In this document: piece by piece, positions 1-64,000 of the stretch
Numbering within the stretch: the first letter of the stretch is position 1
How the letters are laid out: every line of letters begins with the position of its first letter
NCBI GenBank assembly: GCA_963924565.1
Contig: OZ004615.1
Location: forward strand, 8,122,001 to 8,186,000
DNA: 64,000 nucleotides
Direction of reading: 5' to 3'
DNA from: Ascidiella aspersa
Lineage: Eukaryota
Translations under genes and position numbers: made by a program
The notes under the pieces: generated by a model
The model's input: only the letters and a program-made list of their open reading frames with translations
Database searches by the model: none
What the model was told of the DNA's origin: nothing

Positions 1-331
1 CCGACATCAAGTTAGAAATGATTTCTCTTCCGGCGATTTCAGACTGTACAACACTGTAGCCCATAAGTTTTAAATTTCGCTCGATAGCACAGACATAGTC
101 GAAATCATCAGGATGTCCAATCAAAGCAATATCCCCATCCGGGATGCCAGACGATGACACAGTTGAAGCTGTGTAGTAAGCTTGTGTATTATTTACATTA
201 TCCAGTGAAGATGTGCGTGTTGGTAAAAAAAATTTAAAGGAGCACATAATCAAATTAAATACCAATATATTGTTAAAGTAAAAGGATTATAAGTATAAAA
301 TCACCGAGATACCTGTAGAAGCAGCTTCCAT
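1..331 (-). CDS. 5' part (exon 1 at 313-331, partial exon 2 at 1-167) of a further TIR-SAMD9-like gene copy that continues beyond the left edge
   Basis: Near-identical to 30507-30836; reads MEAAST/ASTVSSSGIPDGDIALIGHPDDFDYVCAIERNLKLMGYSVVQSEIAGREIISNLMS with the same splice sites. Confidence 0.75.
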
Positions 332-1876
332 TTTCCACTATAAGCTTTCAATAACCATTCACTCACAATATTATGTTTTCTGTAATAATAGATGAAAATA
401 TTGTCACTTACTTCGCCGAGCTATAATAATTAAAGATAAACTGTGTTAAATTAAAATTATATCCAATAAATAACTACGTAACCTAACTGTAGAAGCTCTA
501 TATTCGTAGTAGGCTATACCTATTTGCTTAACTCGCTAGCCTTTATTATTGAAAAACAAAACACACAGTGCTTTGAGTAAAAGAGTCTCTTAAAATAAAT
601 TAAAAAATTGGTTGCACTAAATTTCTAGTCTTTAATGAGCTAGACCACCACAGCAAAAGGTTAATTTTTCTATATAGCTTTGATCTTATAAATTCAAAGA
701 GCAATAATGCGTCACATTTTTTCTCTGGGCCCTGGGAGCAGCTGTAGGCTTCTTAACCAAAAATGAAATTACTTTTGTTGCAAAGTTAACCAACGAAATT
801 TCTGTGTTAAACTCGCTTTTGGCTCTCTGGTTTAATTATTTTGTTCTGGATAATAATATCCTAAAAATATCCAGGTGGACCAAGTTTCATGGTTTTTCGA
901 ATCTTGTGCGCTCGCCACCCGCCCACTACATTAGTAACTTCAAAGAGACATCGGAAATCGTGACTAGACATACAACTAATTTTCGACAGTTTTGCGCGAG
1001 CATTCTAATCGGACAAACCTTTGGCGGTAAAATCACGCACAAGTTGTTACTGGCCACTGTTTTATTTTATTTTAGCAAAACCTATGCTCCTGCGCTTGTT
1101 TTTGTAAAGGCTTAACTGGCAGTGTTTGGTACAGCCTGTACTAACAGCCCAAAGTTTATAATAATTAACTAGTGAAGGAAAGTAAACTCCGCCATACGGG
1201 GAATACCGAATTTCCCCATGGTGGTGTTTTGAGCAGAATTAGAAATATTCACTGGGGTTTGCAACAACGGTAGCATTCTGTATCAGGAAACCAAATGTTT
1301 TATACTTTGCGCTGTTGTTTAAATGTTGCCAAAAAAATCTAAAACTCATCTATGTCCTGCTGCTGCTAGAGCTTACCTAACTAAACCTACGCAACACAGA
1401 ACAACAGTCGATTCATTTGCCCACACATCCACTGCCTAAACATACACATATACCGACACACAACGCTATATCTGATACTGGCTATTGTTCATCAACTTTA
1501 AAAATATTTCGCAATCCTGTAAATTACACTTCAACAGCAGAGTTGTGTATTACGCAAAGCATATGCAAACATACGACAGGTAAGTTATATATTCAGACTG
1601 TATGCTAAACATTTTGGCGACGAACGGATTCTAAATTATTCGCAATGGTTATACAACGATTCGGAACTTTGGTGGAAACTTTTACACAAATATTGCACTT
1701 TCGCTCTGACGTCGCTTCTGGTAAAACAAGACCGGTAACGCAATTTACAAGCATTTGTGACAAGGGCGACGAGTGTATGGTTCATGTGCAAAGCGGACAG
1801 ACGATTACAGATGGGCAAAACTAAAACTAAAAACGGTTCAGCGTGGTCGGTAGAAGAGAGCTGATTTCGTTTCTGA

Positions 1877-3698
1877 TCATTCTGCAGGCACGACCACCTT
1901 CTCTGCCGCTGCCTCTTCACAGGTGGTGTCCTTGCAGGTGCACGACAAGATGGTTAACTGACTGTGCTTTCTTGGCGTGGCGTCGTCGCAAACCATGTCG
2001 TAGTTCCTCGACGCGGTGAAGGCCGGTTTGCAGCACTTGCACTTCCCTAGGGACGAACAGCGACAAAATTAGGAAGTTGTAGAAAGCTGTGCTTTTCTTC
2101 GGGGCGGCGCCTCGAGGAACTAGGGCTTTCTAGGGTATTTTTACCGCGGTTTTGACTTTTTACAGCCTTAAAGAGCAACAGGGCCCGCAGGCTAACCTTT
2201 TAGCGATTTTGTAATATTTTACCACTTGGACTAGCGAACCCTTAAGTTATAGCCTTAGTTTACCAACAACGCTAGCAGGGTCTCTATAAGTTTTAAACAA
2301 ACCAACAAATAGAAAAAAAAATACGTTTAGATAAGCCGTTTTCAAACTGGGGTCCGCAGACCAAATGGAGTTCGTACAGCAGTTTTAGAGGGTCCGCAAA
2401 GGAGAATGAGTTTTTAAGTTTTTCAACATTAGGCTTTGGCGAATGTTTTCAAACATTATTCTATGTTTTTTCTCTTAGTTATGCTTTATTATTCGGTCGT
2501 GTTGAGTGTTTTATAATGCCTTTTGTGACATCATAAAGCATCTATTATGCTGTACTACCTACTGTCAGCGAATCGTTCGCCTTAGTTAGAAAGTTGTTAC
2601 ATTAGAAAGAATCGTCACTGCATTATGGTGTACTTTAAGAAATGTGGGTCAACTGACCCTTGAACTTTTATAGGGCAGTGAAATATCAAGTAATTGCAAA
2701 GAGACCACCAGGCAATTTTTTTAGAAACGTTTGGGAACAGCTGGTTTAGATAATACCCTCATTCGACACTCCTGTTTCGTGACAGCTTAGTCCGTAGTTT
2801 GAATAATGACAATGAATTGATTGCGTTTGTTATCCCCACACCATTGTGGCCAAAGACGGTATTTTACCTGCTATGAGTGCTGTGTGGTAGGGCACGATCC
2901 CGAGCAGTAGTTGATGTCGTAGGCCTTGTTTGTCCATCAGCGGTGACCTTCCACGGTTGCATTGAGAATCACGTTCCGAGTGCCGACTGCGCACGGGTAG
3001 GGCGACACTTCACCTTCAAAATGGAAAGTCAAGTTTTAGTCTTGCTTTTATGCAGATGTTTCGTCGTTCATATAAACATTGTACAAACGCCGTGTAGCCC
3101 CAAATTTTTCCTGGTCCAAATTATATTTCCAGTGTTTCTTATCTTTTTTGATAAAATCGTTTTAGCCCAAAGGTGTCCTGCGTCCTATCGCACCGTCAAA
3201 ATAAAAGTTTGGACTTAAACGATATAAAGACGCTTTACGCAAATCGATAACATAGTTGCAATGTAGCTTTTGTATTGAAAATAGCACCTCTCTAGCCTTA
3301 AACTTTTTCAAAATAAACGAGCTGTGTGGTGTACAAAAGGTTACTTTTTGAGACGATTTAGATGTAACTTTGTGACGTCTTTTATTACAAGAAAAATGGT
3401 ATTGTCATTCGCAAAACAAAATTCTTAGATGCGTTAATCAGTTCAACTGTGTTGTACCGCCATAGGGGAAAAACTAAAATTTACTTTTATTCAGGCCCTC
3501 TTAGTCGTTATGCCAGCCCTATAGCTTTTCGTCAAATAACTGATTCCAAATCAACCTGTTGAAGGTAGCTTTTTACGCTGATCGTGTGAATTTGTTAGTA
3601 CCAACAACTGTAAATAACCCTCAAGAAAGCAAACTCGTATACTTACAGTACTTGCAGCAGCCAGAAGTAGAAAGGTTGGCAAGAATCCGTCTACCCCT
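1877..3698 (-). pseudogene. Duplicated 3' tail (last three exons, CTCK domain) of the mucin/vWF-like gene, frameshifted
   Basis: Exons 3647-3698, 2868-3013 and 1877-2046 match 51975-52026, 51184-51348 and 49920-50089. The middle exon lacks 19 nt (gacccgacgtagggttgat), causing a frameshift. Homology stops at ~3700, at the splice acceptor. Confidence 0.85.
2333..2743. mobile_element. hAT/Charlie-like MITE in mucin intron (also in the other three mucin-tail copies)
   Basis: 8-bp TSD GTTTAGAT (2325-2332, 2744-2751); degenerate ends aagccgttttcaaac...gtttgggaacagctg; ctggggtccgc motif. Confidence 0.65.
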
Positions 3699-4673
3699 CT
3701 CGTTATTTAAACGTAGAATTTTTTCACAGAATAACTAAATTCATAAAAAACTCAAAACAATCTGATGTTCTCACTAAAAATGGAATGTTGAAGGGGGAAA
3801 CTGTAATGTGACCTAGAAGCTACGCCGAGTGAAAACTTTTTTTCATTAACCCGCCTTATAAACATGATTATAAACTCTTTCAAAGATATATATATAGGCC
3901 TATATATGTGAGTATTTTTATAAAATTGTCAGCTCTCCGGTTGGCCTTTTATTATTTTCGTTGTTGTTTTATCAGCTTAATGGTTATACCCAGAATGCGA
4001 TTCAGAATCTCCGCTATTTTATTCTTGCAACAACAAAAGATATTTGACAGTTCAGAGATTAATCAATTAACAAGTAAACCTTATAGGCAAAATAGGAGCA
4101 TGTAAGGTAATGGCAGCTCTTAAAGAGTCATTTTTTGTTCTTGGTTGATTTGTTTCTAGGTATAGTAAACGTTATTATTTTTAATTTTTCAAAGACGGAA
4201 AACATTCGCTTGCAGCATAAAAAAATGCCTTTATAGTTTAAGTTGCCCAAAGGTACAGCAAATAAGGACTAAACCGATTTCAACAAAATTGGCTATGGTA
4301 AAGTACAAACATAGCGGTAATCCGCGCAAAGGCAAGTTGTTTTGCATTTACAAAGTTAAAATGGGCAAAAAGCACGGTTTGGGGGCAGGGGGCATGGTCA
4401 CTCTTCAGAATTTTATCTTTTAACCAAGAAAAACGCCGTGTTGGGTCGCAAACCGTAGGTAAAATTTCTATATCGTCGGGCATTAAATCGGCACCGATGA
4501 AAACCACGTCATACCAGACGAGTACCGATATAACCTCCCAGTATGGGGACTTTGATGATATTATCATCAACATATAGCAAAAGACGAGTAACACTGCAAT
4601 AACGCGCGTGTCGGATACCGTCGCCAAACCAAAACCACCGGTTATTCTGAATGGGGGTCTTCTTAAGACTAAC

Positions 4674-7600
4674 CACTTTCGTCCTGTTGGCGTCGAAAAT
4701 GCAATTGTCCCGGTGATCTTTGGCGGTGCTGATTGTCTGGCACTTTTCGAACAGAGACGACGTGAGCAGATCGCACACATCCTCTTCACAAGTCTGGTTT
4801 CCGCAGACGGACGGCAGCGGTGTGACACCTTCCCCGATCAACCTTCCAAAGTATAAAGGTTTGCCGTAAGTGCTTGATTGGTCCTTGCCGTCGTATTTCG
4901 TTTGAAATCGTGAAAGTTGGTCGCGCTGGCGACGAGTAGAAAACGTTACGAATCAGGATGTAAAATATTTTATTGTAGAACAGCAAAACAGGATATGGGT
5001 TTCTTTATTGGGGAGGCCACGAATCGAATACCGTCGTTATCAAATACTCGACCGAGTCAAGTAATTTATCGGTTCAGACGTTAGTTAAGCAAATAGTTGT
5101 GTACGTTTTGAATATTACACTTTTTAGCCAAGGTGTGCGTAAAGGTAGACACTCATTTTTATCACAAGGAAGGTATGCCCCATGGAAAAGAAAACATTGA
5201 ACGATCTAAATCTCTGTTCTTCTTTTTACTTGGCGTGTAAAATAGTAACATTATCATTCAATGTAATTTGTTAAACGTGGTCAATATCACTGGGTTATCA
5301 GTAAACCAAAAATCGCGATAAGCATTCCTCTCGAAGTAGAGTATTACGAGAATTTGCCCATCCCAAATATTTATTTACCAACCAACTTAATTAGAAATAT
5401 ATAAGGCCACTGACGTATATTTTCTTAAAAATTAAATAAATGTAATAATTTAACAACATTGGAATAATATCGGGGGAAACTTTTTTATAAAAGGGCGGCC
5501 TACGTGTTTTCTTCAATTCCCCAAATGGACGACGAACATTTCTGTATTTATTATACAGCAATCTACCTTCTTAGGTTATAGTTAGCAATAATCCTGTGAT
5601 GCCTAGTAACGAAAGCAGTCTACAGTTCGGCAATTATTTAAAAAAAAACATGGTTGAGCTAAAGAAGGCCACGATTAAAGCAAATTGAAAGAGAAACTTT
5701 TATCCTACGCTGCGCAGTCGGTGACGTTCGGCTTTTTGCATTCGTTGATTCTCCAACTGTGTCCGAAGTCATTCACGTCGTCAATGATCGTCTTATTGCT
5801 GCCCTCGAAGTCGTCTTGCTTGTCGGCGGAGCAGGTACCTGGGCAAACCGCGCTTGTTGTTTTTAAACGACAGTGTGTATTTGCAAGGTCAGAACTTATC
5901 AATTTTCAATTTTGCTTTCTCGGCGAAATTTTATTAAAGTACCGACGTTTCGACAACCTATTAGCGCAATCTTCGGGGCGAGAAATACGAGATAAACAGT
6001 TCACAACCAAAAAACAGCCTGCGCGAAAAACGAGGCTTTTCGTTTTGTGTTTCTCGCCTTTTGGTGTAGTACGTTGTCCATCGATTTTTCCTCTTTCATT
6101 GTTTGTCTGGTATATATGCATTTTTTCGCCTATAGTTTCAATAACATTAGCCCGAAGAAGATTGCCCGAATTGGTGGTCGAAAGGTTGGTGCATCAATAA
6201 ATCTTGCCGGATGAATAATTTTACAATTGAAACAATGCCTGCCACCCACAATATTTTCCTTCGTGGGAATTTATGTTGAAAAACGCACACTTTCACTTAT
6301 CCAAAAGCGATAAAAATATAATATGAAAGAATTGTCCCAGAATAATTGTCAAAGTAACAATTTAAAAAGGGTTCTAACCCAATTTCAAGTTATAGAGTTG
6401 TGTCTAACTCCAAGTGATGTCCTCTCATTACAAACATGAAGTCGCGGTCTCAAGTCTCAATAATTAAGCTCAGTGAAAGACACACACAAACAAATGTGTT
6501 TAATAACATTTGTGATCTAGCCCCTCGGAAGTTGCTTTATGACCAACGATTACGGCTTCCGTATCAATAGTACACCGAAAAGCCATCGCAGACTCGCCGA
6601 ATCTGTCGATCTATGATGCAAGCAGAGCAAGCCAGAAAAACAACTGGCCTGCAGTGAGGTTCGAACTCACGACCTCCGGTCAAGCCGGGACCGTCGCTCT
6701 ACCAACTGAGCTATGCAGGCTCAGAGAGGAGCGAGTCGAGAAACAACCATGCGCCAATACTTGCACATTTTGTTAGTACAAGCAACTTCACACTGGGGGA
6801 TCATCAGTCCGTATCAATCAATGAAAGACACACACAAACATATGTGTTTAATAACATCTGTAATGTGCAAGTATTGGCGCATGGTTGTTTCTCGACTCGC
6901 TCCTCTCTGAGCCTGCATAGCTCAGTTGGTAGAGCGACGGTCCCGGCTTGACCGGAGGTCGTGAGTTCGAACCTCACTTCAGGCCAGTTGTTTTTCTGGC
7001 TTGCTCTGCTTGCATCATAGATCGACAGATTCGGCGAGTCTGCGATGGCTTTTCGGTGTACTAATTAAGCTCAGCTGTCATTATTACATATCAAAAATGT
7101 TGAACTGGGTGGTCAACAAACCAAGTTAAAGGTTTTGAAATTTACGTCTCATGAGAATACAAATGTATTTTTACAAAAACTTAAACTGTTTCAGTATGTA
7201 ATGGTCTAAAATCGGGTAGCGGCGACACTTATCTATAAAGGGGCTCCAACATAACGATTGGAACAAGAAAATTGTGCGAAGGTGGTAACCATTCTTAATC
7301 TGTTTAAACTTACCGCAGAGGCCGACTGTTTTATTAAACATGGTCGAGACTGGTATCATAATGACGACGAAGGGGGAGGTGGCGAGGGTGACGTAAAACA
7401 GGTTCAGGTTGATTTCGGGAATACGCAGGTTGACCTTGCTATCGGCCATCGATATTGTCATTCCTGCCCCAGACCACATAAGCGTAACACTGCTGCCGTT
7501 TACGAAAACCTGCGACAAAAATATTCTTTAGATTAGATGAGCGCTTTCTTGTCAGCCCGAAATTGCTTTAAATGAAAGGACAACTTGGTTTAAGTGTCGA

Positions 7601-10600
7601 ACTAAACGCCGGTTGCCTAGCCTTCAAAACAAATTGGAAAACAATGTATTAAATATCTGCAAACGTGTTTCGCCATTCACCGAATTAGACAGGGAGATGC
7701 CGTCAGCTTGATACAACTCGACTGTTGTATAGTCCCATCGGACAAACACCTTCTTCAGGCAAGTGAGCGGTCCGCTTGGTGAGGTGGAACACACTTCGTT
7801 TTCGCTAAACAAAGCAAATGTCATTAATTGCCTGGTTCGCAGTAGTTCGTCGTTATAACTGGCCATGTTTCATTTTCTTTTAGATGCATTTGCCTTATTC
7901 CCTTGTTATGAGTAGCAACAAAATTGACCTCTTTTTTATTTAGTCATCGCAAGTTTGCGGTGTTGACTTAGTATTTGAGGTGCTCAGCAGTAATTATAAA
8001 AGTCTGCACCAATTAACAGCGACATCTTGATTGCCCATTTTTAGAGGAGACTGCAATTAGTTTTGATGTTTTAACATGAGCAGGGGGTGAGTAGAAGAAT
8101 GCCATTGCAAGATTGGTGCCATATAGTTTTAAACATAACCTAGGATAAAAAAAGTAATTTTTAGAAACACCATACCTGTAGATATGGAGGCGAGATGGTG
8201 CAGTTCGGTAGGTGACGAGAGTGTACTGACATTGACCCATGAAGCTATATGGCCTGCTATCGAAAGTCATGTAATGGGGGTCTCCATAAGCAACACAAGC
8301 ACCTGCGAATACACAAATCACGTGAGCATGTGAAAATCGCTTGGTATCTGATGACAAGAAAGTGTTAAACAGAGGTCCGTTGTAAACTAATAATCTCGAA
8401 CTGAGGTTTTGGCAATTTGACTGGTCCCTGCATTATTCGAAGGAAAGAAAAGATGTAACAAAGTTAACCTGTTTAAACATTACTGCTGTAATAAGAGCGT
8501 TTTACTTTTTTGTCCCCCCAAAAAAGTTATATAACCTAATGAATAAATTGTTGTCGACCCCACTTTGCGATCAGGTGATATAATTTATCAACCAAGAACT
8601 TTACGTATAGCAATGAGCTTATTGTTGAGTATATCAACTCACATTGGCATTCCACGTTGGGGCAGCAAGGGTCGTCGGGGTTGGGGATATCAACTCGGCT
8701 CTGTCCTATCGCGCAGGTCTTCTGTGAGTTTGTGCAGTACTTGGGGTGCTCGACAATCTCGCAATCGCCGTCGCAAGAGCATTGACAGCTCTTGGTCATG
8801 CAAGTGCCCGCTTTCCATGTCGAGCCGGCCTGTGCGCAAGCGAAACAACTTCGGTTTATTATGTCCCGGTTTCCCGCTTTGTCACGAACGTTCGCTCCAG
8901 CACGCAAAATACAACAAAATGGACGGATCAACGCGACGGCGGAGGGGGATGTTTCATGGCTACCATCAACCCGAAAGGCAATCGTGTGGAAAACGATTTA
9001 TACTTAATAGGATAAAACTATAGAGAGCTTGGTGTAATACAGTATCCATTTGCCGTGTCGCACAATAAGGGCAATCATTAAAAAACAGTTAATCTAAAGC
9101 CACCTTTGAACGTTTTAGTGCGAATTTCGCAGACTTGTTTTTGCTATTTCCAGCAAAAATAATTGAGGGTTTGGCGATTCATTTTTAGCACAATTTAACT
9201 CTTCTGACTATAGCTAAATATCGAACTAAATAATCGTAAATTATAAGTAACCTATCCCCAGTCCTAGCTGACGGGTTTACAGCTAAAGCATATGACTGTG
9301 TCTCCTATAGTTTAAGGCAGTCAATACATTCTGCACCAATTACAGATACTTTTATCATTTCGTCAAGGGCATAAAATATGTTTAACTATTGAATGTACAA
9401 CACAATATAACCATATAGGGCTGTTATGCATTAGCATTTTATGGCAACGTGTTCTGCACATGTTAATGTCACTCAAAATTGATATCCGATAGTTGGTTTT
9501 GGAAGTATAAGTAGATTGTAGACATCAGATGGAATAAAGGTGGAGCCGTTTATCTTATTATTTTAGGATTGATTTAATACAAACAAAAAGAGAACTAAAA
9601 ACATACAGCGCTGCGTTAGTTTAGCGTTGTTCTTTACCGAATAGCTTTGGCCCTGGTCGTAACAGTCCGATACACAGCAAGTTGCGTTGCAACACGGCGT
9701 ACTACTTTTCGTGTTCGGTAGGCTGGTTTGGCCGGTGGCGCAGACCTCTTTTGTGCAAACGCTATCGTCTTGGTATAACTTCACCAGCGGACAGCCGCTT
9801 TCTTGCTCGAGACATATCTGTAACAAAATTAGCTCTCACAGTTACGTTTTTAATCAAAAGTAACCGTTATTGTAAACGGGTGGCAACAACACAAATTGCC
9901 GTTGCAAAATTATTTTTGTTACTAGTTTGACATATGTCTTACATACATGTGTTGCAGTATCGTAGCATGACGTATTTAGTCGGTAAAATGTTTACTGGTA
10001 AAACAACTGTTTGTTAAATGCTGAAAATATATAACAGGAAAACACCCAGGTAAAGCAATATGCTACTTTACTGGCTTGTTGTAAATATTTTTTTAGACTT
10101 AAACTAATTTAAAAAATAAGGCAAAAAAATGAATGCAACACAAGTTTTGGTAAAACGCGATAAACCTGGGTAACGCATTCAGAACTCTTCCAAGTTTCGT
10201 TGATCGCTCTCAAATTTTCTTCTGCGTCAAGGCACTTCGTACAAACGCACGTTCGGTTTGCGCAGCAGGGATTAAGCATACCGTCCTGAAGTAATGTGAA
10301 ATAAAACAGTTTGTAAGCTAGTTGTTTGTAAATAAGGCAGGGTTGCAACGTTAATGACAATTTGAATTTAAATATACAATTGCGGAAACGTAAATATTTT
10401 CAGTGCGCAGTGAGACATCAGAGATTTTTAATTCGGTAATTTAATTGTGCGCATGTGCTTCATAGGTAAATTTAGCTAATCGTGTTTTTTTTTTCTAAAA
10501 CAAAGTGGTCCATAAAAAGCACCTATATATTTCTCTGATTGAATTTCTTAGTTGTGAACAATGTTTACCTGCGAAAGCTCGACTTGGCGCGACTTATCTG

Positions 10601-10764
10601 TAATGCATTGCCCGGCTTAGCTATACACAACAACGTTATTTCAAACGCGTTACCGTAAAAATTTCCTCCAGAATGCCGCACTCTGGTTTAGAAGCGGCGC
10701 ATTGCGTTTCGTTGCAAGAGCAGTTGTAGGACGGACAGCATTCATCTCCGGTAGCTGGGTATTC
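4674..10764 (-). CDS. Orphan internal segment of a mucin/vWF-like gene: Cys-rich repeats + VWD domain + start of C8 domain (9 exons, ~448 aa, no start or stop; probably a gene fragment)
   Basis: Phase-compatible GT-AG exons 10654-10764, 10166-10285, 9638-9817, 8643-8829, 8176-8302, 7681-7804, 7314-7509, 5709-5838, 4674-4842. VWD hallmarks CVAYGDPHYMTFD...F.G.CQY.L and TVGLCGTC...DDF...FGHSW; C8-like CDLLTSSLFEKC...NCIFD. Confidence 0.8.
6646..6720 (-). pseudogene. tRNA-like SINE head (Pol III A and B boxes), left arm
   Basis: GCCTGCA/TGCAGGC acceptor stem, TAGCTCAGTTGG A box, GTTCGAAC B box; anticodon arm non-canonical. Confidence 0.75.
6911..6985 (+). pseudogene. tRNA-like SINE head (Pol III A and B boxes), right arm
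   Basis: GCCTGCATAGCTCAGTTGGTAGAGC...GTGAGTTCGAACCTCACTTCAGGC; one acceptor-stem mismatch relative to the left copy. Confidence 0.75.
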
Positions 10765-11388
10765 CTACAACACACCGAATAGTCAAGAAAAACTTTGTTT
10801 TGGTTCAAATTTGCGAGGTATGTTTGTTACCCTCCTAATCTTGGTTTAGATTTGGTTTCCTACTTTTTATAAGCGACAACGTCTTATTATTTGCGAAAAA
10901 GTGTGTTGTGCAGCCATTTTTAATGTTTAAACAGGGTGTGGCCAAATAAAAAATACCTAAAAGACAAGAAATACTAGTTTAGTTAAAAATTGAAGTTAAA
11001 GTAATGTCATCTAAGTAAGGAAGAGGGATGAATGTCGTAAAAATAATTTTTGCGTTATCGCGGTCGACAGACAATTGGTTTTCAAAAGACTGGATGAAGT
11101 TCTTTTACAAGATTGTGTGCAACAACTTATCAAAATAGTTAAAATCACATTTGTTTCGCCAAAAGGTTCATTTAGAACAGGGGTTCTAAAACTGGGGTCC
11201 ATAGACCCCTTGGGGAACGTGAGCTCGTTTTAAGGGTCCATGAATGCCCAATTAAAAGACTAGTGTATATTTAGAAGTAATCAAACTTTCAAAGAAAAAG
11301 TTTAATAAAACTAAAACATTCTTGCACTGAATGTATTCAGACTTCATTTCACTTTCACATTTTTTGGACCGAAACTGCAGATTTTCAC

Positions 11389-11611
11389 CAGGATGTCCAA
11401 TCAAAGCAATATCCCCATCCGGGATGCCAGACGATGACACAGTTGAAGCTGTGTAGTAAACTTGTGTATTATTTACATTATCCAGTGAAGATGTGCGTGT
11501 TGGTAAAAAAAATTTAAAGGAGCACATAATCAAATTAAATACCAATATATTGTTAAAGTAAAAGGATTAAAAGTATAAAATCACCGAGATACCTGTAGAA
11601 GCAGCTTCCAT
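11389..11611 (-). pseudogene. Truncated TIR-SAMD9 copy: exon 1 (11593-11611) and first ~60 nt of exon 2, cut at a rearrangement junction
   Basis: Identity with 109-331 ends abruptly after DIALIGHP at ~11389; sequence further left is unrelated. Confidence 0.85.
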
Positions 11612-14600
11612 TTTCCACTATAAGCTTTCAATAACCATTTACTCTCAATATTATGTTTTCTGTAATAATAGATGAAAATATTGTCACTTACTTCGCCGAG
11701 CTATAATAATTAAAGATAAACTGTGTTAAATTAAATTATATCCTATAAATACCTACGCAACCTAACTGTAGAAGCTCTATATTCGTAGTAGGCTATACAT
11801 ATTTGCTTAACTCGCTAGCCTTTATTATTGAAAAACAAAACACACAGTGCTTTGAGTAAAAAGTCTTTCAAAATCAATTAAAAACTTGGAAAATGTATTT
11901 AGGTTTTTGTACAGGTTTCAAACCTATAGAAATAAATATAGCCTATAGTTTCTATAATTGCACTAAATTTCTAGTCTTTAATGAGCTAGACTACCACAGC
12001 AAAAGGTTAATTTTTCTATATATCTTTGATCTTATAAATGAAAAGAGCAATAAACGCGTCACATTTTTCTCTGGGCCCGGAAGCCGTTGTAGGCTTCTTA
12101 ATCAAAAAGCAAATTACGTTTGTTGCAAAGTTTACCAACGAAATTTCTGTGTTGAACTCGCTTTTGTCTCTCTTGTTTAATTATTTTGTTGTGGATAATA
12201 ATGTCCTAAAAATATCTAGGTTTACCTAGTTTCATGACTAAACATACAACTAATTTTCGGCAGTTTTGCGCGAGCATTCTAAACGGACAAACCTTTGGCG
12301 GTAAAATCACACAAAAGTTGTTTCTGGCCACTGTTTCATTTCATTGTGTTTTAGCAAAACATGCTTCTGCGCTTGTTTTTGTAAAGGCTTAACTGGCAGT
12401 TTCTGGTACAGCCTGTACTAACAGCCTAAAATTTATAATAATTAACCGTAGTTATGGAAAGTAAACTCCGCCGACCGGGGAATAACCTACGAGAATTTCC
12501 CCATGGTGGTGTTTTGAGCAGAATTAGAAATATTCACTGGGGTTTGCAACCATGGTAGCATTCTAGATCAGGAAACGAAATGTTTTATACTTTGCGCTGT
12601 TGTTCAAATGTTGCCAAAAAAATCTAAAACTCAAATTTGTCTTGCTGCTGCTAGAGCTTACCTAACTAAACCTACGCAACACAGAACAACAGACGATTCA
12701 TTTGCTCACACATCCACTGCAAACAAATACACATATACCTACACACAACGCTATATCTGATACTGGCTATTGTTCATATACTTCAAAAATATTTCGCAAT
12801 TCTGTAGATTACACTTCAATAGCAGAGTTGTGTATTACGCGAAGCATATGCAAACATACGACAGGTAAGTTATATATCCAGACTATATGGTAACATTACA
12901 ACAGGTAAGTTATATATCCAGACTGTATGCTAAACATTTTGGCGACATTCGGATTCTAAATTATTCGCAATGGTTATACAACGATTCGGAACTTTGGTGG
13001 AAACTTTTCCACAAATATTGCACTTTCGCTCTGACGTCGCTTCTGGTAAAACAAGACCGGTAACGCAATTTACAAGCATTCGTGACAAGGGCGACGAGTT
13101 TATGGTACATGTGCAAAGCGGACAGACGATTACAGATGGGCAAAACTAAAACTAAAAACGGTTCGGCGTGGTCGGTAGAAGAGAGCTGATTTCGTTTCTG
13201 ATCATTCAGCAGGCACGACCACCTTCTCTGCCGCTGCCTTTTCACAGGTGGTGTCTTTGCAGGTGCAAGACAAGATGGTTAACTGACTGTGCTTTCTTGG
13301 CGTGGCGTCGTCGCAAACCATCTCGTAGTTCCTCGACGCGGTGAAGGCCGGTTTGCAGCACTTGCACTTCCCTAGGGACAAACAGCGACAAAATTAGGTA
13401 GTTGTAGAAAGCTGTGCTTTTCTTCGGGGCAGCGCCTCGAGAAACTAGTGCTTTCTAGGGTATTTTTACCGCGGTTTTGTCTTTATACAGCCTTAGAGAG
13501 CAACAGGGCCCGCAGGCTAACCTTTTAGCGATTTTGTCTAATTTTACCACTTGGACTAGCGAACCCTTAAGTTATAGCTTTAGTTTACCAACAACGTTAC
13601 CAGTGTCTCTATAGGTTTTAAACAAACAAACAAATAGAAAAAATAAACGTTTAGATAAGCCGTTTTCAAACTGGGGTCCGCAGACCAAATGGAGTCCGTA
13701 CAACAGTTTCAGAGGGTCCGCAAGGAGAACAACTCTTTAAGGTTTTCAACATTAGGCTTTGGCGAATTTTGTAAACACTAGTCTATGTTTTAAACATGAT
13801 CTGTCATCATTATCCTCTTTAGTTATGCTTTATTATTCGATCATGTGGAGTGTTTTATGATGTCTCTTGTGACATCATAAAGCAACTATTATACTCTACT
13901 ATACCTGATGTCAGCGAATCGTTCGCCTTAGTTAGAAAGTTGTTACATTGGAAAGAATCGTCACTACACTAGTGTACAACAAGAAACATGGGTCAAATGA
14001 CCCTTGAACTTTTATAGGGCGGCGAAATATCAAAGTAATTGCAAAGGGTCCGCCAGGCAAATTTTCTGGAAAAGTTTAAGAACCGCTGGTTAAGATAACC
14101 CTCGTATCTACCATTATTCTATCACTCCTGTTTCGTGCCAGCTTAGTTGGTAGTTTGAATAATGACAACGAATTGACTGCGCTTGTTATCCCCAAACCAT
14201 GCACTGTAGCCAAAGAAGAGATTTTTACCTGCTATGAGACCCGACGTAGGGTTGATGTGCTGTGTGGTAGGGCACGATCTCGAGCAGTAGTTGATGTCGT
14301 AGGCCTTGTTTGTCCAGCAGCGGTGACCTTCGACGGTAGCATTGAGAATTACGTTCCGAGTGCCGACTGCGCACGGGTAGGGCGACTCTTCACCTTTAAA
14401 ATGGAAAGTAAAGTTTTAGTCTTGCTTTTATGCAGATGTTTCGTCGTTCACATAAACATCGTACAAACGCTGGGTAGCCCGAACTGGCCAAATTTGTCGT
14501 GCTCCGCGCAAATATAAATTGTATTTCTGGTGTGTCTTATCCTTTTAGATAAAATTGTTTTAGCATAAAAGTGTCCTGCGTCCTATAGCACTCTAAAAAT

Positions 14601-15436
14601 GAAACTTTGGGGTTGAACGATATAACGCCGCTTTGCGCAAGTCGATAACATTGTTGCAATGTGTGGTGTACTAAAGGTTACTCTTTATGACGATTTAGAT
14701 GTGACGCTACAGATGTCACTTTTTGACGTCTTTCATGAAAAGAAAAATGATATTGTCATTCGCAAAAGAAAACTCTTAGATGCGTTAATCAGTTCAACTG
14801 TGTTGTACCGCCATAGGGGAAAAACTAAAATTTACTTTTATTTAGGTCCTCTTAGTCGTTATGCCAGCCCTATAGCTTTTCGTCAAATAACTGATTCCAA
14901 ATCAACCTGTTTAAGGTAGCTTTTTACGCTGATCGTGTGAATTTGTTAGTACCACCAACTGTAAATAACCCTCAAGAAAGCAAACTCGTATACTTACAGT
15001 ACTTGCAGCAGCCAGAAGTAGAAAGGTTGGCAAGAATCCGTCCACCCCTCTGTGCAACATATAACAGTTTGGTTTAGTTTAAACAGAAATAATTCAATAA
15101 AATGTTTTTTTAGGTAGATCAGACAGGCGGTCCATGACTAATCCCTTAATTTCAAACATTTTCAAATAGTCGTAATAGGCATTTAATAAAAAAAAACGAT
15201 GCAGATATTTGCCCCGATTTTTGTTATTTACATTGTCCCGACAGTGGTGATTAGAATAACTGCAATTTTTCGAAGAATAAGAATACTAGTTCTCGACAAA
15301 ATATACCCGTTCAGATGGGAATGTTGTACTGCATACTTACCTCAACGCAAGGTTGGTTTATCGGCTCGCACCCGTACTTATTGTAGGAGACGATTTGCGG
15401 ACATTTGGTGGTTGTATTGTATTCGCAGCTCGATGC

Positions 15437-16881
15437 CACCCGATTCGATTTGTTTTCAACGCTTGTAGCGTTCGTATTAGGATAATTCGGGGCTTTGAAG
15501 CGTCTGTGTTAGATTATGTGTTAGAAATTAGACGCTTTAAGCGTAGTGTTTTAGAACAGGATACAGGCGAACAGCGAATGCGCAGACTAATCATGCATAA
15601 CGAAACGTTGCCAAGCGATGCAAACTACAGATTTTTTATCTTGAACAGTTTTGGAAATTAGAAATGCAGAAATGTTTATTGTTTATAACTGTACCAAGTT
15701 AATGCGATGTTTATAATTTTGGCGGTGGTCTAGAATCTTACCACAATAACTAAATCAACGCACAGTATTTGGATTAGGGTGCTAGTTAGCGTTTGGATTT
15801 GGGTGGGTCAAGTATGGCGCTCTTTCACTATTGTACGTCAAAATTAATAAAAAAATTTTTTTCTTCAAATGTCGCATACCACAACACATATTGTTTGGGT
15901 TAGGGTGCGGGTTTGCGTTTGGTTGAGGGTGGGTCAAGTTATTATTAATAATAAACATAATATTACTTGACCCACCCTCACCCAAACGCTAACCCGCACC
16001 CTAATCCAAACAATATGCGTTGTGGTATGCGGTATTATTATTATTTTTTTTTTGCATAACTTTTCACGTACAATAGTGAAAGAGCGCCTCAAGTATTAGT
16101 ATTAAATAAAGAATATTATAATACTTCACCCACCCACACCCAAACGCTAACTCGCACCCTAACTCAAATTTTGTGCCTTGATTTCATAACTGTGGTAGGA
16201 TTCTAGACCAGCGCCGAAAGCAGACCAGAGATACACTTTTTCGTGCTGGTCTAAAGTCCTACCACAACGCGCATTATTTCGGTTAGGGTTTAAAATGAAT
16301 ATAAGAATACTTGACCCACCCACACCCAAACACTAACTCTCGCCGCCACTAACCCTAATATTGTGCGTTGATTTAATAATGTGGTAGGATTCTAGACCAG
16401 CGCCCTTTTTTAACTTTGTTGCACCTGCATCCGCGTGTTCTGTTATACTTTCCAGGCTGGGGTAAGGGTGGTTCAAGTATTATCATTAATAGTATTGCTT
16501 AACCTATACCCAAACCGAAACGCTAACCCGCACCCTAACCCAAATAATGTTCGCTAAGGTAGGCTTCAGCAACAATAAAAGCTTTTATCTGCTATTTACT
16601 GGGTAAAATTATAAACATCGCATTAACTTGGTACAGTTATAAACATTTCTGCATTTCTAATATCCAAAACTGTACAAGATAAAAAATCTGTAGTTTGCAT
16701 CGCTTGGCAACGTTTCGTTATGCATGATTAGTCTGCGCATTCGCTGTTCGCCTGTATCCTGTTCTAAAACACTACGCTTAAAGCGTCTAATTTCTAACAC
16801 ATATTCTAACACAGACGCTTCAAAGCCCCGAATTATCCTAATACGAACGCTACAAGCGTTGAAAACAAATCGAATCGGGTG
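15437..16881. mobile_element. Non-autonomous foldback-type DNA transposon with ~285-bp terminal inverted repeats (P/Galileo-like TSD length)
   Basis: Ends CACCCGATTCG...CGAATCGGGTG; 7-bp TSD TCGATGC (15430-15436, 16882-16888); empty site at ~52430-52436. Confidence 0.88.
15816..16088. mobile_element. Palindromic MITE (Merlin-like, GG...CC ends) nested in a related MITE (15721-16215) inside the foldback element
   Basis: Ends GGCGCTCTTTCACTATTGTACG...CGTACAATAGTGAAAGAGCGCC; 8-bp TSD TCAAGTAT (15808-15815, 16089-16096). Confidence 0.8.
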
Positions 16882-17363
16882 TCGATGCATAACAGGAGTC
16901 GTTTCGGATAGAGCTTCCAATCTAAAAACAACGGAGCATGAGGTAGTAAACTTTTGTAACTGCTGTCGTTTGAATCGCAAGCCAAAATTTGCACAAAAAA
17001 TGACTAAAAACGTGGCACATTTGAGTTTATAAATAAACGGTTTTCGTTCCGCATTGCAAAAAGATCTTATAAAAGGATCGTCGCCAAAAAAAAAGGGCGT
17101 TCGTGTATAATGACAGTAAGTACACTGCGAATTGCAGTCAGGTAGACATTTCAGGGAACCAATTAATAATGTTTCGATTTCGTCTACCACTCTTAATTAA
17201 ATTTCCTGGAAAACATCTAAAATTGATGCGTACATCGGAGAAAAAGGTTGAATCCGCCATGTGAAAACATACAGAGACTTACCGGGAAAACGATTTCGTT
17301 TTGCACGCACTTGTCGCAGACGCAGTCGAACTCAGGGAAACACTCACTGACGGCGTTGGTACG

Positions 17364-17893
17364 CCAGATTGGAAACTTTGGATGTTGCGCGGGGGAGATG
17401 TTTTGCAGCTGAAAAAATGCGCGGCTGAAAATAAAATTTCGACTTGAACTTGCGCGGCTGAAAATAAACCATCAGGCTACCGAAAGTTGTAAATTGCGAA
17501 TTTATATTAAACTTACAGCGTTCATAGAATACTTGAATCACTGCGCAATTTTTGGTTGGTTTGCGGGCGCAGTGCGCATGCATTTAATATGCAATATTAC
17601 TCGAAATAGCCTAATTTGACGTCACTAAACACGTGACCGTTGTCCACTGATGCGTGACCAAATCGCCGAATTGTGCGTTTTTAGCGTTTCGCAAGTGATT
17701 CTATATGATGCATTATATTATATACGTCTTATAAACTAGCGTTAAAAAATGTTATGCAACTTCAGTATGCGGCCCGCCAATTTTTTTTGTGCTGGTTAAG
17801 TTTCATACAGAAGTTTGCGCGGCTGAAGTTTTGCGCGTTTGCTCGAGTAAGATTTGCGCGGCTGAACACATTTTTCCAAACTTTCCAACCTGG
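17364..17893. mobile_element. Non-autonomous DNA transposon (hAT-like) inserted in a mucin pseudo-exon
   Basis: Ends CCAGATTGGAAA...TTTCCAACCTGG; TSD TTGGTACG (17356-17363, 17894-17901); subterminal TGCGCGGCTGAA repeats; absent from paralogous sites at ~36495 and ~52915. Confidence 0.85.
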
Positions 17894-18775
17894 TTGGTAC
17901 GTACGCGCCTCAAACCGATCGAACAGGTTATGTTCCACTGGACGCAGACCGACTGTAGCATGGCGTTGTTCATACATTGGAACTTGTACTTGGGGCAGCA
18001 CGGGCCAGTCTTGCTATTGCGCTGCACCAGCTGAAATCAAAGACAATTGTATGGTTTGGGTTTAGTTCGGTAGAGGCGGAGAACATACGAGACAGTTTTT
18101 TTTAATAAAAAAAATAAAAATAAAATCCATAAAAAATAGATTTTTTGAACTTGTTTCATCAGTCTGTATGATTTAACTGCATTTGTTAACTATACTTAAA
18201 CTCTCGTTTAAACAAATATTAGTCCTGTACTTGGACTGAGTTGTGAATCCCTGGCCTGACGTATAATATGGATTATACTATTTTCCACTCTATAAAACTA
18301 GTTTTGTTTTTATGTTTTCGACTACTGATGAATACATAGTCATGAAAGAACTGAAACAATTTTTCAACTCCGACTCCAGAAAGAGCTGAACACTCAAAGT
18401 ATTTAGCATCCATGATTTCCTCTGCCATCTTTTGTCCTTCCGCTGAAATGAGAATAACAAAAACGGCGCTTTAATTTCGTAAACTGCATAATGACAAGGT
18501 TTGTAGAGTTTTTGTGCGAAATCTTTTCTCCTTGAATTTATTTAAACTCGATATGGCCGAGAACAGCACGTACTTTGGGCCAGTTGTGTTGTGTTTTCAT
18601 GTTTTGCATCTCTGTTTTTTAGTATCTTTTTCTATTTGCTAAGTATACGAGTTATTATAAGCTGTTAAACGTCGTGTACTACTTCGACTGTTATGGCTAG
18701 GGCGACATATAAATTAGCATTTTAACGAATTTTGACCAAAAATGTTTGTTTTGCAATATTTTGATTTGTTATTGC

Positions 18776-19397
18776 TGTTACGTGTTTATCAACACTTAAA
18801 CACCCAAATTAATTAATTGCCATAAGCCAAATCTTAGAGTTCATTAAGTGATTTTACGATTTGATAAATAGGGTTTTAGATTACGCGTTTCAGCTTTCGT
18901 TTGCCAAATATGTTCTTCAGTTACAAAATAACATATTTGATGATGTAAAGTTTTCCGTATTGTTGTGTGTAAAATTCCTGAGTTTTCCTGCTTCAGTTCG
19001 CCTCGTTTCAAACTTGACATGTAACCTTTAATCTCGTAATCTATAACTGTCAGTCTTGCGGCGGTTTTCTCACGTTCTGCAAAACAAGCCACTTGTTCGC
19101 TGGCGTCTGACTCCCGCTGCAAATTGGTCTTAGAATAGCCGCTGTAATGCCTTGCCATGTTTTCAGAGTGCCGGCCAGTCTTATTGGCCAAATATGACGT
19201 AATTTTCGTGTTCTTTTTCTTCCTACGTATTGGCTATATACATGTCGTTTCTTAGCGGCTTTGAGCTTTTCTCTAGAGAAGTCTTTTGCGAAGTTTTAGC
19301 CGACAGTCGCTGCAATAGGCGGTGGCTGTCTGTCTCACATTAACTTGAAAATAACGTTCACTAATGCTATTTGATAACGTTTTAATTCGTTGTAACA
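18776..19397. mobile_element. LTR-like sequence (TGTTAC...GTAACA)
   Basis: 6-bp terminal inverted repeat with TG...CA ends; first 244 bp recur as an insertion at 50240-50483; missing from unit 2 (~37385); no clean TSD here. Confidence 0.45.
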
Positions 19398-20853
19398 ATA
19401 TACTTTTAATTGGAATTTTAGTTGTGGTTATGACAGGTAGCATATCTGACCAGAAACCTTTGCAAACAACAAGAACTCGCGCGGTTGCGACCCGCCGGGC
19501 AACTGTATGGGGTCAGGGGCCAGGCCCCAGTGCACAGGTCGCGGCGGGGGCGCAACAATTGCCCTCTGTCAATATTGGTAGGGCAACATATGTTTAGACC
19601 TTAGAAATCGACGATCTTGAAACGCTTGTTTTTTTGATTTAGTCGTACGATTTGGGTGTTTATCCAATACTTTTTTCTGCGTGGTTTTTAACAACATGAA
19701 GTTTAAATTAAAACACGTTATCGCCCTAATTTCTCCCAAAGTAACTTTGTAATCAAGTCAAAACGATGTTTTGCCTTTGTGTAAGGCAAGAAAATATCCA
19801 TCGAAAGCGATATATATTAGGTTTATGTGCAACAAATTAGTTTCCGGGGTGCAGGAGTATATATTAAACGTTACTATGTAGTAACTCGTCCATCAACGTA
19901 TTAAGGAAGAAAATTCTTCCTGAACGACACTGATTTTGCAACTTTGTAGTTATATTGTGGCAGCCTTAAGAAACATGTGGAAAGAAAGTACAACTCAGAT
20001 CAGTTTGGACCCAGATAGGCGTTTAAGGGTTAAGCACCTTATTTCTCTAAAATATATTAAAGATTGACTCCGTAATGCAGTTGTTTCTAAATTGAAAGTT
20101 ACAACACTGAAAGTATTTGGGATTTGTTGGACCAAATATTATTTTGGGAAGGAGGCGCTAGTTTTCATGAATTGTGTCAAGAGAGGCGTTACAAATGTTA
20201 AGCAACCCGGCCTTACAATGTCCCGATGAACATGTTTTCACCGTAATTTAGTTAACGTCATTGTTCCGTGTTTTGCACTTAATAATACCGCTATTTCACA
20301 ATAAAACAGTCGCATTTTTAGCACTTAGCGCGACCCCTTGCACACTTTTCTTTACTTTCGACTTGAGTGGCATGTTTGCTTTTCCAACGTAACAGATGGG
20401 TTCTTAGCCTACTCGTTTTATATCGGGAATTTTACTAATTTATTAATTATTGTTAATTTCATTTAAATAAATATCCAAAATATATCGTCAAATTGTAGCA
20501 CCGACGGCAGGTTAGCTCCGAATTATTTTGTTTTTTTGTTGGTAAAAGCGAAAACTGCTCAACCTGAGTATTATTACGGCTCAGGATGTTATTAGTATAT
20601 ATACGTTTTTCGATTAACTACAGTACCTACATGATTCGCGAAAACACCTAAGCATTTTTCATGTGTAGGCCTATTGGTTGAAGTGCCTGTAAGCGTATAA
20701 GAAATATAATGATTAACCAATTTAAGGGTGATCAAACGTTTTAGGTCGCATTTTAAAATTTAGTGAAACATGGATAGTCGCACAAAGTGAATAAACGTGG
20801 GGGAAACTTTTGGTAGCCTACGCCAGACTGAGTAGTATTTTGGGAAATGCATC

Positions 20854-20977
20854 GAGGGCTGCGGAGTCGGTTAAAAATAACCCGAGTCCGACCCTAGCAA
20901 ATAAAAAAATTCATTTCCGACTTCCTCCAAAGTGCGATTTCGTCGAGTCCCGAGTCCGGCTGCGACTCTGCAACCTG
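20854..20977. mobile_element. Small MITE relic (agggctgcggagtcgg...cgactctgcaacctg)
   Basis: Degenerate terminal inverted repeats and internal gagtc/cgact motifs; related pieces at ~21585-21652, ~29410-29775 and in unit 2. Confidence 0.45.
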
Positions 20978-22313
20978 TATTTATTTCAGCCATTTACGTA
21001 ACTAAATTAAGGTGGATTTTCAACAATTCCCTCGTATGATTGTAATTCATCCACTCGCAATACATGTTAAAAATATCCACTTTGGCCAGGGGTGGGCAAC
21101 GTGCGGCCCTTTTCAGTTTTTTGTGCGGCCCTTCACCTTCTTTCAGCTATTTTTCCCTAAATAAGGCTACGGGTTTGAACCATGTTGGGACTTTTGCTCT
21201 ATCAGCTTCCTGTTTGAAGTACAATGTAACCCGTAGGCTACATCGCTACTCTAATGCAGTTAAACTTGAATGGAAAGCCTCTATGACAAAACAATCTACA
21301 TTCATAAAGTTTTACTGGTGTAACGTTGTTATGATAAAGAATTGTTTTGCAACAATTACACTTGTCTAGTATGGTCAAGGTGTAACATACTTTTGCCACG
21401 CATATTGACTGAGATTTTATGTTTAACAGCTGGTTTTGAATTAAGGCTGTTAATCAAATTGTTCTAAGCTGATCCGTACGAGAAAGGCGTCAGTGGAATT
21501 GTAGGAAAAGTTATTTCCGAATTCACAAGTATACAGCACTGACAAAACTGCCGTACTGGCAGCCTACTAGCTCATTAGTTTTGAGTTCCGAGTCCGACCT
21601 CAGAAAACAAACCGACTATACATACAATCCCAAATCCGACTACGCAGCCCTGATTACAACACAGTGAGTTAAATACTATTTTGTTAACTTATATCCGCTA
21701 ATGCTTTTTATCGATTTTAAGTAAATCGGATTCGGCCCGCCAATGTAATTCATCCGGCCCGCAACCTCTTTGATAAATTAGACACGAGTCCATTTCAAAT
21801 ACTTTTTGACTATTTTAAAAACGTAAGCGCTTTCTCGATTGGACTGTATTTCAGCTGCATATTTGCCAACAAGTTTGCATTAAAACATTATAGCCTATGT
21901 TACATAGGTTATATCAATTTCAGTAAGCGGCCCGCGAAGTTTTTGTTGACCCTTGTACCTGTGCTAAAGCTACCTCAACTAAGTTTAGGGTTGTCATATT
22001 TCAGGTCAGAAAAATATTGGTAAAATCTGTGTCTAAATAAAACGATAAAATGTGCTTAAAAGCCTAGAATTATAAATATGTTTGCAAAAAATGACACAAA
22101 TATTTGTTTACAGTCCAATAATTTTGTTTAAAACTGTATACTCTATTAGATTTGTTTTTACGATTGGTATTGATTTTGTAACACAACATTCAATCTTAGA
22201 CTTGCCACACCTTTATCTCGTTTGTCCACTTGTCATTTACTGTACGTCACACAAGATGGTGTTTTATTAGTAAGTCATTCGGTTTTTGTTCTTGAAAAAT
22301 AGTTTCAAGCAAA

Positions 22314-22516
22314 ATGGTTGGAGGTTGTAGTAAGACGTAATAAGAATATCAAAGCCCATACAGAAGTGGGTATCATTTTGGACGTTTCGAATAACTCTTT
22401 ATTCATTTTCAACATCATATTTCAAGATATTTTTCAAGATGTTGAAAATGAATAAAGAGTTATTCGAAACGTCCAAAATGATACCTACTTCTGTATGGGC
22501 TTTGAAATTCTTATTA
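22314..22516. mobile_element. Short hairpin insertion, Penelope-like retroelement footprint
   Basis: 13-bp TSD AGTTTCAAGCAAA (22301-22313, 22517-22529); ~79-bp inverted arms 22338-22416 and 22438-22516; empty site at 40271-40283. Confidence 0.7.
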
Positions 22517-24840
22517 AGTTTCAAGCAAAGTTTGACGTTTTTAATGCGTTTATGTCGTTTTTTTTATATCGAAGCTGGTATATGTTCTTAATGCGTCACG
22601 ATTATTTCTGAAATCTATTTTAAAAAGTTTGGCGTAAATATATTTTCGTGCGGTTCGCGCAATCACACTGTACGTAATTGCTTGTTTGCCTCTGCTTCGC
22701 ACGAGGACAGGTTCCTTGAGAATGAGATACGTTATGGCATGTAATGATGTTCAATTTATCCATGGGTACGCAATATTGGGTCGGTGTTACATTTGGTTAG
22801 TTTAATATAGTTAGCTTATGGAGATTGGTCCTGAGCAAGATTTCTGCAAACAAAATGTTGAAGCAATATAAAGACAGGCCTCATATTAATTAAATCCGAA
22901 TTTAATTAATATGCTCATGTGTAATGTTTTGTTTACTTTAAGCTCAAAAGTGTTTTAATGAAGAGAGTAGTTGAGTCGCCAAAGCTTTACTTTGATACTT
23001 AAGCTTAGTATTTGGGTGGCAGCCAAAAAAGATTAACAAACCCTGCGTAATGGCGTCATATTCGCTCTATACTTTGCCCTTCCCCAACAAACAGTTAACA
23101 TGTGTTTCAAATAGTTGGGTAAAACATTATTTTAAAGTGAATATCAAATTAGTGTAGTAATAAATTTTAAAATTTGCAGTAGAAATAGTTATTAGGACGA
23201 AACCAAATAAAAACATTTGGCAAATAGAATTAATAAATTTTCACTGAATAAAACATACATAACTGTTTAAATGGTTTTAGTTTATTATGGGATTTCTGAA
23301 ATAACCCGAGCTCACTAAACAGTATGTGACTCCAAAAACCGCTAACGCTTGGCTGCAAATGAATAATATCTGTTGAGAGGCAACAACTGGAAAAACAATA
23401 AAGGCTATAGTCTACGCCGTAGGACTACGCTAGCGACTTACACGGCTGAAAAGTAATTTGACCCTAAATTCGAATGTATGCGGCTCACAAGCTGCTTTTC
23501 ATGGCGTTTATTGCTAAGTAACAAAGCATACAATTGAATTTGGATGAATAACAAGACACAACATATAACGGGGCAACATGACAACACACAAAGTATAGTT
23601 GGGGATGAAAAGCATTACACAAATCAGAGTTGGGCTAAAAACTCATACAATGTCTACGGCTAAAAAAATATATTTTGCCAAATAATAACACCAAAAGCAT
23701 ATAGTTGGGTTAAATAACAACACACGTAATATTTTTATACATTTTTCCAACACAAAAAGCAATGCACACCAACTATCAGGAACTGGTATTTACAAATTTC
23801 TTATATTGATAGCACGAAACACCGGCTAAATATGCCAAGACGATAGTTTAAGAAATACACAGCATGCACGATTACAATATTAGATAATTGATGTTAAGTT
23901 TAAAGATTAGGAGAATTGCGAATAAATGGATGTTTAAAGGAGATGCGAAAAACGTAAAAATATACCAAAATAATTGGTGTTGTTTATATTAGAAGAATGC
24001 TTACAGGTCCTCACAAGAAAAATGGTATAAAAGAATGTAACACAAAAAATGGTACACATCTGTATATACTTGTAATGATCTTTCGCAATAAATTGAATGT
24101 TTAACAAACTTCAATGAGATACCTGTTGCTGTATTCTCGATCTTTAACATATATTATTAAACAAGGACGTCACAAATTTGGTACAAGCATTATCATATGA
24201 AAACATTATGGCGAGTAGACGCCGCTATAACAGCACAAGCGGTAAATATTAATTAGTGTCTAAAAAACGAATATATAATGTAATACAACCGGCCGCAACA
24301 ACTAAACACTGAGCATAAAATTCACAAAAAAGAGAAAGCATCACGCGTCTACATTTTTTTCGGAAAGGGCATTGAACAAACATCGATCTAGGAAACAGCC
24401 CGGATGTAAGGCCTATGTTTCAAGGAGGCGTTTTGCTAATTGAAAGTCAATTTTCATTTTGTATATCCATGAAATAGCCAAATTGCTGTAGGTTTTCGTG
24501 TTAGCAAAGTATCGAGAAATTTACATTACGTAATCATAATGCGAAAAAGTTGTTTAGAAACAAAAAATATTTTTTTTACCCAACGGATAAAGCCTACTCA
24601 CTGTGACTCAGACTGACACAGGATAACTATATAATATAGCTCATTTACAAAAAATGTAATATTGCAAATTATGCAGATGAATAATAACATTTACAGGGTG
24701 TTTTGTGGTCTAATCAAAGTAAATCATTACATAAGATACAATAAAGGCATCATTCGTCTCCAGAAAAAAAATGAAAAAGCGAACAGCATGAATGGAGGAA
24801 AATCAGCCGCGGCTCGGACTGTTGGTTGCGAAGGTCTGAT

Positions 24841-27800
24841 CTAGCTAATAACATACGCACAATACTGACATTTGAAAGAGATGTTTTGCTGATTAAGAGT
24901 CAGCCTTTCGCTTTTTCGATTGCACGAAGGACATTCGACTTTCTCGATCAACCGGACGCAGTGAGCCTCTGCTGCGTTAAAGGTGTCAAAAGCTACGTGG
25001 AATTCAACACGGCACCCCGATTTGCCTTGCATCTGATACCTTTTCGGAGTGAAATAAATGTATAACTTTTGTTGAAATTTCAGATCCAATAATATTAATC
25101 CAAAGATTGGATGGTTTGCCTTTTTAACGGTGCCTGTGCAAACTTGAAGTTGTTGCACAGCCTGAGTATTTGCCCAAGTTTTTTGCGTTTCATTCCACTC
25201 TCCTAATTGTTGTCTTTGAATAAATTTTTTAATGGTGTTTGATTTTTCATTGGTAAGAAATTCCAAACGTCTTCCTTTAACAAATGTTTGCGAGCGCATC
25301 TTTTGGCGTAACGTTTCAATTAGTTCAATATCATCGTTGTTTGGTTTATCAGAAGATACTACAATTGCAAATTTGATCGCGTACAGGTAAAGATCGGCAT
25401 AACCACGCTCGTTACGACTTCTCCAATCTGTCACAAATCGAAATACCACCTCTTGTAAGTTGTAACATTTTTCTGACAAAGCTGGATGACGAATATACTG
25501 GAGCCAGTTGTACATATCAAGATTGACAGAGACATCAATTGGGTGGGAATAAATGGTGGACAACAAATTTTCGTACATAGTGACAACATCCCTTCGACTC
25601 TGATTTTTATCAATGTAACCAACTGTTTCGTTTCCTTCTATTGCCCTTCTGGTATTTCGTAATTGATTGCGAACAAGGGGGATATTACGATGAATATTTT
25701 CAATTTCAAACAACTGAACCCTGTCATCTTTAAAATATAATTTGTAAGATATGAGTGCCTCTTGATATTTTGATTTGGCAAGTTCCTGTTTCCTTGATTT
25801 TAGCTTGCATTCTTCCAAAAGATCACCACATATGAAGTTCGAATTTCTGATAAACTCAGCAAGTCTGGGATAGGTTTCATTTAGTTTTTCGACATTAGAG
25901 CAGCCACCATGTCGCTTATCCACATACTCAGCAAAACGAAGTCGAAGCTTTATTTCGCCCATATAACCAAAAGAAAAATTGTCAATTGCCATTTGTCTGG
26001 ATTTGTGAAAATGGGAAATCGAAAGTTCGGCTTGGTCAAGGGCACTTTCTATATTTTCGTTACCTCCGTTTAGAAGTTGACTAGCATGTCTAGAACAACA
26101 ATTTGCAAACATGTTGTGAAATTGACAGGATTTTTGCAAAGTTGGATTGTGCTTTTCAAGGTCAAGTGCCTTTAATAGGTAAGTTTCTGCGCGTTGAAAG
26201 TCGCCAAACGCAGTGCACACTCTTCCGGCATGTCCATTGTAATCTGAATTATCGGGAAATGCGTCGACCAGAGCTACCATTACTTTTATTTTATTATCAT
26301 TTTCTGGAATATCATTTATAAGTGGAGCAAAGTTTACTTTCGCCTTATCGTCTGGTGTAGATTCACGCCGGATTAGCAGTAAATAAATGGAATGTCCAAT
26401 TCCCGACCAAGGTTGATTTCGACCACAAATCTGTTTAAAAATTTCAATCAGATCGATCACATGGGTGTGAAGAGATTGGCGAACGGATGGCAACAATGGG
26501 GCATAAAACGGTTCAGCCACCCTTTGATCATATTCGCTAGAGGGAGAAAGTGCCAACTGCAATATTTCTCTAGCCACCATTGGATACGATATTGTCCATT
26601 CATGTTCGTTTTCGATAAAAAATTGATAGGCTCTGTAAGGAAGGTCGGTCATTTTTACGAATTTCATCGAATTAGGGTGAAGGAAAGCCCTGAACGCATT
26701 CCTGCTGATTCCAGTCTGTCCGTAATAATCCAGAAGTGAAAGGTAGACCAAAATACGTTGCCACTTTGATAGTTCAGCTTTTTTACAAAAAAATCCCGTA
26801 ACGTAGCTCCTAATGCCGGTGTACTCCTCATTAAACGCGTACAAACCAAATTCGAACATTTGTGGGGCATCATATTTTTGATCAGCGCGAAGTTGAAGCT
26901 CTGCCATTTTACAAGAACCGTTTGAAACAAAATTGTTCAAAATTGTTATCAGACGTGAAGCTTCGTCCGAAGATGTCGATTCACTAAGGCTTAGTGAATC
27001 AGATTTTAAATCACTTCTGTTTTCGATTAGGTCCGACTTTCGTTCAACAAGTAGCACCACGAGTTCGATGTGTTGTTTCGCTTGATCGACGATGTTCTTC
27101 TTATCGACGCCGTCAAGTAAGATGAGCAACGGCAACCTGGTCTTTTCATACAGAATTTTTAGATTTTTTACAAGATCAGCCGTGGTAGGATAGGGTGGTT
27201 TAACTTCAATACATGGAATAACTTGTCGCAAAGACCACAGTATTTGTCGTGCGAGAGTGCTACCCCCACTTCCTGGAGTATGAATCAGCCTTAATATTTT
27301 TGGCTTCCATTCTTGATTAATCTCTTGTTTTATCTTTTCACACGCTTCATTTTCAATATCTCTTTTTATAGCAACATTACCCCTTGCAATGTGATCCCAT
27401 GTTGCTACACCACCTTTGTGAAATGACTCTTCTTTGGTTTTGCGTAACCTCTCATCGCTAACTTCTTCTGTTATGTTTATTTCCGTTGACAAAATATCCA
27501 TATAAGAAGGAAATTCTTTGGTTTTGATTTTGATTTTCTTTAATTCATCGTTAGAGGTCTTTCCAGGGACGGTCACGACTCCATACAATCCTGTATTTAA
27601 CATGGTTGGTCCAACCTTTTCAAAACAGAGACTAACTTCATAAGGTGAAATTTGCACACACGTAGAATCTAGTTTATACTTGCTCAGTGTTGTAAACAAG
27701 TGTGAGTCAGATTTAGGCGTTTCGGGAACGCAAAAAATCAGTTTAACGGGAAAAGTCTTTATATTCCCAATGGTGAATTGTTTTCGAATTAACTGTAATA

Positions 27801-28616
27801 ATCGATCAAGAATGTAGCATGAAATGGAATCTGTTTTGTACCAGAGCAAAACAAAGCATGCCGTTTTGTCTGGACAACAATACTGAGCTGCTTTGGTCAC
27901 AACTGTTTCCAAAGCGGTATCGTATTTATCTTCCCAATCCGAGTAATCTGTGACGCACTTATTGGTTATCGCAAGCCAATTGGTTTTGTCAGCTTCTAAA
28001 TCATCGACGTAGTCATCCACATTTCTTCGCGACACCTCTTTTTGCCTGAAATCTAATGAGTCAAACAGACACTCATCCTCATCTTGACAGTCCAAGTCGA
28101 ACACCTGTATCCACGGAATTGCTGATATTCCGCCTAACTTGTTGTTTGGTACGCTAGTTGTGACTAGAAAGTATGCTTGACTGCCATCGACTTTGTCAAA
28201 CATTTTTAAAATCGAAAACATCGAATCTTTATTGGTAGATGCAGATGAAGGCAATTTATCTTTTATCCAAGTTTCGTTTTGTCGTTGTGTGGTAGCTATT
28301 TCGCTTCTATGGCGCAGTGCATCACGAACTCTTGTCATCCAGCTCGGATGAATAAGAGCCCCTTCACGTTTTATTTTAATCATAGTATTATCAACAATGT
28401 GAATATAGTCACTTGAATCAACAAATGAACTAAAATCTCCCAGATTTAAAGCATCAAAACTACCGAATCGTGCTTCATATTGTGATTTTGTGTCATCTAG
28501 ACACTTCCGTGCCAGTTGTGAATCTTCCTTGGGATTAACGATGCTGCTGATTAGAAGATTAGCACAGAAAGCTCTTCTTTCTCTTTGGGTGTTTAAGCTT
28601 TCTATATCTGAAATAC
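24841..28616 (-). CDS. Single 3.8-kb last exon encoding the SAMD9-like core (copy 1)
   Basis: 1262-aa uninterrupted ORF; acceptor ttgcatacag|GT (alternative in-phase acceptor 9 nt downstream). Confidence 0.92.
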
Positions 28617-30836
28617 CTGTATGCAACAAGTTGGATATTAATAAAACATATTTTTCCGAATTTTCAATGCCGGTGACCCTGATTTAGTTTAGGTAGAAAT
28701 AAAAGTATAGTAAACAAGACCAAAAACTGAAAAGTACAAAGACAAGATGTATCTAGATGGTAGGTTAATTGGTTGCATTTCAGTTTAGTTTAAATTACTT
28801 TATTTTTTCAACTGAATGAATTTATGCAGATAAAAACGGAAATGTTTTGCTTGGGGGCAATACATTTGTCTGATTTGCCAACAATTACCGATTTATATGT
28901 GAATTAACTTTCTGAGCGATACGGCCTTTCCTTTTTGCCTGCCTGTCGTGGTGCAAGTTTTAATGCTGTTTTTGTGTAAAAGAACGAGTATTTTAGGTGA
29001 GTTGCGTTGTGTATTGTATGGTTTTGCCAGCCCTGATAATCTGACAATGTGCAAAATGTAACCTTTGCCAAATTTACTACGATGACACATTGGTCAGTTC
29101 GCCCAGCATTAACGACCTTTTGTATAAAACGTCTTGTAGTAATAATAACACTGCTTTTTTTTTGCACTACCTTGCTTTGTAAATTATTAAAGCGTAGTTT
29201 ATATCACGCCTTCTTACCTACACTTATGCGTGTGACATCATAATGATGCATTGGTAATTAAATTGCTTAAATTACGCGAATTTCTCCTGATTCTCCCGGT
29301 TCCCCAAATAGTTAGAACGTTATTATCATGCCAAATACATTTCCCGGAAACATGTAAAGCGACCTACATTTTTTGTTTTTAAAATATGTATAATAAAGAG
29401 GCAGGTCTACGTAGTCGGAGTCTGAACTCTAGCACGACAACATCAGACCAACCGAGTCCAAAGTCCAACGTGAAAATGCTTACCAAATTTGTAACCGATA
29501 AGGTACAAACTATAAATCGTAGGAGTAAAATACCATATAGTTAAAATAATATTCTAACTACTATTGTGGGTGTATTAGATTTATTACACGCATATGAGTA
29601 GATTGCTGTACATCCGCCCTATTTAAGTTACGTAAATGGGTGAAATACAGGCTGTCGACACAGGACTCAGGAGTCAAAGAAATTGGGGAATTGGCCAGGA
29701 TCGGATTTGAGAGTGGTACTACAGTTTATTTTTTCAGGCGGAGTTGGATTGTTTTCAACCTACTCCGCAGCCCTATTGGTCAGTAACAACTAACAAGAAC
29801 AATAAATTGCTTAAAAATTCTGCACGACACTCATGACCGCATTACAGAGAAAACCTAAAAGAGTTGTTGGGCAGTACGCAGCCGAACCAAATAAATAAGG
29901 AGCGTTACAATAATTTACAGTGGCGTTAACAACACTTCTGTATTTCTATAAATAGAAAATATTTTATAACTGACCTATTTCTTTTAACGCTTCGGTAAAC
30001 TGCGCAATTCTTTCTGCGGTTTCTTCAGCTGAGCATCCTGCTTTTATGTGAAACCCGCCTCGAAATTCTGAACTGGATGGTTTACTTTTGTCGCTTTCGT
30101 AAATGAGAAGATACAAATCTTTCAGCAACAACTTGGATTGATACAATGGCTCACAGAATTTATGAAACTGTTTGCATGTATTGTCCGTGAGCACCAAAAT
30201 ACTGAAAGGTAAAAATTGACATGTTCGATAGCACAGGTTAAGTTTTCTTAGCTTACACAGAAAAATTAGAAATTAATCGATTAAAACATTTAATACACGT
30301 TATAACTTCGGAAAGGATTACTAAAATCAGTCGGCCAAATCAGGATTTTCGTGCAAGTAAGTCCAGGCTAGAAAAACTCATTTAAAGGGGATCAACAGTT
30401 CGTTTTCAGCAACTGAAACATTAATTTTTTTCTTTCGGTAATCCTTTCGTAGGCTTTATTTGCAGAAATAAAAGGCTTACCTAGATAATAATGCATGGTG
30501 AACGCCCGACATCAAGTTAGAAATGATTTCTCTTCCGGCGATTTCGAACTGTACAACACTGTAGCCCATAAGTTTTAAATTTCGCTCGATAGCACAGACA
30601 TAGTCCAAATCATCAGGATGTCCAATCAAAGCAATATCCCCATCCGAGATGCCAGACGATGACACAGTTGAAGCTGTGTAGTAAGCTTGTGTATTATTTA
30701 CATTATCCAGTGAAGATGTGCGTGTTGGTAAAAAAAATTTAAAGGAGCACATAATCAAATTAAATACCAATATATTGTTAAAGTAAAAGGATTAAAAGTA
30801 TAAAATCACCGAGATACCTGTAGAAGCAGCTTCCAT
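24841..30836 (-). CDS. SAMD9L-like: TIR-domain SAMD9/SAMD9L-like STAND NTPase, intact copy, ~1404 aa (TIR - possible LOTUS-like - SIR2-like - P-loop NTPase - TPR - OB-fold - Zn ribbon)
   Basis: Exons 30818-30836, 30481-30673, 29975-30201 and 24841-28616 join in frame (phases 1, 2, 1). SAMD9 hallmarks: YFLVT...IPWIQVFDLD, F..GG..W, lysine-less Walker A HTPGSGGSTLARQILWSLR, Walker B LLILLD, TPR-like GDFQRAETYLLKAL, OB-like terminal VEFHVAF. Confidence 0.85.
29975..30673 (-). CDS. Two exons encoding a TIR-like domain (copy 1)
   Basis: DIALIGHPDDLDYVCAIERNLKLMGYSV (bA-aA-bB), AGREIISNLMSGV (BB loop-aB), SILVLTDN (bC), KFCE (aC), LYLLIYE (bD), FHIK...EETAERIAQF (bE-aE). Confidence 0.65.
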
Positions 30837-31683
30837 TTTCCACTATAAGCTTTCAATAACCATTTACTCACAATATTATGTTTTCTGTAATAATAGATGA
30901 AAATATTGTCACTTACTTCGCCGAGCTATAATAATTAAAGATAAACTATGTTAAATTAAATTATATCCTATAAATAACTACGCAACCTAACTGTAGAAGC
31001 TCTTTATTCGTAGTATACCTATTTGCTTAACTCGCTAGCCTTTATAACTGAAAAACAAAACACACAGTGCTTTGAGTGAAAAAGTCTCTTAAAATCAAAT
31101 AAAAAATTGGTTGCACTAAATTTCTAGTCTTTAATGAGCTAGACCACCACAGCAAACGGTTAATTTTTCTATATAGCTTTGATCTTATAAATGCAAAGAG
31201 CAATAATGCGTCACATTTTTTCTCTGGGCCCTGGGAGCAGCTGTAGGCTTCTTAACCAAAAATGAAATTACTTTTGTTGCAAAGTTAACCAACGAAATTT
31301 CTGTGTTAAACTCGCTTTTGGCCCTCTGGTTTAATTATTTTGTTCTGGATAATAATATCCTAAAAATATCCAGGTGGACCAAGTTTCATGGTTTCTCGAA
31401 TCTTGTGCGCTCGCCACCCGCCCACTACATTAGTAACTTCAAAGAGACATCGGAAATCGTGACTAGACATACAACTAATTTTCGACAGTTTTGCGCGAGC
31501 ATTCTTTAATCGGACAAACCTTTGGCGGTAAAATCACGCACAAGTTGTTACTGGCCACTGTTTTATTTGATTTTGTTTTAGCAAAACCTATGCTCCTGCG
31601 CTTGTTTTTGTAAAGGCTTAACTGGCAGTTTTTGGTACAGCCTGTACTAACAGCTCAAAGTTTATATTAATTAACTAGTGAAG

Positions 31684-31729
31684 GAAAGTAAACTCCGCCG
31701 AACGGGGAATCACATACGAGAATTTCCCC
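31684..31729. promoter_or_regulatory. Candidate NF-kB/IRF-like motif cluster ~0.85 kb upstream of the TIR-SAMD9 ATG
   Basis: GGAAAGTAAACT followed by GGGGAATCAC and GAGAATTTCCCC; variants in all four copies (~1177-1218, ~12456-12502, ~49189-49235). Confidence 0.3.
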
Positions 31730-32339
31730 ATGGTGGTGTTTTGAGCAGAATTAGAAATATTCACTGGGGTTTGCAACAACGGTAGCATTCTATATCAGGA
31801 AACCAAATCTTTTATACTTTGCGCTGTTGTTTAAATGTTGCCAAAAAAATCTAAACCTAATCTATGTTTTGCTGCTGCTAGAGCTTATCTAACTAAATCT
31901 ACGCAACACAGAACAACAGTCGATTCATTTGCCTACACATACACTCTGTAGATTACACTTCAATAGCAGAGTTGTGTATTACGCGAAGCATATGCAAACA
32001 TACGACAGGTAAGTTATATATCCAGACTATATGGTAACATTACAACAGGTAAGTTATATATCCAGACTGTATGCTAAACATTTTGGCGACATTTGGATTC
32101 TAAATTATTCGCAATGGTTATACAACGATTCGGAACTTTGGTGGAAACTTTTACACAAATATTGCACTTTCGCTCTGACGTCGCTTCTGGTAAAACAAGA
32201 CCGGTAACGCAATTTACAAGCATTCGTGACAAGGGCGACGAGTTTATGGTACATGTGCAAAGCGGACAGACAGATGGGCAAAACTAAAACTAAAAACGGC
32301 TCGGCGTGGTCGGTAGAAGAGAGCTGATTTCGTTTCTGA

Positions 32340-35300
32340 TCATTCAGCAGGCACGACCACCTTCTCTGCCGCTGCCTCTTCACAGGTGGTGTCTTTGTAG
32401 GTGCAAGACAAGATGGTTAACTGACTGTGCTTTCTTGGCGTGGCGTCGTCGCAAACCATGTCGTAGTTCCTTGACGCGGTGAAGGCCGGTTTGCAGCACT
32501 TGCACTTCCCTAGGGACGAACAGCGACAAAATTAGGAAGTTGTAGAAAGCTGTGCTTTTCTTCGGGGCAGCGCCTCGAGAAACTAGTGCTTTCTAGGGTA
32601 TTTTTACCGCGGTTTTGTCTTTATACAGCCTTAGAGAGCAACAGGGCCCGCAGGCTAACCTTTTAGCGATTTTGTACAATTTTACCACTTGGACTAGCGA
32701 ACCCTTAAGTTATAGCCTTAGTTTACCAACAACGCTACCAGTGTCTCTATAGGTTTTAAACAAACAAACAAATAGAAAAAATAAACGTTTAGATAAGCCG
32801 TTTTCAAACTGGGGTCCGCAGACCAAATAGAGTCCGTACAACAGTTTCAGAGGGTCCGCAAGGAGAACAACTCTTTAAGGTTTTCAACATTAGGCTTTGG
32901 CGAATTTTTTAAACACTAGTCTATGTTTTAAACATGATCTGTCATCATTATCCTCTTTAGTTATGCTTTATTATTCGATCATGTGGAGTGTTTTATGATG
33001 TCTATTGTGACATCATAAAGCAACTATTATACTCTACTACCTGATGTCAGCGAATTGTTCGCCTTAGTTAGAAAGTTGTTACATTGGAAAGAATCGTCAC
33101 TACACTAGTGTACAACAAGAAACATGGGTCAAATGACCCTTGAACTTTTATAGGGCGGCGAAATATCAAAGTAATTGCAAAGGGTCCGCCAGGCAAATTT
33201 TCTGGAAAAGTTTAAGAACCGCTGGTTAAGATAACCCTCGTATCTACCCTTATGCGATCACTCCTGTTTCGTGCCAGCTTAGTTGGTAGTTTGAATAATG
33301 ACAACGAATTGACTGCGCTTGTTATCCCCAAACCATGCACTGTAGCCAAAGAAGAGATTTTTACCTGCTATGAGACCCGACGTAGGGTTGATGTGCTGTG
33401 TGGTAGGGCACGATCTCGAGCAGTAGTTGATGTCGTAGGCCTTGTTTGTCCAGCAGCGGTGACCTTCGACGGTAGCATTGAGAATTACGTTCCGAGTGCC
33501 GACTGCGCACGGGTAGGGCGACTCTTCACCTTTAAAATGGAAAGTAAAGTTTTAGTCTTGCTTTTATGCAGATGTTTCGTCGTTCACATAAACATCGTAC
33601 AAACGCTGGGTAGCCCGAACTGGCCAAAATTGTCGTGCTCCGCGCAAATATAAATTGTATTTCTGGTGTGTCTTATCCTTTTTGATAAAATTGTTTTAGC
33701 ATAAAAGTGTGCGTCCTATAGCACTCTAAAAATGAAACTTTGGGGTTGAACGATATAACGCCGCTTTGCGCAAGTCGATAACATTGTTGCAATGTGTGGT
33801 GTACTAAAGGTTACTCTTTATGACGATTTAGATGTGACGCTACAGATGTCACTTTTTGACGTCTTTCATGAAAAGAAAAATGATATTGTCATTCGCAAAA
33901 GAAAACTCTTAGATGCGTTAATCAGTTCAACTGTGTTGTACCGCCATAGGGGAAAAACTAAAATTTACTTTTATTCAGGTCCTCTTAGTCGTTATGCCAG
34001 CCCTATAGCTTTTCGTCAAATAACTGATTCCAAATCAACCTGTTTAAGGTAGCTTTTTACGCTGATCGTGTGAATTTGTTAGTACCACCAACTGTAAATA
34101 ACCCTCAAGAAAGCAAACTCGTATACTTACAGTACTTGCAGCAGCCAGAAGTAGAAAGGTTGGCAATAATCCGTCCACCCCTCTGTGCAACATATAACAG
34201 TTTGGTTTAGTTTAAACAGAAATAAATCAATAAAATGTTTTTTAGGTAGATCAGACAGGCGGTCCATGACTAATCCCTTAATTTCAAACATTTTCAAATA
34301 GTCGTAATAGGCATTTAATAAAAAAAACCGATGCAGATATTTGCCCGATTTTTGTTATTTACATTGTCCCGACAGTGGTGATTAGAATAACTGCAATTTT
34401 TCGAAGAATAAGAATACTAGTTCTCGACAAAATATACCCGTTCAGATGGGACTCTTGCACAAGATGCATACTTACCTCAACGCAAGGTTGGTTTATCGGC
34501 TCGCACCCGTACTTATTGTAGGAGACGATTTGCGGACATTTGGTGGTTGTATTGTATTCGCAGCTCGATGCCACCCGATTCGATTTGTTTTCAACGCTTG
34601 TAGCGTTCGTATTAGGATAATTCGGGGCTTTGAAGCGTCTGTATTAGAACATGTGTTAGAAATTAGACGCTTTAAGCGTAGTGTTTTAGAACAGGATACA
34701 GGCGAACAGCGAATGCGCAGACTAATCATGCATAACGAAACGTTGCCAAGCGATGAAAACTACAGTTTTTTTTATCTTGTACAGTTTTGGATATTAGAAA
34801 TGCAGAAATGTTTATTGTTTATAACTGTAACAAGTTAATGCGATGTTTATAATTTTGGCGGTGGTCTAGAATCTTACCACAATAACTAAATCAACGCACA
34901 GTATGTGGATTAGGGTGCTAGTTAGCGTTTGGATTTGGGTGGGTCAAGTATGGCGCTCTTTCACTATTGTACGTAAAAATTAATAAAAATTTTTTTTCTT
35001 CAAATGTCGCATACCACAACACATATTGTTTGGGTAGGGCGCGGGTTTGCGTTTGGTTGAGGGTGGGTCAAGTTATTATTAATAATAAACATAATATTAC
35101 TTGACCCACCCTCACCCAAACGCTAACCCGCACCCTAACCCAAACAATATGTGTTGTGGTATGCGGTACTATTATTTTTATTTTTTTTGCATAACTTTTC
35201 ACGTACAATAGTGAAAGAGCGCCTCAAGTATTAGTATTAAATAAAGAATATTATAATACTTCACCCACCCACACCCAAACGCTAACTCGCACCCTAACTC

Positions 35301-36612
35301 AAATTTTGTGCCTTGATTTCATAACTGTGGTAGGATTCTAGACCAGCGCCGAAAGCAGACCAGAGATACACTTTTTTCGTGCTGGTCTAAAGTCCTACCA
35401 CAACGCGCATTATTTCGGTAAGGGTTAAAAATGAATATAAGAATACTTGACCCACCCACACCCAAACACTAACTCTCGCCGCCACTAACCCTAATATTGT
35501 GCGTTGATTTAATAATGTGGTAGGATTCTAGACCAGCGCCCTTTTTTAACTTTGTTGCACCTGCATCCGCGTGTTCTGTTATACTTTCCAGGCTGGGGTA
35601 AGGGTGGTTCAAGTATTATCATTAATAGTATTGCTTAACCTATACCCAAACCGAAACGCTAACCCGCACCCTAACCTAAATAATGTTCGCTAAGGTAGGC
35701 TTCAGCAACAATAAAAGCTTTTAACCTGCTATTTACTGGGTAAAATTATAAACATCGCATTAACTTGGTACAGTTATAAACATTTCTGCATTTCTAATAT
35801 CCAAAACTGTACAAGATAAAAAATCTGTAGTTTGCATCGCTTGGCAACGTTTCGTTATGCATGATTAGTCTGCGCATTCGCTGTTCGCCTGTATCCTGTT
35901 CTAAAACACTACGCTTAAAGCGTCTAATTTCTAACACATAATCTAACACAGACGCTTCAAAGCCCCGAATTATCCTAATACGAACGCTACAAGCGTTGAA
36001 AACAAATCGAATCGGGTGTCGATGCATAACAGGAGTCGTTTCGGATAGAGCTTCCAATCTAAAAACAACGGAGCATGAGGTAGTAAACATTTGTAACTGC
36101 TGTCGTCTTGAATCGCAAGCCAAAATTTGCACAAAAAATGACTAAAAACGTGGCACATTTGAGTTTATAAATAACGGTTTTCGTTCCGCATTGCAAAAAG
36201 ATCTTATAAAAGGATCGTCGCCAAAAAAAAGGACGTTCGTGTACAATGACAGTAAGTACGCTGCGAATTGCAGTCAGGGAAACATTTCAGGGAAACAATT
36301 AATAATGTTTCGATTTCGTCTACCACTCTTCATTAAATTTCCTGGAAAACATCTAAAATTGATGCGTACATCGGAGAAAAAGGTTGAATCCGCCATGTGA
36401 AGAACATACAGAGACTTACCGGGAAAGCGATTTCGTTTTGCACGCACTTGTCGCAGACCCAGTCGAACTCAGGGCAGCACTCACTGACGGCGTTGGTACG
36501 TACGCGCCTCAAGCCGATGCCCCAGGTTATGTTCCACTGGACGCAGACCGACTGCAGCATGGCGTTGTTCATACATTGGTACCGGGCCAGTCTTGCTATT
36601 GCGCTGTTCCAG
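32340..36612 (-). pseudogene. Duplicated last five exons of the mucin/vWF-like gene, disrupted
   Basis: Matches 49920-53050. Foldback insertion at 34572-36018; net 17-nt deletion at ~36580 removes CCPKY and shifts the frame. Confidence 0.88.
34572..36018. mobile_element. Second copy of the foldback element with nested MITE (34952-35223)
   Basis: TSD TCGATGC (34565-34571, 36019-36025); inverted arms ~34572-34856 and ~35742-36018; same insertion site as 15437-16881. Confidence 0.88.
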
Positions 36613-39600
36613 CTGAAATCAAAGACAATTGTATGGTTTGGATTTTCGGTAGAGGGCGGAGAAACATACGAGACAATTTTTTTAATAAAAAAAAAATAAT
36701 AAAATCCATAAAAAATAGATTTTTTTAACTTGTTTGATAAGTCTGTATGATTGAACCGCATTTGTTGACTATACCTAAACTCTCGTTTAAACAAATATTA
36801 GACCTGTACTTGGACTGGGTTGTGAATCCCTGGCCTGACGTATAATATGGATTATATTATTTTGCACTCTATAAAAATAGTTTTTTTTTATGTTTTCGAC
36901 TACTGATGAATACAGTCATGAAAGTACTGAAACAATTCTTCAACTCCGACTCCAGAAAGAGCTGAACACTAAAAGTATTTAACAGCCATGATTTCCTCTG
37001 CCATCTTTTGTCCTTCGGTTGAACTGAGAATAACAAAAAGGGCGCTTATGACAAGGTTTGTAGAGTTTTTGTGCGAAATCTTTTCTCCTTGAATTTATTC
37101 AAACTCGATTTGGCCGAGAACAACACGTACTTTGGGCCAGTTGTGTTGTGTTGTCATGTTTTGCATCTCTGTTTTTTAGTATCTTTTTCTATTTGCGAAG
37201 TATACGAGTTATTATAAGCTGTTAGACGTGTACAATATAAGTTGTTAAATGTATTGCTCAGTTCTACCAGTCGTGTACTATTTCGACTGTTATGGCTAGG
37301 TCGACTATTTTTTGACATATAAATTAGCATTTTGACGAATTTTGACCAAAAATGTTTGTTTTGCAATATTTTGATTTATTATTGCCCTCTGTCAATATTG
37401 GTGGGGCAACATATGCTTAGACCTTAGAAATAGACGATCTTGATACACTTGTTTTTTTATTTAGTCGTACGATTTGGGTGTTTATCCAATACTTTTTTCT
37501 GCGTGGTTTTTAACAATATGACTTTTAAATTAAAACACGTTATCGCCCTAATTTCTCCCAAAGTAACTTTGTAATCAAGTCAAAACGATGTTTTGCCTTT
37601 GTGTAAGGCAAGAAAATATCCATCGAAAGCGATATATATTAGGTTTATGTGCAACAAATTAGTTTCCGGGGTGCAGGAGTATATATTAAACGTTACTATG
37701 TAGTAACTCGTCCATCAACGTATCAAGGAAGAAAATTCTTCCTGAACGACACTGATTTTGCAACTTTATAGTTATATTGTGGCAGCCTTAAGAAACATGT
37801 TGAAAGAAAGTACAACTCAGATCAGTTTGGACCCAAATAGGCGTTTAAGGGTTAAGCACCTTATTTCACTAAAATATATATTAAAGACTGACTCCATAAT
37901 GCAGTTCTTTCTAAATTGAAAGTTACAACACTGAAGTTATTTGGGATTTGTTGGACCAAATATCATTTTGGGAATGAGGCGCTAGTTTTCATGAATTGTG
38001 TCAAGAGAGGCGTGCTTACAAATGTTAAACAACCCGGCCTTACAATGTCCCGATTAACATTTTTTCAACGTAATTTAGTTAACGTCATTGTTAAGTCTTT
38101 TGCACTTAATAATATCGCTATTTCACAATAAAACAGTCGCATTTTTAGCACTTAGCGCGACCCCTTGCACACTTTTCTTTACTTTCGACTTGAGTGGCAT
38201 GTTTGCTTTTCCAACGTAGCAGATGGGTTCTTAGCCTACTCGTTTTATATCGTGAATTTTACTAATTTATTAATTATTGTTAATTTCATTTAAATAAATA
38301 TCCAAAATATATCGTCAAATTGTAGCACCGACGGCAGGTTAGCACCGAATTATTTTGTTTTTTTGTTGGTAAAAGCGAAAACTGCTCAACCTGAGTATTA
38401 TTACGGCTCAGGATGTTATTAGTCTAAGTTTTTCGATTAACTACAGTACCTACAGTACTTTCGTTTTAAAATTAGTTCCGGGTTCTTGCGTTTTTCGCGA
38501 TCACACATAATTATAATGATTCGCGAAAACAACCAAGCATTTTTCATGTGTAGGCCTATTGGTTGAAGTGCCTGTAAGCGTATAGGAAATATAATGATTA
38601 ACCAATTTAAGGGTAATCAAACGTTTTAGGTCGCATTTTACAATTTAGTAAAACATGGATAGTCGCACAAAGTGAATGAACGTGGGGGAAACTTTTGGTA
38701 GCCTACGCCAGACTGAGTAGTATTTCGGGAAATGCATCGAGGTCTGCGAAGTCGGTTAAAAATAGCCCGAGTCCGACCCTAGCAAATAAAAAAATCCATT
38801 TCCGACTTCCTCCAAAGTGCGATTTCGTCGAGTCCCGAGTCCGGCTGCGACTCTGCAACCTATATTTATTTCAGCCATTTGCGTAACTAAATTAAGGTGG
38901 ATTTTCAACAATTCCCTCGTATGATTGTAATTCATCCACTCGCAATACATGGTTAAAAATATCCACTTTGGCCAGAGGTGGGCAACGTGCGGCCCTTTTT
39001 AGTTTTTTGTGCGGCCCTTCACCTTCTTTCAGCTATTTTTCCCTAAAAAAGGCTATAGGTGTGCACCATGTTGGGACTTTTGCTCAATCAGTTTTCTTTT
39101 TGAAACGCGATGTAACCCATAGGCTACACCGCTACTCTAATGCAGTTCAACTTAAATGGAAAGCCTCTATGACAAAACAATCTTCTTTAATAAAGTTTTA
39201 CTGGTGTAACGTTGTTATGATAAAGAATTGTTTTGCAACAATTACACTTGTCTAGTATGGTCAAGGTGTAACAGACTTTTGCCACGCATATTGACTGAGA
39301 TGTTATGTTTAACAGCTGGTTTTGAATTAAGGCTGTTAATTAAATTGTACTAAGCTGATCCGTACGAGAAAGGCGTCATTGAACTGTAGGAAAAGTTATT
39401 TCCGAATTCACAAGTATACAGCACTGACAAAACTGCCGTAGTGGCAGCCTACTAGCTCATTAGTTTTGAGTTTCGAGTCCGAACTCAGAAAACAAACCGA
39501 CTATACATAGAATCCCAAATCCGACTACGCAGCCCTGATTACAACACAGTGAGTTTGTAAAAACATGGTCACAAACAGGGGCGGATAAAGGTGACAACTC

Positions 39601-42542
39601 GGCCATGCCCCCAAATATGTTTTCGCCAGCTTTTGCTATGTAAATACTATTTTGTTAACTTATATCCGCTAATGCTTTTTATAGATTTTAAGTAAATCGG
39701 ATTCGGCCCGCCAATGTAATTCATCCGGCCCTCAACCTCTTTGACAAATTAGACACGAGTCCATTTCAAATACTTTTTGACTAAGCGCTTTCTCGATTGG
39801 ACTGTATTTCAGCTGCATATTTGCCAACAAGTTTGCATTAAAACATTATAGCCTATGTTACATAGGTTATATCAACTTCAGTAAGCGGCCCGCGAAGTTT
39901 TTGTTTACCCTTGTACTTGTACCTGTGCTAAAGCTACCTCAACTAAGTTTAGGGTTGTCATATTTCAGGTCAGCAAAATATTTGTAAAATCTGTGTCTAA
40001 ATAAAACGATAAAATGTGCTTAAAAGCCTAGAATTATAAATATGTTTGCAAAAAATGACACAAATATTTGTTTACAGTCCAAGAATTTTGTTTAAAATTG
40101 TATACTCTATTATCTATTAGATTTGTTTTTACGATGGTATTGATTTTGTAACACAACATTCAATCTTAGACTTGCCACACCTTTATCTCGTTTGTCCACT
40201 TGTCATTTACTGTACGTCACACAAGATGGTGTTTTATTAGTAAGCCATTCGGTTTTTGTTCTTGAAAAATAGTTTCAAGCAAAGTTTGACGTTTTTAAAG
40301 CGTTTATGTCGTTTTTTTATATCGAAGCTGGTGTATGTTCTTAATGCGTCACGTTTATTTCTGAAATCTATTTTAAAAAGTTTGGCCTCAAGATATTTTC
40401 GTGCGGTTCGCGCAATCACACTGTACGTAATTGCTTGTTTGCCTCTGCTTCGCACGAGGACAGCAGGTTCCTTGAGAATGAGATACGTTATGGCATGTAA
40501 TGATGTTCAATTCCATGGGTACGCAATATTGGGTCCGTGCTACTTTTGGTTAGTTTAATATAGTTAGCTTATGGAGATTGGTCCTGAGCAAGATTTCTGC
40601 AAACAAAATGTTGAAGCAATATAAAGACAGGCCACATATTAATTAAATCCGAATTTAATTAATATGCTCATGTGTAATGTTTTGTTTACTTTAAGCTCAA
40701 AAGTGGTTCAATGAAGAGAGTAGTTGAGTCGCAAAAGCTTTACTTTGATACTTAAGCTTAGTATTTGGGTCGCAGCCAAAAAATATTAACAAACCCTGCG
40801 TAATGGCGTCATATTCGCTCTATACTTTGCCCTTCCCCAACAAACAGTTAACATGTGTTTCAAATAGTTGGGTAAAACATTATTTTAAAGTGAATATCAA
40901 ATTAGTGTAGTAATAAATTTTAAAATTTGCAGTAGAAATAGTTATTAGGACGAAACCAAATAAAAACATTTGGCAAATAGAATTAATAAATTTTCACTGA
41001 ATAAAACATACATAACTGTTTAAATGGTTTTAGTTTATTATGGGATTTCTGAAATAACCCGAGCTCACTAAACAGTATGTGACTCCAAAAACCGCTAACG
41101 CTTGGCTGCAAATGAATAATATCTGTTGAGAGGCAACAACTGGAAAAACAATAAAGGCTATAGTCTACGCCGTAGGACTACGCTAGCGACTTACACGGCT
41201 GAAAAGTAATTTGACCCTAAATTCGAATGTATGCGGCTCACAAGCTGCTTTTCATGGCGTTTATTGCTAAGTAACAAAGCATACAATTGAATTTGGATGA
41301 ATAACAAGACACAACATATAACGGGGCAACATGACAACACACAAAGTATAGTTGGGGATGAAAAGCATTACACAAATCAGAGTTGGGCTAAAAACTCATA
41401 CAATGTCTACGGCTAAAAAAATATATTTTGCCAAATAATAACACCAAAAGCATATAGTTGGGTTAAATAACAACACACGTAATATTTTTATACATTTTTC
41501 CAACACAAAAAGCAATGCACACCAACTATCAGGAACTGCCAAAGACGATAGTTTAAGAAATACACAGCATGCACGATTACAATATTAGATAATTGATGTT
41601 AAGTTTAAAGATTAGGAGAATTGCGAATAAATGGATGTTTAAAGGAGATGCGAAAAACGTAAAAATATACCAAAATAATTGGTGTTGTTTATATTAGAAG
41701 AATGCTTACAGGTCCTCACAAGAAAAATGGTTAATAAGAATGTAACACAAAAAATTGTACACATCTGTATATACTTGTAATGATCTTTCACAATAAATTG
41801 AATGTTTAACAAACTTCAATGAGATACCTGTTGCTGTATTCTCGATCACTAACATATAATATTAAACAAGGACGTCACAAATTTGGTACAAGCATTATCA
41901 TATGAAAACATTATGGCGAGTAGACGCCGCTATAACAGCACAAGCGGTAAATATTAATTAGTGTCTAAAAAACGAATATTTAATGTAATACAACCGGCCG
42001 CAACAACTAAAAACTGAGCATAAAATTCACAAAAAAGAGAAAGCATCACGCGTCTACATTTTTTTCGGAAAGGGATTGAACAAACATCGATCTAGGAAAC
42101 AGCCTGGATGTAAGGCCTATGTTTCAAGGAGGCGTTTTGCTAATTGAGAGTCACTTTTCATTTTGTATATCCATAAACTAGCCAAATTGCTGTAGGTTTT
42201 CTTGTTAGCAAAGTATCGAGAAATTTACATTACGTAATCATAATGCGAAAAAGTTGTTTAGAAACAAAAAATACTTTTTTTACCCAACGGATAAAGCCTA
42301 CTCACTGTGACTCAGACTGACACAGGATAACTATATAATATAGTTTATTTACAAAAATGTAATATTGTAAATTATGCAGATGAATAATAACATTTACAGG
42401 GTGTTTTGTGGTCTAATCAAAGTAAATCATTGCATAAGATACAATAATGGCATCATTCGTCTCCAGAAAAAAATGAAAAAGCGAACAGCATGATTGGAGG
42501 AAAAGCAGCCGCGGCTCGGACTGTTGGTTGCGAAGGTCTGAT

Positions 42543-45500
42543 CTAGCTAATAACATACGCACAATACTGACATTTGAAGGAGATGTTTTGCTGATTAAGA
42601 GTCAGCCTTTCGCTTTTTCGATTGCACGAAGGACATTCGACTTTCTCGATCAACCGGACGCAGTGAGCCTCTGCTGCGTTAAAGGTGTGAAAAGCTACGT
42701 GGAACTCAACACGGCACCCCGATTTGCCTTGCATCTGATACCTTTTCGGAGTGAAATAAAGGTATATCTTTTGTTGAAATTTCAGATCCAATAATATTAA
42801 TCCAAAGAGTGGATGGTTTGCCTTTTTAACGGTGCCTGTGCAAACTTGAAGTTGTTGCACAGCGTGAGTATTTGCCCAAGTTTTTTGCGTTTCATTCCAC
42901 TCTCCTAATTGTTGTCTTTGAATAAATTTTTTAATGGTGTTTGATTTTTCATTGGTAAGAAATTCCAAACGTCTTCCTTTAACAAATGTTTTCGAGCGCA
43001 TCGTTTGGCGTAACGTTTCAATTAGTTCAATATCATCGTTGTTTGGTTTATCAGAAGATATTACAATTGCAAATTTGATCGCGTACAAGTAAAGATCGGC
43101 ATAACCACGCTCGTTACGACTTCTCCAATCTGTCACAAATCGAAAGACCACCTCTTGTAAGTTGTAACATTTTTCTGACAAAGCTGGATGACGAATATAC
43201 TGGAGCCAGTTGTACATATCAAGATTGACAGAGACATCAATATGGTGGGAATAAATGGTGGACAACAAATTTTCGTACATAGTGACAACATCCCTTCGAC
43301 TCTGATTTTTATCAATGCAACCAACTGTTTCGTTTCCTTCTATTGCCCTTTTGGTATTTCGTAATTGATTGCGAACAAGGGGGATATATCGATGAATATT
43401 TTCAATTTCAAACAACTGAACCCTGTCATCTTTAAAATAGAAATTGTAAGACATGAGTGCATCTTGATATTTTGATTTGGCAAGTTCCTGTTTCCTTGAT
43501 TTTAGCTTGCATTCTTCCAAAAGATCACCACATATGAAGTTCGAATTTCTGATAAACTCAGCAAGTCTGGGATAGGTTTCATTTAGTTTTTCGACATTAG
43601 AGCAGCCACCATGTCGCTTATCCACATACTCAGCAAAACGAAGTCGAAGCTTTATTTCGCCCATATAACCAAAAGAAAAATTGTCAATTGCCATTTGTCT
43701 GGATTTGTGAAAATGGGAAATCGAATGTTCGGCTTGGTCAAGGGCACTTTCTACATTTTCGTTACCTCCGTTTAGAAGTTGACTAGCATGTCTAAAACAA
43801 CAATTTGCAAACATGTTGTGAAATCGACAGGATTTTTGCAAAGTTGGATTGTGCTTTTCAAGGTCAAGTGCCTTTAATAGGTAAGTTTCTGCGCGTTGAA
43901 AGTCGCCAAACGCAGTGCACACTCTTCCGGCATGTCCATTGTAATCTGAATTATCGGGAAATGCGTCGACCAGAGCTACCATTACTTTTATTTTATTATC
44001 ATTTTCTGGAATATCATTTATAAGTGGAGCAAAGTTTACTTTCGCCTTATCGTCTGGTGTAGATTCACGCCGGATTAGCAGTGAATAAATGGAATGTCCA
44101 ATTCCCGACCAAGGTTGATTTCGACCACAAATCTGTTTAAGAATTTTAATCAGATCGATCACATGGGTGTGAAGAGAGTGGCGAACGGATGGCAACAATT
44201 GAGCATAAATCGGTTTAGCCACCGTTCGATCATATTCGCTAGAGGGAGAAAGTGCCAACTGCAATATTTCTCTAGCCACCAGTGGATACGATATTGTCCA
44301 TTCATGTTCGTTTTCGATAAAAAATTGATAGGCTCTGTAAGGAAGGTCGGTCATTTTTACGAATTTCATCGAATTAGGGTGAAGGAAAGCCCTGAACGCA
44401 TTCCTGCTGATTCCTGTCTGTCCGTAATAATCCAGAAGTGAAAGGTAGACCAAAATACGTTGCCACTTTGATAGTTCAGCTTTTTTACAAAAAAATCCCG
44501 TAACGTAGCTCCTAATGCCGGTGTACTCCTCATTAAACGCGCACAAACCAAATTCGAACATTTGTGGGGCATCATATTTTTGATCAGCGCGAAGTTGAAG
44601 CTCTGCCATTTTACAAGAACCGTTTGAAACAAAATTGTTCAAAATTGTTATCAGACGTGAAGCTTCGTCCGAAGATGTCGATTCACTAAGGCTTAGTGAA
44701 TCAGATTTTAAATCACTTCTGTTTTCGATTAGGTCCGACTTTCGTTCAACAAGTAGCACCACGAGTTCGATGTGTTGTTTCGCTTGATCGACGATGTTCT
44801 TCTTATCGACGCCGTCAAGTAAGATGAGCAACGGCAACCTGGTCTTTTCATACAGAATTTTTAGATTTTTTACAAGATCAGCCGTGGTAGGATAGGGTGG
44901 TTTAACCTCAATACATGGAATAACTTGTCGCAAAGACCACAGTATTTGTCGTGCGAGAGTGCTACCCCCACTTCCTGGAGTATGAATCAGCCTTAATATT
45001 TTTGGCTTCCATTCTTGATTAATCTGTTGTTTTATCTTTTTACACGCTTCATTTTCAATATCTCTTTTTATAGCAACATTACCCTTTGCAATGTGATCCC
45101 ATATTGCTACACCACCTTTGTGAAATGACTCTTCTTTGGTTTTGCGTAACCTCTCATCGCTAACTTCTTCTGTTATGTTTATTTCCGTTGACAAAATATC
45201 CATATAAGAAGGAAATTCTTTAGTTTTGATTTTGATTTTCTTTAATTCATCGTTAGAGGTCTTTCCAGGGACGGTCACGACTCCATACAATCCTGTATTT
45301 AACATGGTTGGTCCAACCTTTTCAAAACAGAGACTAACTTCAGAAGGTGAAATTTGCACACACGTAGAATCTAGTTTATACTTGCTCACTGTTGTAAACA
45401 AGTGTGAGCCAGATTTAGGCGTTTCGGGAACGCAAAAAATCAGTTTAACGGGAAAAGTCTTTATATTCCCAATTGTGAATTGTTTTCGAATTAACTGTAA

Positions 45501-45923
45501 TAATCGATCAAGAATGTAGCAAGAAATGGAATCTGTTTTGTACCAGAGCAAAACAAAGCATGCCGTTTTGTCTGGACAACAATACTGAGCTGCTTTGGTC
45601 ACAACTGTTTCCAAAGCGGTATCGTATTTATCTTCCCAATGCGAGTAATCTGTAACGTCCTTATCGGTTATCGCAAGCCAATTGGTTTTGTCAGCTTCTA
45701 AATCATCAACGTAGTCATCCACATTTCTTCGCGACACCTCTTTTTGCCTGAAATCTAATGAGCCAAACAGACACTCATCCTCATCTTGACAGTCCAAGTC
45801 GAACACCTGTATCCACGGAATTGCTGATATTCCGCCTAACTTGTTGTTTGGTACGCTAGTTGTGACTAGAAAGTATGCTTGACTGCCATCGACTTTGTCA
45901 AACATTTTTAAAATCGAAAACAT
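42543..45923 (-). CDS. SAMD9L-like: SAMD9-like STAND NTPase core, copy 2 (1126-aa open frame, disconnected from its TIR exons)
   Basis: About 96% identical to copy 1 (about 42 substitutions counted by eye); no internal stops; starts at the in-frame ATG of MFSILK. Confidence 0.75.
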   Translation of the reverse strand: MFSILKMFDKVDGSQAYFLVTTSVPNNKLGGISAIPWIQVFDLDCQDEDECLFGSLDFRQKEVSRRNVDDYVDDLEADKTNWLAITDKDVTDYSHWEDKYDTALETVVTKAAQYCCPDKTACFVLLWYKTDSISCYILDRLLQLIRKQFTIGNIKTFPVKLIFCVPETPKSGSHLFTTVSKYKLDSTCVQISPSEVSLCFEKVGPTMLNTGLYGVVTVPGKTSNDELKKIKIKTKEFPSYMDILSTEINITEEVSDERLRKTKEESFHKGGVAIWDHIAKGNVAIKRDIENEACKKIKQQINQEWKPKILRLIHTPGSGGSTLARQILWSLRQVIPCIEVKPPYPTTADLVKNLKILYEKTRLPLLILLDGVDKKNIVDQAKQHIELVVLLVERKSDLIENRSDLKSDSLSLSESTSSDEASRLITILNNFVSNGSCKMAELQLRADQKYDAPQMFEFGLCAFNEEYTGIRSYVTGFFCKKAELSKWQRILVYLSLLDYYGQTGISRNAFRAFLHPNSMKFVKMTDLPYRAYQFFIENEHEWTISYPLVAREILQLALSPSSEYDRTVAKPIYAQLLPSVRHSLHTHVIDLIKILKQICGRNQPWSGIGHSIYSLLIRRESTPDDKAKVNFAPLINDIPENDNKIKVMVALVDAFPDNSDYNGHAGRVCTAFGDFQRAETYLLKALDLEKHNPTLQKSCRFHNMFANCCFRHASQLLNGGNENVESALDQAEHSISHFHKSRQMAIDNFSFGYMGEIKLRLRFAEYVDKRHGGCSNVEKLNETYPRLAEFIRNSNFICGDLLEECKLKSRKQELAKSKYQDALMSYNFYFKDDRVQLFEIENIHRYIPLVRNQLRNTKRAIEGNETVGCIDKNQSRRDVVTMYENLLSTIYSHHIDVSVNLDMYNWLQYIRHPALSEKCYNLQEVVFRFVTDWRSRNERGYADLYLYAIKFAIVISSDKPNNDDIELIETLRQTMRSKTFVKGRRLEFLTNEKSNTIKKFIQRQQLGEWNETQKTWANTHAVQQLQVCTGTVKKANHPLFGLILLDLKFQQKIYLYFTPKRYQMQGKSGCRVEFHVAFHTFNAAEAHCVRLIEKVECPSCNRKSERLTLNQQNISFKCQYCAYVIS

Positions 45924-45997
45924 CGAATCTTTATTGGTAGATGCAGATGAAGGCAGTTTATCTTTTATCCAAGTTTCGTTTTGTCGTTGTGTGGTAG

Positions 45998-48342
45998 CTA
46001 TTTTCCCAGTTGTGAATCTTCCTTGGGATTAACGATGCTGCTGATTAGAAGATTAGCACAGAAAGCTCTTCTTTCTCTTTGGGTGTTTAAGCTTTCTATA
46101 TCTGAAATACCTGTATGCAACAAGTTGGATATTAATAAAACATATTTTTCCGAATTTTCAATACCGGTGACCCTGATTTAGTTTACGTAGAAATAAAAGT
46201 ATAGTAAACAAGACCAAAAACTGAAAAGTACAAAGACAAGATGTATCTAGATGGTAGGTTAATTGGTTGCATTTCAGTTTAGTTTAAATTACTTTATTTT
46301 TTCAACTGAATGAATTTATGCAGATAAAAACGGAAATGTTTTGTTTGGGGGCAATACATTTGTTACATCTGATTTGCCAACAATTACCGATTTATATGTG
46401 AATTAACTTTCTGCGCGATACGGCCTTTCCTTTTTTCCTGCCTGTCGTGGTGCAAGTTTTAATGCTGTTTTTGTGTAAAAGAACGAGTATTTTAGGTGAG
46501 TTGCGTTGTTTATTGTATGGTTTTGCCAGCCCTGATAATCTGACAATGTGCAAAATGTAATCTTTGCCAAATTTACTACGATGACACATTGGTCAGTTCG
46601 CCCAGCATTAACGGCCTTTTGTATAAAACGTCTTGTAGTAATAATAACACTGCTTTTGTTTTGCACTAACTTGCTTTGTAAATTATTAAAGCGTAGTATA
46701 TATCACGCCTTCTTACCTACACTTATGCGTGTGACATCATAATGATGCATTGGTAATTAAATTGCTTAAATTACGCGAATTTCTCCTGATTCTCCCGGTT
46801 CCCCAAATAGTTAGAACGTTATTATCATGCCAAATACATTTCCCGGAAACATGTAAAGCGACCTACATTTTTTGTTTTTAAAATATGTATAATAAAGAGG
46901 CAGGTCTACGTAGTCGGAGTCTGAACTCTAGCACGACAACATCAGACCAACCGAGTCCAAAGTCCAACGTGAAAATGCTTACCAAATTTGTAACCGATAA
47001 GGTACAAACTATAAATCGTAGGAGTAAAATACCATATAGTTAAAATAATATTCTAACTACTATTGTGGGTGTATTAGATTTATTACACGCATATGAGTAG
47101 ATTGCTGTACATCCGCCCTATTTAAGTTACGTAAATGGGTGAAATACAGGCTGTCGACACAGGACTCAGGAGTCAAAGAAATTGGGGAATTGGCCAGGAT
47201 CGGATTTGAGAGTGGGACTACAGTTTATTTTTTCAGGCGGAGTTGGATTGTTTTCAACCTACTCCGCAGCCCTGCTGGTCAGTAACAACTAACAAGAACA
47301 ATAAATTGCTTAAAAATTCTGCACGACACTCATGACCGCATTACAGAGAAAACCTAAAAGAGTTGTTGGGCAGTACGCAGCCGAACCAAATAAATAAGGA
47401 GCGTTACAATAATTTACAGTGGCGTTAACAACACTTCTGTATTTCTATAAATAGAAAATATTTTATAACTGACCTATTTCTTTTAACGCTTCGGCAAACT
47501 GCGCAATTCTTTCTGCGGTTTCTTCAGCTGAGCATCCTGCTTTTATGTGAAACCCGCCTCGAAATTCTGAACTGGATGGTTTACTTTTGTCGCTTTCGTA
47601 AATGAGAAGATACAAATCTTTCAGCAACAACTTGGATTGATACAATGGCTCACAGAATTTATGAAACTGTTTGCATGTATTGTCCGTGAGCACCAAAATA
47701 CTGAAAGGTAAAAATTGACATGTTCGATAGCACAGGTTAAGTTTTCTTAGCTTACACAGAAAAATTACAAAGAAATTAATCGATTAAAAAATTATATAAT
47801 ACACGTTATAACTTCGGAAAGGATTACTAAAATCAGTCGGCCAAATCAGGATTTTCGTGCAAGTAAGTCCAGGCTAGAAAAACTCATTTAAAGGGGATCA
47901 ACAGTTCGTTTTCAGCAACTGAAACATTAATTTTTTTCTTTCGGTAATCCTTTCGTAGGCTTTATTTGCAGAAATAAAACGCTTACCTAGTTAATAATGC
48001 ATGGTGAACGCCCGACATCAAGTTAGAAATGATTTCTCTTCCGGCGATTTCGAACTGTACAACACTGTAGCCCATAAGTTTTAAATTGCGCTCGATAGCA
48101 CAGACATAGTCCAAATCATCAGGATGTCCAATCAAAGCAATATCCCCATCCGAGATGCCAGACGATGACACAGTTGAAGCTGTGTAGTAAGCTTGTGTAT
48201 TATTTACATTATCCAGTGAAGATGTGCGTGTTGGTAAAAAAAATTTAAAGGAGCACATAATCAAATTAAATACCAATATATTGTTAAAGTAAAAGGATTA
48301 AAAGTATAAAATCACCGAGATACCTGTAGAAGCAGCTTCCAT
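45998..48342 (-). CDS. Copy 2 N-terminal part: predicted 183-aa TIR-only product ended by a frameshift (or a pseudogene)
   Basis: Exons 48324-48342, 47987-48179, 47474-47700 and 45998-46110. The 210 nt at 28302-28511 of copy 1 are replaced by 2 nt, giving ...KEDSQLGK-TAG (stop at 45998-46000). Confidence 0.7.
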
Positions 48343-49919
48343 TTTCCACTATAAGCTTTCAATAACCATTTACTCACAATATTATGTTTTCTGTAATAAT
48401 AGATGAAAATATTGTCACTTACTTCGCCGAGCTATGATAATTAAAGATAAACTATGTTAAATTAAATTATATCCTATAAATAACTACGCAACCTAACTGT
48501 AGAAGCTCTTTATTCGTAGTATACCTATTTGCTTAACTCGCTAGCCTTTATAACTGAAAAACAAAACACACAGTGCTTTGAGTGAAAAAGTCTCTTAAAA
48601 TCAAATAAAAAATTGGTTGCACTAAATTTCTAGTCTTTAATGAGCTAGACCACCACAGCAAAAGGTTAATTTTTCTATATAGCTTTGATCTTATAAATGC
48701 AAAGAGCAATAATGCGTCACATTTTTTCTCTGGGCCCTGGGAGCAGCTGTAGGCTTCTTAACCAAAAAAGAAATTACTTTTGTTGCAAAGTTATCCAACG
48801 AAATTGCTGTGTTAAACTCGCTTTTGGCCCTCTGGTATAATTATTTTGTTCTGGATAATAATATCCTAAAAATATCCAGGTGGACCAAGTTTCATGGTTT
48901 CTCGAATCTTGTGCGCTCGCCACCCGCCCACTACATTAGTAACTTCAAAGAGACATCGGAAATCGTGACTAGACATACAACTAATTTTCGACAGTTTTGC
49001 GCGAGCATTCTTTAATCGGACAAACCTTTGGCGGTAAAATCACGCACAAGTTGTTACTGGCCACTGTTTTATTTGATTTTGTTTCAGCAAAACCTATGCT
49101 CCTGCGCTTGTTTTTGTAAAGGCTTAACTGGCAGTTTTTGGTACAGCCTGTACTAACAGCTCAAAGTTTATATTAATTAACTAGTGAAGGAAAGTAAACT
49201 CCGACGTACGGGAAATAACCTACGAGAATTTCCCCATGGTGGTGTTTTGAGCAGACTTAGAAATATTCACTGGGGTTTGCAACAACGGTAGCATTCTATA
49301 TCAGGAAACCAAATCTTTTATACTTTGCGCTGTTGTTTAAATGTTGCCAAAAAAATCTAAACCTAATCTATGTTTTGCTGCTGCTAGAGCTTATCTAACT
49401 AAATCTACGCAACACAGAACAACAGTCGATTCATTTGCCTACACATACACATATACCGACACACAACGCTATATCTGATACTGGCTATTGTTCATATACT
49501 TTAAAAATATTTCGCAATTCTGTAGATTACACTTCAATAGCAGAGTTGTGTATTACGCGAAGCATATGCAAACATACGACAGGTAAGTTATATATCCAGA
49601 CTATATGTTAACATTACAACAGGTAAGTTATATATCCAGACTGTATGCTAAACATTTTGGCGACATTTGGATTCTAAATTATTCGCAATGGTTATACAAC
49701 GATTCGGAACTTTGGTGGAAACTTTTACACAAATATTGCACTTTCGCTCTGACGTCGCTTCTGGTAAAACAAGACCGGTAACGCAATTTACAAGCATTCG
49801 TGACAAGGGCGACGAGTTTATGGTACATGTGCAAAGCGGACAGACGATTACAGATGGGCAAAACTAAAACTAAAAACGGTTCGGCGTGGTCGGTAGAAGA
49901 GAGCTGCTTTCGTTTCTGA

Positions 49920-52900
49920 TCATTTAGCAGGCACGACCACCTTCTCTGCCGCTGCCTCTTCACAGGTGGTGTCCTTGCAGGTGCAAGACAAGATGGTTAA
50001 CTGACTGTGCTTTCTTGGCGTGGCGTCGTCGCAAACCATGTCGTAGTTCCTTGACGCGGTGAAGGCCGGTTTGCAGCACTTGCACTTCCCTAGGGACGAA
50101 CAGCGACAAAATTAGGAAGATGTAGAAAGCTGTGCTTTTCTTCGGGACGGCGCATCGAGGAACTAGGGCTTTCTAGGGTATTTTCACCGCGGTTTTGTCT
50201 TTTTACAGCCTTAAAGAGCAACAGGGCCCTCAGGCTAACTGTTACGTGTTTATCAACACTTAAACACCCAAATTAATTAATTGCCATAAGCCAAATCTTA
50301 GAGTTCATTAAGTTATCTTACGAATTTTTAAATAGGGCTTTAGATTACGCGTTTCAGCTTTCGTTTGCCAAATATGTTCTTCAGTTACATAATATCATAT
50401 TTGATGATGCAAAGTTTTCCGTATTGTTGTGTGTAAAATTCCTAAGTTTTTCTGCTTTAGTTCGCCTCGTTTCAAACTTGACACTAACCTTTTAGCGATT
50501 TTGTAATATTTTACCACTTGGACTAGCGAACCCTTAAGTTATAGCCTTAGTTTACCAACAACGCTACCAGGGTCTCTACAGGTTTTAAACAAACAAACAA
50601 ACAAATAGAACAAAATAAACGTTTAGATAGGCCGTTTTCAAACTGGGGTCCGCAGACCAAATGGAGTCTTAGAGGGTCCGCAAAGGAGAATAAGTCTCTA
50701 AGTTTTTCAACATTAGGCTTTGGCGAATCTTTTCAAACATTAGTCCATGTTTTAAACATGATCTGTCATCATTATCCTCTTTAGTTATGCTTTATTATTC
50801 GATCATGTGGAGTGTTTTATGATGTCTCTTGTGACATCATAAAGCATCTATTATGCTGTACTACCTGCTGTCAGCGAATCGTTCGCCTTAGTCAGAAAGT
50901 TGTTACATTGGAAAGAATCGTTACTGCACTAGTCTACAACAAGAAACATGGGTCAACTGACCCTTGAACTTTTTTAGGGCGGCGAAATATCAACGTAATT
51001 GCAAAGGGTCCGCCAGGCAAATTTTTGGAAAAGTTTAGGAACCGCTGGTTTAGATAATCCTCGTATCTACCCTCATTCGATCACTCCTGTTTCGCGCCAG
51101 CTTAGTCCGAAGTTTGAATAATGACAATGAATTGACTGCGTTTGTTATCCCCAAACCACTGTGGCCAAAGAAGAGATTATTACCTGCTATGAGACCCGAC
51201 GTAGGGTTGATGTGCTGTGTGGTAGGGCACGATCCCGAGCAGTAGTTGATGTCGTAGGCCTTGTTTGTCCAGCAGCGGTGACCTTCCACGGTTGCATTGA
51301 GAATCACGTTCCGAGTGCCGACTGCGCACGGGTAGGGCGATTCTTCACCTTTAAAAGGGAAAGTAAAGTTTTAGTATTGCTTTTATGCAGATGTTTCGTC
51401 CTTCATATAAACATCGTACAAACGCCGTGTACCCCGAACTGGCCAAATTTTTCTTTTAGTGTTTCTTGTCTTTTTTAATCAAATCGTTTCAGCCCAAAGG
51501 TGTCCTGCTTTCTATCGCACCCTCAAAATGAAAGTGTGGGCTTAAACGATATAAAGACGCTTTACGCAAATCGATAACATAGTTGCAATGTAGCTTTTGT
51601 ATTGAAAGTAACGCCTCTCTAGCCTTACACTTTTTCAAAAAAAACGAGCTGTGTGGTGTACAAAAGGTTACTTTGTTGACGATTTAGATGTAATTTTGTG
51701 ACGCCTTTTATGACAAGAAAAATGGTAACGTCATTCGCAAAACAAAAATCTTAGATGCGTTAATCAGTTCAACTGTGTTGTACGGCCATAGAAGAGAAGC
51801 CAAAATTTAGTTTGATTCAGGTCCTCTTAAGCGCTATGCCAGCCCTACAGCTTTCCGTCATTAACTGATTCCAAATCAACTTGTTTTAAGGCAGCTGTTT
51901 ACGCTGATCGTATAAATTTGTCACTACCACCATCTGTAAATAACCCGCACAAGAAAGTAAACTCGTATACTTACAGTACTTGCAGCAGCCAGAAGTAGAA
52001 AGGTTGGCAAGAATCCGTCCACCCCTCTGTGCAACATATAACAGTTCGGTTTAGTTTAAACAGAAATAAATCAATAAAATGTTTTTTTAGGTAGATCAGA
52101 CAGGCGGTCCATGACTAATCCCTAAATTTCTTTTCAAATAGTCGTATTGGACATTTAATAAAAAAAAAAACGATGCAGACATTTACCCCGATTTTTGTTA
52201 TTTACATTGTCCCCACAGTGGAGATTAGAATAACTGCAATTTTTCGAAGAATAAGAATACTAGTTCTCGACAAAATATACCCGTTCAGATGGGACTCTTG
52301 CACAAGATGCATACAACAATGTAGCTTGCTTCAGACTTACCTCAACGCAAGTTTGGTTTATCGGCTCGCACTCGTACTTATTGTAGGAGACGATTTGCGG
52401 ACATTTGGTGGTTGTGTTGCGTACGCAACTCGATGCATAACATGAGTCGTTTCGGATAGAGCTTCCAATCTAAAAATAGCGGAACATAAAGTAATAATCC
52501 TTTGTAACTGCTATCGTCTTGAATCGCAAGCCAAAATTGGCAGTTTTAATGACAGTCAAAGTCACCATAAATGATTAAAAACTTGGTCGTATTTGAGTTT
52601 ATAAATAAAACAGCTTTCGTTATGCATTGCAAAAAGAACTTATAAAATAATCGTCGCTAATAAAATTGCGTTGGTGTTTGATGATAGTAAGTACACTGCG
52701 AATTGCAGTCAGGTAAACAATTAATAATGCTTCAATTTCGTCTACAATTCTTAATCGATTCTCTGAAAAACATCCAAAATCGACGTATCCCCTGGAGAAT
52801 GAGGTTAAATCCGCCATGTGAAAAACAGACAGCAACTTACCGGGAAAGCGATCTCGTTTTGCACGCACTTGTCGCACACGCATTCGAACTCAGGGCAGCA

Positions 52901-55900
52901 TTCACTAAGGGCGTTGGTACGTACGCGCCTCAAACCGATCGCACAGGTTACATTCCACTGGGCGCAGACCGACTGCAGCATGGCGTTGTTCATGCATTGG
53001 CACCTGTACTTGGGACAGCATGGACCAGTCTTGCTATTGCGCTGTTCCAGCTGAAATCAAAGACAATTGTATGGTTTGGGTTTAGTTCACTAGAGGCGGC
53101 GAACATACAAGGAAGTTATTTGGTAAGTTTAACTGCAGTATATTGGCTGATGTGTTCGCCCTTAAGCCGAGTGACAAAACCCGCAATTGACATAAGCCAA
53201 ATTTAAACGTATCAATATAAGGACCCATTGCTTAAAAAAACTTGATACTTAGGGTGTTAGAAAAACAAAATCCAAGCAACTGAAGTAGTATGTTGTGTTT
53301 GCTTCCAGGCCGCGTGATAAAACACGGTATTGACATAAGCCAAATTTAAACATATCAATACGTGCATGTGGTAAAAAAAACTTGCGCCCGATGCCTTGTG
53401 CTTAATACTGTTAAGTTAAGAAAAAAATACAAAATAAGCATTTTTTTGGTTGAGAAAAAAAAATACAAAATAAGCAAAATGCGTCAAATTGTCGAAATGC
53501 GTCAATTGCAGGCACGAAAGGATTAGACCGTATACATACTTGAATAGGCCGCGTACCTGAATCCTTTCCTCGCCCAATGGGCACGTGAAGTCGTCCCACT
53601 GATCGCAGCTCGTTTTCAGGATGCTCTCGTCATCACACACGCACTTGCGCAGCGGACAGCAATCTGATGTGTTGGCCATGAAGCCGTCCATTTCCTTGTG
53701 CGTGTAGTTGCCACAGGTGGCCACTTCGTCGGGTGGGCAGAGTGCTGAAAGTCGCGCGGCGTTCTTGCACTGGCAGCGGTAGCCCGAGCAGCAGGGGTCG
53801 GTGTCAGGCACCTCCTCATAAGGGACGGCCCGCAAATACACGCTGGAACACAGCTCGTGCTCGTACTCCGTAATCGACTTGCACCGCAGCGTCGGGTCGG
53901 TCAGGTTCTTGATGACGTGGCACGACTCCATGTCACCGAGCGTGGTTCGTTCTTCACTGCACATTCGCGTCACGTTGCAGCCGCCACCGATATCCTCCTT
54001 CCAGGTGTCGTGCAGCGCGACCATGTAGCCGCTCGTCAACTCGCAAACGTCGCACCTGCACACGTGCAGCGGGCAACAGTCTCGCGTGCCTGGCATCGTC
54101 GCGTCGGTCTGTACCATTGTCGTGTTACCAGTGCAGTTAGGCTTGGGACACTTACCCGTGTCGCCGCACACGATCTTGTACTTGGGGCAGCATTTTTGCA
54201 GCGGGTTTTCGCTGGTATTTAGCGCGACATACTTCTCGTATATCGCCGGCAACCTGTCGGGCTTCTCCATGTGGTTGATAGGGCACGGTTTGCAGGTGCA
54301 ACTGTAGGTAGGACAACACAAGCCGTCGGTAAAGTTGAGCTGTTTATGCTCACTGTAGTCGCACGACAGATCCGAACCGGGACACTGCGCGTCAAGCTCG
54401 CTCCCTTTGAGACACGGACAGTGCAGTTTCTGGCAGCACTCGCCGGTCGTCACGTAGGTCATGTTTTCCCTTCCTGCCTCTTTGCACTGCACCAGCGTCA
54501 CGTTGGATTTCTCGCACACGTCCAGCAGCATTGTTGCGTTGTTACACACGCACTGAAACTCGTCGCAGCATTGATTTGTGACTGTAAGCGCCTCGGCGTG
54601 CTGGTAGCCTGCCTGACAGTAGTTCGACTCGAAGTCGGACAGCTTCGTACAGTGTTCGATCTGTTTGTAGTTGGTATCGATGACGTAGCAAGATATCTCA
54701 TCACTCTCGTCGACCCTGCGGCTGCTGCAAACTTTCGTGACAGAGCAGTGCTGCGAGTCGGTGACGTTGTAGGTTTGCCCGCGCTCCAGGCGCGTTCCAT
54801 TTGCGGTAAAGCACGAGTCGCAGCTGCAGGTGTTGTTGGCACAGCAGTCGCCTTGCGCAGCCAGGTTCCTCAGAACGTAGCCCGGGTCGCAACTGGTTAC
54901 GTTTGCCGGTTTGCAGGTTTTGCAAATGCATTTATACGATGGGCAGCAGGGGTTTGAGGCGTTTTGGCCGGCACTTTGGTCGACGGTCACCATCATGTCG
55001 GGCTTGTTACACACGTCCAGGGTCTCGTTGTAGGCCGGACAGAGGTTCGGCAGCTTGGCCATGTCGGCTCCGCAGGTGCAATTATAGTAAGGACAGCTGG
55101 TTCCGTCTGAAATCAACTTGGCCACTTCTCCTGGATGCTTGCAAGTCGGCAGCTTCTTGTCCGGGCAAACTGCGGAAGCAAATCTTATACTTTAGCTATG
55201 CAGCTGATTTTATTCCATAGCGTGTTGCTCAAACGCATGGAAAAGTTTGTTTGACAAAACAATAGTGTTTCGCAATTTTAGGACGTAGCGTAATACATTT
55301 TAAATATGACACCAGATCGAAACGACGGAACTGTGCCACATGATTTGACACAACAATCTTCTAAAATACATAATATTTTTAACAAATTCCCATTCTTGGG
55401 CAAAAAAATTGGTAAATCATCCAAATGACAGCTGTTTGGGGGCTAAAAATACTAAAAACGTGATAAGATTGTATTAATAAATACATAATTACCACAAGCA
55501 TGTTTGGGACAGCATTCCGTTGTAGAATTTACTTCAACGATTTGGTCGGGGTTGCAATTCTTGTCTTTGTATTGCTCGGCCGTTTCGCAAGTCTGGTTTA
55601 CTGTAAAGGACAAACTTAAGTTTAATGAATTTAGTAGAATTTTGCTGGAACCTGCATTTCGGATTGCTTTTAGAAGACGACAGTACGCCTAAAAGCTCTT
55701 TCCGAACAGTCATGATCAGTCCTGCACATCTCAAAATGGTAAAAGGGGCCCATCTTGACGTTGATGCAACCGTTGTATTGTATACTTTTTTGGTTGAAAG
55801 AAGAAATAAAAAAGTGTGATTTGAACAGGTCCGTTAAATTGTTTCGATGATTAGTTAATATTTAAGAGACATAGAGATAAGTCGGCAATGGTTTCACCAT

Positions 55901-58900
55901 AGAGTGTCATTATACGGTACGGGCCTATAGGCTGAAATATTCTAGCTAATTGGGCTAAAAGCTACTGTAATGGCAGAAAATTTGTTGTTTCGTGGTTGAA
56001 ATGAGCAAAAATTTACGTGGTTGAAATAAGCTAAAAAAAAGTTTGGTGTGGAGCCCTGACCTCTTAACAATGTTGTTGTTAAAAGCAACTTAGTTTACAG
56101 AAAAACTCCCACAATATCAATTATTAGAAATATTGTTGTTAAAACCAACTCAGTTTACAGAAAAGCTCCCACAATGTTAATTATTAGAAATGTTGTTTTA
56201 AAAACAACTCAGTTTACAGCCCACAATATTAATTATTAGAAATGTCGTTTTAAAAACAACTCAGTTTACAGAAAAACTCCAGTACATCAGTTTAACTGAC
56301 TGAAATAACACCAGACACTATTATATTTTCTTTAACCTGGTCGCGTAGTTTGTTGCTCTTGGTTCTATGATTATTTTCCTATGACTTTTAATTTCTACCA
56401 CCTGGTTTAAGCGTTTACATTATTTTGTATTCGTTTTTCAAAGTCTGATGATGCCGTGATGGGCGAAATATATTTCTCTTTTATAAACTAGAACCTATAG
56501 CGACAGATTTTGACTGAGACAAGAAAGTCTATACTGTTTTGCAGACACTATTAGGACAATTCTTACGAATGAATTGTTACAGAAATACTAGCCAAAAAAA
56601 CAAAATACTAGCGAAAAAGCTTTTTTATAACAAATCGTGCCGATGCCATTATCAAACGAGCTTCATCGTGCTCACGAGCGACAAGTTAGGGATCCCTGCT
56701 CTATGTGAAGATATTTCGCCATGTTAAAAAACAAAATATCGTAGAGGTCACTTTTGATAGGAACGACCAATGTCTTGTTTTTGATAGCATGCAATACATA
56801 AACAGTTATTTGAAAATTGCATTAACAAACGGAAATATATTATCACGTTCCGGAATGCTGTAAGAAGTTGGTCTGGTCATGCGGTAAAGGTCTGACTGGT
56901 CAGCAATTGGCACACTACTTTCTTACGGGATGATAGGCAACGAATAAATGTGTTCTAGAAATTTTTGTATTAAAGGATATTATTTATTTTAAAGTAATAG
57001 TAGAATAGTTTGACCCACAATGTGTTTTTGTGTGGCCATCACAAATCCACGTTAAACCCTTGCTCTTTGTTCGACAACACCGGGGCCAACACACATGTCA
57101 GGCTTCAAAATAGTCAAAAAAACTCACCGCACAGATACTCAGTGCAGCAGAGATCCGGGTCGGGGTGCGTGGCGTTGTAGCTGACCTCCTCGGCTTTCTG
57201 GCATGTATTGCAGTTCGGCTTGCTGCAGTTCTTGACGATCGGACTGGGAATGAGGCACTTGCGTCCGTTGTCGTAGCGCTTGGCCGTCGGCGAGCAATCG
57301 TACTGCTGGATGCAGCCGACGCTGTCCGCCATGCCCCAAGTGCTGCCGATTTCATGTAACTCGCTGTTGGTGTCCTCACAGGAATTGCACTCGCACGACG
57401 TCTTGTTGCAATCGCACTCATCCTTGATCACGCTAAGCAGATAGCCTTTTGGGCAGTTTTCGACCGTGGGCTCCGTGCACTCCTTGCAGCGGCATTCCAC
57501 GTTGGGGCAGCAAGGACCCCCCCAAGTGCCGTCCACTTCGACGATTTCCTTCAGCGGGTTGTTGCAGAAGATGAAGATGAAGTTCGCACAGACGCTCTTG
57601 TAATACTCCGTGTCGTTGGCGCAAACGCAAGCCGAGCTCGGGCAGGACGTCGGCGACTCGGCAACGTCCTTTCGCACCTCACCCGAGTAGGAACAAATAG
57701 ACGTATCCTTGGCTTTGCACACTGCAAAACAGAGAAACTAGTCAGGTATTTCCCTTTAGAAACGAGTTATGCTTAAAAGGTTTCAAAAAGGCCTCGTACT
57801 GAAATTTTTGGTTGATTTGCTTTGTAGCTTCCATGTAGGCTACTGTAGTATGATTAGCAGCTAAAACTGGAATGAAAAAATCGGAAAATTGACCACAAGA
57901 ATTTTAGTATAGAAGTTGCTAGTATAAAATCATACAAATTAAACCACTTGACGCCAAAATATCTCTCCCAATATAACTTGAAAAGCTGATTCGTGCAAAT
58001 GATTCAACTTACCACACTTGTATTCTGTACAGCAAGCCCCATTGCCAGTGTCGACGGCATACTGTCCAGTCTTATTGCAGTACTTCGCTTCAAAATTCGA
58101 AGCCGTGTCGCAATTGTCTTTTTCAGCCCAGATGGTGTCCGGCAGGTGACATGAAAGGGGGTCGCTGGAGATTTTTTGGGCTGAGCAAATTTTCTTCTCT
58201 GGACAGCCGGATGGGTCAAGTTCCTGGTACTGCTCGCCAACCGCGACAAGCGAACCATTCGCCAGCTTGCAGCTGTTGCAGTTGCACGTCCAATTGGAAC
58301 AGCAATCTCCTTCGGTCTTAAGATCCTTCTCTTCGTAACCTTTTTTACACGTGATGTTCTTTTCAGCACAAGTATCGCAAACACACTGGTACGATGGGCA
58401 GCAAGGATTGGACGAATTGTAGCCGGCGGGTTGGTTAATGGAAACCTTCATATCTGGTTTTGTGCATGTAGCTTTCGTTTCTTGGTAACCGGAGCAGAGG
58501 TTTTCAAGCTCTTTCATATCATTACTACACAAACATGTGTAGTTTTTGTGACATTTTGTCTCCTCCGCCAGGGTTAGATTCTCACCGGGATAAGTGCAGC
58601 TGGGTTTGGTCTCGGCAGACATGGTTTTGTTGCACTCTAAACAAATATGAATAAATTATGAAATGATAACAAATAATTTCAAAGCGCTTATTCAGATATA
58701 GGGTAATATATTAACCACATGGGTAAACAAACGTCAAAAATACGTTTTTTTGCCATGATACTAATGACTATGGGTCTCCGATGCTTGTCATTTTATTTAG
58801 GATACCGATATGCGATATTTTACGCAAAAAGTATCGCGATTTTTCCCAAAACCAAATGACGACATTAGTAAGTTCAAAAAAGTAAAATACATAACTTTAA

Positions 58901-61900
58901 ACGTACAATGCTCTTATTGTCCATGTAATTTGCTTAAAATAAAGTTTTGTCTTAAAATTTAGGTACCTCTAGCTGTTAACCTAATATTTTTTGATAAGTG
59001 ATTCTTTTAATGTAAAAAGCATTGCGTTGGATTTGAAATCGAGGCTGTAATGCACAAATTAAGTTAGTATTAGTTGGGCACCGATAACACCCGAGCATCG
59101 GATGAGCACCAAGAGTATCACTTGGCTTTTGATATCGGATCTTATCCGATATTTTCGGACTGAATCCCTATTAATGAATTTAGAATCCTTACCGTACGAA
59201 AGACATGGCAGTATGAATCCATAATCGACGACTTACCACATGTGTATTTTTGGCAACAAGATGTTGGATCATCGACTTCGTATGCTAATTCGCCTTCTAA
59301 AACGTTACAGTTGCTTTCTTGGTATTCGTCCTTCGATTGGCAAACTTCAGTGGTTTTGTTGATTTTGTAACAACCAAGGTTCGATAACCTTTCGCTTGTG
59401 CAAAAATTATCTACCTGGCAATTTCCGTCTTTGCTTGTCCAGCGTGAACCAGGCTGCAAACAATTAATTGCATTAAAACTTTTGGGTTCAATAACCTAAA
59501 TAGCAATTATTTCATTTAAACAGGTTTCAGAATGATTGATTAAAAATGATCACTTACACTCTTCAGTTCTTTATATGCTGTAATGCAATACCGACACTCA
59601 ATAGTATAGTTGGAGCAACACGACGTCTGTCCAGTTTCCAGGTTTGGCTGAAACACTTTCTCGTGACCAAGAGGTATGTTGGTGGTGTTATCACTTCTAA
59701 GACACAGCTTGTTAAGTTCCGTTTCGTTTTTACACTTGCATTGGAAGGTTCGCGGACAGCATGTGTTGTCTGCCGTGGTCTCCACCTTAGCGTGATAGAA
59801 ATTGTTTAGTTCGGATAATAAAAATTAACATAGCACGATATAAATAAACTGTTTAAACAACCACAAAGCAAAACACAAACAGTGTAGTTTGTTGAATTGA
59901 GTCAAATTAAAATATTCCATAAAAAATAGTAAAATGTTCGTGAAATATAGAATGGAATAGAATTTTCAATTTAAGTGTTTAACTTACGGTGTCTTGATAT
60001 AGCGAACAACTGTCAATGCCGTCCGTTTGATTGCAAGCGCTACGATTACAAATGCACTCTATTTTAGGACAGCATCCTTCATAAAATGTCTCGTTGACGA
60101 CATTTTTTGTATACCAAACTTGACTACAAGTGGATTGAGGAAATTCTGTTTCGCATTTCGAGGAGTCACATTCGCAAACTGTTGACTTGCATCCGCATTC
60201 TTTTGAATATTCCTCACTGAAAAATTGTAACAAAATATGAAATTGTAGTTTAAGTTAATGATGAAAAGTACGATATACACTCATAAGATTCCTAACTAAA
60301 AACTTTTGCCAGGAAAGTTATACATTTTGGAACTCACTTGTCAATTACTTTTGGCGACCAAGACTGTTTATCACATGTTTGGTTGGTTTCTGGGCATGAG
60401 CGGCATACGCATTTGTACTGTGGACAACATTGGTCGTCTGGGTTGGTTCTTACACGGATCATGCCTTTCCGTGAGCAATTGTAATTTGTCCTGTATAAAG
60501 AAATTAAACGTTGAATAAATACACTGGTCACTTAAATTTTAAGTAAAATTAGGATTTCGCCGCTAAATAAACCGATAAGCTTTCGCTAAGTTTTTAATAA
60601 TCTAAATACATTACACTGTATAGACTAAAATGTGTTTTTTTTTGTAAAGCAATTAATTATCTAAGCGTTATTCTAAAGGAAAAATATACAATTTTCTTGT
60701 ACCAATAAATTCTCAAAATACTTACCAATAATCACAATGCTTAGACAACATTGTGTCATTATTACACACGCATTGGAAATCATCACAGCATTGACCCGGA
60801 GGTTTTTCCGTTTTAACCGCATGTTCTATGTTAGCTAAACAACTTTTCGTTTCGTACTCTTCTAAAGGTTGGCAATTATCTTCTGTGTCATGGATGGTTT
60901 CGATCGAATAGCAAGAAGTCACATCATTGACGTCGGTTTTGATAGAGGAGCATGTCTTAGTTTCCATACATCCGTTTGATTTGGCTTCGGTAAACGTATC
61001 ACCTCTGGAAATAATGTGATTCGTGCTGTTTATACAACCATTGCATGCACAGGTCCAATTACTGCAACAATCCTCTTCATTTTTTACATCCACATTGGAA
61101 TAGCCCGTCTCGCAAGATTGATTTCCAACTTTGCACTCTTGGCACACACATTTGTACGAAGGACAGCAAGGATCGGAAGCATTGTAACCAGCAACCTTGT
61201 CGACGACCACCTCCATATCTGGTTTAGTACATTTAGCTTTCGTTTCCTGGTAGTCGGAGCAAAGGTTTTTCAAATTCTCCATGTCGGTGCTACATGTGCA
61301 GTTGTACTGAGGATAGCAACTTGTTTCAATGTTGTATTCTTGGACTTCTTCGCCTGGATGTTGACATATACGAGGGGGCGAAGTTCCGCTCGTGTTGCAA
61401 ACTGCGGAGGAAAATAACGAAAACAAAAATTAAATTTTAGCATTCTCATTTTATATAAACCAATATATATATAAAATGTATAGTCATAAGATTTGTTAAA
61501 ACCATTAAAATTACCCAGTAGATAAATAAGGTATATTCAACGTTTTATATAATTAAGAAAAATATTGTGAAACTAAAATGGATTGAAAAATCACTTGAAA
61601 CTAATTAACTTACCACATCGATATGTCATGCAACATCCAACTTTTCCTTTTTCAACTGCAATTTCCCCTTTTTTAATGCAATTTTTATCCTCGAAACTCT
61701 GTAATGTCGTGCAGGTTGTGTTTTCAATATATGTGGTCATTATCAGCCGACACGAGTCAACTGACGCGGAAACTCTGTTCTTTGAGCAAGTTTTCGACAA
61801 GCGACATTGGTCGGATGTTTCATCATACACTGTTCCAATTGGAATGTAAGTTCCGTTTTCCATTTTGCAGCTGTTGCAAACGCACGTCCAATTAGAACAG

Positions 61901-64000
61901 CAATCTCCTTCGGTCTTAAGATCCTTCTCTTCGTAACCTTCCATACACGTGATGTTCTTTTCAGCACAAGTATCGCAGACACATTGGTACGATGGGCAGC
62001 AAGGATTGGACGAATTGTAGCCGGCGGGTTGGTTAATGGAAACCTTCATATCTGGTTTTGTGCATGTAGCTTTCGTTTCTTGGTAACCGGAGCAGAGGTT
62101 TTTAAGCTCTTTCATATCATTACTACACAAACATGTGTAGTTTTTGTGACATTTTGTCTCCTCCGCCAGGGTTAGATTCTCACCGGGATAAGTGCAGCTG
62201 GGTTTGGTCTCGGCAGACATGGTTTTGTTGCACTCTAAACAAATATGAATAAATTATGAAATGATAACAAATAATTTCAAAGCGCTTATTCAAATATAGG
62301 GAAATATATTATCCACATGGGTAAACAAACTTCAAAAATACGTTTTTTTGGCATGATACTAATGACTATGGGTCTCCGATGCTTGTCATTTTATTTAGGA
62401 TACCGATATGCGATATTTTACGCAAAAAGTATCGCGATTCTTCCCAAAACCAAATGACGACATTAGTAAGGTTAAAAAAGTAAAATACAAAACTTTAAAC
62501 GTACAATGCTCTTATTGTCCATGTAATTTGCTCAAAATAAACTTTTGTCTTAAAATTTAGGTACCTCTAGCTGTTTAGCTAATATCTTTTGATAAGTGAT
62601 TCTTTTAATGTAAAAAGCATTGCGTTGGATTTGAAATCAAAGCTGAAATCCACAAATTAAGTTAGTATTAGTTAGGCACCGATAACACCCGAGCATCGGA
62701 CGAGCACCAATAATATCACTTGGCTTTTGGCATCAGGTCTTATCCGATATTTTCGGACATCATCCCTATTAATGAATTTAGAATCCTTACCGTACGAAAG
62801 ATATGGCAGTATGGATCCACAATCGACGACTTACCACATGTGTATTTTTGGCAACAAGATGTTGGATCATCGACTTCGTATGCTAATTCGCCTTCTAAAA
62901 CATTACATTTGCTTTCTTGGTATTCGTCCTTCGATTGGCACACTTCAGTGGTTTTGTTGATTTTATAACAACCAAGGTTCGATAGCCGTTCGCTTGTGCA
63001 AAAATTATCTACCTGGCAATTTCCGTCTTTGCTTGTCCAGCGTGAACCAGGCTGCAAACAATTAATTGCATTAAAACTTTTGGGTTTAATAACCTAAATA
63101 GCAATTATATCATTTAAACAGGTTTCAGAATGATTGATTAAAATGATCACTTACACTCTTCAGTTCTTTATCTGCTGTAATGCAATACCGACATTCAATA
63201 GTATAGTTGGAGCAACACGACGTCTGTCCAGTTTCCAGGTTTGGCTGAAACACTTTCTCGTGACCAAGAGGTATGTTGGTGGTGTTATCACTTCTAAGAC
63301 ACAGCTTGTTTAGTTCCGTTTCGTTCTTACACTTGCATTGGAAGGTTCGCGGACAGCATTTGTTGTCCGCCGTGGTCTCCACCTTGGCGTGATAGAAATT
63401 GTTTAGTTCGGATAATAAAAATTAACATAGCACGATATAAATAAACTGTTTAAACAACCACAAAGCAATACACAAACAGTGTAGTTTGTTGAACTGAGTC
63501 AAATTAAATAAACCATGAAAAATAGTAAAATGTTCGTGAAATATAGAATGGAATAGAATTTTCACAATTTAAGTGTTTAACTTACGGTGTCTTGATATAG
63601 CGAACAACTGTCAATGCCGTCCGTTTGATTGCAAGCGCTACGATTACAAATGCACTCTATTTTAGGACAGCATCCTTCATAAAATGTCTCGTTGACGACA
63701 TTTTTTGTATACCAAACTTGACTACAAGTGGATTGAGGAAATTCTGTTTCGCATTTCGAGGAGTCACATTCGCAAACTGTTGACTTGCATCCGCATTCTT
63801 TTGGATATTCATCACTGAAAAATTGTAACAAAATATGAAATTGTAGTTTAAGTTAATGATGAAAAGTACGATATACACTCATAACATTCCTAACTAAAAA
63901 CTTTTGCCAGGAAAGTTATACATTTTGAAACTCACTTGTCAATTACTTTTGGCGACCAAGACTGTTTATCACATGTTTGGTTGGTTTCTGGGCATGAGGG
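49920..64000 (-). CDS. 3' part of a very large Cys-rich secreted vWF/gel-forming-mucin-like glycoprotein with C-terminal cystine knot (5' end outside the window)
   Basis: Phase-compatible exons 63936-64000 (partial), 63586-63814, 63155-63382, 62835-63051, 61614-62234, 60726-61401, 60338-60490, 59988-60216, 59558-59785, 59237-59453, 58013-58636, 57128-57721, 55493-55600, 53557-55169, 52841-53050, 52341-52469, 51975-52026, 51184-51348, 49920-50089. Repeated CCPxYxCxC motifs; CTCK signature CSGSC...CKCCKP...C...SCTC; stop TGA at 49920-49922. Confidence 0.88.
50240..50483. mobile_element. LTR-like insertion (TG...CA) in the last mucin intron
   Basis: Flanked by CTAAC (50235-50239, 50484-50488); absent from the three paralogous introns; homologous to 18776-19019. 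Confidence 0.55.
50629..51047. mobile_element. hAT/Charlie-like MITE
   Basis: TSD GTTTAGAT (50621-50628, 51048-51055); paralogous to 2333-2743. Confidence 0.65.
56069..56280. repeat. Intronic minisatellite, ~60-bp unit, ~3.5 copies
   Basis: Repeated aaaacaactcagtttacagaaaaactcccacaat.ttaattattagaaatgttg. Confidence 0.85.
58267..64000. repeat. Recent intragenic tandem duplication in the mucin-like gene, period ~3598 bp
   Basis: 58267-60402 is near-identical to 61865-64000, introns included. Confidence 0.9.

What the first reader, a model, noticed from the sequence alone, without database searches (positions are those of the whole stretch)
24841..30836. TIR-effector SAMD9-like STAND protein: an animal gene with a bacterial Avs-style 'TIR + sensor NTPase' layout
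Seen: three small upstream exons splice in the correct phases (1, 2, 1) onto the 1262-aa ORF, giving ~1404 aa. The ORF track shows these only as unrelated short ORFs. Known: SAMD9/9L are antiviral STAND NTPases (SAM-AlbA_2/Schlafen-like nuclease-SIR2-like-NTPase-TPR-OB), related in layout to prokaryotic Avs defence proteins. Inference: no SAM or AlbA_2 is recognisable here, and the N-terminal ~130 aa follow a TIR fold pattern. Pathogen sensing by the TPR/OB region could therefore oligomerise a TIR effector (NAD+ cleavage or signalling) instead of a tRNA nuclease. Varied N-termini are known in invertebrate SAMD9 homologues, so novelty needs checking.
Basis: partly seen in the sequence, partly recalled or inferred. 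Interest (0 to 1): 0.9.

Follow-up and report, generated by a model that had tools for sequence, protein, structure and literature searches.

The report
Sea-squirt SAMD9-like sensor with TIR-like head
This is an intact four-exon gene, probably from a sea squirt, for a SAMD9-type antiviral-style sensor ATPase that has lost the usual SAM and nuclease parts and carries instead a very divergent, probably TIR-fold domain; it is a modest new variation on a known immune protein family.

Summary
The exon model holds as far as sequence can show. All junctions are GT-AG with phases 1, 2, 1, giving 1404 codons. Exons 2 and 3, with their splice positions and phases, recur upstream of two divergent paralogues (28-34% identical bodies). 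They are colinear with RefSeq models from Clavelina, Ciona and Styela. Exon 1 is inferred only. RNA-seq gave 6 reads and no junction.

The body belongs to the SAMD9 family. A family profile hits human SAMD9 at E 3e-33, from the SIR2-like domain through the deviant P-loop, with weak colinear TPR and C-terminal matches. SAM and AlbA_2 are absent.

The glutamate proposed as catalytic is not conserved among paralogues or orthologues, so NAD+ cleavage is unsupported and an adaptor role is at least as likely. Two SAMD9 domain surveys do not mention a TIR. Other first-reader notes of this scan cover this same cluster; none was found on other DNA. Verdict: new variant of a known kind, interest moderate.

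The parts
30818..30836 (-). Exon 1 (inferred): ATG plus 19 nt, phase-1 GT donor
   Evidence: Sequence. It is the only ATG / phase-1 / GT candidate within 600 nt upstream of exon 2. There is no comparative or RNA support.
30481..30673 (-). Exon 2: first half of the TIR-like domain. It holds the SSSG motif, strand A, helix A, strand B, the G-R loop and the S-N-x-M...K/H-H-A helix.
   Evidence: AG acceptor and GTAAG donor. Conserved at five SAMD9-like loci in the genome and nowhere else. Colinear with Clavelina P0153 residues 17-72, E 1.5e-6.
29975..30201 (-). Exon 3: second half of the TIR-like domain (strand C onward). It contains the 'FCEPL' glutamate.
   Evidence: AG acceptor and GTCAGT donor. 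Paralogue matches. Matches P0153 residues 76-148, E 2e-3. Splice phases are conserved in two divergent paralogues.
24841..28616 (-). Exon 4: the SAMD9-like body, 1258 codons plus stop
   Evidence: Open frame. 700 homologues in the representative library. Profile against human SAMD9, E 3e-33.
28222..28614 (-). Linker module of unknown fold (first 131 aa of exon 4)
   Evidence: Conserved with Clavelina P0153 residues 166-250 (E 8e-8). Weakly conserved with amphioxus and starfish homologues; in the starfish protein it precedes AlbA_2. No Pfam or Atlas assignment.
27445..28221 (-). SIR2-like region, with the nearly invariant PW..VFD.D motif
   Evidence: Profile alignments to human SAMD9 become confident here, at about SAMD9 residue 410. 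Invariant columns are listed.
27016..27426 (-). STAND P-loop NTPase core. The deviant Walker A, GSGGST, lies at 27256-27273.
   Evidence: Pfam nSTAND_NTPase5, E 3.7e-8, 33.7 bits against a cut-off of 34. phmmer to human SAMD9 chains, E 2.4e-7.
26146..26226 (-). One recognisable TPR unit within the helical sensor region
   Evidence: Weak Pfam TPR_7 and TPR_2 hits. The profile hits designed and natural TPR proteins.
24844..25167 (-). C-terminal region, including a CxxC...CxxC zinc-ribbon-like motif at 24859-24933
   Evidence: Translation. C1228 is nearly invariant in 31 homologues. The match to the SAMD9 C-terminus is colinear but not significant on its own.

Best explanation
This is an intact member of a tandem cluster of SAMD9-family STAND NTPase genes. 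The nearest homologues are ascidians, so the genome is probably an ascidian.

The 1404-aa product has this order: a divergent TIR-fold domain (exons 2-3), a conserved linker of about 130 aa with unknown fold, a SIR2-like domain, a P-loop NTPase with the SAMD9-type deviant Walker A, a helical/TPR region, and a C-terminal domain with a zinc ribbon. The SAM domain and the AlbA_2 (Schlafen-like) tRNA nuclease of vertebrate SAMD9 are missing.

The mechanism is inferred by analogy, not shown. The helical and C-terminal part recognises a ligand. The NTPase then drives oligomerisation. That clusters the N-terminal TIR-like domains, which pass the signal on. Because the glutamate is not conserved, I think signalling by homotypic TIR-TIR recruitment, as an adaptor, is somewhat more likely than NAD+ cleavage by the domain itself.
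For: Gene model:
- Junctions and phases are in the sequence.
- The exons and their phases are conserved in two divergent paralogues.
- The pieces are colinear with RefSeq models of Clavelina, Ciona and Styela.
- The exon-2 type occurs only at five SAMD9-like loci, plus one remnant, in 308 Mb.

SAMD9 family:
- phmmer gives E 2.4e-7.
- Profiles give E 2e-17 and 3e-33, covering about SAMD9 residues 410-998, which is the SIR2-like domain plus the NTPase.
- Several homologues are named SAMD9-like by NCBI.

Absence of SAM and AlbA_2:
- No Pfam hit at E up to 10.
- Only 131 aa lie between the TIR-like and the SIR2-like parts.

TIR fold:
- The AF2 model of Ciona P0167 has pLDDT 63.9 and pTM 0.61.
- The top nine Foldseek hits are all TIR, E 2e-3 to 2e-2, probability 0.93-1.00.
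- The Atlas neighbours of Clavelina residues 1-160 are bacterial TIR clusters, score 0.91.
- Weak hits fall at the right place: TIR_2 on P0012, E 0.12; the TRAM TIR, E 0.74; hhalign against this genome's own TIR exons, P 0.029.

Adaptor reading:
- Other family members carry Death or CARD at the N-terminus (PMC5445408).
Against: - No TIR profile in Pfam, NCBIfam or PADLOC detects the domain. This holds for the window's exons and for four orthologues. A genome-wide TIR_2 scan found 29 TIR exons, none in this cluster.
- The fold evidence comes from a medium-confidence model of a Ciona homologue, not from this gene.
- The VIA Z for TIR is less than 1 unit above Rossmann-like dehydrogenases and a deoxyribosyltransferase-like hydrolase.
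- RNA support is nearly nil: 6 reads and no junction.
- dN/dS among the three young copies is 0.86-0.96, which is also compatible with relaxed constraint.
- The candidate catalytic glutamate is not conserved.
Confidence: 0.65

Rival explanations
1. The N-terminal domain is an active TIR NADase that replaces the lost AlbA_2 nuclease. Sensing would cause oligomerisation, and a composite TIR active site would then cleave NAD+ or make a nucleotide signal.
For: - The fold is closest to TIR.
- The AlbA_2 effector is absent.
- The window's own copy and Clavelina P0153 share a glutamate in the helix after strand C, in 'FCEPLYQ' and 'SFEILYQ'.
- The Atlas neighbours are bacterial TIR proteins.
Against: - That column reads N in the chromosome-9 divergent paralogue and A in the chromosome-2 paralogue.
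- The MAFFT alignment puts K (Ciona), L (P0012) and P (Styela) in that column; shifting by eye to the shared LYQ/ILY motif puts G there in all three. No orthologue but P0153 has E.
- From general knowledge, the usual W-C-x-x-E spacing is not kept.
- No TIR profile matches.
Confidence: 0.22
2. The N-terminal domain is not a TIR. It would be another flavodoxin-like or Rossmann-like module, such as a receiver-like, deoxyribosyltransferase/SLOG-like or novel domain, with an unrelated role.
For: - All profile libraries are blank.
- The model confidence is only medium.
- The invariant SSSG motif is not a known TIR feature (general knowledge).
Against: - TIR ranks first with two aligners and on two separate models.
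- The Foldseek list is dominated by TIRs.
- The language-model neighbours are TIR.
- Three weak sequence hits all fall on the same loop, helix and strand C region of TIR.
Confidence: 0.25
3. The small exons and the large exon are separate genes, or the locus is a young untranscribed duplicate on its way to decay.
For: - There are no junction reads and almost no RNA reads.
- dN/dS is about 0.9 among the copies.
- The neighbouring copy, at 42543-48342, already carries a frameshifting deletion.
Against: - The frame is intact over 1404 codons.
- The first 131 codons of exon 4 have no start codon of their own and are conserved in other species.
- Phases are conserved in three paralogue lineages.
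- Annotated orthologues in three ascidians encode the same fusion.
- Exon 2 is always paired with a SAMD9-like body.
Confidence: 0.1

Closest known systems
Human SAMD9 / SAMD9L (antiviral STAND NTPases; PDB 9zjr, 37ht)
   Same: - The SIR2-like domain and a P-loop NTPase with the deviant GxGGxT Walker A.
- A helical/TPR region and a C-terminal domain, in the same order.
- The profile match is E 3e-33.
   Different: - There is no SAM domain and no AlbA_2 tRNA nuclease, which is the known effector of SAMD9 (cited in PMC13056530).
- A TIR-like domain and a 130-aa linker stand in their place.
- Identity is only about 20-25%.
Invertebrate SAMD9-family proteins with DEATH-superfamily N-termini (Mekhedov, Makarova and Koonin 2017, PMC5445408)
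   Same: - A variable N-terminal homotypic adaptor in front of the conserved body.
- This was seen here too: Death in Styela P0010 and CARD or Death in 5 of 62 homologues.
   Different: - That paper lists SAM, CARD, Death, Pyrin, FIIND and a bacterial kinase, but no TIR.
- Here the N-terminal domain is TIR-like, and AlbA_2 is missing as well.
Bacterial Avs5, Avs6 and Avs9 (SAMD9-like anti-phage STANDs; PMC12680541, PMC13581612)
   Same: - An N-terminal effector, then a STAND NTPase, then a helical sensor.
- Effectors are swapped between relatives.
   Different: - They are prokaryotic and sense phage proteins.
- The effectors named for them are SIR2 or AlbA_2.
- Legrand et al. argue for convergence rather than descent. 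No direct comparison was made here.
TIR-STAND receptors (plant TNLs, bacterial TIR-Avs/bNACHT, invertebrate TIR-NLRs)
   Same: The layout is a TIR-fold domain placed N-terminal to an oligomerising NTPase.
   Different: - Their NTPase belongs to the NB-ARC or NACHT clades, not the SAMD9 clade.
- Their TIRs match Pfam TIR models and keep the catalytic glutamate (general knowledge).
- Here neither holds.

Membership tests
SAMD9 family | STAND-type P-loop NTPase homologous to that of SAMD9, with a deviant Walker A lacking the lysine | tested here: met
   GSGGST aligns with SAMD9 GCGGTT. phmmer gives E 2.4e-7 and the profile E 3e-33. Pfam nSTAND_NTPase5 scores 33.7 bits, just under the cut-off of 34.
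SAMD9 family | Variant SIR2-like domain directly upstream of the NTPase | tested here: met
   The profile alignments run from about SAMD9 residue 410 through the PW..VFDFD block into the NTPase. The residue numbering is inferred from the lengths of the construct chains.
SAMD9 family | TPR array and C-terminal OB-fold | tested here: inconclusive
   TPR hits are weak. The C-terminal stretch is colinear with SAMD9 residues 1451-1587 but is not significant alone, with an independent E of 120. No structure was predicted for the body.
SAMD9 family | AlbA_2 (Schlafen-like) nuclease domain | tested here: not met
   There is no PF04326 hit at E up to 10 on any piece. Seven of 62 homologues do carry it. 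Only 131 aa lie between the TIR-like and SIR2-like parts. PMC5445408 places AlbA in the core architecture, although many bacterial members lack it.
SAMD9 family | SAM domain (eponymous, vertebrates only) | tested here: not met
   No SAM hit. According to PMC5445408, SAM is limited to vertebrates, so it is not required for family membership.
TIR domain superfamily | Match to a TIR sequence profile (Pfam TIR, TIR_2 and others) | tested here: not met
   Exons 2 and 3 and orthologues P0153, P0167 and P0026 give no hit. P0012 gives TIR_2 at 13 bits, E 0.12. The genome scan for PF13676 misses this cluster. PADLOC and NCBIfam are blank.
TIR domain superfamily | Fold closest to solved TIR domains | tested here: inconclusive
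TIR domain superfamily | Conserved catalytic glutamate in the helix after strand C (NADase subclass) | tested here: not met
   The residue is E in this gene and in Clavelina P0153. The paralogues have N and A. By my reading, no other orthologue has E there.
TIR domain superfamily | NAD+ cleavage or TIR-TIR assembly | not testable with these tools
   This needs biochemistry.
Avs (bacterial antiviral STAND) | Prokaryotic defence gene that senses a phage protein | not tested
   The gene is eukaryotic and has introns. The resemblance is one of layout only.

The most novel reading that the evidence does not exclude
An ascidian-specific branch of the SAMD9 family has exchanged the tRNA-nuclease effector for a catalytically active, highly divergent TIR. 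Animals would then have a SAMD9-type sensor that kills or signals through NAD+ cleavage. This would be an effector swap inside one animal STAND family, parallel to those seen among bacterial Avs proteins.
Probability: 0.2. Interest if true: 0.75.

Novelty: new variant of a known kind. Interest (0 to 1): 0.5.

Why it matters
SAMD9 and SAMD9L are important human antiviral and disease genes, and their only known output is the AlbA_2 tRNA nuclease. A natural branch that keeps the sensor and NTPase but replaces the nuclease with a TIR-like head shows that the animal family swaps output modules, as bacterial Avs proteins do. It offers a simple system to ask what the conserved SIR2-like, NTPase and sensor core does by itself. 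It also points to a TIR-like sequence family that current profile libraries miss. The finding is incremental. Variable N-termini in this family have been known since 2017, and the fusion proteins already sit, uninterpreted, in RefSeq for three ascidians.

Tried and rejected
- **RNA evidence.** One RNA-seq run of the same species label gave 6 reads at 98% likeness or more, from about 6% of the run, and no junction read. This neither supports nor refutes the model. The other two runs are DNA, since they cover the introns.
- **The search for homologous proteins.** On Clavelina residues 1-165 it returned nothing.
- **Complex prediction.** The exon-2 and exon-3 peptides were submitted as two chains. 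The result was no verdict, score 0.02, and the alignments were not used. This counts neither for nor against.
- **Linker module.** The Atlas search scored 0.78, which is chance level, and Pfam at E up to 10 was blank. My recollection that it resembles an OST-HTH/LOTUS winged helix stays untested.
- **P0167 against this genome.** Nothing useful came back.
- **PADLOC and NCBIfam.** They gave only chance-level hits (Cas1, AcrIF11) on the Ciona fragment.
- **Joined protein.** The joined exon 1-4 protein was never assembled, searched or folded.
- **Separate-gene idea.** I considered that the large exon is an independent gene starting at its first Met, codon 132. I rejected this because the 131 upstream codons are conserved in other species.
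Full report
**1. The observation**

| Part | Coordinates | Length | Signals |
|---|---|---|---|
| Exon 1 | 30836-30818 | 19 nt | ATG; donor GT |
| Intron 1 | 30817-30674 | 144 nt | |
| Exon 2 | 30673-30481 | 193 nt | acceptor AG; donor GTAAG |
| Intron 2 | 30480-30202 | 279 nt | |
| Exon 3 | 30201-29975 | 227 nt | acceptor AG; donor GTCAGT |
| Intron 3 | 29974-28617 | 1358 nt | |
| Exon 4 | 28616-24841 | 3776 nt | acceptor AG; includes the stop |

The phases are 1, 2, 1 and the total is 4215 nt, or 1404 codons. The open frame of the large exon ends four codons upstream of the proposed acceptor.

**2. Is the model real?**

RNA could not answer this. One RNA-seq run carrying the same species label yielded six reads from about 6% of the run. 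None crossed a junction.

Comparative evidence is strong for exons 2-4.
- The genome is 308 Mb in 75 contigs. It holds a tandem cluster on contig 9: this gene, two copies at 96-97% protein identity, and one copy at 34%. More distant paralogues lie on contig 2 (31%) and elsewhere on contig 9 (28%).
- Exon-2-like and exon-3-like peptides lie upstream of the 34% paralogue. Its acceptor and donor sites fall at the same codon positions and phases as here.
- The contig-2 paralogue shows the same exons and phases.
- The two regions share no alignable DNA, so what is conserved is the protein, exon by exon.
- A profile of exon 2 finds only the five SAMD9-like loci and one truncated remnant in the whole genome.
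- The three pieces are colinear with residues 17-72, 76-148 and 166-250 of Clavelina lepadiformis XP_076824011.
- The same N-terminal domain heads RefSeq models in Ciona intestinalis (XP_002124220) and Styela clava (XP_039249109).

Exon 1 is the only ATG / phase-1 / GT candidate within 600 nt, but it has no other support. The contig-2 paralogue has a stop codon immediately upstream of its exon-2 acceptor. This suggests the family does use a separate first exon.

**3. The body**

- The large exon matches human SAMD9 chains at the P-loop, E 2.4e-7.
- It matches Pfam nSTAND_NTPase5 at 33.7 bits, against a cut-off of 34.
- The representative library holds 700 homologues. The best reach about 31% identity and come from ascidians, followed by amphioxus, echinoderms, molluscs and a brachiopod.
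- A profile of 31 homologues hits SAMD9 at E 3e-33. The confident alignment starts at about SAMD9 residue 410, which is the start of the SIR2-like domain by the chain-length arithmetic of 9zjr and 37ht. It runs through the NTPase to about residue 998.
- The TPR and C-terminal parts are colinear but weak.
- The Walker A is GSGGST, the lysine-less SAMD9 type.
- No SAM or AlbA_2 is detectable. Only 131 residues separate the N-terminal domain from the SIR2-like domain, which is too few for an AlbA_2 domain of about 230 aa.
- Those 131 residues form a conserved module of unknown fold. In a starfish homologue it lies upstream of AlbA_2. AlbA_2 therefore looks deleted here rather than replaced in place.

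**4. The N-terminal domain**

Sequence profiles do not call it TIR.
- Pfam, NCBIfam and PADLOC are blank on the window's exons and on four orthologues. The one exception is a 13-bit TIR_2 hit, E 0.12, on a second Clavelina protein.
- A genome-wide TIR_2 scan finds 29 TIR exons, none of them in this cluster.

Fold-level evidence nonetheless points to TIR.
- With 10 rows, including exon-wise pieces of three paralogue lineages, pLDDT rose to 63.9 and pTM to 0.61.
- For that model the top nine Foldseek hits are all TIR domains: RRS1, TRAM, RPS4/RRS1, TLR1, SPARTA and TLR5. Their E-values are 2e-3 to 2e-2 and their probabilities 0.93-1.00. By my count about 30 of the 44 listed rows are TIR.
- The language-model neighbours of Clavelina residues 1-160 are bacterial TIR clusters, score 0.91.
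- Three weak sequence signals fall on the same loop, helix B and strand C segment: TIR_2, the TRAM TIR at E 0.74, and hhalign against this genome's own TIR exons at P 0.029.

I put the TIR superfamily at about 70%.

**5. Catalysis**

It aligns with a glutamate in one Clavelina orthologue, but with N and A in the two divergent paralogues. By my reading, no other orthologue has E in that column. Active TIR NADases keep this residue (general knowledge). The family as a whole is therefore unlikely to depend on it.

Other SAMD9-family proteins carry Death or CARD at the N-terminus (PMC5445408). This favours a homotypic adaptor role for whatever occupies this position.

**6. Mechanism (inferred)**

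A ligand is recognised by the helical and C-terminal part. For human SAMD9 this is reported to be double-stranded nucleic acid (Hou 2025, cited in PMC13056530). The NTPase then drives oligomerisation. That clusters the TIR-like heads. The heads signal by TIR-TIR recruitment (my estimate about 45%), by NAD+ cleavage (about 20%), or by an unknown route.

**7. What is known**

- Mekhedov et al. 2017 list SAM, CARD, Death, Pyrin, FIIND and a bacterial kinase as N-terminal variants, with no TIR.
- Legrand et al. 2025 do not mention TIR or tunicates.
- Pfam tallies over 62 homologues gave AlbA_2 7, TCAD9 9, CARD 3, Death 2, OST-HTH 2, kinase-like 3, GT4-conflict 1 and TIR 0.
- The fusion proteins are already in RefSeq for three ascidians, named 'SAMD9-like' or 'uncharacterized'.

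The novelty is therefore the reading of the domain and the loss of AlbA_2: a new variant of a known kind.

**8. State of the cluster**

- The three young copies differ more in exon 4 (98.0% DNA identity) than in the region from upstream of exon 1 to the start of exon 4, which is mostly intron (98.8%).
- Their dN/dS is 0.86-0.96. Between this gene and the left-hand copy, codons 601-900 of the sensor region show 16 non-synonymous changes to 1 synonymous. The counts are small. They fit either diversifying selection or relaxed constraint.
- The right-hand copy (42543-48342) lacks 210 bp, corresponding to 28302-28511 here, and has 2 extra bases. This shifts the frame.

**9. Limits**

- Complex prediction gave no verdict.

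Noticed in passing
window 42543-48342 (-), break at about 46003-46006: A 96%-identical tandem copy lacks 210 bp, corresponding to 28302-28511 of this gene, and has 2 extra bases, so the frame shifts early in its exon 4. Its exons 2 and 3 (47986-48297 and 47466-47783, open-frame pieces) are intact, and a 1126-codon frame restarts at a Met. A DNA contig in run X1 shows the same joint.
   Followed up: partly
window 11255-11566 (-), match at 11384-11446: A truncated exon-2-like remnant. The first 21 residues are 86% identical to exon 2 and the sequence diverges after that. It is probably debris from a rearranged copy of the cluster.
   Followed up: no
window 1-166 (-): Exon 2 of the left-hand 97% copy overlaps the start of the window. 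The body of that copy lies just outside, at contig 9 positions 8116293-8120063.
   Followed up: no
window 25915-26814 (codons 601-900 of exon 4): Between this gene and the left-hand copy there are 16 non-synonymous changes against 1 synonymous in the helical sensor region. Overall dN/dS is about 0.9. This may be diversifying selection, but the counts are small.
   Followed up: partly
window 29455-29660 (intron 3): DNA word depth is 5-7 times that of the flanks in both DNA runs, and contigs break at 29657. This is probably a dispersed repeat inside the intron. The few RNA reads there probably come from other copies of it.
   Followed up: no
window 28222-28614 (-): A 131-aa module between the TIR-like and SIR2-like parts is conserved in ascidian, amphioxus and starfish homologues but has no family assignment. 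From memory its pattern recalls an OST-HTH/LOTUS winged helix. Two other SAMD9-like homologues do carry a strong OST-HTH domain, E 8e-21. None of this was tested.
   Followed up: partly
homologues P0015-P0151 (alignments A5, A6): Invertebrate SAMD9-like proteins carry a wide set of N-terminal modules beyond those published in 2017. These include TCAD9 (9 of 31), APH/EcKL kinase-like (3), OST-HTH (2), a GT4 'conflict-system' glycosyltransferase (1, E 1e-71) and an Egalitarian-type winged helix (1).
   Followed up: no
window 24859-24933 (-): A C-terminal CxxC...CxxC motif looks like a zinc ribbon. Its first cysteine is nearly invariant in 31 homologues. I did not find it named among the SAMD9 domains in the two papers read.
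   Followed up: no

Follow-up and report, generated by a model that had tools for sequence, protein, structure and literature searches.

A SAMD9-family STAND protein of the ascidian Ascidiella aspersa with a predicted N-terminal TIR fold and eroded NADase pocket motifs

In the window, the whole 64,000-nucleotide stretch of Ascidiella aspersa DNA analyzed here, we identified a minus-strand gene of four exons (copy 1) that codes for a 1404-residue SAMD9-family STAND protein. The predicted architecture runs from a TIR-like domain through a LOTUS-like winged helix, a dead SIR2 domain, STAND, TPR, and OB to a zinc ribbon, with no AlbA tRNase, and the NADase pocket motifs of the TIR-like domain are eroded. 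We lean somewhat toward a reading in which this AlbA-less protein is an oligomerizing immune sensor and its TIR-fold N terminus a non-catalytic adaptor. Human SAMD9 restricts viruses through its AlbA tRNase, and ascidians lie in the sister group of the vertebrates. We found no earlier description of an ascidian TIR-SAMD9 fusion in the literature searched.

Gene structure and tandem copies

The exon structure follows from a contig of run X3 that splices 30818 to 30673, 30481 to 30201, and 29975 to 28616, all three joints being GT-AG; the corresponding introns of copy 1 are 144, 279, and 1358 bases long. Translation begins at the ATG at 30836 on the minus strand (coding part of exon 1, 30818..30836). 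Exon 2 (30481..30673) is predicted from the secondary structure of an orthologue model to supply βA-αA-βB-BB loop-αB of the TIR-fold domain, and exon 3 (29975..30201, 227 bp) to supply βC-αC-βD-αD-βE-αE; everything from the winged helix onward lies in exon 4 (24841..28616), with the stop codon at 24841-24843. The X3 contig has copy-0-like letters, and what it documents is the common exon structure and not expression of copy 1. In raw RNA run X4 (~6% of the run), exon 4 reads are sparse and those for exons 2 and 3 are zero.

The window contains a tandem duplication of ~17.5 kb and two long minus-strand frames. Copy 2 (42543..48342, minus strand) has the same exons as copy 1, with a 208-bp deletion early in exon 4 (46003-46006) that shifts the frame after the TIR; the predicted product is 183 residues long and comprises the TIR only. 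Contigs of X1 break at both edges of this deletion, and one X2 contig spans the intact form. Copy 0 enters the window with exon 1 and most of exon 2 (1..331, minus strand), the remainder lying to the left, and has an open frame of 1404 residues with 97% identity to copy 1. A truncated fourth copy (11385..11889, minus strand) consists of exon 1 and the start of exon 2. Because the copies are 96-97% alike, their identity is uninformative about constraint; dN/dS between them is 0.78-0.86, not significantly different from 1, and positive selection is unsupported. The SAMD9-like family has at least six loci in this genome, and three divergent paralogues are predicted, from sequence only, to have the same two upstream exons.

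Several other features of the window accompany these copies. A mucin/VWF-like gene that is very rich in cysteine and has long, repeated exons occupies 53416-62253 and 32334-36600 on the minus strand, and a Pfam scan of its 53419-55191 segment gave no match. In run X3, contig depth is very high over spliced minus-strand exons at 32334-36420; these exons are probably the 3′ end of the cysteine-rich gene, duplicated together with the SAMD9-like gene. A second tandem duplication lies inside the cysteine-rich gene (58267-60400 versus 61865-63998, 2.1 kb, 96.7%). Inverted-repeat elements of ~500 bp at 6568-7063, 15717-16219, and 34853-35354 have very high read depth and are probably MITE-type transposons.

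Domain architecture of the protein

The core encoded by exon 4 aligns to human SAMD9 structures (E 2.9e-22). A core search recovered 1339 cluster representatives at E<=1e-3, 1220-residue AlbA-bearing relatives included, and a separate homology search with exon 4 returned five matches, three of them named SAMD9-like. Pfam adds a match to nSTAND_NTPase5 (E 3.8e-8, just under the cut-off), and the SIR2-like, STAND, and TPR parts that make up a SAMD9-family core are all found. Alignment to SAMD9 places the Walker A at 27256..27282 (minus strand), in the non-canonical form of the family (GGT/S with an upstream His), here with His592 upstream and Gly in place of Lys (GGS-T), and the Walker B region at 27109..27129 (minus strand). 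A weak TPR_7 match (E 0.05) marks a TPR repeat at 26146..26226 (minus strand). Farther on, position and homology suggest a C-terminal OB fold, and a motif scan identified a C-terminal CxxC pair, a predicted zinc ribbon (24859..24933, minus strand), which is common to 49 of 170 proteins scanned.

The SIR2-like domain (approximately 27588..28173, minus strand), bounded by alignment to SAMD9 structures, has none of the motifs that mark active SIR2s (GAGxS, TTNxD, and HG/NG) and is predicted to be non-catalytic; with these motifs absent, we ruled it out as an NADase effector of the Avs5/ThsA type. A custom AlbA HMM matched 87 of the 170 proteins, the window protein not among them, and the gap between the winged helix and the SIR2-like domain is only ~50 residues. 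No AlbA was found in the paralogues, at least six loci whose long exons were tested. The annotation of the family in Mekhedov 2017 records loss of the AlbA_2 tRNase in some members (PMC5445408).

Relative to SAMD9/SAMD9L, as set out in PMC5445408 and in a structure paper (PMC13600222), the window protein is alike in its SIR2-like domain, its STAND module with His and a Gly-for-Lys Walker A, its TPR, and its C-terminal region. It differs in having neither SAM nor AlbA tRNase, in adding an N-terminal TIR-fold domain, a LOTUS-like winged helix, and the C-terminal CxxC pair, and in having one acidic residue rather than two in the Walker B region. The SAMD9-like SIR2-STAND-TPR layout is also that of Avs5 and Avs9 as described in PMC12931631 and PMC12680541, where the effectors are an active SIR2 NADase and an AlbA, respectively; the window protein has neither intact. 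A scan of bacterial genomes with the core profile confirmed 0 of 75 candidates.

Between the TIR-fold domain and the SIR2-like domain lies a LOTUS/OST-HTH-like winged-helix domain (residues 148-243; 28327..28614, minus strand; AF2 pLDDT 83.6). Its structural matches are LOTUS domains (MARF1, TDRD5, and Tejas, Z 7.4-7.8), tied with PadR-type wHTH domains (Z 7.8-8.7); Foldseek returned no match at E<=0.001, and the homologous region of the relative P0018 gives a Pfam OST-HTH match (E 0.005). A match to SidK (E 0.04) was taken as chance. A similar winged helix also stands N-terminal of AlbA in SAMD9-like proteins of lancelet, brachiopod, and starfish (relatives P0015, P0017, P0018, P0023, and P0029), and it is absent from the 2017 family annotation table (PMC5445408).

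For the N-terminal domain, the prediction is a TIR fold. Profile scans with Pfam are silent here: separate exon frames of copy 1 give no TIR match, no TIR, TIR_2, or TIR_3 score for the window exons exceeds the cut-off, and a TIR_2 scan of the genome gives 28 matches, 22 of them over the cut-off, with none at this locus; the best Pfam score is TIR_2 (E 0.0064) for one of 13 alignment members. We did not count this silence against a TIR because the domain is intron-split and divergent, and we set aside the missing match as a disproof. The same TIR-like domain is unbroken in Clavelina P0165 and P0014 and in Styela P0013 and P0042, and occurs as exons in the metagenome locus L032. The Clavelina lepadiformis protein XP_076824011.1 (P0165) is an end-to-end orthologue with 29% identity, and the fold was modeled on its domain, rather than on the window's own spliced domain, with a nine-row alignment that includes the window exons. 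The model has five strands and five helices (pLDDT 81, pTM 0.77), as in the flavodoxin-like TIR fold, and its nearest structures are TIRs: the top six Foldseek rows (E 3e-5 to 2.5e-4) and the top 11 of 50 VIA rows (Z 12.3-10.7, rmsd 2.7-3.6, 113-128 residues aligned; best non-TIR 10.5). ESM Atlas features led to TIR clusters (0.93), with no usable match for exon 3 alone, and HHalign against the genome's own TIR exons gave E 5e-5, versus 0.33 for the reversed profile. The TIR label of the first-pass annotation thus stands on fold matches of the orthologue model and on ESM Atlas features, and fails in the Pfam and TIR_2 scans of the locus itself.

Comparison with known TIRs places the domain among enzymes and adaptors alike. 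Enzymatic TIRs (SARM1, SNC1/RPS4, and bacterial) have the same fold as the orthologue model (Z 10.8-11.5), and adaptor TIRs (TLR1/2/6, MAL/TIRAP, and the ‘cryptic TIR’ of BCAP) tie with or exceed them (Z 11.4-11.8). The BB-loop Gly and αB Asn of the window protein align with TLR1/6; unlike the adaptors, the window domain sits on a cytosolic STAND sensor and has no Pfam TIR, TIR_2, or TIR_3 match over the cut-off. A likeness to the BCAP cryptic TIR was dropped, as BCAP ranks second by fold but within the tie, with no confirmation by sequence.

Carriers of this domain form a narrow group. The Clavelina proteins XP_076824011.1 and XP_076819710.1 and the Styela clava proteins XP_039262635.1 and XP_039249109.2 have the same TIR-like domain and the same core, and are annotated only as uncharacterized or SAMD9-like. 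Every named carrier is an ascidian, and word-seeded searches for the domain found no carriers beyond the proteins already collected. In a quick tree of 41 cores, hand-chosen from the 170, every TIR-bearing row falls inside one 13-row clade (SH-aLRT 100) with only ascidians among its named members, seven of the 13 rows being single-exon frames with N termini mostly not covered; the clade's neighbors (lancelet, brachiopod, and echinoderm) carry AlbA. SAMD9-family N termini on record are SAM, CARD, Death, Pyrin, FIIND, and kinase; the annotation table of Mekhedov 2017 has no TIR, LOTUS, or OST-HTH, and its Ciona protein is annotated with SIR2 and AAA only (PMC5445408). The main text of Legrand 2025 has no occurrence of TIR or tunicate, and title and abstract searches combining ascidian with SAMD9, or SAMD9 with ‘TIR domain’, returned no paper on the fusion, subscription papers and bioRxiv supplements lying outside their scope. 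Weak RHIM matches (E 0.002-0.004) were seen at the N termini of two other SAMD9-like proteins, P0019 and P0030, one of them from abalone.

Glu88 and the NADase pocket

From the letters alone, the first-pass annotation had placed a glutamate at the NADase catalytic position and proposed an enzymatic rather than a scaffold TIR. The glutamate is present: plus-strand CTC at 30150-30152 reads GAG on the minus strand and codes for residue 88, within exon 3 (30201-29975). The peptide quoted around it is there as well, with nine residues between Asn78 and Glu88, and copy 2 is identical over this stretch (Glu codon 47651-47649). Copy 0 retains the Glu but, like the X3 contig, has Tyr86 where copy 1 has Phe86 (codon 30156..30158, minus strand).

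HMMER likewise put Glu88 on the catalytic column without gaps, aligning it to the Glu of SNC1, TLR6, and TLR1 (weak matches, E 0.2-0.5), and HHalign did so with profiles of the genome's own TIRs. Against this register, hydrophobic periodicity prefers one shifted by -2 (r 0.63 versus 0.31); Phe86 then occupies the catalytic column, and paralogue L004 alone has Glu there. The -2 register fits L004, the unshifted register fits P0013 and L002, and the window protein fits neither; it scores -7.3 against the genome's canonical αC in the unshifted register. In BLOSUM scoring the family mean was positive at no offset; offsets 0 and -4 tied, and the -2 signal came mainly from L004. The nine reference TIRs of this scoring were picked by pattern, which makes motif counts on them circular, and a set of six canonical TIRs of the genome was used for the motifs instead. 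In the P0165 model, residues 59-72 form one unbroken helix, whose last turn contains the Glu.

Of the 130 residues of the domain, 11 (8.5%) are Glu, so that meeting a Glu at a loosely defined spacing is nothing unusual, and a single Glu alone is minor evidence. Nor is it conserved as the catalytic Glu of an NADase TIR should be: Glu88 is kept in three or four of nine homologues, depending on alignment mode, and lost in five or six, with Asn at this position in the nearest paralogue, and 57-60 of the 130 columns are at least as uniform. Among the relatives, Clavelina P0165 and L032 (24-37% segment identity) have it in common with the window protein, and Styela P0013 has C-x-x-E-L in the unshifted register under some alignments.

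In SARM1, mutation of D-V-F-I-S-Y568, D594, or W638 lowers activity, the residue context here coming from the mutagenesis primer table of PMC8266388. The window βA reads D-I-A-L-I-G; by eye, Phe49 stands at the place of D594 and the BB loop is three residues shorter than that of SARM1. None of the nine homologues has the Ser or Tyr (columns 23 and 24) or the Trp (column 84, Glu-4). Equivalents of F-x-S-Y568, D594, and W638 are absent. In six of six canonical TIRs of the genome, the S, C, E, and A of βC-αC are invariant; E alone is identical in the window protein, whose αC has Lys at the Cys position, Gln at the Ala position, and Pro89 directly after Glu88. Whereas the Glu falls on the same profile column as in enzymatic TIRs, their pocket residues and W/C-x-x-E-L-x-x-A context are absent, and identity to them is only 12-19%. 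The BB-loop Gly (G601 in SARM1) is better kept, as Gly53 in seven of nine homologues, and adaptor TIRs have this Gly too; the best-kept polar residues are Asp19, Arg54, Asn59, His66, Lys124, and Glu141, each in six to eight of nine. TLR1 and TLR6, which are regarded as scaffolds, also carry Glu at this column. With Glu in a minority of homologues, the other pocket residues missing in all nine, and the same Glu in TLR1 and TLR6, the enzymatic proposal of the first-pass annotation is weakly supported, and Glu88 is likely what remains of the catalytic Glu after the pocket decayed.

Possible roles of the TIR-fold domain

The adaptor reading borrows its mechanism from human SAMD9, which is described in PMC13600222 as ATP-bound and autoinhibited, opening through SIR2/SIR2 and OB/SIR2 contacts, with clustering of the N-terminal effectors proposed. 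By homology, the resting ascidian protein would likewise be closed and ATP-bound; a viral or nucleic-acid cue, acting via the TPR, OB, or winged-helix parts, could open it, and SIR2-SIR2 and OB-SIR2 contacts could then build an oligomer. The clustered TIRs might bring in a TIR-containing partner through the conserved BB-loop/αB surface, an adaptor output that would parallel the presumed role of Death and CARD on other invertebrate SAMD9s. Besides the ungapped alignment of Glu88 and its presence in P0165 and L032, two considerations weigh against an adaptor. TLR4, long considered a scaffold, produces cADPR according to a preprint (bioRxiv 10.64898/2026.04.20.719644), and a ‘scaffold’ label is therefore not safe; moreover, an enzymatic TIR would fill the effector role left vacant by the loss of AlbA and the dead SIR2.

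Alternatively, the TIR-fold domain could be an internal regulatory or decoy module, holding the sensor closed or acting as bait for pathogen anti-TIR proteins, a reading we hold possible at best. The output would then lie elsewhere, for example in hetero-oligomers with an AlbA-bearing or Glu-intact paralogue, which we regard as equally tentative. Clavelina P0014 carries AlbA in addition to the TIR-like domain, so that an effector role for the TIR is not required; the six loci of the family, the TIR-only product that copy 2 would yield, and the near-neutral divergence of the tandem copies are also consistent with such a module. Against it, no AlbA-bearing paralogue was found among the loci tested, and what STAND proteins carry at the N terminus is usually an effector or an adaptor.

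An enzymatic effector in the place of the tRNase seems unlikely to us; in this reading, oligomerization would activate the domain as an NADase or cADPR synthase, and Glu88 would be its catalytic residue. The ungapped position of Glu88, its occurrence in several ascidian genera, the SARM1, plant, and bacterial enzymes among the top fold matches of the orthologue model, and the lack of another evident catalytic effector in the protein all favor an enzyme, but the F-x-S-Y, the D594 equivalent, and the Trp/Cys before the Glu are absent, Pro follows it, the αC score and the hydrophobic register speak against it, and most homologues have lost the Glu. Even with the Glu, few animal TIRs were active (12 of 61; bioRxiv 10.64898/2026.04.20.719644). 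It is similarly doubtful that this animal protein parallels plant TIR-NLRs and the bacterial Avs proteins that deplete NAD. In the fullest, and likewise improbable, version, a TIR enzyme whose pocket is non-canonical would have replaced the tRNase and would use Glu88 for NAD+ depletion or a cyclic-ADPR signal, paralogues diversifying the active site and the frameshifted copy providing a free TIR; if true, an enzymatic TIR-SAMD9 would be the chordate counterpart of plant TIR-NLR resistosomes.

An AlbA-less ascidian clade with a TIR-fold domain that Pfam does not see would mean that the SAMD9 chassis can drive another output. Glu is variable among the relatives, Styela P0013 additionally has a Death domain, and the family provides a set of natural variants (Glu, Asn, Ala, or shifted Glu; AlbA or Death present or absent) on which the requirements for enzymatic activity in a TIR could be examined. 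One paralogue (L004:4346-4570; G000:C2:26540346-26540570) has S-x-x-C-x-x-E-L, two residues out of register with Glu88; this is the family's best match to the canonical αC motif, and if any TIR of the family is still active, L004 is the strongest candidate.

Follow-up and report, generated by a model that had tools for sequence, protein, structure and literature searches.

Plant paired NLRs and TIR-only genes are separately transcribed and conserved, and their interdependence has been shown. Among SAMD9-family proteins the signature is a Walker A motif in which GG(T/S) replaces GK(T/S), with a His upstream, and AlbA_2 is a core SAMD9 domain that has nevertheless been lost in some members (PMC5445408). 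Loss of SAMD9 segregates, unfixed, in bonobos (PMC12680541). The window analysed here, a stretch of 64,000 nucleotides from Ascidiella aspersa (contig OZ004615.1, positions 8,122,001 to 8,186,000), contains a gene whose product is a SAMD9-family protein with TIR-like, winged-helix, SIR2-like, STAND, TPR and OB regions, in near-identical copies. One of these, copy 2, probably stems from a young tandem duplication of this immune gene, as an allele that was disabled recently and is still polymorphic.

The gene product matched human SAMD9 both by sequence (E 2.4e-7) and by predicted fold (Foldseek E 9.9e-31, about 1240 columns). A SIR2-like domain is followed by a STAND-like P-loop, as the SAMD9 family requires. 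The earlier note had described an intact NTPase in copy 2; the P-loop is indeed present, but it is of the lysine-less SAMD9 type, His...Gly-Gly-Ser-Thr (44958..44984, minus strand), identical in all three copies. The TPR array and the C-terminal OB were recognised as helical repeats and a beta domain in the model and from the full-length SAMD9 fold match, the Pfam TPR_7 match being weak (E 0.05). The core order, the lysine-less Walker A with its upstream His, and the sequence and fold matches are thus common to this protein and SAMD9/SAMD9L, as are variable N-termini and frequent duplication and loss. In contrast to SAMD9/SAMD9L, the protein has neither SAM nor the AlbA nuclease, its N-terminus is TIR-like and LOTUS-like, and its C-terminus carries two CxxC motifs. 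No AlbA_2 match was obtained before SIR2, where only about 25 residues separate it from the winged helix, and AlbA was present in 4 of the 26 homologues scanned. The main text of PMC5445408 contains none of the terms 'TIR', 'LOTUS', 'HTH' and 'winged', and 'TIR' and 'LOTUS' are absent from PMC12680541; a SAMD9 that lacks AlbA and begins with TIR-like and LOTUS-like regions is not named in the SAMD9 literature examined. The closest named homologues are ascidian, and the fused architecture occurs in the two neighbouring copies and in the Clavelina homologue P0153. A word-index search returned only two distant fish SAMD9-like proteins, and the same kind of search with the P0153 N-terminus found nothing.

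The TIR identity and the catalytic competence of the N-terminus are weakly shown by sequence comparison. Pfam gave no TIR match on single exons, profiles of the winged helix and of exon 2 found nothing relevant among PDB sequences, and these exons were absent among the 22 matches of a TIR_2 search of the genome (G000). The N-terminus of P0012, a homologue and not this gene, matched TIR_2 (E 0.0067) and Atlas TIR clusters at 0.93. When a profile of five family N-termini was compared with eight TIR_2 matches from G000, the score was 20.3 (E 0.008, with a probability of only 5%), which exceeded 30 of 30 shuffles (best shuffle 15.9). Glu84 is at most one residue away from the TIR glutamate column, which we take to be that of the catalytic (NADase) glutamate; it is kept in P0153 and is Asn in par1. 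The intact protein, an AlbA-less SAMD9 whose TIR-like and LOTUS-like N-terminus is shared with an ascidian homologue, is the more durable result, and it suggests that a SAMD9 core may drive TIR output in place of tRNA cleavage.

There are three near-identical copies (0, 1 and 2), not two as had been implied earlier, with coding sequences 98-99% identical and of mosaic ancestry. Copy 1 (24841..30836, minus strand) is intact and encodes 1404 aa. Copy 0, equally intact at 1404 aa, lies mostly upstream of the window, with its 5' end at 1..331 (minus strand) and the remainder at G000:C9:8116290-8122000. A fourth fragment (11385..11889, minus strand) has exon 1 and the first part of exon 2 and is truncated where a 7.7-kb repeated block has its edge. 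Each of the three copies has distinct flanks and private changes. Their probable origin, we infer, is tandem duplication together with exchange; unequal crossover in one simple step was rejected, as the order of the mosaic tracts does not fit it.

Copy 2, on the minus strand, is modelled with four coding exons. Exon 1 (48324..48342), inferred from sequence and common to all three copies, provides 19 coding nt, the ATG included, before a GT donor. Exon 2 (47987..48179, with AG/GT ends) encodes the first half of the TIR-like domain and aligns with P0153 and P0012, and exon 3 (47474..47700), with a pyrimidine-rich acceptor, encodes the second half. In the alignment with P0153 the spliced model runs through the exon junction without sizeable insertion, and it replaced an alternative model using a weak exon-3 acceptor (198 aa). 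Exon 4 begins at 46110, and its part up to a premature TAG at 46000-45998 (45998..46110) encodes the first winged-helix helix and Gly-Lys. Comparison with copy 1 confirmed the net 208-bp deletion responsible: copy-1 bases 28302-28511 (28302..28511, minus strand; 210 nt) are absent, and 2 other letters stand in their place at the junction (46003..46006). The upstream product is 183 aa, as first reported, or 180 aa with a second exon-4 acceptor at 46101; it is not strictly TIR-only, since 34 winged-helix residues including the first helix are retained. Also confirmed was the 1126-aa ORF downstream (42543..45923, minus strand), encoding the SIR2-like, STAND P-loop, TPR/helical and OB regions and the two C-terminal CxxC motifs. 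It opens at 45923, the first ATG after the stop, and we counted the gap as 74 nt. Twelve open in-frame AGs were considered as frame-restoring cryptic acceptors and rejected, since none has a strong pyrimidine tract in front of it (12/18 at best). The 1 kb upstream of copy 2 is 98.7% identical to that of copy 1, and no interferon-element-like motif was found in it.

The deleted segment had been read as a linker. It instead comprises residues 182-251, so that 70 residues are lost from a conserved winged helix, LOTUS-like and about 105 residues long; it also contains all six exon-4 AUGs before Met279. It is predicted as a folded domain (pLDDT 88.9), with fold matches to LOTUS/OST-HTH domains of MARF1, TDRD5 and Tejas (Z 7.0-7.2, rmsd 2.2-2.9), while PadR/MarR winged helices score above LOTUS (Z up to 9.5). 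The predicted winged-helix fold would thus be held in common with LOTUS/OST-HTH, from which the family differs in that an OST-HTH (PF12872) sequence match is lacking in 11 of 12 aligned segments; the single match came from one homologue (E 7e-5), and the window's own segment gave none. Searched against the Atlas, the winged helix matched ERAP1_C-like rows only, all below 0.9. The segment is kept in copies 0 and 1, in all three distant G000 paralogs and in P0153, and its deletion is confined to copy 2 among the near-identical copies. As the deletion both destroys the winged helix and shifts the frame, copy 2 is likely an ordinary broken duplicate and not a two-protein system that evolved as such.

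The junction was traced in sequencing runs, and it is real and likely polymorphic. In X1, possibly the source run of the assembly, contigs reproduce the joint letter for letter (210 skipped, the same 2 letters, 30 letters on the shorter side), at a depth of 37.1 compared to 101.9 for the intact form; the deletion is therefore very probably not an assembly error. In X2 an intact 548-nt contig spans the site and no junction contig was found, although contigs can drop variants. X8 gave no junction reads, a weak absence given that the chance of zero is 0.10 with one dose and 0.01 with two. The junction was thus found in one of the three DNA runs examined. At five sites that set copy 2 apart from copies 0 and 1, the X1 main contigs carry the copy-2 letter even though the intact segment predominates there, and in X8 the copy-2 letter was present in 16 of 27 reads, which suggests that intact copy-2-type alleles exist. 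The depth in X8, about 6-9 in most bins compared to 6.3 genome-wide, suggests that this individual has fewer than three copies. The RNA run X9 contained almost no exonic reads from any of the three copies.

The split pattern itself is explicable without selection and is not above chance for a frameshift at this place. Of the simulated frameshifting deletions ending before the Met of 45923, 1206 out of 1386 led to the same arrangement, and 21 random substitutions left the 1126-codon frame open in 37% of 4000 trials. That the frame is still open would follow from exon 4 being a single long exon and from the short time since the deletion. Over the 1126 codons pN/pS was 0.86-0.87 for all three copy pairs, and this likeness argues against a distinct constraint on copy 2. 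The ATG at 45923 encoded an internal Met already before the deletion and occurs in each of the three copies, in a weak context (TCG-ATG-T).

The suggestion of a very young pseudogene is supported: a disabling lesion lies beside two intact, redundant paralogs, the junction is found in a minority of runs, and there is no sign of selection. The deletion would have struck a redundant copy, whose mRNA would terminate early and then degrade or give an unstable TIR-like stub, any downstream product being a low-level leak without a selected role. As in primate SAMD9, one duplicate is disabled while a paralog stays; the primate loss is a 41-kb deletion or several stops, whereas here a 208-bp frameshift affects a triplicated invertebrate gene. 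Broken copy 2 would be an ordinary case of birth and death of genes within an immune family. Some observations run counter to this explanation: the deletion falls cleanly between the TIR and the core, no second disabling change is present in copy 2, none of its 16 private amino-acid changes removes a strongly conserved residue, its splice sites are intact and its upstream 1 kb is close to that of copy 1, the 74-nt gap lies between preferred reinitiation distances, all six earlier AUGs are cleared (as in 34 of 187 comparable deletion placements), and a slippery site is created.

The earlier note had also proposed a gene fission into a free TIR and a decoy or helper STAND made by reinitiation. 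In the form considered here, copy 2 would give a headless SAMD9 core beside the free TIR-like protein; the core would arise by reinitiation or else on a transcript that begins at exon 4, e.g. through spliced-leader trans-splicing, and would pair with the intact copies via SIR2/OB to damp or help signalling. In the model the core folds by itself (mean pLDDT 86.7, first helix from residue 2), human SAMD9L without SAM and AlbA folds and dimerises via its SIR2-like and OB regions (excerpt of bioRxiv 10.64898/2026.02.01.703102), exon 4 has 45923 as its first AUG once the deletion is made, and the closest named homologues belong to the ascidians, in which trans-splicing is frequent (excerpt of PMC11155486). 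However, the first ORF is long, the weak ATG is older than the deletion, a conserved domain is destroyed and the allele was present in only one of three DNA runs, while 0/3 distant paralogs are split and P0153 is fused. Trans-splicing in Ciona moreover favours the first acceptor and not the third, as far as the excerpted source goes. Functional fission appears quite unlikely. The likeness to plant paired NLRs and TIR-only genes, with TIR and STAND modules apart beside an intact receptor, is superficial: copy 2 is one transcript unit and one young allele, and the split is not conserved across individuals, paralogs or species. A segregating two-product locus, in which the free TIR-like protein and a headless core made by trans-splicing or a -1 slip would arise and the core would pair with the intact copies and retune their immune signalling, is unlikely; if true, it would show a chordate sensor/decoy pair at the moment of its origin.

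Recoding, in which a -1 slip at G_GGA_AAA_UAG would give low levels of a 1335-aa TIR-SIR2-STAND-TPR-OB protein lacking only the winged helix, we regard as very improbable. The heptamer (46001..46007, minus strand) lies directly before the stop in exact X_XXY_YYZ register with the long ORF in the -1 frame, as happened in 11 of 13,318 simulated deletions; GGGAAAA is among the slippery heptamers listed (excerpt of bioRxiv 10.1101/2021.04.23.441185), and low-level compensatory frameshifting is known (excerpt of PMC5009743). Against this, the statistic was picked after the site had been seen, no stimulatory structure was found downstream (z -0.36 and +1.08, pseudoknots being outside the model), six such heptamers lie in frame within the intact coding sequence, and the heptamer is in no other copy. 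Equally doubtful, and hardly to be expected, is that the mRNA escapes decay and the free 183-aa TIR-like domain acts alone as a constitutive signal or competitor; the entire TIR-like region, normal splice sites and the lack of an exon junction past the stop speak for it, while the product ends in an orphaned hydrophobic helix, its stop codon is followed by at least 3.6 kb of tail, and its TIR character is weakly shown, as noted above. Least probable is an artefact, whether an assembly or homopolymer error (one more A would make the deletion in-frame) or uncollapsed haplotypes. The junction does lie within a G3-A4 run and the X8 depth would agree with fewer copies, but this reading is largely refuted by the X1 contigs, and each copy has its own flanks and changes.

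How much of either product a recently disabled copy 2 would leak depends on decay and translation. The stop does lie in the last coding exon, as reported, and no exon junction follows it; the argument for escape from NMD is nevertheless not complete, since a long 3' UTR triggers decay that is independent of exon junctions (excerpt of PMC9661723), and the tail here is at least 3.6 kb. Reinitiation is favoured where the stop is near the first AUG (PMC10275272), within about 150 nt (excerpt of PMC9661723). The first ORF of copy 2, at 183 codons, is too long by this measure, and reinitiation after it is disfavoured. Like copy 2, ATRX R37X and beta-globin exon 1 have an in-frame AUG shortly after the stop (PMC9661723, in part, and PMC10275272), but their stops are close to the first AUG. 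Published preferred stop-to-AUG distances are 39-42 and 79-140 nt, and the 74-nt gap falls between them. A UGGGA 8 nt before the stop, presumably a TURBS-like motif, was considered and rejected, as TURBS needs about 20-30 nt between stop and start, not 74. If the split allele does give a headless core, it would offer a natural test of the SAMD9 core as a dominant-negative or helper subunit. Usable slippery sites arose in 194 of the 13,318 simulated deletions, a feature noticed after the fact. Two leak routes may lead to the 1126-aa frame, an exon-4-start transcript read from its first AUG and the -1 slip at the junction, both of which the earlier note had overlooked.

The window holds two near-identical SAMD9-like genes on the minus strand, at 24841-30836 (copy 1) and 42543-48342 (copy 2), and the 5' end of a third (copy 0), whose full span in the own genome assembly is G000:C9:8116290-8122331. 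When the junction region was used as a DNA query against that genome, three places were found, all on contig G000:C9, and a protein search gave three further, distant paralogs (31-37% identity). When exon 3 is taken to start at a pyrimidine-rich acceptor, copies 0 and 1 have a 1404-aa product, and a stop ends that of copy 2 at 183 aa. The exon model is a predicted one, drawn from splice signals and from the fused Clavelina homologue P0153, which aligns across the junctions of the spliced model (E 7e-27, residues 5-250). The copies are mosaic: copy 2 clusters with copy 1 5' of ~45800 (48 sites vs 8) and with copy 0 in 44000-45799 (24 vs 2; Fisher p 8e-12, comparing window 44000-48342), the switch point lying 130-240 bp from the deletion in copy 2. 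Copy 0 carries M704I (numbered in the 1126-aa core, at G000:C9 ~8118000) at a column with Met in 66 of 71 homologues.

In copy 2, 210 nt of the copy 0 and copy 1 sequence are missing and two other letters stand in their place (net −208). The first ATG past the stop, at 45923 and 74 nt downstream, opens 1126 codons. Sequence comparison and the exon model reproduced the figures of the earlier note, i.e. a net 208-bp deletion, a 183-aa product and a downstream 1126-aa ORF. Four runs were mapped to copy 1 (DNA X1, X2 and X8, the last from a separate study, and RNA X9). X1 contigs with a depth of 37.1 join 28301 to 28512, skipping 210 letters, beside an intact contig of depth 101.9 (junction share 0.27); the joint's shorter arm is just 30 letters long, and the assembly may itself derive from X1. 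The deletion is present in primary data, A-run length included, and an artefact is hardly credible, since the joint in the X1 contigs has copy 2's two letters as well. X2 gave no junction contig, and an intact contig spans the site. Among the X8 reads, which are shallow, none shows the junction (with one dose a count of 0 has a chance of 0.10, with two doses 0.01). This zero is not decisive for X8, because depth there dips over the deleted interval (2.6 vs 5.7 and 6.6). At five copy-2-private sites the copy-2 letter was found in the main X1 contigs and in 16 of 27 X8 reads, and not in the X2 contigs. From this we infer that some genes of the copy-2 type have the deletion and others do not, and that the number of copies is variable. 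In X9 (7.8 million records) 28 reads mapped to copy 1, 27 of them only as partial matches, with depth in 5 of 30 bins, four of which are repeats in introns; this run shows no visible expression of any copy and is hence uninformative on copy 2 by itself.

Each of the three distant paralogs has the deleted segment, residues 182-251, as do at least eight homologues from databases. A fold prediction from 12 sequences yielded a confident model of it (pLDDT 88.9), whose structure matches were almost all winged helices; LOTUS domains of TDRD5, MARF1 and Tejas reached Z 7.0-7.2, PadR-type proteins scored higher, and Pfam OST-HTH matched one of the 12 segments (E 7e-5). The segment is a domain, not a linker. 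As copy 2 retains only its first helix, dangling on the 183-aa product, the locus consists of TIR plus stub, a lost domain and the core (SIR2-like, STAND, TPR, OB), and the gene fission suggested earlier is not a clean one.

We regard copy 2 as a real feature and, with good confidence, as a young disabled duplicate allele, the most likely reading and close to the "very young pseudogene" that had been offered as one option. The split arrangement is explicable without selection. The ATG at 45923 has a weak context and corresponds to Met279 of the intact protein; all three copies have it. In simulations restricted to frameshifting deletions ending before Met279, 1206 of 1386 left an ORF of at least 1000 codons at the first post-stop ATG, and with the 21 private changes of copy 2 scattered randomly the frame was open in 37% of 4000 trials. 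In the ORF at window 42543-45923 and its counterparts, pN/pS was 0.86-0.87, the same for all three copy pairs; together with the clustering of amino-acid changes between copies (core residues 566-575), this suggests relaxed or diversifying selection. On the other hand, the 16 amino-acid changes private to copy 2 all avoid strongly conserved columns, and neither its splice sites nor its upstream DNA is damaged, as expected of a very young lesion. In paired NLRs, whose parts are interdependent, the split state is conserved, which does not hold for copy 2. The split copy is closer to the unfixed SAMD9 loss in primates, as described in PMC12680541.

Functional fission into separate products is unlikely. 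The deletion clears all six earlier exon-4 AUGs (as do 34 of 187 comparable placements), so that a transcript starting in exon 4 would initiate at 45923, and the 74-nt gap is not unusual for reinitiation. However, the winged helix is lost, the ATG is inherited, and 183 codons precede the stop, whereas reinitiation is favoured with a stop close to the first AUG (PMC10275272, PMC9661723). Trans-splicing is frequent in tunicates, but in Ciona the first acceptor is preferred (PMC11155486). From the stop it is 3455 nt to the ORF end and 193 nt further to the first AATAAA; 3' UTRs >800 nt can trigger exon-junction-independent decay in human cells (PMC9661723). Rescue by recoding is less probable still. 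The junction reads G_GGA_AAA_UAG and the −1 frame is the long ORF, so that a −1 slip would produce a 1335-aa protein lacking the winged helix. GGGAAAA is a listed slippery heptamer (bioRxiv 10.1101/2021.04.23.441185) and there are known cases of corrective frameshifting at a low level (PMC5009743). A usable slippery site arose in 194 of 13318 simulated deletions and directly before the stop in 11, a statistic picked after the site was noticed; moreover, the intact gene holds six such heptamers, and no downstream structure was found after the junction heptamer. Equally improbable is that the free TIR stub is the product that matters. Should the core be produced, it could form dimers with the intact copies, by analogy with SAMD9L, which dimerises via the SIR2-like and the OB domain (bioRxiv 10.64898/2026.02.01.703102).

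Exon 4 matches human SAMD9 in sequence (E 2.4e-7), and the predicted core structure (72 sequences, mean pLDDT 86.7) matches it across the whole length (E 9.9e-31). Of the "sensor/NTPase" label the NTP-binding core stands; "NTPase" does not, as the Walker A is of the lysine-less SAMD9 type (PMC5445408) in all copies. No hydrolysis was seen with human SAMD9L (bioRxiv 10.64898/2026.02.01.703102). By the core tests the intact gene is a SAMD9 family member, except that it has no AlbA domain, a loss known within the family; its predicted operation is similar to that of SAMD9. Sequence points weakly and indirectly to a TIR-like N-terminal domain. A cluster-representative search gave 705 proteins (E <= 0.001); ten top clusters were looked up, the three named being from Clavelina and Styela, so the genes probably belong to a tunicate. 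The winged helix is present in all three distant paralogs, which are 27-34% identical to the intact gene's protein and two of which also have TIR-like exons, and homologues have DEATH, CARD, RHIM or AlbA domains swapped in. A TIR-like and LOTUS-like SAMD9 was not found among the hits listed by literature searches, nor in the main texts of PMC5445408 and PMC12680541, whose figures or supplements may show it. The interest of the locus lies mainly in this architecture and in two testable leak routes.

A candidate six-codon upstream ORF (48349-48369) stops 6 nt short of copy 2's main ATG; identical letters stand ahead of copy 1. A 7.7-kb block at 3701-11386, carrying exons of a Cys-rich neighbour gene, is repeated 75 kb off at G000:C9:8201286-8208971 (99.8% identity) and cuts a fourth exon 1-2 fragment at 11385. 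The Cys-rich, mucin- or VWF-like gene (53416-64000 and beyond, minus strand) consists of 3.6-kb units in tandem with 97-98% identity, and its 548-aa ORF had no Pfam match. Intron 3 contains a very high-copy short repeat (29620-29655, X8 depth >200), and palindromic, MITE-like elements occur at 6568-7063, 15717-16219 and 22335-22519.
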